Shown here: positions 1 to 64,000 of the stretch, in pieces
How positions within the stretch are numbered: the first letter of the stretch is position 1
Layout: each line of letters begins with the position of its first letter
NCBI GenBank assembly: GCA_964016885.1
Contig: OZ024742.1
Span: forward strand, 84,940,001 to 85,004,000
Direction: 5' to 3'
DNA from: Eledone cirrhosa
Lineage: Eukaryota
DNA length: 64,000 bases
Translations under genes and position numbers: made by a program
Notes under the pieces: generated by a model
What the model saw: only the letters and a program-made list of their open reading frames with translations
Told to the model about the DNA's origin: nothing
Databases searched by the model: none

Positions 1-2383
1 TTCCTATCCATTTCTTTTTGTTCAGCAACATTCCATCTCAGAATTCCCGCACTGTACCTAATAATAGACACAGCTCGGGAATTTACTGCGCTTATGGCAT
101 TTCTGCTGTTCAGATGTGACTTCAATACGCTCCTTACTCTCCTAATGTATTCAGTTCTTAACAATTCCTTCATTTTTTTGTTCTTTATGCCATCAGCCTC
201 CAGAACGCCCAAATACTTGTATCCTTCCTCAGAGTCAATTTCCTTTATCATCTCACCTGTTGGTATCTGGATCCCGTTACTTCTGCTCAACCTACCCCTC
301 TTCATCACAATGACTCCACATTTACCAATACCAAACTGCATATATATATCACTGCTGAAAATACGGACAGTGTCAACAAGCACATCCAACTCCTTCTCAC
401 TTTTCCCGAAGAGCTTAAGATCGTCCATGAAGAGGAGGTGATTGATGGTAAGCTCTCCCCTTCCCAACGTGTATCCTGCGCTCACTTTTCGCAGCATAAT
501 GGTCAAGGGCATCAGGGCAAGGACAAACAACAGAGGGGACAGGCTATCTCCCTGGAAGATACCTCTCTTGATCTTCACGCTTCCCAAGGATACTCCAGTT
601 GATGTCAACTCTGTCTCCCAGGATCCCATACTCCTGCCTAGCAACTGTCTGATGTTATCCGCCACCTTGAAGATCTCCAGGCTTTTGGTGATCCAGGAAT
701 GAGGCACCATGTCAAATGCCTTTCTGTAGTCTATCCATCCCATGGCAAGATCAGTGTGTCTCCTCCTGCAATTCCCCATTACCATCTTATCAATAAGCAA
801 CTGGTCCTTTGACCACGTGACTTCTTTCGGCATCCTTTCTGTTCGTCCGGTAACAAGTTGTTTGTGTGGAGGTGATGGTAGATTTCCTCAGACACAATGC
901 TCGTCAACAGTTTCCACATTACGGGCAGACATGTGATAGGTCTATAGTTGGTAGCATCATTACCCTTGATTCGGTCTTTCATTATCAGAACTGTGGTACC
1001 TTTTGTCAACCACTCTGGCACCTCACCCGACACCAAGCAGTCATTGAACATGGCCGTCAGCTTCGGGTGGAGGGATGTTAGATGTTTAATCCAATACCCC
1101 TGCACACCATCTGGGCCTGGTGATTTCCAGTTGGTTAGTTTTTTGGCTTGCCCCTTAAGAGTTTCAACTGTGATACTCAAATCAGTCTGTTGCTGTGCCT
1201 GCTCACCGATCTCCCTCTGTACTGTCTCAATCCACCCTGCCTGGGCATTGTGTCTAACATCCTGCTCCCATATTCCTCTCCAGAATGTTTTAGTTTGTTC
1301 CGCCCCAGGGATCAAGTCGTTGCCTCTTTCTTTGCCCTCAAGCTGTCCAAACAGCATCTTCTGGTTGTTGTCGAACATGCGGTTCTGTTTATACTGACTG
1401 ACTCTGTTCTCGTATCGCCTGATTTTTGCACTCTTTGCTACAATGCGTTGCTTCAATTCCTCTATGATAATATTTAGCTTTTTACTCCTAGTTTTGTATT
1501 TTATTTCCAGTCTATTTTTAGTGCCTATGTTTTTTAGTGTCCCATTCAGTAGTGACTCAAGCTTTCCTATGTCATTTCTCATTTCCCCGATTTGCCCACT
1601 CAGTCGCTTCTTCCACCACGGCTCTGCTCTTTCTTGTCTGTTGTTTCCTCTCGCTTTTATACCAAGTAGTTTCCTCACCGTATTTGCTGTTGCTCTGAGG
1701 ATATTGTTGCACTGGTGAAGGCTCCTCGCCTCAAGGTATGGGATGACTTTCTTTACCTTAGCTGTTGTTTCTTTTAACTTTTTCCTGTCTACAAATCTTA
1801 GGTTCATAGGTCTCCCACTATCATTGTTCAATTCATCTACTACTAAATTTAGGATGTCAACCGAATCTTGTCCTAGCCCGTCAGCATTCATCTCCTCAGT
1901 GGCCGTATCTCTGTTCCAGGTATTATTTATCTCAGTACTCAGATCATTGTCTGCTTCGGGTGGTTCCTCCGTTCTCAGGACCTCCTCACCTTCATTTCCC
2001 ACCGGCTCGCTTGTCTGGCATACTACACCCGCCATATCCAAGCCATTCTCTCTGCTCAGTTCCTCCAGTTCCAGCTCGCTTATCCACCCATTAGTTCTTA
2101 TTACCCGAGCCTGCCCGGCCAGTTTTTGTTCATCTAATTTAAATAAACCAATCTCGTTCCAGATGTTATGCATCCGTCTCCTGTAGCCCCTCTCCTTGGG
2201 GTTACTTTTCAGGTAGCATTGCATAACAGTTCTATTCAATTCTTTCGTCCAGTTGGTTCTGGCCCCTTTCCTTCTTCTCCTTCCTCCAACATCAGCAGTA
2301 TTTGGTTCACAGTCAGGTTCCTGCTGCTGAGCCAGGGGGCACCTGTTGGGTGAGAGTCTGTCACATGACGTTCTAGTCTCCAT
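1..2383 (-). mobile_element. R4/Dong-clade non-LTR retrotransposon ORF (N-terminal domain + reverse transcriptase), one frameshift, runs off window start
   Basis: ORF 779..2383 has a WTKELN..CY..SNP..RGYRRRM..W N-terminus, KSPGPDG and NYRPITCLP. After a 1-nt loss near 811 the other frame continues KDQLLIDK..WIDYRKAFDMVPHSW..GIFQGDSLSPLLF..HLLFMDDLKLF..YKYLG. Clade assigned from motif recall. Confidence 0.85.
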
Positions 2384-3469
2384 TTCACCGTTATTCGAAC
2401 TGTTTATGTTCGATATTTAAACACTCTTATCGAGGATTGGCGAATGTATGTTTACATAGCCATCTGTGGATCCGCCATCCCACTTGGCCCTTGTGTGGCA
2501 TTATCACCACGCTGTATACGAACACACATAAACAAACAAACACACAGGCAGAAAGGCCCCCAAAAATGAATAAGCATAAATTTCATTGTAATGTAGTGTT
2601 CGAATGTCTGACTTAGTTTTAGTTTTTTAAGTTTTACTTTTTCCCCCCTCTTCTCTGTCCGTCCGCCTGCTTCTCTCTTCATTCTTATTTTCTTTACGTT
2701 TTTGGGGTTTCTTTTTTTTTGTTTTTGTTTTTCTCTGTTTGTTTTTCTCTTTTTTTGCTGTTGTTGCTTAGCTGCTTTGGTTTTGTTGTTTGTTTTTTCT
2801 TTTTTCTTTTGAGTCTATCTATATATTCTGATGCCTTCCTCTTTGTTAGTAGTAGGAATTCTATAATGTGGAAGTAGCAGCCAGCAGGGGGAAGTGGGAG
2901 ACTGGCGGCGTTAGCGATACTGAGACAGTGGTGGTGGTGATGTCGATACCGAGGCAATGGTGGCGGTGATGTGACCGTATTACTGTAGTGATGGTGCTGT
3001 AGCGGAGTCAAGGGGTGGTGGCGGCGGTGATGGGATAGTGGTGGTAATGATGGCCGTAGTGAGCGGTGGCGGTGAAGGTGAAAATGTGTCGTTATCTGGC
3101 TGTTGTGTTTAGTGTACACAGATGATGGGGTGGGTGGTGTATCTAGTTTCTGGTGTTGGTGAGTTTAGCTGTCCTATATAGTGTAGCCAGAGGAGAGGAG
3201 GGGGGGGGGTTCTTCTTCCATTTATAGCCATTTTTTTTTTTTTTTTTTTGGATATACAGTGTACAATACAAAGTTGAATATTTGAATATTTGAATATTTG
3301 AGCCTTATAACAATATATTTTGGGTCCGAATTTTTTGGGGCTCAAGCCGGGTGCTTTACGTAGCATTTGTACTAAGAGTTGTTATTTCACAAATGGTTTA
3401 AATATGTTAAAAATTCAAAACTTACGGGAGCGATTTCATGACCTCCGTCACCTCGTGCGTCTTCTCCCC

Positions 3470-3537
<68 letters not shown>

Positions 3538-3543
3538 TTATTA
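3470..3543. repeat. (TAA)n/(TTA)n microsatellite forming the tail/target of the adjacent Dong 3' end
   Basis: Direct sequence; abuts the 3' UTR of the element at 3544..3900. Confidence 0.9.
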
Positions 3544-3900
3544 TGAGTCTCAGTCATATATGTTAGTTAACTGGAAAGTTTGTTGAAATGAATATCAAGC
3601 CACTACCTGAAGCCTCAGATATTCAGAACGTATCGGAGGGTTCTAGCTGTTCCCAGCAAGCATGCTTTTTGAAGTGTTCCAAAAAGCGGGGCGGGACTAA
3701 CTTTCTTTAACCAGCCCTGGAAACTTTTTGAGATAGTACCTAGTGCGCCTATGACAATCGGGACCACTTTGACTTCATGGCAGTTCCAAACCTTTTTACC
3801 TCCCACTTTAAGTCCTGGTTTCGGTTAATTCTCTCCCTCTCCTTCTCTTGCACTCTCGTGTCCAATGGGCAGGCCATATCCACAATCAGACACGATCTTA
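3544..3900 (-). mobile_element. 3' fragment of R4/Dong element (restriction-like endonuclease C-terminus + 3' UTR)
   Basis: Minus strand reads CLIVDMACPLDTRV..KE.EK then VKVVPIVIGALGTI..LQKACLLGTARTLRYVL*, followed by a short UTR and (TAA)n. Confidence 0.8.
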
Positions 3901-3929
3901 TTTGAACTTTTTTTTACATGTTAAAAAAT

Positions 3930-6900
3930 TTACAAAGAAAAAGAAAACATGGCTGAGCCACGCGCCCCAGCGATATGTCGGCTGTCGTGCGACAACGACG
4001 TAGCAGATGAGAGGAGCGCTACAGCGGACACATTGATAACACAAACACCACCACAAACAAGGCAAACAAAGACACCAATGATACCAATAAGGACACTGAT
4101 TTTGAAAAAAAATGACAGTAACAGCGACAACGAAAATACAGATAACAAAAAAAAAAAAATACCAAATACAACAATATCAACACCACTAACATGAAAACAA
4201 ATAGCGACAACACCAACAGCAACAATACCAACTGCACCGAGAACAACGGTGGCAACAAAGACAGCAATGATAACAGTGACAGTGCTAACAACAACACCAA
4301 CAAGAACAACGACAACAAAACCCCCAACGAAAACAAGAAGAACACTTTCGCTGCGGCAGCAGCAAAAAGAGGCCATGCATTAACATGGACCTCTCAAACA
4401 AAGATGAAAAGTTAGCCCAGGCATGGAAGCTCATCAAGCAAGAACAAACTTGGGCCAACTTAACTGTCTCGGGAGAAGCTATTGAGGCAGTGGAGCGCAA
4501 AACGGTGCATTATAGATGCATCTCAGCACAAACTAAAAGGGCAGCTTTAATCCCACAAGAAGCTGTCGAAGTCGCGCTGAGGTGTATCAGAGAAGACACC
4601 CAGTACATAGAGAGGGGCAGACAGTACGGCACCATTTCGGTGTTGTTCAAGTCAGAAGCCCTCACTATGAAACACGCTAACTCCTTGCAAAACCAGCAAG
4701 CTCATAATGTACCACTCCCACATGGGAAAAAGAACGGCCCGTCTCCGCATTCCCAGAATCCCACCAGTACTTGACATGTGGTGGCTTCTGGGATGTGTGA
4801 TTGTGGAGGGGAAGGATACAGTCCCTATAGAAGTGACCAGTACGGCCAGAGAGGACTGGTCTGGGGTTGACCTGGAGATCCTTCTCCAGATCAGGCCTGA
4901 TAATCTGAAGACAATCCCGGAGCACATCCGCCTTCAGAATGGGACGGTCATTCACATTATGACCGACGGCAAAAGGCCGCAGTGTTTTGTTTGTGGGGAA
5001 AAATCCCATTTGCGAGCCTTCTGCCCTAAACTGCTGAAAGAGGCAAGGGGTCGAAAGGCTCCACTGCTGCTGACGCCGCGGCGAGGACCACAATCAACGC
5101 CAGCACCGGCAAAACCACCAACAACAACACCAATAGAAAGACCACCACCAACATTGACCACCCAGGGGGAAACGAGGAAAGCTGTCAGATTCCCCCTCCC
5201 CGCAAAATACACACACCAATAAAACCATAATAATACATACAGACACACTTACAGACACAGACCTCTCATCAACCAGTAGTGAAAATGAGGGAAATCCAAA
5301 ATCCCCCAAAATACAAAAAAGGAAACACAAAAAGAAAAAAAAATTAACAAAGCACAAAAGCACCCACAATAAAAAAAAGTAGACACCACCCACGCAAACA
5401 TCTCTCGAATAACATCAACACCACCATCACCATCACCAGAATCCCCCAAACGCAAACAACTGAAACAGACGCAAGAACAAATATACACAGAAACATCTGA
5501 AACCACAGACACCACACTCACAACAAACACATACAACCGAAACAACACCACCAAAACCATCACCACCACAGCCACACAAACAAATAAAATCACACCAACA
5601 AAACATACAAAACTTCGTGCTCGTCATGAGGGCCAACAAGGAACTGATCGCCCTCGTAGCACGAAGTGAAAACATACAAAAAGAGGGGGACATTTTTTAA
5701 TCGTGGACATTTCGCGTGCCGGAAGATTTGGTTCTGGTGCGAATGTCGCTCGACATATTCAAAGAAATACGAGACAGCTTTCCTCGGGACGTGGGAACCC
5801 CGAACGTAAAACCCACTTCAAGACTGTTAAAGGGGTTCCCCAAAGAAATCCCACTAACTATGGAGGTCGAACAACTCGACCTTCAAAAGAGCCCGGAAGG
5901 TAAGTAAACTTCCTCTCTCTCTGTTTAACCTGCCAACATGGCCGTATTAAGAATAGGATGTTTAAATGTTCGAGGCCTGGGATCGTCCTGGAAGCAGGGT
6001 CACCTGCTCAACGACCTCAGGTCTATAGAAATGGATGTAATTGCAGTCAGCGAGACCAGGATTTCCGACACGCGCGCACTAGCCCGCATTTTCGACGACT
6101 ATCACATCTTTGCATCTGTTAGCCGGCCGGGAATGGGAGGCGGGGTGGCAGTGCTGTTTAAGTAAGGCCTGGATCTCGAGGTAAGGTCGATCTCCCGAGA
6201 CCCGGACGGGAAGTTGGTGGTCCTGGACGTGAACAATAACGAAGGTGGTGCCTTTAGACTGGTGGCCGTCTATGCTCCTACAGGCGCAGGACGGCCGGAC
6301 TTCTTTAGATGCCTGGAAGCCTTTCTGGGTACGTCTCGCCCTTTATTGTTAGCGGGGGACTGGAACTGCATCTTAGACGCACGCTGGGACTGTGTGGGAG
6401 TATCCGATAGGAGCCGGGGGTGCAAAAGCCTCAGGAACCTGATCAGCCAGTTCCAACTGTCTGACAGGTACCGACTAGATTTATATAATGCGCCAGTGTG
6501 GACCTGGGTTAAACGCATAGGGTCATCTAGATCGTATATAGACAGGATATTCATTAGGAACGTAGACGCTGGACGGACCGGTAAAGTTGCTAGGGGTTTG
6601 GTTCGGGCCAGACCTCCAGGTGGATAAGAATTGGGACGAGGTGACGGCAGGGTCGTCAGTCTCACCCAGAAATGGGCTGGGATGAACCTATCATTGAAAG
6701 GTCGGGCGGAGGTGGCGAACGCGTACATCGCGTCCGTCATCTACTACCGTCTGACTGTCGTCCCTTGCCCCCGTTCGCGCCTCGCCATCTTGGAGCGGCT
6801 CCTCTTCGAATTCTTGTGGAGGGGTCAGGTTCCGCTGGTGAGGCGGTCCATCTGCTGCCAACACCCTCTACGTGGAGGGCTGGGCATGCCGTGGCTAATG

Positions 6901-8037
6901 ATGCGCAGGCACGCGCTGAGGCTGCGGCATCTCCAGATATTCTGCCTAAACGGTGAACGGGTGTGGTCGCCGTTTGTCAGACGGACCTTTCCGCAGCTCG
7001 TTTCTTTGACTGAGTTGCAGTCCTGGCTCAAGGAGAGACCGAAACTGGCTGACTGGCATCTGGAATGTTGCCAGGCACACACTGCCCTCTACCAGGCGGG
7101 CAAGGCGGTCAGTGGAACTTCCACTCTCGAGTTCTATAGAGGATTAGTGGTGGGCAAGTGCGACGACGCACTCGGAGAGGCTCTGGGAGTCAACGAAGTC
7201 GAACTAACCAGTCTGTACCGGAGGACTTTCGAGCCGGACACGATGGATAATTTCCAAAAATCACTCGCTTGGCAGTGCTACCGGGGGGCACTACCGGTTC
7301 GAGATAAACTCTACAGGCACGGAAGTGCTGTCAGACGGACCTGCCCGAGATGCGCGCAGAGCGACGAAACCGTTCTGCACGCACTCGTCCAGTGTCCGTG
7401 CATTACTGACTTGTGGAATTATGTTGAACAGCTGTTGTCGCGTGTAGAACGGATCCGGCTATCGGCCGAGTCCAGAGTGAAGATCGACCCGCCGCCTTCT
7501 TTTGGCCAGGAAGGGCAGGCAATGTTCCTCTGTCTGGTAGCAGTAGCGAAAGAGGTTGTATGGTGGACGGGTTTGAAAGGACTGAAGACAGACACTTTTC
7601 TCTTCGGCCAATCCCTCATCAACTTTTTCAAGTTTCACTTGGAAAGGAAGGTGAGGGTGGAGAGAGAAGTGCTGCATCCCAGTACATTTGCTGAAAGGTG
7701 GGTGAATGTGGCGAGAATGGCCCGTGTGAGTGGGCCTACTCTGGTCATGCGGCTGTAGGTAGGTAAATTTGAAGAGGAGAGGGTGCCCTTCCAGGGTTCT
7801 CTCGAAGCGTCGGATGGTCAGAACTGGTAGGGTATCTGAGCGAACCAGAGGTGGTCACCCTCCCCCCCCCCCTATTGGGGAATGTTTTCTTGTTATAATT
7901 TTCTTGTTACTTTATTGTTACTTTGTTATTGTTACTTTGTTTATTCATATTGTTTACTCGATTTTTCTGTAAAACCCCACTGTCCCAGTCTTTTGTATTG
8001 TCCCCTATATGTCGGCCCTTGTGGCCAATAAATGAAA

Positions 8038-8039
<2 letters not shown>
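3930..8039 (+). mobile_element. Tx1-type (L1 clade) non-LTR retrotransposon, RT deleted
   Basis: Frameshifted ORF1 with CFVCGEKSHLRAFC zinc knuckle (4983-5024); ORF2 APE endonuclease; C-terminal CPRC..ETVLHALVQC; AATAAA at 8027 followed by (ATT)n. Confidence 0.85.
5938..7758 (+). pseudogene. Tx1 ORF2 remnant: APE endonuclease joined directly to post-RT thumb/zinc-finger region
   Basis: LNVRGL, SETR, GGGVAVL, VYAP, AGDWNC and SYIDRIF motifs; stop at 6163-6165; then VKLLGVWFG..NW, LSLKGRA, RGGLGMP, ALPVRDKL and the CCHC finger. No QG/YADD region present. Confidence 0.8.
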
Positions 8040-8070
<31 letters not shown>

Positions 8071-8074
8071 GTAC

Positions 8075-8117
<43 letters not shown>
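8040..8117. repeat. (ATT)n-(TAG)n compound microsatellite, Tx1 tail
   Basis: Direct sequence. Confidence 0.9.
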
Positions 8118-8118
<1 letters not shown>

Positions 8119-8814
8119 ACAGGAAGAGGATGATAATGATGTGGATGAGGAGAGATGACATCAATTCCTAGTGCGAGTAATACAATCTTAGTCGTTAACA
8201 ATTCAACTTATGAGCATTAAATATTGTAGGGATATTTCGGTCATAAGAATTCCTTTTAAAGTGAAATAGATTACAGGAAAATAATTTAGATTATATTTGA
8301 ATACAAAAATAGGTGGTAGGTTCTATATAAATATATCTCCTTGGCTGATTGCCTTGTCTTCATCTTTGCACTCCGGATACTGATGGGAGACAGAGAATTA
8401 CTTATCACAGTTTTGAAGATCTGATTTCAAATTCGCTTGTAACCTATCGCCACATTCAAATATTCTTGCACATTTTTCTAATTCCTTTTTCCTTCGAATG
8501 TGGGATGTAGCAGTCCGCTTATTGAGTGGTAATATATCTATCCTACATAGCTCTTTCTAGTCACCTTGATTAACGTGTAGGTATGCCAACTTTAATGTGT
8601 GAAGAGCATATGTTATACATAATTCGAATTATGAATTTATCAGAGAGAATATAAGCTGGGAATTCGAAATATGTCTGCTATTTCGAAATGGGATGGATTC
8701 TGTGTTTATATTAAATTTAGCGTTGATGTCAGGTTTTAACCTTAATCAGATTCTTTCGTGAGCTTCCTGTCTCAATATCTCCTTACTTTCAGAATGTTGC
8801 ATCGTATCATTTTC

Positions 8815-8975
8815 AATTAATCCTTAGCTGTTAAGTTTTCTTCGCCAGCATGAGATCTCAGTTTCGATTCTACTTCGTGTCATGTTGGCATATGTGTCTT
8901 TATTATTGCCGCGGGACGACAAAAGCTGTGTTGCAGAAATTCAGTACATGGGTACTGCGTGGAGGCCCATCGCAT
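8815..8975 (+). mobile_element. Decayed tRNA-derived SINE
   Basis: B-box-like TTTCGATTC followed by a body resembling a common octopus SINE ending ..GGAGGCCCATCG (recall, not searched). Confidence 0.4.
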
Positions 8976-9568
8976 TGATTGTGCCTAGGTTTGTGACGTA
9001 TCGTATCATGATTATTCCGCTTCGGAATCACATTAATGGTACACGAGTTTGTTGAATATTGAAGCAAATTCTTATATTTGATGGTTTTGTTTAGTTTAGT
9101 GTTTTAAAATACTGAATATTTCCCTCGTATAATATATGGTATTCTAATATCAGTCTACTTTCATTTCTTAGCTGAAATTAGTTCTTGCATTTGGGTATTG
9201 ATTGTTGTAAAATGTCTGGAGACATCCATATAGAGGAGACGGTTTATAATTTTCTGTTGAATTAATAACTAATGGTGGTCTCATGTATCAGTTCTTTTAA
9301 TTATGAGACCCTATTAGGGTGAAATCCAATTTTTCTCAGTATTGAAAGTGTTACTATATTAGTCATTTTAGTCGATATTAATGTAGTATGTGACCAGGAA
9401 CATCATTTCGTTTTGAAACTTTAGGTGTTAACATATAGCTTGCACATACATTTAGGTTGTATAGGATGAAAAGTATATTTTATATATATATATATATATA
9501 TGTAAAGATGAAATCGAAAATGCAATTGGAGTCTTATTTTTAAAAAAATATATATATTTATCTGGTTC

Positions 9569-9604
9569 CTTTACCGGTTTCGCAGTTCTTCTGCTTTTCA
9601 AAAG
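9569..9604 (-). ncRNA. Minimal hammerhead ribozyme motif, U3-A8 variant (family I)
   Basis: CTT TTGAAAA GCAG-AAGAA-CTGC GAAA CCGG TA AAG; palindromic ACCGGT stem III; identical copy at 45326..45361. Confidence 0.6.
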
Positions 9605-9706
9605 TAGAGTTGAGATGGAGGGTCTGTGGTTTTTCTCTAAGAAAAACCACAGACGCCCCCTCGTGTAGGACACCTCGGTTATTTTTCATTTTAAAAAAAA
9701 CCTCAC

Positions 9707-9764
<58 letters not shown>

Positions 9765-11922
9765 TAAAGTCTCCGTGGAGTTATCTATGATCTTACTCAA
9801 TAGTTTGGTCGACATTCCGTCTTTCTGTCGTCTGCGTTTGTTGTTTATTTCATGATTTGCTTTGTGAGTTTTCCAAAGAATTTATTGCTTTGAAGGTTAT
9901 GTCATTATCTGCGGTTATTCTCTTCCGTAGATTCTTTCCTTTGTGGAGGAGGATGTTATGTTTTGTGTGTAGTTGCTTTTGTTTAATATATGTTTCGGCT
10001 ATGTTAGGATATTTTTTGTGTGATTATCATTATATACTTGCATTGCGTGATATTGTTAGTAGCCATATATATTTGAGGTGGTTGTAGTGGGGTAATTATG
10101 ATAACTGTCTGTCATATATCTCTATTAGCTCTATAGTGTTATTGAAATTTAATTTCAAACCTGAATTTCTTTAATTAAACACAGAGTACGTCAATTTTTT
10201 AAAGTGTTTCAATGTGTTGAATATAGTATTGTTGTGAAAGAGACATGTATTTCCTATTTTTGTAGGTAGTTGGTCCAAATGTCTATAAAATGCTAGATTT
10301 TACTGTACTGGGTGTAACAGACTTTGTTCGGGGGAAATGATTTTGAGTGAACAATGCTTCTGAACGACGAGCTTAGTAAATTCGGACCATGCTTAACTTG
10401 CTAATTGGTTTATTAATGGATATATTTATTAATAAATATGTTTGAACCGATTGTGAAACATCATATATTTGTCGTTAGGTTATATGCACAATATATTATG
10501 AGCAGAATTTATCATATGTGAAACGTGATATTCATCGGATATTTTCTTCTTCTTCTTCTTCTTCTTCTTCTCTGCTGTTTTTTCTTCTTTATCTTTATAT
10601 CAGACTTAAGTTTGCATCGATAGTATGCTTGGATGAGTGCAATATCTATCATAACAAACATGTTTATTTCCAAAACGATTTCTGTCTATACCCGGAACAG
10701 CATACAATAAACTGTATCCATATAAGGCTTTCTAAAAGTATTTTCATTGATTGAATTGGTAAGTCGAATGTTTAATCAGTATTGATTTCTGATAGTAACG
10801 GTGTCTGGACAACTGCACAGCTGGGGTACTATGTACATTTCTCATAATTTTATCATCCCAAGAGAAGTTGTTATAGATAGAAGGAGTTATTGTAGCAAAT
10901 AATCAGGGATTATATATGCTTTTTACATTATCTCTGGGCATTGTCAGTTTAACAATTTGCAGTAATGAAGATATATGAGTATTTTTCACAATCACGCTAA
11001 TACATGCATACACACACACACTGTGTAACCACACTAACACACACGTACGCACTCATGCACAAATATATTTGTATACATATTAATGTGGATGTTTGTGGGA
11101 GCATCTATGGAAATACGTACACATACACATACACATACATAAATACACGTATAACTACATATATATGTATTTATATATAAATATATATGTTTATATGTAT
11201 ATATGTTTATATAAATAAACGCACACACATTCACACACACACATACCCACACACCAATACACACACACACACACACACACATATATATGTATGTATGCAT
11301 GTGTGTGTGTGTAGATATAAATACGATAGTGTGTGTGTTTGTTCGTGTGTAGATATATATGTACACGTATATGTATTTCCAAATAAAAATATAACTTTTT
11401 TGTATCAGCGATAATAAATAAATAACGTAATGGCATTCGCACAAAACTGTGATTTATAGCTGTTTCTACTGGGAATTATTGTTCTAAGAACATACGCAGA
11501 CACAGACAAACATAGAGAACCATATATAAGGACACAGACAGACAATCACACAAACACTTACAAGTGCAACACACGCAGATGCAAATGGGCACGCATCCAC
11601 ATACATGGGTGAAGATATAGAGTCACACGTGAACAGATGAAGTCTACTGTCTGCGCCCACATGTCTCAAGAGAATCCTATGTATATATGGGTTATTTTAT
11701 ATATACACGTACATGGACACACACACATAATCACACACACACAAACACAAACACACACACACAAACACACACACATACACACACAGTATATATATATAAT
11801 TCTTATATGAGTGGCTATGTGAACATGCGTGTGAGATTCTTTATGGGTGCATGAATATTTGCTCTAATGACTAACAATTCAACTGTCTTTAGAAATTATT
11901 CATTCAGTAAAACAACTAAATG

Positions 11923-12033
<111 letters not shown>

Positions 12034-12249
12034 GGCTTCTACAGGACTAGAACTGTTTCAGTTTCCTGATGATTTCCTTCGAATGAAACAGTTTGAGTCC
12101 TGTAGAATGCATTTCTATATTAGATATTTATACTCTGCTATGTATTAAGTGCCTTACTTACTCTGGTTACCTATATATCTGGTTATATATATATATCATT
12201 TGGATACGTCGGCATATGTGATGTAATAATAATAATAATATCGATAATG

Positions 12250-13820
12250 ATTTATTTATTATTGGCCACAACGGCTGAACATAGAGGACAATACAAAGAC
12301 GGGGACAGTGGTGGTTTACAATAAAATCAAGAAAAAACATGAAGATAACAAAAAAACTATTAACAATAAAAAATATAATAATTCAAATTCGCCGATAGTT
12401 GTAATGACCGACCAGATACGACATTGATCATCTACTAATGCTGAAACCGCCGACAATTCGAGAGCACCATGGAATGGCACCCTTCACACCCTCAAATCAA
12501 CCAACCTGCATTCACCTTTGAGCAAATAGTCTGCGGGTCAGCACTTCCATCTCCACCTTCCAATTCCTTTCCATGTGAAAGTTGAAAAGTTGGATGAGTG
12601 ATTGGTGGAAGACTGAAGTGTCTATCTTCACTCCTTTCAGCCTCGACCACGACACAACCGTTTTCGCTAGTTTCCAGGAAGAGAAAAACTGCCTGCCATT
12701 CCAGGCCAAAACGAGGCGGTGGAGCGATCTTTAATATGGACTTGGTCAATAGCCCGATCCGTCCAATACGCGATAACAGCTATTGACAAACTCCCCAATT
12801 GAGTAATCCACGGATACTGGACAATACCTACAGAACGCTTTCATTACTCTGCGCTCAACACGGACAGGTCCGACTGACCGCACTTCTGTGTCTTTAGTGT
12901 TTATCTCTTCTGGTAACATTGTAAAGCGTATCATTTCGAGAGGTTTCCATAACTCCCAGCCAGAAATTCTTCAGTTTAATTTCATCGACGACCGGCGCCT
13001 CTCTGAGAGCGCAGACACACTTGCACATCTCAATCTTCTATTGAGTGGAATTTCCGCAGATCGCATTGCCCGCTTTGTTGTGGTAAAAGAACGGCTGGCA
13101 GCATTCCAGATGCCATGCGCCCAGTCTCAATCTATACTTGACCCGGGACTGAAGCTCACTCAAAGAGACGAAAGTCAGAGAGACATGTCACACAAACGAC
13201 GACTACACCTGTTCACCATTGAGGCAGAATATCTGGAGATGTCATAACCAAAGATCATGACAACACATCGTCACCCAAAACATATCTAGCTCTCTGCGTA
13301 GAGAGTGGTAGCTGCAGATGGACGGCTTCACAAATAGACTCTGATCCTTCCACAACAAATTGAATAGCAGTCGTTTCAATATTGAGCGGTGACAACAGGG
13401 GCATGGTAGATAATGAGGCCGTAATACATGAAGGACACGATAAAGACGTTCGCTCCCACTGCCTTACCATTCAGGGATAGCTTCCTGATGCCCCATTTCT
13501 GAGTGAGTATAGCCATACTGCACTTTATCTCGTGTCATTTCTCTTAAAAGAGTAGGGGTGATCTGAAACAGACAACGAGCAACTTCACAGGGTCGTCCGC
13601 CAAAATCGGACGTCGCTGTTGAACGGCAGGGATTTCCTTCCCCGGGTGCCAAGCTGCAAGCCCACTGACTTTTCCGGGTTCAGATATATTTCCGCCAACC
13701 TTCAACTCCTCCAAGAATGGGCCGATTTTCTATGTGTTCGAAAGCACCACGCTTATACCGTCCGCATATGCCGACGCAGCCCTTGCACGTCGCCGTTCGA
13801 GGGATTCCCTGCGACAGTTT
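12250..13820 (-). mobile_element. Older 5'-truncated copy of the same Tx1 family
   Basis: 12250-12320 is the reverse complement of the 3' end at 7968-8039, with a TAA tail at 12224-12249. KIAPPPRFGLEWQAVFL matches KIDPPPSFGQEGQAMFL. SAYADGISVV (YADD remnant) lies near 13750-13775. Confidence 0.75.
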
Positions 13821-14025
13821 GAGATTTCGTATTACAAACTGTTTTAAGTGTATATATGTATGATCTGTATACATATATGTATTAAATTAAATATGTATGT
13901 ATATATTTATATACTTATATAATATGGGCGTATATATATATCGTATATATTCATATATTGCCGCATGTATATATGTATTTGTATATGCATAAATTTGTGT
14001 CTGTGTATATAAGTTTTTATATACG

Positions 14026-14338
<313 letters not shown>

Positions 14339-14348
14339 AACCAGTAAG

Positions 14349-14442
14349 ACCCCGACAGCTGAGCTCAAGCCGTCTCGACGGCTAATTCTGGACTAAATGA
14401 AAATTTATCCTGGTATTTAAATAGCCGATCTTCTCAAGGGGT
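14349..14442 (-). ncRNA. Hammerhead ribozyme motif, U3-A8 variant (family C)
   Basis: ACCCC TTGAGAA GATCGGCTA..TAGCCGTC GAGA CGGCT..AGCTG TC GGGGT. Sister copies at 52090-52190 have GAAA and a perfect CGGCT/AGCCG stem III. Confidence 0.7.
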
Positions 14443-15053
14443 AATTCCATATATGGTCAAAGTGATTGTCAAAAATCAGTAGTAATTCTGTGGTTGCGAA
14501 TTAGTAGTAATTCTGTGGTTGCGAATTAGTAGGGGAGATATATATATATAAATATTTCTTTGGATTTTAGTCTTCTAATTTATTATTATTACTGTATATA
14601 TATCCTCCCCCATTCTCAGCAAGCGGGAAGCTTATAATGTTGTGTAATATTGACGCCTGCGTTTGTCTGTTTGTCATTTTGAAATATATATGATTCAAGT
14701 AAAGAAATGTTGATTGATCAATTAATCGACCAGTCGTGATGTAAACAGACGTAAAGTATCAGACAGAGTGTCAATATTATAAAGAAACGAGACGGTTTAA
14801 TGTATACGTCCTCTATTTATTATATATTCCTGTTATACGTATTTATTTCAAAGACATCAAATTAATTTTATAATAACACATTGAACTCTTTTCATCGGAC
14901 AGTTGTTAAGTTGTAAGTGTTTTGTCTTTCATATGCCAACGTAGTTAGGCATAATATCTTAGTAGTCCGTCTACAATGGGCATATATAAAAAGTAAAAAC
15001 TAACGATATATATCTATTCTACACTTCATTTATTCAGAATTTCTTCTTAACGC

Positions 15054-15104
<51 letters not shown>

Positions 15105-15213
15105 TAAACGGAATAGAAAATGCTGACAAATTGTTCACAGTTGAAAAATGGTTTAATTAGGAATAAAAGAGTATTAGTGATTGTATGGGTTAGTATTCAG
15201 TTGTGGTTTTAAG

Positions 15214-15250
<37 letters not shown>

Positions 15251-16662
15251 ATATATATATATTTGTATCCGTATATGTTTGACGGCTGAGAGAACAGAGT
15301 ATTGAAAACAGATTTACCACAATAAATAAACACACACACATATATGCATACATACACGGCATGCATATATATATATATAAACATATATGGATATGTGTGT
15401 GTAAGTTTGTGTCTGTGCGTGTGTTTGTGTGTGGAAAGAAAGAGTGTAACAGATGGGCAAACATGCATTGCAGATATTTTGGAATACTCTTTCATACGAT
15501 GACATCTGTCAGAAATTTACAAATGATTTTGGATAGCTTTTCTTGAAAGGAATGTTTGGATTCAGTCATGACAAATCCATTCAAGCTTTAGAAACGTTTC
15601 ACTTCCTGAAAATATTTAGGATGATCCAAGTGAATCAATGATAGAATACATAACTGCCACCCACAATTTTCCTAATAAGTTCATATGTCAAAAACAAAAT
15701 AAATTCCCCCCAAAACAACAAAAAAACACGAACACACAAAAAATCAACAAAAACAACAAATAACATTTTCTTTTATCGTTTCATCACGTGTTATTTAAAA
15801 GAAGTGCTCGCTGACATTACAATATGATTACTGTCCGTGTAGACATTCTGTGGTTGGCTTGTGATGTCTCGTCAGTTATGTTTAGAAGAAACACTTATTT
15901 ATAACGTCTTTGTAGAAGTTATATAATTCGTAATCAACAGGACACCTTATGTTTCTTCAGTTATACACAATCGTGTATACCTTCATCGACGAATAATCAG
16001 AAAATCGTTATTATTCGTTCAATATAGTGAAGCATACGAACCAAATAGCAAACTACATCTCTGCTCACATTGATTGAAAAGGAAATGTCCTACCGCTAAT
16101 TTCGACTGAATTTGTCTGAAATATGTTACAGACATAATAAAAAGCAAACAAGCAATACAGAAGTTAGTAATAGATTCAAATTTTCAACTTAACGTGAATT
16201 TGTTGATTAACACCACAAAAACGAAAACATATGTTTATATAACTGGCTGCTCACCAATTCTACCAATTTCATACCATTAGAAGTCGCCGCATGGTTAACT
16301 CAGAACTAAAGATCAAAGGCACAGAATACAATTAACACTCATTGAAATTTCACTTAGCAGACGATCGCCATGGTGTAGTTTTTGTATATATCTTGACTGG
16401 TGATGGCCCATTTAGCTTATATGCTCAATGATTACAATGGTTTTAGTCATTTATTATTTAGCAGACTGTTATAAAAAAGAGGTAGATAAAACTACACTAG
16501 TATCTAGTGTTCAACAATGACATGTGATTCAGGTTTGGTTAAAAATTAAATCGCAGGATCATTTCCACTACTTTATTAGTGGGTGGAAAATATAAAAAGA
16601 CCATATGCATTTATGCATACCGAAAAACACACAATCATTCATATATATAAATATATATATAT

Positions 16663-17880
16663 AAGAAATTAAGTCCATAGAATCATTTGATAAAATATAT
16701 AAGTATTTCCCCTCCCAATCAGCATAATTAACCACACAAAAGATCAATTAAACGAGGCTACAAGTTTAAAATGTACCTATGAAGAAACAATAGATAAATC
16801 AATGATACCTATTTTATCCGCGATCAACACCCACAGAAGATTTACCTAGTATTTCTAATAGCCCGTAGAAATTGCTTAGACATATAGCCTACCATACACA
16901 ATTAGGTACAAAATCAAAGTTAGAAGAACAAATGTACATAAACATAGCAAAATTATGTTTCTACCCGCTGAGGTTTCATTCTCTTTTTGAATATATGCGA
17001 TCATGGATAAATCAACGAGTTTCGAAATCATCAGGAAACAATCTCAATTGGACAAAGATTTTTCTTAAATGATCCCCGCCAGAAACGAATTCAAAATAGC
17101 TAAGAATTGTCACATGGACAGTAGTCAAGTCAAAACGCTTGTGATTGGTGCCTGACGGCTAGTAGGCTGGTTGCTATAAATCGCAGCCGTATACTGCCTA
17201 AATGTTTTACTCAACCATACGGGAGTATATAAAATATATAGGTTTACACATATATAACTAGACAGAGGCATAGATATATATGTATATGTGTTTTTGGCAA
17301 CCTTTCACGGTGTGGCTTAATGACGAATTAATTTATTAAATAATCAACAATCAGAGCAATATATAAGAAAGTAAGTCCATGGAATCATTTGATAAAATAA
17401 ATACAATCAGCATAATTAACCACACAAAAATGAATTAAACGAGGCTATGAGTTTAAAATGTACCTATGAAGAAACATATGTTAATGTATATTTTTTATTC
17501 TAAATTTGATTTTGTACCTAATTGTGTATAGTAGGTTATATGTATAATCAATTTCTACGGGCTATTAGAAATACTAGGTAAACCTTCTGTGGCTGTTGAT
17601 CGCGGTTAAATAGCTATCATTTATTTATCTATTGTTTCTTCATAGATAGATTTTAAACTTGTAGCCTCGTTTAATTGATTTTTTATGTGGCTAATTATGG
17701 TGATTGGAGAAATAGTGTATATATTTTATCAAATGATTCTATGGACTTACTTTCATATATATTGCTCTGATTTTGATTATTTAATTAATTAATTCGTCAT
17801 TGAGCCACACCGTGAATGGTTGCGAAAAACACACATATATCTATATATATCTATGCCTCTGCCTAGTTTATGTATATGTA
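16663..17880. mobile_element. ~700-nt hammerhead-bearing element with wrap-around and inverted partial copy (family B)
   Basis: AAGAAA(T/G)TAAGTCCAT recurs at 16663 and 17365; 17500-17880 is the reverse complement spanning that junction; flanked by TA tracts. Confidence 0.7.
16956..17040 (-). ncRNA. Type I hammerhead ribozyme motif (family B)
   Basis: TGTTTC CTGATGA T-TTC..(long loop)..GAA-T GAAA CC-TCAGCG-GG TA GAAACA; 6-bp stem I. Confidence 0.75.
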
Positions 17881-17887
17881 AATATAT

Positions 17888-17928
<41 letters not shown>

Positions 17929-17931
<3 letters not shown>

Positions 17932-18300
17932 GTATATATAATGTATTTTGCAATACACTTTATGCTTAATTAAAAGCATTTTGAAAACCGTATGCTATTG
18001 TTTTAGAGTAGTGACAAACTCACTTACTTTAATCTCAGCAAACAAGGGGAGATAAGCCGACAAGGCCTTGTTTCGCATTTATTGATGCTTATCAAGGCTA
18101 ACTACTCCCTCCTGTCTACTGAGATCACTGATGTTATATTCTTATAGAATTCTAGTAAATAATCAGGAACTGATTATACAGAGCGGTTGCCGGTCAGGCA
18201 GAAATTAAAAATTAGAATTGGAGCTCTGAAATAGCAATATATATATATGAATGTATATATAATGTATTTTGCAATACACTTTATGCTTAATTAAAAGCAT
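17929..18300 (-). mobile_element. ~320-nt retrozyme-like unit (family A) with wrap-around; hammerhead motif 18055..18099
   Basis: Start sequence repeats at 18250 (period 321). AGCC TTGATAA GCAT-CAATAA-ATGC GAAA CAAGGCCTTG TC GGCT; palindromic stem III. Confidence 0.75.
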
Positions 18301-18485
18301 ATATATATATATTTATATACTACCAGCATTAAATTATAGATGTCATTTCTGAGAATATCAGAAGCTTGCGCCATACTACCTGTGGAATAAGCTCAAATAT
18401 TCCAAGTAGTAAATTCGAGTATTTACATTAATTAAAATAAAAAAGTTTAATGGCACACGCACAGACACAGACACACCCATACACT

Positions 18486-18582
<97 letters not shown>

Positions 18583-18584
<2 letters not shown>

Positions 18585-19208
18585 AAAAATGAAATTTCAT
18601 TTCTCACTCTTAATGTGGCTGATACTTAAATATAAGTATGTATACGTATAAACATATATGTATACAGACGTACAGTAGTATGTATATACATACATACATG
18701 CACACACATATATATATGTATATGTACGTATGGGTTTACCGAACCTTTATTATAATGCTGGGCTTGTTTGTAAACAAACAGCCCGAAATATTAACCATAC
18801 AGTGTTCGACAACCATCGTTGCCCTTTTGTTCAACACTGACAAAGGAATGATGAACTAGTTTCTAGCTTATTAGCTGTCATCAGCACCGTATACCTTCCT
18901 GTCAGTCGATTGAACGTTTGAAAGTATATACTTTCCTTATGCATATTAACGGCTGAGCAGCCTAATTTGCATATCGAGTGAGTTAGTCGGCCGGGTGTAC
19001 CGAAAACGACAAACGGGCTGTTTGTTTACAAACAAACCGACCAGTATAATAAATGTTCGGTAAACCCATACGTACATATATATATGTGTGCATGTATGTA
19101 TGTATATACATACTACTGTACGTCTGTATACATATATGTATGTACGTATACATACTTATATTTAGGTATCAGCCGTACTAAGAGTGAGAAATGAAATTTC
19201 ATTTTTTC
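18583..19208. mobile_element. Element with ~200-bp inverted arms and internal hammerhead motif 18849..18889 (-) (family D)
   Basis: 18583-18785 is inverted at 19014-19208. GGTG CTGATGA CAGCT-AATA-AGCTA GAAA CTAG TT CATC. Homologous to 59690-59985. Confidence 0.7.
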
Positions 19209-19384
19209 CTAACTACTGCCATGAGTGACATGTCGACGTGACTATCTCCAGTCGAGTCTATCTCGGCCGAGGCCGCTGAATGATATATATATATTTTTTT
19301 TAATCGATTGACTTTCGTCAAATCGGACCGAGGAAACAATGTTTCCGTCGGTCTTTCCAGTTGCTAATACTATCTATCGGTCGC

Positions 19385-19514
19385 AACTCCAGGTAGAAGG
19401 AGCAACGTGAAAGAAAGTGTCTTGCTCAAAGACATAACGTATCGCCCGGTCCGGCAATCGAACTTACAACCTCAAGACTGCGAATCCAATTCTCTAACCA
19501 CTCAGCCACACGCC
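19385..19514 (-). mobile_element. tRNA-derived SINE head
   Basis: Minus strand GGCGTGTGGCTGAGTGGTTAG (A box) ..GTTCGATTG (B box), then GTCTTTGAGCAAGACACTT. Confidence 0.7.
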
Positions 19515-20137
19515 AAATATACTATACATATATTCATATATATATATGAATGTATGTATAGTACATTTAGAAATATACCGGCTGTTTAATTAAAGAAATT
19601 TAGAAGACCATACGCTATCAGTTTTAAAGTAGTGTTTTTGAGAGTGTTCACTTAGGCCTACTTCAGAAACATGTTCTAGGTGGATAGATCGCACACCCTT
19701 ACTAGATTGCCTATCAATCTTCTAAGTATAATTTTATTGAGAACATTGAAGGCAACATCATTTGAAAGAGTAATACCCTAATCAGTACTACAGTGGTCAG
19801 AAGTTTTACATTCAGTCTTAGCCATTTCAGTAGCGAAACATAAAACATCATTCTATTTCCTCCTCTCACTTTCCCAGACTGCACGTGGTAGAAGAATGGT
19901 CCAATAAATAAGGAAGCGGTTGCGTGCGAAAACGCATCTTTATTTACTCCAGTGCAGATTTCAGAGTACATAGATCTACTCATGTAATCATATAATCTTG
20001 CAGAAAATGCGAACAACCTGAGAAGTGTGCGAGGATGGAATTTGTTTACACCTTATAATAAATAGCGGTCCTCTGAATTTGTATTGTAAATATTCCGATC
20101 TGAAAATAATACGTTTTTTTATCTCTCTCGCTTTCTT

Positions 20138-20191
<54 letters not shown>

Positions 20192-20204
20192 ACCTATCGC
20201 CGTA

Positions 20205-20385
20205 TATTGATTAAAGAAATTAAAGAAATTAGTTAGCCTGATAGTGGGGTTAAGAACCCTCGGAGTAATGGAAAAAGATGAGTATTGACGTCCCATGTAC
20301 GTCAATACTCATATTTTTCCATTTCTCCCAGGGTTCTTAACCCCACTATAAGGCTACATAATTTCTTTAATTTCTTTAGTCAAAA
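20205..20385. repeat. Foldback between TA tracts; related copies at 22875-22991 and 53320-53390 carry a tRNA-like B box
   Basis: Arms 20215-20290 and 20299-20372 are inverted; the minus strand of 22950-22990 reads GTGGGTTCGACTCCCA. Confidence 0.6.
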
Positions 20386-22686
20386 CCCGCCCGCTGTTTC
20401 GAAATTTTTCTTACTATATATATATATATATATACATATATGTGTGTGTAGTTATACACATGGATATAAACATATATACTTATATATAGTACCTATACAT
20501 ATAAATATATAATACATATAAGTATGCATCCCCATATATTTATAAATATAGATAAATATATATCCGTGTGTGTGTATGGGTGTGTATCTGACTATGCCTC
20601 TGCGTGTGTATGTGCATGGTAGTTTGTATGTAACCGCACTGGTATTAATTGATCTTATTATACTCCGACGATGAAATATGTGGTAGTAGTAAAGAGATTT
20701 AGAACATCAGCTGCAACATTAATAGTAGTAGAAGATAGGATATTTAACTGCCTTACATTCAAATTGTTCTCCATATATCTGTAACACGTACACACACACT
20801 GATACCATGCTGAATCCTAAACTGATTATGCAATCTCATGATTTTGCCACATACATACTAAGAGGCTGTAATATATTGGTATCAGAGAATGAATTAGATT
20901 CTACTATAAAAAAAAAAAATCACTAGACATTATTATCCTTTCGCACACATACACATACAACAACAACCACATAAACACACCGATATTTTCATCCACACAC
21001 CAACGCAAACATACCGGCACATACACTCACGCAAACACTCACACACATACATACGCGCGCACACACACACAATCACATACACTCACACACAGACATACAC
21101 ACACACATACACACACACACACATACACACACACACACTCATGCCGATCTAGTGTCTGAAATATTTACATACATAGCAACAATGTAAATATTTGTTTGAT
21201 CGGGAATCGAAAAAGGTCAGAAAGAACTCTGTAAAACATCTGACGTTCAATATAGAAGATTAAAATATAGGAAAAGTAGAGTAAAACTATAAAAGAAGAA
21301 GTAGCTAATCGTATAACATTAAATGAAATGAGTTATCGCATCATTTCATTTAAATTTTCATTAGCAGCAATAATACCAACGAAGCAGAAGAAATAAAGAT
21401 TATAACCATTGGGTGCAGATTGATTAAAATACGCAATCCTGGATGAAAAGAACTTTCCAGAGAAATTAATTTCAATTCCCATTAACCTATTTCCCAGCAC
21501 TATAAAAAGGAAGAAGATAACATAACACTGTCGTTGAAAGAACGCTGTACACGGTAAAATCCAATATTTATATAAAAAGAAAAGATATTGCTAACAATTT
21601 TAGACCAACCTATATTAGTTCAAACGATAGAAATATCGAGGACCCTGTATGCAGTTACATAAGAGTCAAGTAAAGAACATTAAAGAGAAATTTATTCCAC
21701 TTCAGATTAACCTGTATACAGAAGCATGGAATGAAGGAAGGAGAAATAAATATTTTGCTGAAAGACCGCCATTTTCAGTAAAACAATATATGTAAGGAGA
21801 TAATTCTTACAATATTAATAGTTCTATCTATCACTAGCTCAATTTATATGGATATTGAGTAACCTTCTTTCAGATATGTAAGAATATTGAAGCGGTATTT
21901 AGTAAAAGTGAAAACCTTATATACATTGAACGGATCGGCAGTAGAGGAAATAAAATTTCTTGTAAAACGATATCGTTACAGAACAAAGTCTAAAAACAAT
22001 TCGCTATTCTATGCAGCAACGAGATAACCTGCAAGATGTCTATAGGCCCGGTAGGAACACTAGCGAATTATCCTTGAAATAAAAGAAAACATCTAACAGC
22101 AGCAACGCCGAAAACACTAAGAATAAATCGCAACAACAACAATTGCATGCGTACAATCCGTACATAAACCATTCCCTTTGCACATAAATCGTCTCATTCG
22201 GATTTTAATTTACTCTTTGTACTCGAAACAAAAGGTACGCTTCCTTGAGACTAACAATATCATTTTGTATATGTCACAACCAGCCATTTCTAACAGATTA
22301 CTAAGTTAAGTTACGGTATTAATGACATCTACAAAGGTTACCAATCCATATAAACAAAATCAGGAATTTTCAATATGAATGACATCTACAAAACTACATT
22401 TTGTTACAAGAAACGATACGTATCTATAGCACAATATTGTATGATGGACACAGGCATCCTTATACACTTGGAGGCTATGAAGAAAACAGAATATTGCTCT
22501 CTCCACTACTCACTCTCATTTATAGCCATATAGATGTGGTCATACCTATAGATACAGACACCCATACACAGGCAGAGCGACGCAACATTAACGCACCACC
22601 GTAATCATGAGAAAAATTTATCACATCCACTTAGAAAAGTAATGTAGATATGGCAGTGTCATTTTACTGGAGCGCCGCACTCTGTG

Positions 22687-22725
<39 letters not shown>

Positions 22726-22988
22726 TCTGTGTATGTATATATAAATGTATATATACACATACACAGAGTGTATATATATATACAAGCAAATATTAAATGT
22801 AAACATGTAAGTATGTTTTTGAAACGGTGCGTAAGTTTGAAATTAGAAATTAGAAATTATAAGCTTTCACCGTATTTTAGACTAAATAAATTTCTAGCCT
22901 GATAGTGGGGTTTATAACCTTCGGAGAAATGGAAAAAGATGAGTGTTGCCGTACATGGGAGTCGAACCCACATCTTTGGTTATCCAGA

Positions 22989-23030
<42 letters not shown>

Positions 23031-23033
<3 letters not shown>

Positions 23034-23452
23034 TGTATGTATAGTATATTTGGTAATATAGCGTATGTATAATTAAAAACATTTTGAAAACCTTGTGCTA
23101 TCATTTTAAAGTAGTGACTATGTCACTTACTTCTTTTTTCAGCAAAGGAAGGGAGAGAAGGTGACACATTCTGTTTCACACTATTGGTGTTCTTCTGAGC
23201 AACGTACTCGCGGACTTCTGCCGCAAATTATGTAGGCTGGATTCTTATAGAATTACAGTTATAAGTAGGAACTGATTATACAGCGATTGCCGGTCCAGCA
23301 AAAATTAAAAATTAGAATTGTTCCTCTGAAATAGCGATATATACACGAATGTATGTATAATATGTATGTTTTTAATTAAACATACAGTATATTACCAAAT
23401 ATACTATACATACATTCATGTCTACATCGCTATTTCAGAGCACCAATCCTAA
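23031..23452 (-). mobile_element. Family A copy (period 316) with inverted partial arm and decayed hammerhead
   Basis: Shares TTGCCGGTC..GCA.AAATTA..CTCTGAAATAGCGAT with the 18xxx and 39xxx copies; CAGAAGA ACAC-CAATA-GTGT GAAA CAGAATGTG TC. Confidence 0.65.
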
Positions 23453-23661
23453 TATATATATATATATAAGAAAAAGGGATATTTAATTGTTGGTGATGTT
23501 AAATAAATTGAAACTAGATTTATAAAACCATATTTATTCTATTATATATATTTTAAGGGTACCAAAACTTTGGTACGCTCTCATCAGATAAAATACAAAG
23601 TTTATTTTATAAATATTGACATAAGCAGGAAGATCTTAACGTTTCAATATATATATATATT

Positions 23662-23907
23662 TAACGAAGGAAGTGTGGTACGGAACCAGATGGACCATAA
23701 CGCATCAGAGTACTAATTATTAGGGTAGTAGAGTTGGTAATAGGAAAATGTTTTAAACCCCGACGGCAGTTTCGACGGCTATTTCTTGAGCTTTGCCGTC
23801 GGGGTCTTTAAGGAGATCATTTTCCTATTACCCACTCTACTACCCTTAGGATTGAGTACTCTGGTGCGTTATGGTCCATCTTGTTCCTTACCACACATCC
23901 TTCGTTA
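23662..23907. repeat. Family C foldback between TA tracts
   Basis: 23662-23750 is inverted at 23819-23907; homologous to 51997-52196. Confidence 0.75.
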
Positions 23908-23989
23908 TATATATATATGCATACACAGAGTGTGGCGCTCCAGTAAAGTGAATATATAAAGTGAATATATAAAATATATATATATATAC

Positions 23990-24470
23990 GTAATCTGAGT
24001 TTTTCGAATATTAATAATAGTATTCGATTCGTTTGCAATTATGAATTCAGCCTCTTTTTTAAAGCCATGTCAGTTGAATGAGCCCCTCATTCTTGCTCCT
24101 GTGTTGGCATGTAACCAGAACTGCAGACACTAATGTTACTGGGTAATACCCTTCATCAGTACAGGTCATTGTTCATTTGCCAACTATCAGAGCTAGAGAA
24201 AATATATGTGACTGATCGGCTTGCTTTACATATTAGCAGAGTGGCTGATCAGTCAGATCTGCATATAAGCAGATCCACTGATCAGCCATATTTGCATATC
24301 AACAGACCGGCAAGTCAGTTTCCTGTATACGAGCGATTAATGGTCGGCTTTGCCAACACAAGAACAAGAATAAGAGGTTCATTCTATTGACATGGCTTTA
24401 AAAAAGAGGCTGTTTGCACAATTGCAAACGAATCGAATAATAATTTTAATATTTGAAAACCTTAGATCAC
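23990..24470. mobile_element. Element with diverged inverted arms and hammerhead-like motif 24121..24164 (-) (family E)
   Basis: Arms 23993-24109 and 24351-24467. CTGTA CTGATGA AGGGTA-T-TACCCA GTAA CATTAGTG TC TGCAG (GAAA replaced by GTAA). Confidence 0.6.
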
Positions 24471-25228
24471 ATTTATTGTATCCAGCCCTGTACAACGAAT
24501 TTTCATACATGCATAAAGACGGAGTTTTCTGTATGTGTGTGTATGTGTGTGTGGACAATTTTTAATGAGGGCTCATATATTCTAAACCATTCATGCGATT
24601 TCTTTGAAATTATTTTACAGAGCTTCTTACATGATCTACAAAGGCTTTCAAAAATAGATATTGGGGCCTTTGGAGACATTAACACAGTTTCGGTTATTTG
24701 TGTCAATTTTCGTCATTAAGTAAGACAAGAGTTATCTTTCGTAATTCGGCTCATTCGGATTTTAATTTACTCTTTGTAATTGAAACAAAAAGTACGCTTC
24801 CTTGAGACTAACAATATCATTTTGTATATTTCACAACCAGCAACTTCAAAACAGATTACTAAGTTAAGTTATAGATTTGACATTGTATAATTTATCGTTT
24901 CAACCTTGATGTTCATACATTAAGTGATGTCAGAACTTTTACAATATTATGCTTTGTACATATAGTATCTATTATTCACTTCACTTCTCCATTTCATGAT
25001 GCGCTTTTACTGTTGTCAAAAAAATTTATACCTAGACTGAATTTCTGTTGTTAATTGTTATAACTGATCACACCGATCTTACACATTAATTATTTCCCTG
25101 GAACAGTGCCTAAGGTTTTCATGTTTAAATAAAGTACGTTTTTCTTCTATGTATTCAAATTTACTTTGTGTAGTCTCAAGGGCTACATCGAAAGCTACTT
25201 GAACCGTCCAAAGGACGGGTAGTTTAGA

Positions 25229-25276
<48 letters not shown>

Positions 25277-25395
25277 AATGATGAAAGGCAAAAAAATAAG
25301 ACTCCAGTTGAATTTTCGATTTCATCCCTTTTTCTTTATACTTTCACTCGTGTAGGACACCTCGGTTATTTTTCAATTTGTAAAAAGAACCTCAC

Positions 25396-25431
<36 letters not shown>

Positions 25432-25435
<4 letters not shown>

Positions 25436-25922
25436 GTTTCTACTTTAGGCACAGGGCCAGCAAATTACCCAGTGCATTACTGGTACTTTATTTTATCGAC
25501 CCCGTATGGATGAAAGGCAAAGTCAACCTCGGCGGGATTTGAACTATATATTATATATATATATATAATTATTTCTACTTTAGGCACAAGGCCAGCAATT
25601 ACCCAGTGCATTACTGGTACTTTATTTTATCAACCCCGTAAGGATGAAAGGCAAAGTCAACCTCGGCGGGATTTGAACTATATATTATATAAATATATAA
25701 TTGTTTCTACTTTAGGCACAAGGCCAGCAATTACCCATTGCATTACTGGTACTTTATTTTATCGACCCCGTAAGGATGAAAGGCAAAGTCAACCTCGGCG
25801 GGATTTGAACTATATATTATATATATATATAATTGTTTGTACTTTAGGCACAAGGCCAGCAATTACCCAGTGCATTACTGGTACTTTATTTTGTCGACCC
25901 CTGTAAGGATGAAAGGCAAAGT
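25432..25922 (-). repeat. Four tandem partial copies (~130-bp period) of a tRNA-derived SINE
   Basis: Unit ..GGCACAAGGCCAGCAATTACCCAGTGCATTACTGGTAC..GGATGAAAGGCAAAGTCAACCTCGGCGGGATTTGAACT, separated by TA-rich spacers; longer copies at 38270-38440 and 48655-48838. Confidence 0.85.
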
Positions 25923-26263
25923 ATATATAATGAAAAGGGCTTAGCCCTATAGAAGCCATTTTTCTATTAAACTTGATGTTTACATTCTAAGAATGTTTTG
26001 GGTACCTTACTAACTGTGGTTACTAATGTTACCAATATATCACTAGAATGTAAATATCACACCGCACACACACACACACACTCACTCACACGCACACACA
26101 CATATACACACACACACGCGCACACACACAGACACGTATATATAGATATATAATTTAATTTAGTTTAATACATTTAATGGTTTCTAAGCTGGAGTACTTC
26201 ACTGCCGCGACGACTATAACAATGATAATGATGATTATTACAATTATTGTACTATCATTTTTA

Positions 26264-26270
<7 letters not shown>

Positions 26271-26328
<58 letters not shown>

Positions 26329-26407
26329 GACGCTGCTGCTGTTGCTTATGTTGCTGCTGTTGCTACTGTTGCTGCTGTTGCTGCTGTTGCTGCTGTGGCT
26401 GCTGCAG
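26271..26407. repeat. (CTA)n-(CTG/TTG)n microsatellite
   Basis: Direct sequence. Confidence 0.9.
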
Positions 26408-27849
26408 ATATTCTCGACGCAAGCTTCGCTGCGTTTGTAAAGAGTCCAGTTTGAAACAATTCCGTTTTTGCTTAGGCACATGATCAATACTGCTGATAGG
26501 CGCATTTCTTCTGCATGAGATAGATGCTTTTTGATAAGGAGAAAAAAAAACGATTCCAAAAACACAGTCACTACAAAGTGTCGTAGAATGGTGCAGGATT
26601 AATAAGCTTTCAGGAATGCAAATCCCAGAGTTTCCGGTTTCTGACTTGAAGATAATATTTCAAAAATTCACTGTTCTTTTAAAGGCAATGAACCCGAGGC
26701 ATTCTTCCTCACGCTGAGGAATGTAGCTGGATAAAAGAGCCGATTTCGTCGTTTCGTTGCTGCTGTGGCCGTTGTCGTCACCAGCCTCATTAGTGTCGTC
26801 GTATATATATATGCCATTGAGTCTGCCTCCCTGCATGCCTCCTTATAAATTACGATGACATACTGGAATGTTTTCAGTGAATAGATCGATTCTGCATGGG
26901 ACACAATCGTTTTCATTAAAAAGAAAACAGAAGATCACGCACACCAATCTGACTAGATGTTCTTTGGAGAGTACACGTACGTGTGGTGGTTGTACAACAG
27001 TTTAGCAGTGATGATGTTACCAACCTCAGCATAACAAAGACAGCTACACCAGAGCCGATTTCTAGAAAATGTTCATCACGTTATGTAAGACTGCTTCATT
27101 GTTCTTCTCGAAATGGGAATCTGACACGAAACTGTTATTGGTGACATTTATCTGGCCCTATTTCCAATGAGAGTATCAACTGCTGAGCGACATTCTACAT
27201 TCGTTGATGCAATGGTTCCGATGCCTAATCATACAGAGACTAGACATCGATGATATGACCAATTATGAGACGAAATAGACATCACGTAACTGTGTAACAA
27301 AACAGCCACAAAATATGGGACATAAATTGCCGAATAGAATTCTATAACCCACACAAAATAATTAGTAATTTAATTTGTAGAAAACAACATAATATATACA
27401 GCAGCCAAAGTTGTTTAAAAAAAAGTGGGCAGCACATTAGAACTACACAAAGAAAAAATAAAATATTACACATAATCATGGAAATCGATGAAACAAAAAA
27501 GATACTTTTCAATATTTAACTAAATAGCAGAGAAAACACAACTAGAAAAATAGAAGAAAATTATATATAATTGAATAGAAGACCATGGAAAGTAAGGAAT
27601 AACTTAAACAACAAGTATCTGCAACGGCATATGCTGAAGACCAGCAATATCGTCTCCCAGCCCCCCAAAAAATGAAACAGGAAATTAATAGGAACAGGTA
27701 AATGTAGTCCCAAAGTAAAAGAATTAGGAAAATTATTGGTGGGATTGCTGGCAGCAATAACCAGAACAACTATAAGATACCACCACGTATGAAGTGCCTA
27801 CCACTGCAAAATGGAAATAATTGAAGGTACCGCGACATGGCAAAATCCT

Positions 27850-29200
27850 AAACCTCTGTTTGTAATATGTAAAAGGGATACATGGCTCTCTTGACAACAA
27901 ATGTTAATGAGTTGTTGCTGGAAATAAAAATGAGATGCCTCGGGTTTAATAAATGAAAACCACACTGATCCCTAACAATGACGCAGCAGTTCATGAAGAC
28001 TGCAAATCCATATCATGCCTACCTGCAACCTACAAATCATTAATTGCAATACTACATTAGAAACTGACAAAGCATTTGCAGAAATCAACAGCTTGCAGAA
28101 GATCATACATGATCAGGTAACAAGACATATTGTTGATCAATCTTTAATTAACAATCTTTAAGCCTTAACAGAAAACTGCAGAAAAAGATAATATATTTCA
28201 GCATTGCATGAATTCATTATAAAAAAGGTTTTTGGCAGTGTTCTCCTTAGAAGGATCCTGAATACAAAACAGGGCCAAGAATAAAAACATTTATCTAACA
28301 TTTCAAGATTAAATGGCAACGATTTTTCCAGAAAGAAAACCAATAAATAGATGTCTAAAATCTGAGCCGATCTCAATTTACAGACAGATACTTCTCGTCT
28401 CTCTCCCTAATACTCACACAATAATCGTCGATTCTAAACTGGACTGGTCTTGACTATTAATGCTATGGCAAGCAATTTAAGTATTTCCTGTATATGGGCA
28501 ATCAAAGCCGTATGCTGAAGATGAGAGAAAACACATGGATTCTCAGAAGAAATAAACATGACATTTAGACTAGTAATATGTGCAAAAATAATCCTAAAGA
28601 GGGGAAATCTCGTGAAAAATTACATCATCCAAGATTTAAAAAATGAGATAAGAGATTTGGATCGAACACAGACAAAACATCTATTTAGAAACCAACGAAA
28701 CAGATGCAGAAGACATGTAGCAAGCAATGTTGTAGGCGGATTGGGTTACTCTTTCAGACAGAACTAAGTGCAAGGTATAGGATAATAGGCAAACATATTC
28801 AAGAAAATGTATTAATAAGCTACATTCTCAACATTCTGAACTGCACACTAAAATATGTAGCGAGGGTAGACAGAAAAAAATGAAAGAGTTTCGCATTAAG
28901 AATACACTACTCAAAATCAGATGTTGAAAGACTATATAAAACATGAACACCTGGAGGAAAAGGCATTTTGCAACGCGTAAACTGTTATAAAATAACCCCT
29001 GCATGAGTGAAAACATATCTCATGAAAAATAATAGAACGCTAATATAAAGAGACATGAATAAAAAAGAAGTTTGTATCTTCAAGGAATCCAACAATTTTT
29101 CATAAATTAAGAGATAATTAAACGGATATTTGGCAGCGGTGAAAGAACGTCGTATTAGGTTTCCCTCACACATAACACATACATATTTTATCCATTTGTT
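27850..29200 (+). mobile_element. Highly decayed Dong/R4-like RT remnant (continues at 33270-33480)
   Basis: TLIP..KSISCLPATYKSL near 27960-28045 parallels TVLI..RPITCLPVMWKLL of the first element; 33270-33480 reads WL..LK..FAAQDQ..TRNH..INHII. Confidence 0.5.
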
Positions 29201-31099
29201 AACAATACACAAGAGAACATTTCGAAGTGAGAATGGAAGTCTTTGAAAAGATAAAAGAAGTGGTCCCTGCTGGACCTGATTTTTAGGGCCCCCTTTAAGT
29301 CACCTGCAAAATATACAACCATGTTTGACCACTCAGCAAAAAGGAAATCAAATAAGTGAAATATTTACATCAATGGTCCTTACAAAGTTAAGATAGCACA
29401 GTTAAAAGACTACTTTGTTAATTTTTTTTCAAAACGACATCTTCCTACACAATGCTGTTACATCTGCGTTAATAATTCATAAAGTGAATATTAATCACAA
29501 GCGACATATCACTATATGAGATTGCCACATTTCAACAAGCTTCGCGTTACGGAGAACTTTGAGTATATGGAATCCATAGAATTAAAATACATCACAAGTG
29601 TTCATATATTCATGTTCCTGATCTGTGATTGAATATACATTCATTTTGTATATATTTTGAAAAGAAGATTAATTTCGATTCAAACTTAAAAGAACAATGA
29701 AAGAAGAAAGCTATAAAAAGAAGAAATAACAAGGACTAGTTGTATATTGATATTGAATAATAATGGTGATTCAAAGCCATCGGTCCTATTTCTTACCAAA
29801 TATTTTTATCCACGAATTCTGTAAGTACAAAGTTTCATTACTGAAACCAATTTCTAGGAAAAGCTTGCTCCTGAATATACACACAGGAATAAGAAACACT
29901 TATTTTCACACACACACAAGAATAAGAAGGAAAGCAAACATAGTAAAGACGATTATTAGACAACATGTCACCAAAATAATAGCATATCAAAATAAAAATT
30001 TTAAAAAATGGTCAGAGAACGAAATCAACATTCTAATAAATACAAGGTTTTGTATTTATCAAACAGAAAATGCTTCTTTTCTGAACTACTTTGGCAGAAA
30101 ACCATCATAAACGTCAAAAGAACATTGAGAGAGACAGATTTTGAGCAGTATATTGAAGCACATTGAGGTTTCTTTCATATCAATTCACAGTCATTTAAAA
30201 TAAATGGAATACTTTTTTTAAATCAAATATTGTTTAGCCAGAACATCAGAGCCAACTAAAACAATAAAAAACAGAAAGATCAACAACAACAACAACACTC
30301 AGCCCAGCAGCCCCTGCCACAGAGTGACCAACTCATTAACAAACAACCATTATACTCCACATTCCAGCTTTTCAAATTTGCAACTTTCTCAATCTACAAA
30401 ACATCATTACAGGTAATATAGAGAACTACTACTATCTCTCCAATTACTGATGAAGCAATCACATCTTCCTACAATCCCCTTCCAACTCAAACTACCTCCA
30501 GAAACAAACCTTTACCATCCTTGCCATCCTATACTGCAACTACTACCACTCCAACTAATGATGAAGCAGTCCTCTCTACAACGAATTACAGATGTTAACA
30601 AGCTGCTTTTACCGCTGCGCATCTATCGTAATGATATATATTTTGAATGGACGCGCATATAACGTTGGAACATAACTCAACCGTCGAACCATTTGACTTT
30701 GAAAGTAGAGCAAAGCAAAGGGGGTGTAAATTGAATTCAAAGTGTCACCTTCCGGTTTTCTTTCTTCATCACCGGACATTTTTAGGATTCAAAAATTCAT
30801 TTTTGTTTATATATGTATTTATTTCTTCATATATTCGTTTATCAAATTAACATGTATAAGAATGATAATTCCATACATTGGTGTGTCTTTGACGTATTTC
30901 TCTGGTAGAATCAGTGCGATAGACGGAGTAAAGCTCTCCTTTGAGTTAAATTTGTGCAAACTTCAATTTCCACCAGCGGCTTTTATTTTAATTTTATTTT
31001 TTCTTTCTTCTCCACACGCAGAATGTCCATTCCTACAGTAATCAGAAACTTGCCCTTCGAAAACCTACATCCATCACGACACCAGCATCGCAAACCTAT

Positions 31100-33014
31100 A
31101 CCCCATCCATTTTCAAGATGCTATTCAGCGCCCTAACACGACTGACATGACACACGCATTTTGATAAACAACGCTGCAAAAACCAGTTGACAGTCCCAAC
31201 CCCAATCATCAGAAGGAGCAACCGACAAAACATGCACCACATCAACAAGGGGAAGAGAAGCCCGATCTCTTCAGCATGTGACAGTTTCAATCATTTTCTA
31301 GTGTGGTCTGACAGTTCGAGCTTTGGACGGACTCCAAACTTGGCAATGCAGCAAATGCCTATTCTCCTCTGAGCAGCAGCATTCCTCCACCACACTCCCA
31401 GACACACAGCATACCTGTCCGATGCTCCACCCCCACTATTCAACATTGCTCGGCTCAGATGACTCCGGAATATCCCCCTCAAGATCCAGAAACACCCCGG
31501 GGGTCCATGGACGATGTCCTCGCAGCCTCCATTTGCAAAGCATTAGATATCGATCGAAAGACCAATTGAGAGCGTGGCCTTCACCAACAGATTTAATTTC
31601 GGCACACTGGACCATTATTCCCGAGCGCTTTTTTGTTCGGCCCACCTCAACGGTCTCAGGTGAATAAAGAGGGTGGAGTACGCCACAACGCGATAGGTAA
31701 CAACGATCATCTGAAAGTCTATTGCACCTGAGCTAGTGACGAACTCAGATCAGTGCAGCTGGGGGTGGTGTTGCTAGCGTTGCCCGGGAGCCGCCCTTGC
31801 CACTATACATTTAATTCAAAAATGTCTTGCCGAGCTGGTTCCGTGATATCCTAGGCATCTCATCGTCAACATTGGCATGAGAAACGCCTTCAACTGTTTG
31901 CTCTGCAACCACATACTCGAGGCTTGTCTCAGCCGTGCCCGATCGTCTACCCATTCGCCTACCAGTCACATGGGTCCACCAGCAATTCTTCGTCGTGATC
32001 ATACCATACTCAGTCCATAACATATGCTGGCATCGGGCGTCTCTTTCTTGTCTCAGAGGCCCAGCCTGCTATCCTTTCGTTGGTGACCTATTGCTATGTC
32101 CTCTTCAAAGTGGTTCTCTTCAACACAACAGAACGTACTGTAATCATGGAGCGCGCGGAGGCCTACGTAACACGGAACAGCGCTCAGACTCCGCCGTGTA
32201 AACAACCCCCTCCCTCCTCAGTAGATGCCCATTCCCCCCCAATTGATATGAGACGTCATCATAGGCTACTTGATATCAGACAAGGTGGTGCATTCGTTCA
32301 ACCAGCCTGGCCTGGCATGTTTCATATCGGCCTTCCAAACCCACTCAGTTAAGGGAGTTCCTTAACTTGCGACTGGGGCTCAGCTGGAGAGCGATTGCTT
32401 GTGCATTGGTGTTTCCCTGAGTCTCAGCCTCCACGTCTGTGAGCCATAAAAATGCAGCTACGTTTGGATTGTGGCTCATTTCATTCTCTATCCAGCATTA
32501 TATATTTACAGTGCTGGCCGCCTGCCACGCCTTTCAGCTCTCAACGAGATCATAAAGCATGACCTGCATGGCGCAGACTTCCTCCCTTCCTAACTCGAGC
32601 CAGCAGGGCTGGACCGAGGGGTCACTGAATGGCCAGGCGGTGTGATAATCTTCTAGTTTCGGGACTGGAGGAACTTCATCGGGGAAGTCAGATGCTGGGA
32701 CACGTACTAAAATGGCAACCTGGTGCGTTCGGCTAGTAGCCCCGGCTCTGCTGTCTGCCAAGCTGAAGAGGGCAAACTACAATTATTAGACGCTTTCGAA
32801 TATATTTGTGGTAGAGCCTATAGCAGTGGAGACTTCCGGTGTTCATCGTCCCCGGACAACATCCGTACACTCTGCTATCGGGGCTGATTTGGCCGCTCAT
32901 AGGCGCGAGACCCATGAGATGAACTGGCTGTTTCAGTGCATCACCCTCACTATCATCCGGAGCAATGCATTCTACATCCTGGCGGCCGGAACCCAGATGC
33001 GGAGGGGAAGTTAG
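31100..33014 (+). mobile_element. Decayed CRE-like (RLE) non-LTR retrotransposon
   Basis: MRNAFN near 31878; C-terminus SPGSAVCQAEEGK..EPIAVETSGV..WLFQCITLTIIRSNAFYIL resembles CRE-clade RLE ends. A related fragment lies at ~26420-27300. Confidence 0.55.
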
Positions 33015-35085
33015 TTGGTGGAGGAGTATACTCGCTCGGACGTCACTTAAACAACTAATGTATATTTGTATTTCATAGATATTATGTATGTTTATAGTGA
33101 CGAAATACATATAGGTCACTAATAGAATAAACATACAAAAACAAAGAATAGGAGACACTGCATAAATATATATAATCCAAATTGGAAACAGATCTCCACT
33201 CTGCTGTGTTAAACTAATGGCTCGAATAACCCGTACACGTCCAATATCCGGAAACACGGAGAGGAAAGGAGTGGACTAAGAATTTTCTCAAAACTGGTTA
33301 AGAATCACTAGACTAAAAGCCGTGTCTGACAGATTTCTATTTGCAGCACAAGATCAATGATTTCTCACCAGAAATCACCAAATATAGATAATGAACAAGA
33401 ACACTGTAAATATATATATATGCAGTATTGGCGAAAAAATAATTAACCACATTATCTGTGATTCTTCAGTCTTTGTCAAAATATTTATATCAATATATAT
33501 ATACACTGGCTATATTTATTATACACAGATACATTAACTTCATAGTGTCTTCCCTTTTGTTGCTAGGAAACATTTCGCTTAAACAATTTGTTGGGTTTTG
33601 ATTTTCTCAATAACAAAAATGAATAAATTTTGCTATTTTGTTTTGCTGTATGTCTTCTTCTGATAGACTATTTGAAACCTTTAGTTCGTCTGAGGTTCCT
33701 GTGCTACATATATTTAATGGTTTCTTTGTATTTCCTTTCATGATATTTTTGTTCACACATGCTGCATGTTCAGCATAATCTCTAGGCTGACTCTCTTTAA
33801 TTTAAGCCATTTCTTACATTTAGTAGCGGAGTCTCTTGTCCATTTTGGTGATGTTATTTCATTCTCTCCTTGTAATTCAGAGGGTTGGGTGTTGCATAAC
33901 AATATCCATGTCTATACAGTGACTTTCTTTCGGTTTTTACTTTGGTAAAAAGGAGATGGTGAAATGCGAAATGTTAAAAGCAAGATTGTAAAATGATAAT
34001 TATATTATAGTTGTAATTATTGTAAATAAATAATCATTCTCTCAAATTAAGTTCTATGTTTCGGCTTTGTTTTGTGTAAATATTTCAATTAATTGTTCTC
34101 ATATTTTTCAGAGGAGCGACTCATTGTCGTGTATGTTATTGCTGACGCTTACAGAACACCTAAAACATGTATACACTGATTGAAGTATAATAGGTGCTTT
34201 GGTCAGGGCAAAAAAAATATACATATAAATATATGATTAAAACTGAGAAAATCTCAAACACGTGCCCTGTCACCTCTAGGAGAAGCTAAAATAAATAAAA
34301 AAAGATTCTAAGGAACAAATCCAAGAATTCATTATAAAAAGAAATGATTGACATATATCCGTATATATTGAAGGTCATACATACACAAAATAACATATCG
34401 AACTTTAACAGAAGGTAATCTTTAGAGAATATAAAACACATAGTTCCTTAAAGTAAGTTATTAAACTTTAAGAAAAACTTCAAATATAGATAACTGGTAA
34501 AGTAATTAATCATGAGACAGCGAGAGAGAGCGTTGGCAGTTTGCAAAACCCATGTGCTTCTCTCGTTAGTGTCTGTTCTGTATGTCATGGGTGTGAGTTC
34601 AAATACATCGATTTCCTTCACTGGTGATCATTGATTAACTATTGAACTGCACTAAATATTGGTGAAACGTATTTCATAGATACAGAAGAATATGTACAAA
34701 GGAATATAACTACATTTTGATTCAATTATAATATGGTACCTAACAGAACTATGTATGCTTACATTGTCTATAGATAATAGCTTGTTAAATTTGATCTGTT
34801 ATTTTATGCATGTATGTCATTCGATATATATGTATGTATAAGAGATGTCAACATGAATGGGCCTGTTATTTTTATCTAAAGTTATTTTTTCCAATTACAA
34901 CATACCCATCTCCTCAATCTATTTTGTTTCTCATTCTTCCTTCTGATTAAGGACTAGCGCCCGAAACGTTAAGAGCCTCTTCCTTATATATCAAGCGTTA
35001 ACCTAATATATCCCTTCCATATACTGTACCGATTGTGTTGTTATTTCTGTTTATCTTTGATACACACACACACACACACACACAC

Positions 35086-35137
<52 letters not shown>

Positions 35138-37931
35138 TAGGGTAGTCCAGAATCCCACATTTTACACGAAAGGTTTTTTATCTTAGCTCCCTATGCATTT
35201 TCTCATGCGATTTTGTATATTATCAATTTATAATCTAATGTTGATTATTTCAGACTAATTTAAGCCTTCCCTAATAGTTGCAAATTGGCAGATTAATGAC
35301 GGAAACCAGTGGGCCTAGTTGTAGCTACTCGCTCCGTTGTGATGATCGAGAAATATGGCTCCTGGGGCAATATGTTACATCCTTTTCACCAAACAAAATA
35401 CCAACAAAGGGGATGATGTAAGATATTTTTTCTGCCTGAAAGATGGTCCTATGAAACACGAAAAGCATGTGAGCTTAAATGGTGCTATTGCAGATAGGCT
35501 TGTGATGGAAGTATTTAGTCAGTGGGAAAAAGATAGTGTGGCGACTCAACGAAAAGACAAAGTGAAACTGAAAATTATGAACATGTACAGTCAATACAGA
35601 AATTTACAAAAAGAATAAAAACAAAGGTTCTAAGTCAAACAAAGAAAAGGAAGCACTATTTATTTCTGAATTGGATTTGTATTTATACATTGCACATACT
35701 GATGCTGAAAAGAACATTTTGAAAGACCGTATTCGTAATAATGAACTGAAGATGGAAGATGCTATATTTCTCAAAGCCCTACGTTGCCAGAACAAAGTAT
35801 CTCTGGCTACTGAAGACAAGGGTTACCATGAAAAGGTATCTTCAAAGTTTAAGCGTGATCAGTTTTCTGTGGCTCGTCGAGAGTAAGAGAACCAGAGAAA
35901 TCGTTCGTCAAGATCTGTATCAGCACAATTTCCAGGCAATGAACTGAGTGATTCAAGTTCAACCAATGATGAAACTGAAGATAAACAGGATCCCGAATTT
36001 TAGGCCTCAAACCCACCCAGAGACAGCTCAAAGTCAGACAAGAAACGAACAATTCAGCTGGAACTGCCAAAGAATTCCATTTCAAAGTCCAAAAATGTCT
36101 CTAATGGCTGATCGTTTAAACCTGACACTGGGCCAGAGAACAGCATTTATGGCATCGATTATTTCTGAGGGTGGGACTGACATAGACGCCACAACTCTCT
36201 CCAAGAATAGTAGCAGATGTGCAGATAAGAAGATCAGAACTGTGAGGGCTGAACAGATAAAGGAACAATTTGTTGTACCAGACTTTGTTACCTTGCATTA
36301 GGATAGTAAAATAATTCCTGGTGACCACGAGAGGCTAGATGTGCTAGTTGCTGGAACTCCGGACTTCAGATAAGGTAAACTCCTCGGTGTTCCCATAATT
36401 CCTGATGGTACTGGAACCACCCAAGCAAAAGCATCATTTGATCTTGTTAAAGATTGGAATATTGATTGGTCTGTGCTGGGCTTGGTCTTCGACACAACTG
36501 CTCTGAATTCTGGAGGGAAAAATGGTGCCTGCGTGAAACTAGAAGAGATGCTCAGCAAAAGGGTGTTTTATTTTGCTTGTCGGCACCATGTCATGGAGCG
36601 TATCTTGTGTGCAGTGTGGCAACAACTATTCGGAGCAATGTCAAGTCCAGACACCCCAGAGTTCAAGTTCAAAAAAGATTGGATGTCACTCACGGACAAG
36701 ACCAACTTTAAAACATTGAACATTGTCGACCGGGGACTCAAGCGTCTGTGTTCTGAGAACATCAAGTTCCTCCAAGATTTGCTGATATCCGACGATGGGA
36801 AAATGAGTTCTCTTCCACGGGACGACTACCGAGAATGTGCCGAGTTGATGTTGATCTTGCTTGATGTCACCATTCCTCGTGGAATTCATTGGATGCTGCC
36901 TGGTGCACATCATAACACTTGGTAGATGTCCACAATCATCTATAGTGCAAAGATGTATGCATTTGGTGAGCGACTCAATGACGAGCAAGCTGAAATGGAA
37001 AAGTTGCGCCGGATCTGTATGTTCAATGCTCTGTTCTACGTACGATACTGACTGACAGCAGTTAAGTGTGCTGATGCACAATCCAATAACCTTCAATTCT
37101 ACGTGGAGTTGACACAGTACAGTAAGGTTCACAGAGATCTCTCGCAGGCAGCCACTACTGCTCCGAGCAGGCATCTTTGGTACCTGATGGAGGAAGCCAT
37201 TCCGCTAACGCTGTTTTCAAGTCGGGTCCAAGAGTCCGAGAAGAAACAAATAGCCCAACGTCTTGTCAAAACGAAAATCTCTGGGCCTCTCGACCGTGGT
37301 GCTCCAATATTTCCCGAGTTGAAGTCGTCCACGAAGCTGCATCATCTAGATGGGAAGAAACCAAGGCTTCTGTTCGATCTCCTTGGTCTCGACGATACTT
37401 GGCTTGAGCTGTCACCTGCAACTTGGTCATCACAAGCGTTATATCAAAATGCCTGTGCTGTTGTTCACAATATCACGGTAGTCAACGATCTGGTAGAGAA
37501 AGCAGTCAAGTTGATAACTGATTTTGTTGCCATCACCAATAATGAGGAGGAGAAGCAGTGTGTTCTTTAAGTAGTCGAAGCTCATCGTCGCAAGGTCCCA
37601 GATTTCGAAAAAGAAACTCTGACAAAAATATGACTGGAGTTAACTTAACTGAACTTGTTTCTTCCTTGTACGCCATTATATTCAAAGCTGGTTTACTAAA
37701 TATAATGGATTAATAAAATACACAATTATTGTATGGTCACATTTGGTTTCACATTTTCATGATTTCATGCAACCTAATCACACTTTCTACTATAATCACC
37801 ATGATATAGGCAAAGCTCAAAATAATTTATTTGATACAAAATATATTTAATTTTACCAATTGGGGCATTTACAATGAGAAAATACAGAGGGAGCGTTAGT
37901 ATTGTGACCTTACTTTTTATGGCACACGCTA
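35138..37931 (+). mobile_element. Complete hAT-superfamily (hATm-like) DNA transposon, transposase pseudogene 35355..37633
   Basis: Ends TAGGGTAGTCC / GGCACACGCTA (imperfect TIR). Exact 8-bp TSD ATATACAT at 35130-35137 and 37932-37939. Motifs LH*DSK, KLLGVP, FDTT, ACRHH (CxxH), PRDDYRE, RHLWYL, VVND.VE; several stops. Confidence 0.85.
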
Positions 37932-38048
37932 ATATACATACATACATGTAGAAACATATATATATACATGCATATATATACATACATACACATACATATG
38001 AATTCATACGCATACATATACATACATATACATACATATACATGCACA

Positions 38049-38109
<61 letters not shown>

Positions 38110-38269
38110 CCAATAAGGAACCCTCGTGGCTGATGACTTATCACATCCAGAGTCGGGCACAATCGGAACTGATTGTACTTTGAGCTGACTGGACGATTAA
38201 TATGTGGCACACATGGAGAAACCTAATGCGGATATTTTGATAGCTCCTTCTAACTCCGTATTATTTTGG

Positions 38270-38443
38270 CAGTATCGGCAGAGGGTGGGACGCCGTGCTT
38301 TCCAGCATAATTACGTCTCTTTACGGTCTGAGTTCAAAACCTGTCAAAGATAACTTTGCCTTTCATCCTAAAGGGGTCGATAGAATAAAGTACCAGTAAT
38401 GTACAGGATAATTGGTGCCTTGTGCCAAAAGTGGAAATAATTA
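38270..38443 (+). mobile_element. tRNA-derived SINE
   Basis: B box GAGTTCAAAAC, then CTTTGCCTTTCATCCT..GGGGTCGATA..AGTACCAGT; same family as 25432-25922. Confidence 0.75.
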
Positions 38444-38448
38444 TTATA

Positions 38449-39175
<727 letters not shown>

Positions 39176-39198
39176 ATATATATATATATATATATATA

Positions 39199-39850
39199 TG
39201 AAGACAAACATAGAATATTCGAAAATATTCTGTATGTTTATAATAAACATTTTGAAGACCTAATCGCTATAGAATAGAATACGTCACGTATTACAATTTG
39301 AGATTCTCGATAAAAGCAAGGGAAGTAACCTACGCGTTTCATTCTTATTTGAAATCATCAGGATTACATATCCAATGCTTTTATCGAGAATGACACAGCT
39401 AGAGACTTATAGAATACTTAGCTGTGTACAGGAACTGGTTTGAAAGAGCGGTTGCCGGTCCGGCAGAAATTAGAATTTGGATTTAATGCTCTGAAATAGC
39501 GATATATATATGTGAAGACAAACATAGAGCATTAAATCCAAATTCTAATTTCTGCCGGACCGGCAACCGCTCTTTCAAACCAGTTCCTGTACACAGCTAA
39601 GTATTCTATAAGTCTCTAGCTGTGTCATTCTCGATAAAAGCATTGGATATGTAATCCTGATGATTTCAAATAAGAATGAAACGCGTAGGTTACTTCCCTT
39701 GCTTTTATCGAGAATCTCAAATTGTAATACGTGACGTATTCTATTCTATAGCGATTAGGTCTTCAAAATGTTTATTATAAACATACAGAATATTTTCGAA
39801 TATTCTATGTTTGTCTTCACATATATATCGCTATTTCAGAGCATTAAATC

Positions 39851-39855
<5 letters not shown>
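39199..39855. mobile_element. Young family A foldback: two head-to-head ~313-nt units, each wrapping past its own junction
   Basis: Near-perfect inverted arms. TGAAGACAAACATAGA at 39199 and 39513; AGAGCATTAAATCC at 39526 and 39838; TA tracts on both sides. Confidence 0.9.
39651..39693 (+). ncRNA. Minimal type I hammerhead ribozyme (mirror copy 39325..39367 on -)
   Basis: GTAATC CTGATGA T-TTC-AAATAA-GAA-T GAAA CGCG TA GGTTAC; palindromic ACGCGT; stem I extended by the 15-bp helix TTCTCGATAAAAGCA/TGCTTTTATCGAGAA. Confidence 0.85.
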
Positions 39856-39912
<57 letters not shown>

Positions 39913-40017
39913 TAACAGATTAAAGTTTAAGCAAAGAATCGCTGCTTTCACTCTTCATGGGATCTTCTGAAAGTAAAATAATAAATCTGTGAACGCAGAA
40001 GTAATACGTTACACACA

Positions 40018-40048
<31 letters not shown>

Positions 40049-40052
<4 letters not shown>

Positions 40053-43000
40053 TAATGAAATGACAGGAGGCTGGATTTGTGTAAATCCTTGAAAGGTTTA
40101 TTATACTATGATCATTTCAATGACCGGGTTCCGTATGAATCCGGTGATATCATCAGGTATTCGAAATATAATACTTGAATGTAATAGGTAAAATCCATGG
40201 GGCTGAAAATCGAGACCCGAGGGCGACCGCTATTCTGTTCCTTCAACCTCAGCCGGTCGCCCTGGAGTGACGTGGCTAAATTTTATAGTATGCTACTACC
40301 GGTCAGATGAACGAAAACAGAAAGAGATGGGAGCATAGGTTAACGTCGATCCCATGACACAAGGTAAAAGAAAGAAAGAAAGGAAGGAGAAGAAGGGGGA
40401 AGAAAGAATAAGAGAAGTCAGGGTTAATGTCAGCTAAAAGAGGAAGGTAACTACTACTGGTCAGATATAGGCAAGCAAGAGGGGGAAGGAAGATAAGTCT
40501 GCGGGAGGAGGAGAGGAGAGAAGGAAGGGAAGAGAGAAGTAGAAAAGTAAGGGTTGGTGGCTACAAGAAGGAAGATAGAAAGGAAGAGGAAGAAAGGTCG
40601 ATATTAATGTCAGACCACAGTCAGGCCAGGAGTGGCGCGAGAAAATTTTCACAGGGACCCGCATCTTAGCGGAGATGAATATATTGGGAGTCAGTGTTTT
40701 ACAGTGTTTAGACTTCTAGGATGAAGTTAAAAAAATTTAATAATCAATATTCAATATTAAAGAGGTTAGAAAATTTAAAGTTCAACAGTTTAACAATTAA
40801 TTATATAATAGTTCCGATTTGTTCTGTAATTTAAAGGTACTATTTGGCGGTTAAAACAACGGCCGCGCCCCGGGCCACATGGCGAATTAAGCCACGCCGA
40901 GTATTTTCATTTACTGAAAGAAGGGGAAATTTATTTTTCCAAGCACTCCAGGTGAGCTCGTTCGCCAGGGAGCTGGTCGCGCCGCCATTAAAACCCACCC
41001 AACAGTCCGACAGAAAGTTGGAACTTTAAAATTTAGCTTAGAGAAGTAAAAGAGTAATGGTTGATAGCTACAAGAAGGAAGATAGAAAGAGAGAGGAAGG
41101 AAGGTCGATATTAATGTCACACCACAGTCGGGCCAGGAGTGGCGCGACAAAATTTTCACAGGGACTCGCATCTTAGCAGAGGTGAATATATTGGGGGTCA
41201 GTGTGTTACAATGTTTAGACTTATAGGATGAAGTTAAAAAATTAATAAATTAATAATCAATATTCCATATTAAAGAGGTTAGAAAACTTAAAGCTCAACA
41301 GTTTCAGGTTGATATATATAATAGTTCCGATTTGTTCTGTAATTTAAAGGTACTATTTGGCGGTTAAAACACCGGCCGCGCCCCGGGCCCCATGGCTAAT
41401 TAAGCCACGCCGAGTATTTTCATTTACTGAAAGAAGGGGAATTTATTTTTCAAAGCACTCCAGGTGAGCCCGTTCGCCAGGGAGCTGGTCGCGCCGCCGC
41501 TAAAACCCACCCAACGGTCCGACAGAAAGTTGGAACTTTAGAATTTTGCTTAACTCTATCGGATGAAGTTGAAAGAATTCAGAATAACATTATGAAACTA
41601 AGGAGTAAGAGGATTGAGAATTGAACAAACAGAAAATTGAAGATTAGACATTCAAATAACTTCTATGAGGTTTTGGGTTGCGGGGTTTAATTAAATAGTC
41701 TTTTATGAAGAAACGTTAATTGTATTATGTAGATCTGTAATTTATCCTAGTGGGATGTAGAGTACGGGATATAGTCGTGTAATGTTTAATTTTTGTTCTC
41801 AGGAGGAGACATTCTAGTGTCGTGTGCTAATGGGTACAGGTCCCAATGTGAGGAGTAGAAATACATGGATACATAGAAGTGGAATACGTGGAAGAGCTAA
41901 TGGGTACAGGTCCCAATGTGAGGGGTAGAAATACATGGATACATAGAAGTGGAATACGTGGAAGAGCACATTGGTACAGCAGAGGTATAAATATATAAAC
42001 ATATCAATATATAGGTATAAACATGTAAATAAACCAACAAGAGTGGTGTTGGAGTAAGATGGAGAAATCAGGACATTAATACAGCAAACAAAGATGTGAA
42101 GATATAGATAAACAAACAATAGTCGTTGTCTAGTAAATGTAGAGTTCAAGAGACAGGAGAAATACAATATAGTTCAGGTTGCGGTATTTATGTTCCCAGG
42201 GCGAAATATTCCAGTGACGTGTGCTGAGGGTACACGCGAATAAAAGTCCGAATAAGGGAAGTAGAAAGTACATGGATGTATAGAGGTAGAATACGTGGAG
42301 GAGCATTAATACAGCAAATAAAGATGTAAAGATATAAATAAACAAACAAGAGTCGTTGTCTATTAAATGGAGAGTTCAAGACACAGGAGAAATACAATAT
42401 AGTTCAAGTTGCAGTCAGATAATGCATATAGATGTGGAAACAGTGCGTGTTCGAGTCTGGGAGTTCAGTGTGAGTTATACATGCCCAGAAGTATAGGGTA
42501 GCCATATAGTTAATTCAGTGCAGTACAATACATGTTATGGTCCAGTTCGTGGAGTTTCATCGAAGTTCGGATATTCTGTGAGGGGAGTAGCAAAGGGCCA
42601 GGCGAAAGCACCGGGTAGCCAAAGTTCGAATTGTGGTTAGATATATTCAGTCCCATGCCGCTGTTGATTATTACATTTTGAAGTGCTCAACATTTCAGGA
42701 GCGTTATTTATTCAGGTTTGAGGTTCACCACTGTATAGAGCTGGTCTATTCCGTATGGTCAATCGTAATGCAATAATATAGAGAGTACTCAACGTAAAGC
42801 AGTTCAACCGTCTTTGTTTTTGTAGTTGGTGGTGCTATTACGGAGTTAAATATTATAATGAAATGACAGGAGGCTGGATTTGTGTAAATCCTTGAAAGGT
42901 TTATTATACTATGATCATTTCAATGACCGGGTTCCGTATGGATCCGGTGATATCATCAGGTATTCGAAATATAATACGTGAATGTAATAGGTAAAATCCA

Positions 43001-43562
43001 TGGGGCTGAAAATCGAGACCCGAGGGCGACCGCTATTCTGTTCCTTCAACCTCAGCCGGTCGCCCTGGAGTGACGTGGCTAAATTTTATAGTATGCTACT
43101 ACCGGTCAGATGAACAAAAACAGAAAGAGATGGGAGCATAGGTTAACGTCGATCCCATGACACAAGGTAAAAGAAAGAAAGAAAGGAAGGAGAAGAAGGG
43201 GGAAGAAAGAAGAAGAGAAGTCAGGGTTAATGTCAGCTAAAAGAGGAAGGTAACTACTACTGGTCAGATATAGGCATGGATTTTACCTATTACATTCACG
43301 TATTATATTTCGAATACCTGATGATATCACCGGATTCATACGGAACCCGGTGATTGAAATGATCATAGTATAATAAACCTTTCAAGGATTTACACAAATC
43401 CAGCCTCCTGTCATTTCATTATAATATTTAACTCCGTAATAGCACCACCAACTACAAAAACAAAGACGGTTGAATTGCTTTACGTTGAGTACTCTCTATA
43501 TTATTGCATTACGATTGACCATACGGAATAGACCAGCTCTATACAGTGGTGAACCTCAAACC

Positions 43563-43568
<6 letters not shown>
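40049..43568 (-). mobile_element. Non-coding 2.8-kb element with 425-bp terminal direct repeats carrying hammerheads, plus an inverted terminal copy (family F)
   Basis: 40049-40473 matches 42852-43276 (offset 2803); 43275-43568 inverts 42709-43002; internal ~500-bp tandem duplication at 40535-41550; no credible ORF. Confidence 0.85.
43314..43371 (+). ncRNA. Hammerhead ribozyme (copies 40103..40160 and 42906..42963 on -)
   Basis: ATAC CTGATGA T-ATCACCGG..CCGGTGAT-T GAAA TGATCA TA GTAT; palindromic ATGATCAT stem III. Confidence 0.85.
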
Positions 43569-43655
<87 letters not shown>

Positions 43656-44086
43656 TCCTTGCCGGAATTAACACGTGGTAACTATAGATTCGATTAGCAG
43701 CCATAAGAGCAGGAACATATATTATCACTCCTGATTCTAAGCAGAACGAAAATCTGTTGATAAACTGAGTCCTCTGTTCAGTCACCAATACCATGACCTT
43801 GCCATTCAAGTAAGTCTGATATTTGATTTCGGAGTCGGAGAAACATTTCAAACGCCCGTTTGATTTGTCCAGGTCTATTTTTCTCAACCTGATCAGTTTT
43901 ATCGTTACTTTGGTATATATTGTGTGTTAGTTTAGCCTACCACAATGTTCGATTTGTCAAGCTATTTAAACGTATGTTATAACTCTGAGACCTATCTTAT
44001 CGAGTGCTTTGCTAACTCATCACTTCATATAAGTAGGCCGAATTTAGTTGCAAACCGCCAGAGATTCGATTTTACTGATTTCCAAT

Positions 44087-44152
<66 letters not shown>

Positions 44153-44157
44153 CACAC

Positions 44158-44208
<51 letters not shown>

Positions 44209-44419
44209 TATATATACATACACACACACACACCTCGTCATAATGACGCAATGCAGACAGTCAGACATACAACCATATATTATAAGGGCGCAACATAATA
44301 TCTATGTATCTATCTAAAAGGATAAACACTAAGAGAGAGAGAGAAAAAGATCGCTAAATCGTCCAATGCGGTCCCTAGGGCATTGAAAATTAGAAGTTGT
44401 TTTGCTCTAAACACTCAAT

Positions 44420-44523
<104 letters not shown>

Positions 44524-45101
44524 ATGTGCGTGGGTGTGTTTGTGTGTTGTGGGCACATGTGTATGTGTGTTTGCTGTTAAATTTGATATACATACGCCTT
44601 ATAATGTTCAATCAATTGGTTAAGTGCAACAGAGGATTCGGAATATCATGGAGTTACGATACAGGAATCAAAATATTCGCTTTTCATGAAAAAAAAAAAC
44701 TGTTGAAATATGAGATTAACATTTCTAATGAGAAAGCATTTGTTTTTATCAACCCATTTATGGTGAACGCCCCAGCATGCCGATTTGAAGCAGTATATAG
44801 GAATATAATTCAACAATACGTGCTCACAGTTAAAAACACAGAGAAACATGTTATATGCAGGTTATCAACCAATTAGGGCATTTTATCCAACAGCTCTCGA
44901 ATTATCCTGAGATAAGCACTCAACTCCCTGAAGCATCTCATATTTCTTCTGATTATCCAGCTGGCGTGTCTATACAGTGAAGAATAGGAATGAGATTTTG
45001 CATCAATTTATTCGGAAGTTTTCTATTACACTGCATAGATGTCAAAACCCTAATTGGACATTTCCAAACAATTTGATGTAAAATCCCATTATGCCTATTC
45101 A

Positions 45102-45187
<86 letters not shown>

Positions 45188-45194
<7 letters not shown>

Positions 45195-45545
45195 GTGAGG
45201 TTTTTTTTACAAAATGAAAAGTAACCGAGGTGCCCTACACGAGTGAATGTATAAAAAAAAGAAGATGAAATCGAAAATGCAACTGGAGTCTTATTTAAAA
45301 ATATATATATATATTTATTTGGTTCCTTTACCGGTTTCGCAGTTCTTCTGCTTTTCAAAAGTAGAGTTGAGATGGAGGGTCTGTGGTTTTTCTCACATCG
45401 GATGTGAGAAAAACCACAGACCTTCCATGTCAACTCTACTTTTGAAAAGCAGAAGGACTCCGAAACCGTAAAGGAATAAAATATATAAATTTATTTAAAA
45501 AAAAAAAATAAGACTCCAGTTGCATTTTCGATTTCCTTTTTTTTT
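45188..45545. mobile_element. Family I foldback centred at ~45400
   Basis: TTCTCACATC-G-GATGTGAGAA centre with inverted arms; homologous pieces at 9505-9714, 25290-25403 and 59411-59620. Confidence 0.8.
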
Positions 45546-45567
45546 CTATATATATATATATATATAT

Positions 45568-46110
45568 ATATACGATATTAACAAATGGAAACTATATTTA
45601 TAAAACCATATCTATTTTATTATACATATTTCAAGGATAACATGTTAAATTATGGTATGCTTTCATCAGACAAAATACAATATATACCAGTTTTAATAAT
45701 AAATATTGACATACCCTTTCAAAATGCGACCGTTACTTTTGGAAGACATCAGGGATAGTGGATTTGTTTATCTTAGTAATTCGTTGTGTTACGGAGAAGG
45801 AAAATGACGGAGAGAGAGAAAAATCCGAGAGAGAGAAAAGTGGAGAAAGAAAGGTTTTTTCTCTCTTTCCGTCTTTTTTCTTCTCCGTAACAAAACGACT
45901 TACTAAGATAAACAAATCCACTATCCCTGATGTCTTCCAAAAGTAACGGTCGCATTTTGAAAGGGTATGTCAATATTTATTTATAAAACTGGTACATATT
46001 GTATTTTGTCTGATGAAAGCATACCATAATTTAACATGTTATCCTTGAAATAGGTATAATAAAACAGATATGGTTTTATAAATAGAGTTTCCATTTGTTA
46101 ATATCGTATA
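45568..46110. mobile_element. Family G foldback with hammerheads 45613..45677 (-) and 46002..46066 (+)
   Basis: ~255-bp inverted arms; TATTTTGT CTGATGA AAG..CTT GAAA TATGTA TA ATAAAATA. Confidence 0.85.
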
Positions 46111-46193
46111 TTTACTCCAAATACTTGTCGAATGCTTTATATCAGTTATAAAAATATTTGCTTGCTGTATCCCAACAATCTAAATTGAACTTT

Positions 46194-46237
<44 letters not shown>

Positions 46238-46267
46238 TATATATATATATATATGCATATATATATA

Positions 46268-46329
<62 letters not shown>

Positions 46330-46362
46330 TACATATATATATATAAATATATATATATATAA

Positions 46363-46418
<56 letters not shown>

Positions 46419-46419
46419 G

Positions 46420-46548
<129 letters not shown>

Positions 46549-48654
46549 TAATTGAAATAACAGATTAAAGTTTAAGCAAAGAATCGCTGCTTTCACCCTT
46601 AACAGGATCTTCTGAAACTAAAAAAATCAATCTGTGAACGCAGAAGTAAATATTTCGAAAAACGTGGCAACCGAAGGAAGAAAAGAAGACGATACTTTGG
46701 TTCGTGGAAAGGTTATTAGAAGTTATTAGAAAAGTGAAAATATTACATGATCTTTAGTTTTGTTTTAAAACAGTTTATGATAGATGGGGAATTCTTACGT
46801 CTTGCCATTTGTAATGTGTATAATTTCTATGATACGAAATTGAATGGTATGATAAACAGCATTGTGGTTAGACACAGGCACACTTTAAAATATTGCAATA
46901 TCAATATATTGAGATATTATAAAGGTATTAACACATAACATTTGTTATGTTGCAACATGCTTTGGTGAATCTTTTAACATGTACCTGATTCGTTTTTGAG
47001 AAAGATAACTCTCGAAATATATATTTAAGAGATAAGTGTATATACGGTATTACTAATGATAACATATTTTCGCCTGAAGACGAAATATAACCCATATAAA
47101 GATAATTATATGAATTATTATAGATAATTTAACAATAGAAAAACGTAGAACACGTTTTGAAAAATGGTAGTCAAACAAATAACAATATTTAGTTTATATA
47201 CATAAAATACAAAAGAAGCCCAGTATTCTAGACTTAATTGCATATTTTCTTTGTCGTTTGCTGTTTAACTTGAGTTTAGTTACTGAAGATCTTACTGCAA
47301 TAATGTTAATAATTTCAGGTGGATATTTATCTCGTAACTATGTATGTATGTCATTAAATGGTAACAAAGAACGACACTTCTAAAGGAATGTGTAGAGGGC
47401 GTCAATGTGGAGGAACATAAATAAAAACTGCAAAATTGCTATATTATTAATGTACACAGATGTTATTAGATAAACATGCGATTTGAAGAGCAAATGTTAC
47501 TCGAATATAATAGATTAAATAGAACATTAATCGCTACAAATAGATAACTAAATAAAAAGAAATCTACAATAGTTATGGAATATCTATAAGACGAACATGA
47601 AATATCTTGAAACACTATTTATTGTAATACCTTTCAGTCATTTGTAAATATCATTAACATGATAGCAGGTTTTCAAACTACAAACATAATGTAGATATCA
47701 AATATACATACTGTTTTTCTATTGAATAAGACGAACTTAAATAATTATTGAAGAAAAGAAGGAATTATGCTAATAATGTTGGGAATATAATTATTTCAAA
47801 TTAACAAAGATGTGTGCATTATGGATAACATTTGCTAAATCACATAAATGTACACCTGAATATATCTTTTCTTTTTTCATATTAAAACATAAATTATACA
47901 GTAGATAATTAATATATCTACTATTTTGCACTTAAGCAAAGTCCATTCACTGTTATAAGTGAAGAATATAATTGTCTATTTGTTATGACAGATTCACAGC
48001 AAAACTATAAAACGGTGCTACATAAGTTTATTCATGATATATGATGAATTTATTAAAGAAAACTAGATATTCTATACCCACAAAGGTAAGGTATATTATG
48101 AGTAAATACATTTCTATATTGATATATTCTATACTACAAAAAGCATAGGATATTATGAATAAATACATTTTTATAATAGTAAATATTGATATATTCCACA
48201 CACAATACGTAAAAATGTTAGTTCTGAATTCATAGGAAATAAATATTATATTATTAAAATATCAATTATGAAATAGGAAATGTATGTGTATACATTTAAA
48301 ATAGTTCTGGCTTCAATATTAGAGCTGTATGCTATAAATGAATGCACCTGCAACAGAATTCACTTTCTTTTAGCGAATAAAAAGTAAGACATTTAGGAGT
48401 GAAAATTAAATAAATATTTCTAAATGTGTTTCTCATGTAACATTCTGCTTAAATTTGTGGCAGAAAATTTACAGACAGCCATAGGTTGAGATGAAATATT
48501 TATTTCGTTTGCCATGAAAAATTCTCAAATTAGCTTGTACCTTAATTCTTATTTATACCATTGAAATTTCTCAAAATAAAGTATAATTCTATAATTCTCA
48601 AATATACCTACAGTTCTACCCGAATGTTGAAGCGTTGCATTGCAACATTAATAA

Positions 48655-48838
48655 TAATTGTTTCAACGTTTGGCACAAGGCCAGTAATTACCCAGTGCAT
48701 TACTGGTACTTTATTTTATCGACACTGTAAGGATGAAAGGCAAATTTAACCCCGGTGGGATTTGAACTCAGAATGGCAAGGGCGGTAACTCAAAGCATGG
48801 TGTCCGACTCTCTACTGATACTGCCAATCCAACCGCCT
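48655..48838 (-). mobile_element. tRNA-derived SINE, near full length
   Basis: Minus strand GGCGGTTGGATTGGCAG..GAGTTCAAATCC..TTTGCCTTTCATCC. Confidence 0.8.
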
Positions 48839-50051
48839 TGCAACATTAATAATAATGCTACTGACAAAGACTTGTTTTATGGGAGTAACGTCGATTTAAT
48901 CCTTCCTATTAATTGAATACTACTTATTTTATATTCGATGGGAAAGAGAAATTAAAAATGTAGTGTAAAGCGATTTGAATTACAAACATAATATGAAGTA
49001 GGATAATGTGGTAATTCTAAAAATTCTATGAAATAAACAATATCACCATCTCAAGGGGTCGATTGAAACGAATATATCACTCCTACAATCAGTCAAAAAT
49101 GTAAAGAATTACCAGCAGTTTGTGATTCAATTAAGTGTTGGTGAACGACTTAATATATCAAATTAATATATCCAAACTATCTTAATTAATATAAATATAG
49201 CAATTTTAATACAAAGTGTTTTGACCTTCAAAACATTATTAACGTTACAATTTACAATGTACCTCTCAATAAGTGAGTCAAATATATAGTGGCTGTAAAC
49301 AAGAGAAGGTTCGTTCCTAAATATTTTGCCGAAATATATATGTACTCTTTTCCTTTTTTTCATATATGTGTCACCAAACCACTAGAATACATTATACGTG
49401 AAAGTAGTGTGCAAAAAACAAATGTGTATCAATTTCACTGAAATAAGTTTGCGGATTAGTAATGCGGGCCTCTTTGATTTTCATTTAATAGGAATTTACT
49501 GAGTCACCCAGAAACCAAAACATTATATTTTCTTAATGAGTAGTTTGTCCGTTTCATCAAAGACTATTCCGCATCATCGTTACCTGGTGGGCAAATTACA
49601 CGCCATTATGCCGAGCACACATAATGAGCTATAATACTTTTTTTTTCTTTTTTTTCTTGTATTTTACCCTCCCCTCCACCAGATTCTATTGCGTTCCCAT
49701 TGTTAAAATAAAATAAGGCTGTTGATTTTAAGAAGGTTAGGTTTCCCAACGGCATTGAAAATTAGAATGTTAGTTATATCTCATGGGTCTATTTATGTTC
49801 CTGACTACAATACAAAGTCCATGAATTTTTATTCATTCTGGCATTGTTCCGTGGTACACAATTAATTGCATGTGTTACATTTGTAAAGCAGCCAAAATTA
49901 ACTTCAGGAATATAAAATATGTAAAGAAAATATTGCTGTGTATTCTAGCTATAGAAAATAAGACAATACGCCTATACACACATATAGGCATACCTACCTA
50001 TATACAAATACACATAAAAACATATCTGATTGTGTGAGTTTGTGTGTGTGC

Positions 50052-50090
<39 letters not shown>

Positions 50091-50344
50091 AAGATTAATG
50101 GTGCTTTGCTAGATTAATCTCCTACTATTTATAGTATAACTTTATTAAAGTGTGAATACCTGTGAGAACATATGCTTCGTTGCCATTTTTATCAAGTAAT
50201 ATTTACATATAAATGATTCATTCGTAGTTACTGAACATAACCAGACGATATATATGTATATATATATGTTCAGTAATGTATGATGATGATGATGATGAAA
50301 TTCGATTTCAGCATTCTTAGTAAATTATTTTCTTCCAGATATGA

Positions 50345-51000
50345 TCTGTAATTCAGTGACAGAGTATATGTAGTATTCTGATTTCTAGCTTAAAGTTAGC
50401 GGTTATTAGAGTAGGTTTCTCCCGTATTATTGCTAGTGTCAGTATTACCATTGTTATTATTTTTGAACATTTTATGTATTTTCTTAATGCGCATGTATAC
50501 TGTACCTTGAATTTGTTTCTCATGTGATGTGATGTTTCAGTCTTAGAATACATTTTCGAAATTCCGACTGTAGGTGGGGGTCTGTTCGCTCTTTAATTTT
50601 GGTTTCTGTTCCATATTTCTGTCTGTATATGTATTTTCTTTGCGGTTAGTCCATTTTTGGATGTTCGGGGTGAGTGTCTGGAAATAGTTATGTACCCCGG
50701 GTTTGTGGTTAGTTAATTCCCCTTTCTGGGCAATTTATGTGTTTAAATGATGGTGATTGTCTAAGCAAGGAATACTGTGATTCACATTGTGTCAAAGTTT
50801 CTGTTTGAGGTCAGTCAATATTGGTGTTTTCATACATAAATACGTGCTGAAGTTCTTTTGTGTAAGTGGTATCATGTTGTTTATTTTTCTTTCTTTAAAA
50901 ATGAGTTTTATGAGCTGTATTCTATTGTAATGTGTTCTCCATAGCTTTTTAGTTCTACAAGGGTTTTAGTTTTTTTTTCCATCTTCGTAATGTCATTCGT
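50345..51000 (-). mobile_element. Possible decayed Penelope-like RT end / GIY-YIG remnant
   Basis: IPCLD (cf. IPFLD) near 50760-50775; downstream LAIIREKPTL resembles EALII..QPPIN of the ORF ending at 63769. Confidence 0.4.
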
Positions 51001-51540
51001 TTCTCATTCTCCCAATTTTGTTTCTATATGTCATAAATATGGACTAGTAGTTCCCCGCCGTAGGATTTGGAGATCTCGATTTCCTTTTATTTATGAATGC
51101 CCTTGTAATTTTGCTCTGTTTTGCTTGCTCATAATTCCATGCGTTCAATATAGATATATAATATTATATATATAATAGTATAAGAGTATATTGTCTGAAG
51201 CCGGTCACGCCCAAATTTGAAACAAATTTATCTGTTATGATCATGACTTTTTCCACTTATAAACACGAGGCTGTAACCATCCACACATACCCATGCATCC
51301 ACACATGCGAAGTTTACAACGTTTTATTCTTTTATTGTTATAATTGCATTTTAATTTATTTTACTTTATAATATTTCATGTTACTTTATATTATTTTACT
51401 TTTTTTGATTTTTTATTATTGCTCCCATCTATACATTCGGTCTCACTTGAGGGTGAAGGCATATGTATGATGTGACAACATATCATCACTTTTATTTGTT
51501 ACATATTTACTGTATTCACGTTTATATTCATGGGGACAGT

Positions 51541-51604
<64 letters not shown>

Positions 51605-51996
51605 TGACTAATTACATAGGTGTTTTCACTTGAAAATATTTTTTATTCCTTCCTTTTCTCTATTTTTCTATTTCATCTTTTATTTCTCATTCTATATTCT
51701 GATGAATCACAAAGTGTTGGAACGTATAGATTCTCAACTGACTACATCAAAGGTTACACTAATATATTCCTTCCTTGTCATGTGTTGTTTGCCTTGTGGG
51801 TTCTGTTTTAAGTTTCGCACATATCACAGGGTCATCAAATCAACTGACGACCCTGTGATAAACAGGCAAAACTCCAGATTAAGGTTACTCACTTTCCTTT
51901 TAGTCTTAATGTTATTCAATATATATATATATATATATTTATATTATAAATATATATATTTATAATATAAATAAATAAATATGTATATATATATAT

Positions 51997-52196
51997 ATAA
52001 CGAAGGAAATGTAGTAAGGAACCAGGTGGACCATAACGCACCAAAGTACTCAATACTTAGGGTAGTAGAGTGGGTATTAGGAACGAGTAGGACCCCGACG
52101 GCTGAGCTCAAGCCGTTTCGACGGCTAATTCTTTTTAGTCCAGAATTAGCCGTAGAAACGGCTTGAGCTCAGCCGTCGGGGTCCTACTCGTTCCTA
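51997..52196. repeat. Family C foldback (3' half of hammerhead in both arms)
   Basis: 52078-52131 is inverted at 52142-52196; TA tracts flank. Confidence 0.8.
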
Positions 52197-52220
52197 TATA
52201 TATATATATATATATATATA

Positions 52221-52479
52221 TCATTATCTAAAAGGCAGATTGTTGTTGTTGTTGGTGTGTGTGTGTGAGTTCCATGTTTATACATTTGCAAAATTTCAAA
52301 CCGATTCGACTCAGAGTCTGTAAGAATGTTGTAAATGATCTAACTTAGGCCAACGACTATTTATTTATTTCAAACTCACCCACAGTTACGGAAATAATCG
52401 ATAAAACTACATACATGCTGCAACTTTCACTTATATACGCTTAAACTTACAAACTTCCTTTCGGAACGTCGAAGAAAGA

Positions 52480-52565
<86 letters not shown>

Positions 52566-53095
52566 TTTGTTTTTGAGTCGAAAGAACAATTATTCAAAAG
52601 CAACAGATAAATTTATTCAACAACAACAAAAATACCGATAAATCTTTTTTAAAACATCTCTCAACGAACTTGGAGGAAAGAAGTATGAGTTTATTTACTA
52701 TACCCAATATCCTCTATGAGGTCACTAAACCTGCTAGAAACACCAGCTAACTCTCCCCCATATCACACCCCTCCCTACTGTCTTAAATTTAGAAAACATA
52801 CATTAGACAACCATGCAGAACAACTCCATCGCAGCTCTGTTGTTCGGCTGGCATCGTCTACTCGCGTGTTGCGCAAGTACTGTGAAACAATAAATCTCAA
52901 CACTTCTTTGCACAGAGATAATATCCATAGGCGAAACTACAATTGTCACTGCTGGTGCAGCTTCTGCTTCGGTAATCTAGGTCTGCAATTCATTCACCCA
53001 GTGCCTGGCAGACAAGAAAGTGCTGCCATAAAATGCGTGGTGCAACCTAAATTTGTTAACTTACTGGTCGCGAGCAACGACGGGCTTTAATGCTA

Positions 53096-53096
<1 letters not shown>
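52221..53096 (+). mobile_element. Non-autonomous Helitron
   Basis: A|TC 5' end, CTAG|T 3' end preceded by GC-rich CGAGCAACGACGGG; no TSD; internal (GA)n at 52490-52562. Confidence 0.65.
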
Positions 53097-53133
<37 letters not shown>

Positions 53134-53925
53134 TAGCATTAAAGCCCGTCGTATATATATATATATAAATATATCAACCATATATATATAAATATATCAA
53201 CCAGGGTTTGTTTATAAAAAAAAACGATAGCTAATAAGATGTGCTTACGCCGTATGTAACTAAATACAATTAGTCTCTAATTTGTTGTTTCTTTTTTGAA
53301 AACGCTGAATGGAAGAAGAAGCATGACGACTGGAGTACATGGGTCACGAATCCACATATTTGGTTTGCCAGCAAACCAAATATGTGGGTTTCTGTCCCTC
53401 TGTATTATGAGCAAATGGGGTCCCGGCAAAATATATGCAAAATATATGCAATGAACGTATATGCACCAAACGGAACGAAGACGAAAGAATCTGAGGATCC
53501 AGATTATGATATTTATTGCAGAGTAAAAGCGCAGTGGTAGAACGCTACTAAGCTATAAATTAAACGACGAGCTCCGTCCTCTCCAAAAATAATAAAAACA
53601 CAGACACTCATACTCACGCACACACTCACATAGACACTAACTCAAACGCACGCAAATGCACTCAGAAACACACACGTATAATTAATGTGGGATTTTCAAA
53701 AGGAAAGGAATGAATCGTATTAGGTAAGGTATCCATTAGTAGAGAAGAAGCATATTTGTTTTATAGAGAAAATTCTGTTCCAATAGACTAGAACTGTTTC
53801 ATGCTAATGAACCTGTAGAAGTGATGTAGAAGTCACTGTTATTTGAAATAATACTTAGGACCATCGCTATTTGATATATTGAGTAACATATTTTAAGTAT
53901 TGACTACTTCCATTCTCTAAACAAC

Positions 53926-53974
<49 letters not shown>

Positions 53975-53982
<8 letters not shown>

Positions 53983-54648
53983 ATACTTTGGGAGGGTCAT
54001 GTTGCCAATGAGAAACACACGCACCAGTTGCTTTCACTTCAATTTAATTTATTATATATTTATAAATTTACAAATTTATAAATTTCTGGTTGGTTGGTTG
54101 GTTCCACAACCAGATAGTTGTTTATATATATATAGTCATAGTTCTTTCGTCACACACTCTGTGACCTCTTCAGTGACTGGGGATTTCTTTCTTCGTTTCT
54201 GTGCCTTTCCTTTCTTCTATCCTACGCCATTTTGTTTGTGTGTGGGTTGAACGCTACTAAGAACGCTACTAAGCTATAAATTAAACGACGAGCTCCGTCC
54301 TCTCCAAAAATAATAAAAACACAGACACTCATACTCACGCACACACTCACATAGACACTAACTCAAACGCACGCAAATGCACTCAAAACAAAATGGCGTA
54401 GGATAGAAGAAAGGAAAGGCACAGAAACGAAGAAAGAAATCCCCAGTCACTGAAGAGGTCACAGAGTGTGTGACGAAAGAACTATGACTATATATATATA
54501 AACAACTATCTGGTTGTGGAACCAACCAACCAACCAGAAATTTATAAATTTGTAAATTTATAAATATATAATAAATTAAATTGAAGTGAAAGCAACTGGT
54601 GCGTGTGTTTCTTATTGGCAACATGACCCTCCCAAAGTATAACAATAT
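53975..54648. mobile_element. Family H foldback with hammerheads 54134..54178 (-) and 54445..54489 (+)
   Basis: 53975-54237 is inverted at 54385-54647; AGTCA CTGAAGA G-GTCACA-GAGTG-TGTGAC GAAA GAAC TA TGACT. Confidence 0.8.
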
Positions 54649-54702
54649 CGGTTTCAACACACGATTTCAGATAAAGAATCTTGCTAAACAAATTCAGAAA
54701 CG

Positions 54703-54752
<50 letters not shown>

Positions 54753-54754
54753 TG

Positions 54755-54879
<125 letters not shown>

Positions 54880-55559
54880 CTGAAACGAAGCTGTCGAGTA
54901 GAGCGGATACATCTTCGGTCGTTGTCCCACCCACTCAATAATTGTATCAACTCAGTAACATTAAGACACCAAACCAGTGGTCCGGCCCCTGACAACTGTA
55001 TTAGTTTTTGCGACACCATCTTCAAGTGTCAGTCCATAGGCACCTACCGTTCTCAGATATTATGTATGACGTATTGCGTAATTCGTTACGTGTTACGTCA
55101 TCTGCGGAGAATTAACATCTCTGGAACGGGTCAGCTATCCACACACTGTTCTTCTGCCATGGTAGTAGGAAATTCGACCGTCAGTGGTACGTGACCTGAC
55201 ACCAAATGAGTTAGTCCTGATTATTCACAGAGGAGAAGGTAGCACGTATTCAAATTGAAGAAACTAAAACGTGGCATTAGAGCACTCAACCAGGGCTTTC
55301 ATATAGATAGCAAAGACATAGTTTCAAATAATTAATTAATAAATAGAACTATAATAAACATAGTTAAAGGTCCAACTTAAAATGCGGGTTCATCCAGTGG
55401 GAGTTTGAAATAATACTGAAATGAAGCCGTCAAATCGGTCGATAATTATATACGTATGATAATTATGTGCGTATGAGTGAGAATATGTGTGAGGTTATTA
55501 GTAATTTTGTGTTCTGTTCAGCTTGTACCACTGATTGTGGAAAAGAAATTGCAAGATGT

Positions 55560-56100
55560 TTGAGAATTATTGCAGTGGAAACCAATGCTGAAGAAAACAA
55601 AGTGCACACTTATAATCGCTCTACGATTGGAGTCCAATATGTATCGATCTTAATGCTTTCTGCCGTTGCAGTCTATCTAAAATCCATTAATTCCTTTGGT
55701 ATTTCGAGTTGTTTCTTAACATGATTTGCGTGATATTTGAAGCCATAGCTCTTCTGGAATGTGTATGTAAATGATCAAGCAACATACTGTGAGAAAAGGA
55801 CTAGTCAGAGAAGAAGTAGGGGAAGGAGAAGTTGGATGTCGAATTGAAGTAATATGAGAAATAGAAATAGAAAGAAGACAGCAGATCATACGATAGATTA
55901 AGAAAAAGATTAATGATGGGCGCGATCGAGGAATATTTGGCATCACTGTCAGTTTTACAGAATAAGATCGATAGACTGACTAACAGCATCCCAAAGGGAT
56001 TGGATTGTTCTGCAACTGATATTTTTTCTTTGGTATAACAGAATTTATAAATATTGAGCAATAACTAAATTTATATAATAACTTTCTTTTAAATTCTCGT
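55560..56100 (-). mobile_element. Possible decayed piggyBac transposase fragment
   Basis: YTKEKISVAEQSNPFG..AKYS resembles piggyBac Y.P...TVDEQL.PFRG..PAKYG; termini not found. Confidence 0.3.
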
Positions 56101-56947
56101 GTTCGTCGTCTTCATATAAATTCTGGATGTCGTTATATTCTGTGCAAAAGTTAAAGGCCGAAACAATTGCTTGAGTCAGTATTCTTCTCTGAAGATATTC
56201 TACAGCCCAGCTGTAATTTTGTTACCTCTATTGTGCACAATTGTTTCAATTTCATACATTATAATGTTCATATTCTGCATTCAAACGTTTTATGTTATCA
56301 ACATAATCAACACAACCATATGAAAATATAATATTTAGTTTTGGGATTCAGATTTTGCTCATTTCACATAAAACTATCAATTTAAACAAAACATACAGCA
56401 GTTTTATACCTGTTCTAACCCCCTTAGCAACTCCCACTGGAAAAAGAAGTATGAGTAAGCCTGAAGCAAATTTCTTGATTTCCGGGATATATATCTATCA
56501 CATGCTATATTTTTATCGCTAATTGATAAGTTTTCACATTGGAACATTATCAATTGTAGTTTTAGATAATTGTAGTTTTAAATCTATATTCTCTATATTC
56601 ACAGTTTTCATGTGTAAAAAATGATATCATACACTGTTAGAAAACTATGATCTGTGAGATGATTTATTTCATATATATTTAAGTTTTCGTACTGTAATTT
56701 TACTTCTCTCAACATATATTTCCTTAGGTTATCTTCCTTGTACTATTTAGGTTATTTCTCCATTTCAATTTACCAATGTATTAAAATATTTAACTTATAT
56801 TTATAAACACACACATACCCCCCCCCCCCCCCATATATATATATATATATATATATATCTGTGTAGACGTTCTATTTAAATTGTTGGGAGCAAATATTTT
56901 TATAACTGATATAAAGCACTAAACAAATTATTTGAGTAACACTACTA

Positions 56948-57240
56948 TATATTAACAAATGGAAACTATATTTATAAAACCATATTTATTTCATTATACA
57001 TATTTCAAGGACACCAAGTTAAATTATGGTGTGGTTTCATCAGATAAAATATAATGTAGAGCAGTTTTATAGATAAATATTGACATTAAGGGTATGTCAA
57101 TATTTATATATAAAACTGCTCTATATTATATTTTATCTGATGAAAGCACACCATAATTTAACTTGGTGTCCTTGAAATATGTATAATGAAATAAATATTG
57201 TTTTATAAATATAGTTTCCATTTGTTAATATATCGTATAT
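56948..57240. mobile_element. Family G foldback with hammerheads 56987..57051 (-) and 57129..57193 (+)
   Basis: Inverted arms centred at ~57088; stem II ACACCA/TGGTGT versus ATACCA/TGTTAT in the 45xxx copy. Confidence 0.85.
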
Positions 57241-58849
57241 ATATATATATATATATATATTTAGGCTGTTCGAACAAACATAGCTCTATAAATATAAGTG
57301 TGTGTATTTTGTATATACATCTCGCTGGAATATGCTACTTGATGCCCTGCCACTAGTTTCCATCAACTTCTCTTTCAACTTGTTGTCCACGTGCCTGAAT
57401 TAAAGGCCAGTTTAAAAGTGCCTTCTCCATTATACAGTGGTGGGCATGACTGGAACCCGAAACAATTGGTAGCACATATATGTTAAGTGTATGAAAATGT
57501 ATATATATGTGTGTCTGTGTGCGTGTGTGTATATATATATATATATATAAATATGAGTTAAATATTTCAATACATTGGTAAATTGAAATGGAGAAATAAC
57601 TTAAATACTACAATGAAGATAACCTGAGGAAATATATGTTAAGAGAAGTAAAATTATAATACGAAAATTTAAATAAATATGAAATAAATCAACTCACAGA
57701 TCATAGCTTTTTACCATTGTATGATATCATGGGATGATATCATTGTATTATATCCTGTGTGTGTGTGTGTGTGTATGTATATATGTATGAATATCGTCTG
57801 ACACATACATGTTAATACATGCACACGTTAAAATTTATCATAAACTCACATATACTAACTCATTCCTCTCACCGACATACTTTACACACACAAACGAATT
57901 ACTTCAACGCACATAAACAGTACACACATTCAAATTTACATCCACTCATGCATGCTTGTCCACTACCACTAAGACATGGATACACCCATACACTCTCTAA
58001 CTTTGTTACTTTACACATTTTACCTTGCGTTCCAACACTACATAACGGCTTTTTTGTTTTCCTTCTCAGTTTTCGTTTTCTTTGTGCCTGTGTCTTTACT
58101 GGACCTTCTTTCTGTTTCTCCATTGTGATCACGTCTCTATTTGTACTCTTGAAAAAGGGCTTAAGCCCGACACGTCAACTTGTCTTACCTTCATTTGCTG
58201 TTTCCTTGAACTATATATATATATATATAAAACCAGAACTAAATAAACCTTAACATACGTTAATACTCTAACACCTTAACATTCTAACCACACCCCCTAC
58301 ACACGCATAACTCCCTCCCCCATTTCTACTAACGGAATCATTTTCCTACTCACACACACACAAAATATATATATTCTCTCCATCTTAACATGCTAATCAT
58401 ACTCCCACACACACATACAACTCCCTCCCCCATTTCTACTAATAGAATCATTTTCCTACATACACACACACAAACTATATATATTCTCTCTATCTTAACA
58501 TGTTAAACATACTTCCACACACACATACACACACACACAACATATATATATTCTCTCCATCTTAACATGCTAACCATAGTCCCCCCCAACACACACATAT
58601 CACCCATACACACACACAACTTCTTCCCCCATTTCTACTAATAGAATCATCCCCCCCCACACACACGAATACAAATAAACATACATATCCTCTACTTACT
58701 TTATTTCAATAGAAAGTCTGAATTCTGAGACCCCAGCGCACCAGCCATATTTACTGAACCAGAACATTTCTCCCCATCCCATTTCTCTTGAACATTATCT
58801 TTGTTTGCCACAAAATTCTCTAAAAGGCTACAAAATAAATTCCCAAATA

Positions 58850-59336
58850 CGGGCGCGAAATTTAATGAACTTGTTCACGTAAGAGTCATAATTTCATTCA
58901 TAACCAATCAAATTACATTTCATCACATCAGTCATACTCAGATCAACTCTCTTCATCACTTTTTTCTTGACCATTAACTTTTGTTTAGCATAAAATTCTC
59001 TAAATGGATATAAAAAAATTCCAAAACATGGACACGAAATTTTATAACTTGTTCACGTGACAGTCATAATTTCATTTATAACCAGTCAAATTACATTTGT
59101 AAAAAAATGCCTCCGTGAGCCACTTTATTTTAAGTTAAAAAGAAATTCAAGCACAAACTGGCGCGAAAGCTGATGTGCTTATTCACGTGACTGCATCAAC
59201 CAACCAAACTTCAGTCATATATGAAAAACCAACCTGACCCCCCCCCCCCCCCCCCCCACCACCACTCCTTTGTTTGAAGAACATTGTAACGCGATCTGGC
59301 GCGAAATACATTATACGTATTCACCAACCAATCAAA
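58850..59336 (+). promoter_or_regulatory. Four repeated modules of GGCGCGAAA + TCACGTGA + CCAATCA-like motifs
   Basis: Modules near 58851, 59030, 59160 and 59298; inverted copy at 63157-63206; motifs resemble E2F, E-box and CCAAT consensus. Confidence 0.45.
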
Positions 59337-59619
59337 TTACTTCTCTAAAAACCTGGCATTTCGAACCACTTTTTTCCATATAAAACAGAAGTAACATTCA
59401 AAGACCAACCAGATGTGAGAAAAACCACAGACACTCCATGTCAACTCTACTTTTGAAAAGCAGAAGAACTGCGAAACCGATATAGGAACCAAATAAATAT
59501 ATATATTTAAAAAAAAAAGACTCCAGTTGCATTTTCCATTTCATCTTTTTCCTTACACTTTCATTCGTGTAGGACACCTCGGTTATTTTTCATTTTGTAA
59601 AAAAAAACCTCACTTTCAA

Positions 59620-59665
<46 letters not shown>

Positions 59666-59816
59666 ACGTACATACATATTCATTCTTTTGCATTTATCAT
59701 TTTCGGTATTCCCGGCCGACTAACTCACTAGATATGCAAATTAGGCTGCTCAGCCGTTAATATGCATAAGGAAGGTATATACTTTCAGACGTTCAATCCT
59801 CTGACAGAAAGGTATA

Positions 59817-59857
59817 CGATGCTGACGATAGCTAATAAGCTTGAAATTAGTACATCG
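59817..59857 (+). ncRNA. Minimal hammerhead ribozyme (family D)
   Basis: CGATG CTGACGA T-AGCT-AATA-AGCT-T GAAA TTAG TA CATCG. Confidence 0.8.
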
Positions 59858-60515
59858 TTGTGTCAGGTTTGAACAAAAGGGCGACGATCGTTGCCGAGCA
59901 CTGTACGGCGTAATTCGGGCTGTTTGTTTACAAACAAACTGAACATTATAATAACTGTTCGGTAAACCCATACGAACATATACGTATATATAGTTTTATT
60001 AGTTTCACGCCCCATATTAGATAAAAGGTAAAACAATTTGACGTGTCGGGCTTAAGCCCCTTTTCAGGAGTTCAGTACAAATAGAGACATGATCACAATG
60101 GAGAAACAGAAAGAAGGTCCAATAAAGACACACATACACACATACACACAAAAAGAAAACGAAAACTGAGAAGGAAAACAAAAAGCCGTTATGTAGTCTT
60201 GGTAACGTGTAGGAACGCAAGGTAAAATGTGTAAAGTTAGAGAGTTTATGGTATGTATCCTTGAGAGTGTATCCAAGTGTTAGTGTAGAGTGTATTATGA
60301 GAGTGTATCCGTGTGTTAGTGGTAGTGGACAAGCATGTTTGAGTGGATCTACATTTAAATGTGTGTACTGTTTATGTGCGTTGAAGTAATTCGTTTGTGT
60401 GTGTAAAGTATCGGTAGTGTAAAGTATGTATGTGAATGAATGAGTTAGTATGTGTGAGTTTATGATAAATTTTAACGTGTGCATGTATGTGTCAGACGAT
60501 ATTCATACATATATA

Positions 60516-61408
60516 CGAGGTGGGTCAGAAAAGTTCCAGGACTGATGTCACAAAAGATTTATTTCAAACCGAAACTTCGCACTAAGAGTTTTCTCCTTGA
60601 AAGTAATCCCCTGGAGTCTAATGCACTGTTCCATCCTTTTCTGCCACGCTTGCATGCACTCCTGGAAGGATTCTTCCGGGATTCTCCGCAGTTCCGTCGT
60701 CACGGCCTTTTTGATGTCGTCCACGTCTTCAAAACGTGTCCCCTCCGGGGCGTACTCGCAGATCCATTACACATCACCGGTGATGACTGTCCCTACCAAG
60801 TCTGGTTCGGTTTCAAGAAGCTCGAGGATGTCCTGGCACACTTGCATGAGTCGACCCTTCTGGTCATCGTTCAGCAGTTTTGGCACCATCTTCGCGCAGA
60901 TTGTCCGCATGCCCAAATCTTCAGCGATAATCTTCCAGACGCTGTCCCGATTCCTGCCCAGTTCATTTGCCACCAGTCGAACCGTCCGCCAACGATCGCT
61001 ACGCACCATCTGCCTGACGCGCTCAACGTTGACTTCAGTCCTGGTTGTTGGGGGCCTTCCGGTCCTGGGGTCATCTTCCACATCCTCGTGTCCTTCTTCA
61101 AACCTCTTTCACCACTCAAAATCACGTGAGCATGACATCGTCTCATTTCGATACACTTGCTGCAGCAATCCCAGTGCTTCTGACGGAGTTTTCAAGTTTG
61201 TTCGTTGCTGTGCTCATTGCTTGAAGACTTGAAACAGAGGACATGTATATAAAATTATGAAGAAAAAAGTTTGATCGCTGCAGTGTGCTAAGATTACAGT
61301 TACATACCCCAGGGGGAGTAATTTGAAGAAGAAAACTCTTAGTGTGAAGTTTGGGTTTGAAACAAATCTTTTGTGACATCTGTCCTGGAATTTTCCTGAA
61401 CCACTTCG
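60516..61408 (-). mobile_element. Internally deleted mariner transposon
   Basis: TA|CGAGG..CTTCG|TA ends, ~90-bp imperfect TIRs. EDDPRTGRP..CAKMVPKLL..ITGD joined to GTRFEDVDDIKKAVT..WQKRMEQCIRLQGDYF; most of the DD34D domain is missing. Confidence 0.9.
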
Positions 61409-62859
61409 TACATACATACATACACATACGCACACACACATATATATATATCACAGAAAAAAAGAGAATCAGTGTAGCGACAAATGGAATTTATTGGACA
61501 TATTACAATCGTTTCTTTGACGACCAGCTCGAGGCACGATCGATTTGATGATCGAACCAGACTCTGAAAATCGGAAGGTCCTCAGATACGTCTTGATTCT
61601 ACGAAACAGATTTTCCTATGGACTTTTACATCGATATACTTCGCTTGTCGGCTTAGATCCTGTTGTTGTCATTTTATGAGTGGTCAATAATTGTACACGT
61701 CATCGGTATTTCTAGCCACTCATGGTTGTCTACTATTTGGTTCTTTTCATTCTCCACCTGTCAATCAAATATGTTTCTTAGGTCGGAATTACTACTGTAG
61801 TAGGTAAGGGGTTGTATGCTTGAACTGCTGGCGGCACTTCGACGTCTTCACTGTCTTTAGGCGCCCACTTCTACACCGTATTTTATGCGACGATCACCAT
61901 AAATAATGTTTGGAGGCAATTTTTAAATCAAATTAGAAAAATATTTAGCATCACGTTTCAAGAACACAACCCCAGAATAGCTTAAAACATACATATTTCA
62001 AAAAGAAAAACACACTCTGTACAAAGAACGTTTTTAAATGAATGCTTGGAACAGCCTTTCAAAAAAAGTTATTTCGAAGGCATTTTTGGTAAATATACAC
62101 ATATCTACACTCACACACTGTACTCAGGGAAGCGTGTATATTTGAGACGTTGTACATATATACACAGATGAAAAAAAGAAAGATCTACACATAGGCATTT
62201 ATACTATCACACAGAAATGTTCATACAATTACATCCACCCAGACATGTGCATACACGTACGCATGGATATCTGCGTGGATGCACATACTTACATGTACCC
62301 GCGAACGCTCATATCGAGGGCGGATACTTGATGAATACCCTCCCATGGTGCACATATTATTATATGGAACAACTATCTTGAGGCTTGAACCCAACCCGAT
62401 CATGTGACGATATAAGCCTGAAAGTGCATGCATAATATGCATAAATATTATAGCCGCATAGTATCCTTGCGCTAATCACAAATAATTTGGGTGGCACATA
62501 CATATAGAAACATGCCTGTATATACATAAAATAAAATAATATAAAATAAAATAAAATAAAATAAAATAAAATAAAATAAAATAAAATGCTGGAAAAAGGA
62601 ATGTATACATGACTACAATGCAGAGGGGGACCAGACATTATTGGGGTGAGCGTAAAGTTGCATAAACTACTTGAGGGCTGTGGTGCATATGGTTATATAA
62701 TATACATGGGGACTGGTCATCTAAGGTACTGGGTAAGAGTCTGCACATGCTGCATGTCTCATGGCTGGTGGACACATGGGGGGGGGGGGGGGCGTGCGTG
62801 CGTACATAAACAAGTTATATATATTGTGGATGTGTATAACAATTATATATATATAGAGA

Positions 62860-63490
62860 GATATTTAAAAAAAATAAGAGATGTGACACACGAGTTCTGA
62901 TATATTAGTAAAAAGGAAAATACAATGCTGACAAATTTTTCCCAGTCAAAAATAGTTTAATTAGGAATAAGTATAAATTAGTAATCAGTATTAGTTAGTA
63001 TTCAGTTTTAGTTTTAAGGTTTTACCCGTTGCGCATTTCTTATGCTTTTCAAAAATATTTTGAGATAGAGTGCTCGTGATTTTTGCTCTAATCTGATAAG
63101 TTTTGGAAATTATTCCTGTTTTATGTGAAAAAAGTGGCTTGGGAGGCATTAATATTTGGTGGGTTGTTGAATTTCACGTGAATAAGCACTATAAATTTCG
63201 CGCCAATTCGTGTTGCAATAATTTTGAGATAGAGCGCCCGTGATGTTTGCTCTCATCTGATTAGAGCAAACATCACGGGCGCTCTATCTCAAAATCATTT
63301 TTGAAAAGCATTAGAAATGCGCAACCGGTAAAACTTAAAACCAAAACTGAACACTAACCAATACTATTACTAATTTTTACTTATTCCTAATTAAACTATT
63401 TTTCACTGGGAACAATTTGTCAGCATTTTCTTTTCCTTTTACCAATATATCATAACTCGTGTGTTACACCTCTATTCGTTTAAATATATA
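62860..63490. repeat. Diverged foldback (62860-63093 vs 63259-63490); related fragment at 15100-15217
   Basis: Inverted arms read directly; short TA flanks. Confidence 0.75.
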
Positions 63491-63493
63491 TAT

Positions 63494-63769
63494 GTATACA
63501 GACTAGAGTGTGACAAATGCAACAACTTCTACGTAGGTAGCACCACCAGACCACTCCACATAAGAATAAAAGAACACCTCAATACTAACGCTTCCTCATT
63601 TAAGAAACACCTAGTTAAATGCAAAAACACCGACAAAACCATAACAGTTAGGATAGAAACTAAGGAAAGAAACCTCGGCAATCTTAGAATTAAGGAAGCA
63701 CTAATTATAGATAAAACGCAACCACCAATCAATAATAGACTAGAACTCAACACCCAATTTATAACCTGA
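63494..63769 (+). pseudogene. 5'-truncated Penelope-like element: C-terminal GIY-YIG endonuclease
   Basis: VYRLECDKCNNFYVGSTTRPLHIRIKEH..SSFKKHL..RIKEALII..QPPINN has the GIY-YIG signature with CxxC; no stops; begins at a TA run; CA-rich 3' region follows. Confidence 0.85.
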
Positions 63770-64000
63770 TAGGCTTCTATCCCCATATTTACACACCCCA
63801 CACACACACGCACGCACACACACACTCACATACTTACACCTTCATGCATTCTCCCACACACTTAAACAGGCATCTATATAAAAAAACCTAAACAAACCCC
63901 TTTTAAAGGGAGATTACTCTTTATGCACCTAATTTTAACTCTTTGACATTTGAGATAGAACAGATACTCTATACTATTTCCTGTCAGCATGGCTTGGCAA

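Follow-up and report, generated by a model that had tools for sequence, protein, structure and literature searches.

A probable hammerhead retrozyme family of Eledone cirrhosa with PLE-type insertion ends and a putative circular RNA template

We analyzed a stretch of 64,000 nt from the genome of Eledone cirrhosa (assembly GCA_964016885.1, contig OZ024742.1, positions 84,940,001 to 85,004,000, forward strand; hereafter the window) and followed the element at 39199–39855 through the 3.0-Gb assembly. In our assessment, this element is probably a recent retrozyme insertion whose mobilisation was due to a Neptune-type protein of a Penelope-like element (PLE) that acted in trans and repeatedly copied one monomer RNA, itself probably a circle. 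For the more specific model that two PLE reverse transcriptases (RTs), primed by opposite target strands 27 nt apart, roll round one circular RNA up to 11 times, we consider the chances to be evenly balanced.

The element lies inside (TA)n; its unit has 312 nt, bears a hammerhead and is present as two arms that are inverted relative to each other and truncated at their 5' ends (Table 1). Both arms (39190–39492 and 39526–39828) comprise 303 nt with a complementarity of 100%, forming a near-perfect palindrome, and their 3' ends point outward, with the hammerhead on the + strand in the right arm and on the - strand in the left. In the 64-kb window, 16-mers repeat at 39199/39513 (period 314) and 39526/39838 (period 312); recurring 16-mers and 12-mers reproduced all four periods given in a preliminary description of this DNA (314, 312, 321 and 316). 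Unit positions are counted from the C at 39829 as position 1, which places the cleavage nucleotide (39687) at position 171. The repeated unit, estimated before at ~315 nt, is real, but the monomer measures 312 nt, and the period of 314 is due to 2 extra nt in the linker, as found in 2/316 internal linkers of the family arrays. The two wraps of the element differ in kind: the left arm starts with a 25-nt 5' stub (unit positions 288–312) of an upstream tandem unit, followed by a full unit to the TA linker, and the right arm covers unit positions 10–312 and then repeats positions 1–27 as a 27-nt 3' tail.

Table 1 Features of the element at 39199–39855 and of its two diverged relatives in the window.
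Feature	Position	Strand	Remarks
Copy of diverged subfamily B, single-armed	17929..18300	-	period 321 here versus family monomer 319
Copy of diverged subfamily C	23031..23453	- (23031–23359), + (23360–23453)	- arm with linker end; + arm short, inverted, with 26-nt tail
Left (TA)n target tract	39166..39199		overlaps linker end of left arm
Left arm, complete 312-nt unit	39190..39501	-	3' linker end meets (TA)n at 39190–39199; internal CA changed to TA
Left-arm type I hammerhead	39325..39367	-	predicted cleavage after 39331; placed by arm symmetry; HH9 39311–39376, E 0.036
TA linker (+2 nt) and 5'-truncated stub, unit positions 288–312	39502..39528	-	source of period 314
Inversion point	39526..39528		3-nt overlap common to both arms
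Right arm, unit positions 10–312, 5'-truncated	39526..39828	+	TA linker at about 39820–39828
Short GC-rich hairpin motif	39552..39572	+	from fold; conserved in 3/3 window subfamilies
Right-arm type I hammerhead	39651..39693	+	core at 39657; predicted cleavage after A39687; on long stem 39628–39715
27-nt PLE-type tail, unit positions 1–27	39829..39855	+	source of period 312
Right (AT)n target tract	39854..39907		from sequence

In line with the earlier statement that the unit carries no ORF, no frame of at least 120 aa overlaps any of the three window copies (39199, 17929, 23031). The unit is low in GC and appears as a structured RNA (circular fold z of -5.0 against 100 shuffles), and its GC-rich hairpin is likely part of an RT-recognition region. 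An antisense frame across this conserved hairpin was rejected, as the common 49A>T allele (45/96 arrays) introduces a stop, and the microRNA matches that Rfam gave at the inversion point are due to the palindrome only. Tandem repetition of a non-coding 312-nt monomer, within the 150–450 bp of retrozymes, accounts for the whole unit, with no LTR or own coding region and no apparent PBS or PPT. Each unit carries one type I hammerhead, though one that scores below the Rfam gathering level. The element contains no ORF with the RT and GIY-YIG endonuclease of an autonomous PLE; it does have an inverted 5'-truncated arm and a single-ended tail, as PLE insertions do. Judged from these sequence features, it is likely a non-LTR retrozyme, that is, a non-autonomous PLE parasite and a young copy of a known class, and not a PLE terminal repeat.

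Across the genome, the unit gave 426 candidate places, of which 40 were scored, a degenerate 23-nt hairpin pattern matched 19,056 times (control 0) and the exact tail+TA junction 123 times (control 0). The set of 312-type arrays that we analyzed has 122 members, 44 chosen by score and 78 by the tail pattern, which had contributed 79 new loci among the 100 matches listed of 123. We left out a locus that was present twice, the second halves of two split loci and, in the later loci, pieces of at least 40 nt with less than 90% identity; eight 310-type arrays were handled apart. The arrays hold up to 17 full units.

The window copies at 17929 and 23031 had been taken as independent copies that wrap in the same way. 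Their periods hold (17929/18250 = 321; 23031/23347 = 316, from 12-mers), but they represent diverged subfamilies, B and C, which are 66% and 63% identical to the 312 unit. Likewise, the presence of one hammerhead per unit applies to both arms at 39199–39855, whereas the core at 17929 is the U3-A8 variant UUGAUAA and the core at 23031 is degenerate (CAGAAGA). The U3-A8 core was found in 52/54 matches of the subfamily B loci (2101 candidate places in the genome) and has been described before as a covariation of hammerheads in PLEs (PMC4209133). The same anatomy of arm, linker and tail is present in subfamilies B and C and in the 310 type. Besides that, the window contains further hammerhead-like motifs beside (TA)n at 12030–12190, 40049–40560, 42860–43440, 45570–46200 and 56870–57240, several of them in inverted pairs, which probably belong to other retrozyme or PLE-end families. 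Further window features are a 376-aa frame with a zf-RVT domain at 6628–7758, likely a LINE fragment, and a 132-bp SINE-like unit in 3.8 tandem copies at 25409–25922, which we take to resemble an octopus SINE.

Next, the array ends were placed on the monomer. While 19 of the 122 arrays were scored as single-armed and 2 as complex, 101 are simple two-armed arrays, and 94 of these combine one linker end with one tail end. In the other 7/101, a tail is combined with an end that is irregular or cut off; linker+linker and tail+tail combinations did not occur in this set (0/101 each). Two tail-picked loci (L223 and L292) carry a tail stub of 9–10 nt at the opposite end. Tails measure 27 nt in 24/34 cases and stop at AT or TA. 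The 3' ends thus fall on two fixed sites that lie 27 nt from each other and are each used once per insertion. The 202 inner ends, in contrast, have scattered positions (KS p 0.03 versus a uniform distribution), and 5/202 lie no more than 5 nt from the cleavage site (expected about 7). At nearly all loci shown, the outer ends lie within (TA)n, an AT-rich microsatellite target, and since the array flanks themselves are (TA)n, a target-site duplication cannot be delimited.

This arrangement resembles the typical PLE insertion, in which partial tandem copies are found next to a truncated copy in inverted orientation and one end bears a tail of 30–40 bp (Craig et al., 10.1101/2021.04.23.441226). 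A PLE protein cuts and extends both target strands; in vitro, it mainly uses RNA that is not cleaved and starts at two internal sites, which bound the tail (Frangieh et al., PMC11167929). The run past the unit end, which the preliminary description had read as the signature of a circle, is therefore an ordinary PLE footprint of one-ended tail and inverted truncated copy, and the wrap alone is no proof of a circular template. Arm lengths within an array are correlated (rho 0.39), but this was given no weight because score-picked loci favour long arrays. The suggested pairing between the TA linker and the (TA)n target, in contrast, appears to take place in the family: a CA is kept in 315/316 internal linkers and lost to a target-like TA in 66/95 terminal ones. 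Most simply, this would result if the (TA)n strand, once nicked, annealed to the UA run of the RNA in a shifted register.

The idea that a circular RNA was copied, while not supported by the wrap, gains support from the haplotype purity of whole arrays, from which we infer it. Full units of one array share the same 10-site haplotype in 543/554 pairs, and also across opposite arms (217/222 pairs), compared to 6608/37396 pairs between arrays. Not one of 68 arrays mixes alternative alleles at the 10 segregating sites in its full units; 4/68 contain a deviant full unit, with new alleles and not the alternative one, and with partial units counted, L230 and L272 each have one unit of the alternative allele. 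Recombinant haplotypes occur and are fixed array-wide, a private variant of L032 is fixed in 19/19 units, and one-array variants are fixed over both arms. Furthermore, A>G or T>C changes make up 20/38 of the array-fixed variants versus 46/283 of the single-unit changes (p 2e-6), and 8/17 of the one-array variants (p 0.004). As the spectrum differs, the array-fixed variants are unlike genomic mutations that spread afterwards, but single-unit changes may partly be assembly errors, by which the contrast would be inflated, and the fixed variants could be biased if RNA structure is under selection. A-to-I editing of the sense RNA was rejected as their source, since there is no strand bias (11 A>G and 9 T>C among the array-fixed variants; p 0.42 in comparison with single-unit changes). 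Finally, 378 passes over the cleavage site show 0 indels. Based on the purity of whole arrays and these indel-free passes, it is probable that one monomer RNA was copied repeatedly without a break, most simply as a circle.

Several observations weigh against this explanation. Unit position 49 (window 39565 and 39453), which was excluded from the 10-site set, is the only segregating site often mixed inside arrays (6/76 arrays; A/T, in L256 C/T), which may mark a modified or misread RNA base, or dimer templates. In addition, 23 distinct variants are common to part of an array's units, some of them in runs of neighbouring units, with runs of adjacent shared variants in L037, L052 and L059, though the polarity of such variants is uncertain; in some cases, then, multimers served as templates, the template was switched or units were homogenised later. 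The cleavage nucleotide is fixed as G in 5/5 units over both arms of L046 (G000:C4:67978074-67979812). Such a G17 impairs minimal hammerheads but does not always abolish cleavage (PMC3884650), and as a single event it could reflect chance. The one PLE tested in vitro manages without hammerhead cleavage, uses unprocessed RNA and starts at sites without homology to the cut DNA (PMC11167929), and none of the 8 PLE families examined in this genome carries a terminal repeat with clear homology to the unit.

These points would fit a second explanation, in which the same element and PLE machinery used an uncleaved linear multimeric transcript, with purity arising from the source arrays and local homogenisation, so that a circle would not be required. 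In vitro, the PLE Poseidon PAc accepts RNA that has not been processed and does not depend on cleavage by the hammerhead (PMC11167929); the mixed site 49, the adjacent runs and the G17 of L046 would follow readily, and the seamless passes over the cleavage site fit equally well. We nevertheless regard it as unlikely: none of the arrays mixes at the 10 sites despite 283 single-unit changes, recombinant haplotypes are fixed array-wide, the one-array variants fixed in both arms have a different spectrum, and changes in the hammerhead helices and the 3-8 pair are compensatory. Copying of a linear self-cleaved monomer, with the RT jumping from its 5' end to its 3' end in every round, would explain the monomer bottleneck without ligation. 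End-to-end jumps of R2-type RTs usually leave scars. Such scars are thus expected, yet the 378 passes contain no indel and 5' ends do not pile up at the cleavage site (5/202), which renders this possibility improbable. L215 and L218 share a fixed insertion that was considered as a candidate ligation scar but dismissed, as it sits 2 nt beyond the cleavage site and not at it. Two public runs of unrecorded kind, which contain little of the genome's commoner repeats, each yielded the unit in one contig, with lengths of 342 and 340 nt that correspond to the monomer plus 30. We did not accept them as evidence for circles, because tandem DNA gives the same assembly-graph cycle and contig depth is unreliable.

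We further looked into the hammerhead of the right arm, which has a 6-bp helix I, a CUGAUGA core, a helix II with a basal U-U and a helix III of 1 bp within the palindrome ACGCGU. The Rfam search returned no match at gathering level, the closest being a weak HH9 match (20.1 bits against a gathering threshold of 52, E 0.036). Across 12 family variants, however, helices I and II covary with double changes in 8/9 pairs, a score reached by 0/500 shuffles, although kinship of the sequences inflates this test; the true helix register is 89% paired, compared to 33–55% in slid controls. A 1-bp palindromic helix III predicts cutting as dimers and a monomer that resists recutting (PMC4209133), and by this analogy the unit is predicted to cleave as a dimer.

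To identify a possible partner, we screened the genome for coding PLEs and obtained 10,596 RT+GIY-YIG candidates, of which 150 were scored and 50 loci read. Long uninterrupted RT+GIY-YIG frames are present in L101 (938 aa) and L103 (1096 aa), and the PLEs read mostly have a CxxxxCxxC motif ahead of the endonuclease, which, following the description by Craig et al., suggests that the PLEs of this genome are mostly Neptune-type. Several PLE families end in a TA linker, tail and (TA)n, as the retrozyme arrays do, which favours mobilisation by a PLE protein. An autonomous PLE family that is abundant in the genome (2897 candidate places) is represented in the window itself, at 53975–54700, by an inverted end that is truncated on its 5' side and has canonical hammerheads at 54450 and 54173, a linker end on the left and a ~58-nt tail on the right, and, at 63494–63766, the GIY-YIG end of a PLE that is 97% identical to the L110 family. 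In L062, L042, L212 and L072, the retrozyme array is inserted into the TA-rich end of an autonomous PLE copy or directly at it, an instance of nested (TA)n targeting.

Given these similarities, the unit might be the pseudo-LTR of a yet-unfound autonomous PLE, its copies being truncated 3' ends of the kind seen elsewhere in this genome. Two loci join PLE coding elements directly: at L067:4231–5700, a PLE 3' UTR continues on the same strand into unit position 203, and at L043:5740–7348, a PLE ORF continues on the same strand into a B-type 3' end. The joins, which involve different PLE families, could be template switches or deletions; if template switches, they would name the mobilising RT. Against this origin, a search of the 129 array loci by tblastn with 7 PLE proteins gave matches in 12, of which only L067 abuts a 312-type array, and further copies of its PLE family that we inspected carry an unrelated terminal repeat of their own. 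Moreover, the 5' extension of the arms in the 122 arrays is a restart of the unit, over up to 3408 nt, and none of them runs on into an own coding sequence. The possibility, raised before, that the copies are the terminal repeat of a longer coding element did not hold in this respect, and the assignment to non-LTR retrozymes is strengthened by the extension of arrays solely through unit restart and by the tblastn result. Among 8 PLE families, no terminal repeat was clearly homologous to the 312 unit (best z 2.5 against shuffles), and neither the GIY-YIG family scan, with its 150 scored candidates and 50 loci read, nor local alignment nor the L067 chimera revealed a parent PLE. A match of subfamily B to one PLE end (z 4.7) was discarded as an AT-rich, out-of-register alignment. 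Altogether, we hold the pseudo-LTR explanation to be very improbable.

Finally, variants common to some adjacent units, and the proneness of palindromes to misassembly, could point to an ordinary satellite shaped by unequal crossing-over and fold-back, or to an assembly artefact. We give this almost no credence: the outer ends are fixed, with one of each kind per locus, the (TA)n sites are dispersed over many contigs, the ribozyme covaries, and the unit is found in independent public runs.

Taken together, our preferred model of retrozyme copying by a Neptune-type PLE protein could proceed as follows. Tandem arrays would be transcribed, their hammerheads, given the weak palindromic helix III, would cut as dimers, and the cut monomer would be ligated. 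The PLE endonuclease would nick both (TA)n strands, and each nicked 3' end would prime reverse transcription on the same RNA, one primer pairing with the UA linker and the other, 27 nt on, through a pairing of 2–3 nt. The two cDNAs might then extend for 0.1–11 rounds and be joined at their truncated ends.

The metazoan non-LTR retrozyme class was defined by Cervera and de la Peña in 2020, who demonstrated circRNAs of this class in coral, mussel and axolotl and proposed PLE-driven copying of the circle (PMC7229834); both the class and the proposed circle-then-PLE cycle are thus already known, though the published support that we consulted comes from co-occurrence and homology and not from insertions. 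Like the retrozymes described there (newt/axolotl satellite, mussel, coral), the 312-nt family has a tandem unit of 150–450 bp with a type I hammerhead and no ORF; its helix III is of the 1-bp palindromic type of HHR_Amex1 and its helix II has a basal U-U as in HHR_Amex2. In contrast to them, it is a separate sequence family with inverted arms, tails and fixed end sites, for which the available portion of PMC7229834 holds no description. Tandem and inverted 5'-truncated arms and a one-ended tail are shared with canonical EN+ Neptune-clade PLEs (Craig et al. 2021), as are an AT-rich or (TA)n target and a hammerhead near the 3' end. However, the unit lacks the RT and GIY-YIG ORF of Neptune-clade PLEs, its arrays are pure unit multimers, and its tail of 27 nt is slightly below the 30–40 of PLEs (Craig et al. 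2021). PAc uses two RT start sites and extends both strands (PMC11167929), which the array ends suggest for our family as well, but priming in the 312 unit appears to use target pairing and that of PAc in vitro does not. The non-autonomous MRC1 differs from the 312 unit in belonging to the Chlamys clade, which is without hammerheads, and in having a 3' end that resembles that of its autonomous partner (Craig et al. 2021). Based on co-occurrence and pLTR homology in vertebrates, animal retrozymes were argued to derive from PLEs (Li, Clavereau, Pollet, 10.64898/2026.07.22.740005). We reach the same conclusion on the mobilising machinery; that study leaves the mechanism open, whereas the link for the 312 unit is its insertion anatomy, and a homologous pLTR was not found in 8 families.

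How the tandem, inverted and tailed insertions of PLEs form has been called an open task (10.1101/2021.04.23.441226; 10.64898/2026.07.22.740005). We found no description of the end rule or of array purity for retrozymes in the literature searched, though subscription papers or supplements may hold one. The 312-unit family therefore adds insertion-level, countable evidence on the retrozyme cycle and on the form of PLE insertions, and this young and abundant family offers, with its 312-nt unit, a very small substrate for in vitro tests. If the model of two RTs on one circle is true, there would be genomic evidence that a natural ribozyme circle undergoes target-primed reverse transcription in rolling-circle mode, and a single mechanism would account for the tandem copies, the inverted arms and the tails of PLEs.

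Follow-up and report, generated by a model that had tools for sequence, protein, structure and literature searches.

What kind of element occupies positions 40049-43568 of a 64,000-nucleotide stretch of Eledone cirrhosa contig OZ024742.1 (assembly GCA_964016885.1; hereafter the window), and how did it arrive there? It was initially taken for a large LTR-retrozyme-like element. The features listed below point instead to a recent insertion, probably of a non-autonomous Penelope-like retroelement (PLE) with a 2803-nt non-coding unit that carries one type I hammerhead, which in retrozyme terms is best read as an oversized animal "non-LTR retrozyme".

Repeats and hammerhead ribozymes of the element

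40021..40048, no strand: (TA)n target tract, left flank (TRF, 14 copies)
40049..40473, minus: 3' direct repeat (pseudo-LTR), 421/425 to 42852-43276, its 3' end at A/T-only sequence 58 nt past the predicted cut
40103..40160, minus: type I minimal hammerhead 1, with a stem I of 4 bp, the core CUGAUGA, a long stem II interrupted by a C.C mismatch, GAAA and a palindromic stem III
Between 40107 and 40106, minus: predicted cut of hammerhead 1 (relaxed scan)
40107..42909, minus: hypothetical cut-to-cut monomer RNA, 2803 nt (predicted cut positions)
40211..40272, minus: G+C-rich hairpin, also at +2803, about 55-115 nt upstream of the hammerhead (z of only -1.3 in a 120-nt window)
40533..41040, minus: internal module of about 510 bp, copy 1 (40% GC; 91% to copy 2)
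41040..41552, minus: internal module of about 510 bp, copy 2 (42% GC; 91% to copy 1)
41789..42415, minus: nested smaller duplications, including older copies at 73-78%
42852..43276, minus: 5' direct repeat, part of a second unit whose 5' truncation coincides with the inversion junction
42906..42963, minus: type I hammerhead 2, with the C.C mismatch in stem II as in hammerhead 1; predicted cut between 42910 and 42909
43275..43568, plus: inverted copy in head-to-head orientation, 5'-truncated (corresponds to 43002->42709), 151 nt of repeat and a 143-nt tail into the next unit
43314..43371, plus: type I hammerhead 3, whose 8-bp stem II is paired throughout
43566..43655, no strand: (TA)n target tract, right flank (TRF, 45 copies)

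The near-identical 425-bp direct repeats of the preliminary description were recovered: they agree without gaps at 421 of 425 positions and are spaced 2803 bp apart. The third, inverted repeat that it mentioned is also real (43275-43568 is the reverse complement of 42709-43002, with 3 mismatches in 294, or 294/298 identical when extended to 43572), but it is not an inverted LTR, as it holds 151 nt of the direct repeat together with 143 nt of the interior. The three copies are separated by substitutions alone, with zero indels, and copies within the element differ by about 1%. The limits of the direct repeats are set by truncation, one side ending at the (TA)n junction and the other at the inversion point, where the junction shows 2-nt microhomology; the "LTRs" would seem to arise where a copy of 1.15 units of a 2803-nt monomer overlaps itself. 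Both outer ends halt at TA-like template sequence, 58 and 198 nt downstream of the predicted cut (the 3' ends of the element), and since both flanks are (TA)n, as had been noticed before, no 4-bp TSD is readable.

The hammerhead predicted in each direct repeat was confirmed as a type I core with palindromic stem III, and the inverted copy has one as well (relaxed scan: minus strand, 40156->40107 and 42959->42910; plus strand, 43318->43367; predicted cut-to-cut distance exactly 2803 nt). The relaxed scan gave 13 cores in the window, whereas 200 dinucleotide shuffles together yielded 33, with no more than 3 in any one; when the 2803-nt unit was shuffled 2000 times, 5 of the shuffles gave any hammerhead match. 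The three ribozymes resemble the minimal hammerheads of PLEs, which are of type I with a 4-bp stem I, a long stem II and a palindromic stem III (PMC4209133), but lack the G10.1-C11.1 pair that is conserved there after an unpaired base: the foot of stem II has U opposite U in all three (alternatively readable as A-U with a bulge). The same U/U is found in the window cores at 39361, 39657 and 59822 and therefore looks like a local variant. A strict scan requiring the 10.1-11.1 pair returned four cores and missed the element's three, and a variant hammerhead scan returned 11, among them, of the element, only that of the inverted copy. With Rfam, the element's ribozymes were unmatched both at the gathering threshold (0 matches in the whole window) and at E<=10 (15 weak matches within 39000-44200, none of them on these ribozymes).

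The stem II mismatch (42925 equivalent) is common to both direct repeats and absent from the inverted copy, and stem II energy is -14.6 kcal/mol in hammerhead 3 versus -9.1 and -9.9 kcal/mol in the direct-repeat hammerheads; this single nucleotide hints that two templates may lie behind the direct and the inverted copies. The stem III homoduplex has 8 bp and -7.2 kcal/mol, and the ribozyme could probably cut only as a dimer via its palindromic stem III, and weakly. The predicted release of a 2.8-kb RNA by the present copy is doubtful, because both direct-repeat ribozymes carry the mismatch and the inverted copy can pair over one of them (in a transcript reading through from the right flank, hammerhead 2 would be sequestered in a hairpin of about 294 bp).

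Ten other hammerhead cores occur in the window, eight of which form four head-to-head pairs ending in (TA)n (small fold-backs with an arm identity of 91-100%), and (TA)n lies close downstream of nine of the ten. Kinship between the element's ribozyme and the other families of the window was not established (five comparisons; best 22/1000 shuffles, others 60-714). A fragment of a PLE GIY-YIG endonuclease is present at 63488-63766 (Pfam E 7e-8; identity of 66% with a protein of Octopus bimaculoides and of 68% with a protein combining RT and GIY-YIG); the element has no DNA in common with the part of it inside the window, its 3' end lying beyond position 64000.

Continuity, composition and coding capacity of the unit

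One alternative is that host DNA, or else an autonomous PLE's 3' UTR or long spacer, was captured between two pLTRs and moved once in trans, the interior being cargo. We regard such a one-off capture as unlikely. It is favoured by an unstructured interior, of which no other copy was found in the window or by a protein search with one interior frame (0/7 candidates). The repeat, however, has no border of its own: identity continues up to the inversion point, a duplication of 77% identity lies across the boundary of repeat and interior (40381-40449 vs 40509-40577), and interior sequence is present in the inverted copy. No (TA)n scar is found at 42851 or 42709, nor any (TA)n at the inner end of the 5' direct repeat, in contrast to the tracts close to nine of the ten other cores, and 40% GC and a skew of 0.27 are uniform over repeat and interior (400-nt bins), unlike the plain intergenic DNA at 46-51 kb (21-31% GC, weak skew). 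Because an old duplication crosses the border, (TA)n is missing inside and the strand skew is the same throughout, repeat and interior look, at the sequence level, like one continuous unit. Its minus (sense) strand is G-poor (14% G, 25% C), with C exceeding G as in the PLE fragment of the window and opposite to two LINEs.

The duplicated modules of about 500 bp are real (91% identity; 22 transitions, 11 transversions and 11 gap columns in 516) but had been called GC-rich, which they are not (40% and 42% versus 40% for the whole unit; only patches of about 50 nt reach 58-62%). The smaller tandem duplications also hold, with a 70-bp tandem at 41826-41979 (95% identity) and a pair spaced by about 230 bp (42070-42185 / 42299-42415, 91%), and second-copy sequence amounts to about 0.9 kb of the unit. 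Folding of the monomer is no stronger than that of its shuffles (-526.0 vs -531.5 +/- 8.3 kcal/mol in 8 shuffles, z +0.7, 50% paired). A structured RNA in the modules was considered and rejected (53 windows scanned on both strands; best z -4.9 at 41069-41188, minus), the hairpin in question being broken by two changes in the other module. The interior is free of microsatellites, which is not discriminating, as are 1130 of 5574 same-sized windows elsewhere.

The interior had been described as lacking an ORF, in agreement with our results: its longest stop-free frame, of 119 aa, is equalled by 103 of 300 shuffles, and the best Pfam match in six frames of the element has E 0.14. That the 2.4-kb interior is the ruined RT/EN ORF of an autonomous PLE, a match which the preliminary description had reckoned as evidence against its own reading, is highly improbable. 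The size would fit (about 3 kb lies between PLE hammerheads; PMC4209133), but neither Pfam, nor a PLE profile, nor tblastn found a remnant. The profile, made from 65 proteins of one PLE subgroup, scored -6.4 bits at best on the element, versus at most -0.6 among 30 shuffles and 100.4 for the control, and recognised a 93-aa remnant in 20/20 cases at 20% substitution, in 17/20 at 30% and in 5/20 at 40%. The four tblastn matches with 151 PLE proteins (E 0.011-0.044) are at chance level, and when the interior was compared by tblastx with the remainder of the window, the matches listed were all low-complexity (TA)n. About 0.9 kb of internal duplication likewise speaks against a former ORF. Decay after insertion is largely refuted, since copies that differ by about 1% leave too little change for an ORF to have been lost in that time; the element thus appears to have been non-coding already when it inserted, and with a very old coding ancestry, if any, it would still be non-autonomous.

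That a single insert with a hammerhead was duplicated and inverted locally, or was misassembled, has very little to recommend it: repeats that are 99% identical amid long (TA)n tracts are hard to assemble, but the three copies differ by substitutions and by no indel, and the two outer ends are 3' ends that lie downstream of a ribozyme, in (TA)n, as in the four pairs of the window and in published PLEs.

The LTR-retrozyme class itself did not survive. Ty3/gypsy-like LTRs end in TG...CA; the element ends in TG...AT (minus) or AT...CA (plus), the 25 nt beside each repeat show in both orientations no TGG start and no purine tract before the 3' repeat (i.e., no PBS or PPT), and the hammerheads are of type I, open at stem I, and not of type III. 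These tests, with the inverted third copy and the (TA)n target, leave practically no room for movement by Ty3/gypsy machinery as a genuine LTR retrozyme or a LARD-like element; the hammerhead-bearing 425-bp direct repeats around a non-coding centre are a superficial match to plant LTR retrozymes, with their 300-400-bp LTRs. Of the features that distinguish the latter (mostly type III hammerheads, tRNA-Met PBS, PPT, 4-bp TSDs, structured circles of 600-1000 nt, and dependence on Ty3/gypsy; PMC4918200), the element shares none that could be tested.

Proposed route of insertion and likeness to known elements

The remark that tandem plus inverted terminal repeats are typical of PLE insertions was the right lead. 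PLE insertions consist (PMC8557442; also PMC3846280) of a partial tandem, an adjacent inverted 5'-truncated copy and a tail, with a bias to (TA)n, and the element has this layout, with two direct repeats, one inverted repeat, a one-sided tail and a (TA)n location (the last from one locus). It equals the canonical EN+ PLEs (Penelope/Poseidon, Neptune, Nematis, Hydra; PMC8557442, PMC4209133, PMC3846280) in the pLTR partial tandem, the inverted 5'-truncated copy and the one-sided tail, and also in the minimal type I hammerhead of the pLTR, the (TA)n target, the microhomology at the 5' junction and a unit of about 3 kb. It differs from them in having no RT/GIY-YIG ORF or remnant and in its tail of 140 nt, versus the 30-40 bp described for PLEs (PMC8557442).

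We propose that a tandem donor was transcribed from the minus strand, and that an autonomous PLE would have supplied its RT and its GIY-YIG endonuclease in trans, which would have nicked a (TA)n tract and primed cDNA synthesis at A/T-rich, TA-like RNA sequence shortly downstream of the ribozyme. The copying of 1.15 units would account for the two 425-bp "LTRs" seen in the DNA. The template would have been a ligated circle or an uncut multimer and not a cut linear monomer, because all three hammerheads are continuous over their cut sites. Head-to-head with the first lies another copy, short and 5'-truncated, which is attached via the 2-nt microhomology and reaches 140 nt further downstream, which would make this extension the PLE "tail". 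Serial internal duplications may have enlarged the unit to 2.8 kb, all except the 70-bp tandem presumably before insertion. PMC8557442 calls the form of the template (circular versus multimeric), the origin of the tail and of the inverted copy, and the ribozyme's role in PLEs undefined; a young and complete insertion with three readable copies of one region can serve to test these questions of the PLE cycle.

Animal non-LTR retrozymes, which have been proposed to be non-autonomous PLE derivatives, are non-coding head-to-tail units that have a single type I hammerhead whose palindromic stem III is weak, a GC content below 45% and no PBS or PPT (PMC7229834; bioRxiv 10.64898/2026.07.22.740005). 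The element likewise combines a non-coding unit with a type I hammerhead, has two ribozymes in tandem on one strand, and agrees in GC content and in the lack of PBS and PPT. It departs from them in comprising 1.15 units and not an array, in its minimal PLE-type core without G10.1-C11.1, in not being highly self-paired, unlike described retrozyme circles, and in size (2803 nt vs about 150-400 nt, or 51-972 bp in a screen of 35 genomes whose tandem finder had a period limit of 1000 bp). A size beyond that of known retrozymes, suspected from the outset, is upheld against published ranges that extend to 972 bp: the element is about three times as long as the longest retrozyme consensus found in print, though longer published families may exist. 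The layout is already familiar, and the 2.8-kb repeat unit is what exceeds the published ribozyme-bearing non-coding elements compared. Of nine Xenopus retrozyme dimers, eight stayed uncleaved in vitro.

It is possible, though we hold it only tentatively and lean against it, that the element represents a dispersed family of "giant" animal retrozymes, i.e., multi-kilobase unstructured non-coding circular RNAs that would be cut by dimeric hammerheads and reinserted by PLEs, and that have been overlooked so far because screens covered tandem units only up to 1 kb. In the boldest form of this idea, the palindromic stem III would pair two template RNAs and so explain head-to-head insertions; it is prompted by the inverted copy, which differs at the stem II pairing position, and by the four more head-to-head pairs in 64 kb.

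Among other PLEs, the Chlamys elements of Chlamydomonas (MRC1, Chlamys-N4) are comparable as active non-autonomous elements with pLTRs, head-to-tail copies and microsatellite targets, and MRC1 was at first mislabelled as an LTR element of non-autonomous type (PMC8557442, PMC9940879, bioRxiv 2022.05.23.493040), the same error as the "LTR-retrozyme" label here; they differ in that the host is a green alga and in that most are without canonical hammerheads (PMC8557442). The pLTR-flanked captures of Adineta vaga (Pen3a-NRPS, non-coding captures, Pen1 spacers) are single events with discrete pLTRs of about 200 bp and with TSDs (PMC3846280), unlike the element, which has the appearance of a continuous, long-evolving unit and no readable TSD.

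Further copies, annotation and minor motifs

Other full copies, for which the preliminary description had proposed a search, are absent from the 64-kb window, and a pattern scan of bacterial and archaeal genomes, a collection unsuited to the element, gave 0 matches. If the element is multi-copy, the size of ribozyme-bearing non-autonomous PLE derivatives would rise about threefold over the 972 bp of the longest consensus found in print, and a ribozyme-proximal cis region would suffice for PLEs to mobilise kilobases of non-coding sequence repeatedly; if it is single-copy, it would be another pLTR capture of the kind known from Adineta, and of low interest. The 64 kb contain 13 hammerhead cores, of which Rfam at the gathering threshold recovers none; this suggests that the genome may carry a large unannotated load of PLE satellites, and comparable elements get mislabelled as LTR or left "unknown" in annotation.

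Motif scans used consensus sequences of E2F and of the Pol III A and B boxes. E2F-like motifs occur once per module and nine times in the window, with no enrichment, and no tRNA was found. An A/B box pair lies near 42400-42457 on the plus strand, the B-box pattern being present 19 times in the window, and AGTTC and ATATA are mildly enriched (z about 4.5, uncorrected).

Layout and class of the insertion

The element is a real, young and complete insertion of a non-coding 2.8-kb unit of the Penelope-like element (PLE) type; its architecture is known, its size unusual. (TA)n is abundant in the animal DNA of the window.

Parts of the element, in window positions
40049-43568: whole element, (TA)n tract on either side
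40049-40473 and 42852-43276: direct repeats with minus-strand hammerheads, identical at 421 of 425 positions, starts 2803 bp apart
43275-43568, plus strand: inverted copy, reverse-complementary to 42709-43002 at all but 3 of 294 positions

The near-identical direct repeats and flanking TA tracts reported in the preliminary description were confirmed. The third, inverted repeat is also present, but it is not an LTR copy: with 151 nt from the repeat and 143 nt from the interior (the sequence between the direct repeats), it is an inverted piece of the unit. The tandem extends over 1.15 units, followed by this short head-to-head copy with 2 nt of microhomology at the inversion junction. Both outer ends are 3' ends of the element, one 58 nt and the other 198 nt beyond the cut, with A/T-rich, TA-like template sequence at both stop points. 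No further copies of the element were found within the 64-kb window, and a pattern scan of bacterial and archaeal genomes gave none either. AATAAA motifs (minus strand) occur at 42905 and 40102, just after each direct-repeat cut, and at 42712, where the inverted copy ends; they may be poly(A) signals or merely A/T-rich priming sequence. To the left of the element, the ~100 bp that separate two (TA)n tracts (39908-40004) recur at ~91% at 46549-46649, adjoining a long (TA)n (46197-46548); no ORF or Pfam match was found in 46549-50055.

Published accounts of PLE insertions speak of partial tandem copies that create pseudo-LTRs (pLTRs), frequently accompanied by a neighbouring inverted 5'-truncated copy and by a tail on one side, and of a preference for (TA)n in several clades (PMC8557442; PMC3846280); the tandem plus inverted layout, already regarded as PLE-typical, fits this structure in its features except for the G10.1-C11.1 pair of the hammerhead. 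Penelope is listed among the expanded families in coleoid cephalopods (PMC8967140). Assignment to the LTR retrozymes had to be abandoned: those of plants, as characterised in PMC4918200, have mostly type III ribozymes, PBS, PPT and 4-bp TSDs, whereas the element has type I ribozymes and no PBS, PPT or TG...CA ends in either orientation. Judged by its sequence, it would work like a non-autonomous PLE. Chlamydomonas also has such PLEs, one of which, MRC1, was initially misclassified as an LTR element (PMC8557442, PMC9940879, bioRxiv 2022.05.23.493040), and schistosome W-elements, with hammerheads in four families, reach 1.2 kb (PMC8490949).

With animal non-LTR retrozymes the element shares the architecture but not the size or fold. 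Their units measure ~150-400 nt (PMC7229834; PMC7761336) or 51-972 bp (bioRxiv 10.64898/2026.07.22.740005), so that 2803 nt does exceed these published sets, as had been suspected; the tandem search of the latter study had a period limit of 1000 bp, at which a 2803-nt unit would be undetectable. A derivation of such elements from PLEs has already been put forward in the same preprint. No multi-kb hammerhead-bearing non-coding PLE family in cephalopods was found in literature searches covering title listings and the papers cited here; Repbase and Dfam may hold one.

Hammerhead ribozymes and the putative template

A hammerhead in each direct repeat was borne out by a relaxed scan. All three copies (minus strand in both direct repeats, plus strand in the inverted copy) comprise CUGAUGA, a 31-nt stem II region, GAAA, a palindromic 6-nt stem III loop, a UA cut site and a 4-bp stem I, and are classed from this sequence as type I. 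The scan returned 13 cores in the window compared to 33 summed over 200 shuffles; of 2000 shuffled versions of the unit, 5 gave a match. The cut-to-cut distance is 2803 nt. Stem I is short, stem II long and stem III palindromic, as in the minimal PLE hammerheads, which are reported to work weakly and as dimers (PMC4209133).

In place of the conserved G10.1-C11.1 pair the element has two opposed U residues (likewise in three other cores of the window), and both direct-repeat copies carry a C.C mismatch in stem II that is absent in the inverted copy (stem II energies -9.1 and -9.9 versus -14.6 kcal/mol). The Rfam search did not recognise the element's ribozymes. In a transcript entering from the right flank, hammerhead 2 (42906-42963) is predicted to pair with the inverted copy along its full length, so that only RNA starting inside 43003-43276 could use it. 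Eight of nine retrozyme dimers remained uncleaved in vitro (bioRxiv 10.64898/2026.07.22.740005). Given the lost pair, the mismatch, the absent Rfam match, the burial in a hairpin and these uncleaved dimers, the 2.8-kb RNA is a prediction; many copies and a circular RNA of this size, if true, would make the element striking.

Transcription would proceed from the minus strand, with mobilisation in trans by a PLE RT/GIY-YIG protein and cDNA priming at TA-like template sequence. All three ribozyme copies are continuous across their cut sites; the template would be a circle or an uncut multimer, because a cut linear monomer could not yield cDNA across the cut site, and a ligated circle has been proposed as PLE template (PMC4209133). 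Four sites of the inverted region are comparable in all or two copies: each direct repeat has one change of its own, a third site is unassignable, and the fourth is the stem II base common to both direct repeats. By our estimate, a chance change in the inverted copy restoring this stem II pair has a probability near 1% (2 useful substitutions of ~450 possible, 1-2 events). The simpler reading, which rests on one nucleotide, would be a shared template for both direct repeats and a separate one for the inverted copy. This speaks for a circle with two or more source variants and against fold-back self-copying; gene conversion could produce the same pattern.

Interior of the unit

The interior is non-coding, as first described: the longest stop-free frame of the unit (119 aa) was equalled in 103 of 300 shuffles, and Pfam gave no match below E 0.14 in six frames with stops as X. 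Since the copies differ by ~1%, an ORF cannot have decayed after insertion. For older decay of RT/EN sequence, 151 PLE proteins were gathered starting from the endonuclease fragment of the window (both of the two scanned had RVT_1 and GIY-YIG); a profile from 65 of them (500-1200 aa), covering one PLE subgroup, scored at best -6.4 bits on the element, below the -0.6 maximum of 30 shuffles, and 100.4 bits on the control fragment (63488-63766). It recovered a 93-aa remnant in 20/20, 17/20 and 5/20 trials at 20%, 30% and 40% random substitution. A decayed RT/EN origin was rejected within this range.

Duplications inside the unit (95, 91, 91, 78, 77 and 73% identity) make 896 of its 2803 bases second-copy sequence. 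The ~500-bp modules are indeed duplicated but not GC-rich, the two ~510-bp copies having 40% and 42% GC, no more than the unit. Folding the monomer as a circle gave no stability beyond that of shuffles (z +0.7, n=8 shuffles), and strong structure was confined to one of 53 folded windows, in one module only.

From these sequence features, a self-contained repeat unit belonging to a family of non-autonomous PLEs is the probable reading; that the family consists of giant retrozymes with dimer-templated insertion is doubtful. A one-off capture, with the interior as cargo between pLTRs, is unlikely: although a protein search with one interior frame found no relatives among 7 candidates, the inner limit of the repeat is merely the inversion point, the 77% duplication straddles the repeat/interior border, there is no (TA)n scar inside the element, and all 400-nt bins of the unit show a positive strand skew (0.07-0.45). 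Over the whole unit the skew is 0.27, attained by 3% of same-sized windows elsewhere in the window; the sense strand has more C than G, a bias shared with the PLE fragment but not with two LINEs.

Other hammerhead fold-backs and repeats

Four small head-to-head hammerhead pairs end in (TA)n (39190-39828, 45565-46114+, 53975-54648 and 56943-57237). The first, a fold-back at 39190-39853 just left of the element, has 303-nt arms 100% complementary, a short one-sided tail and a hammerhead per arm (39361 minus, 39657 plus; weak Rfam HH9 match, E 0.22), and has the appearance of a small PLE satellite of very recent origin. Those at 45565-46196 and 56943-57237 belong to one family with long stem II (further pieces at 9473-9662 and 23502-23623); their 3' ends lie 48/138 and 136/50 nt past the cut, which makes unequal fixed ends a local rule. 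The pair at 53975-54648 (263-nt arms, 99.6%, 4 nt from (TA)n) has a hammerhead per arm with a G-C pair at the stem II foot, and 53539-53670 repeats 54260-54390. A fourth family has two copies (87%) at 18709-19013 and 59693-59992 (cores 18884 minus, 59822 plus).

The GIY-YIG fragment (63488-63766) is 66% identical to an Octopus bimaculoides protein, by which the host was taken to be octopus-like. It is part of a 5'-truncated PLE 3' end (63488-64000) with an open GIY-YIG frame; this 3' end begins at a short TA run, and its 3' UTR exits the window. Immediately upstream is a 252-nt inverted repeat (62850-63100 / 63252-63498). In relatives, a Cys-rich linker precedes the endonuclease, which suggests a candidate Neptune- or Nematis-type PLE. 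The O. bimaculoides gene model UniRef A0A0L8GYC4, in which a PLE thumb/GIY-YIG (first ~277 aa) is joined to an unrelated long protein with PF05672 (MAP7), is probably an annotation fusion.

LINE remnants lie at 782-2416 (minus), 6166-7758 (plus) and 12513-13507 (minus), including a 545-aa frame ending in an RT-like start (judged by eye) and an element with endonuclease and zf-RVT, an inverted relative of which (70%) lies at 12.5-13.5 kb. Frames at 60767-61108 (which we take to be mariner-like by resemblance) and 36374-37570 resemble DNA-transposase remnants, with no Pfam match at E 0.01. A 132-bp tandem unit with a short TA run within (3.8 copies, 25409-25922) has single-copy relatives at 38331-38476 and 48647-48768.
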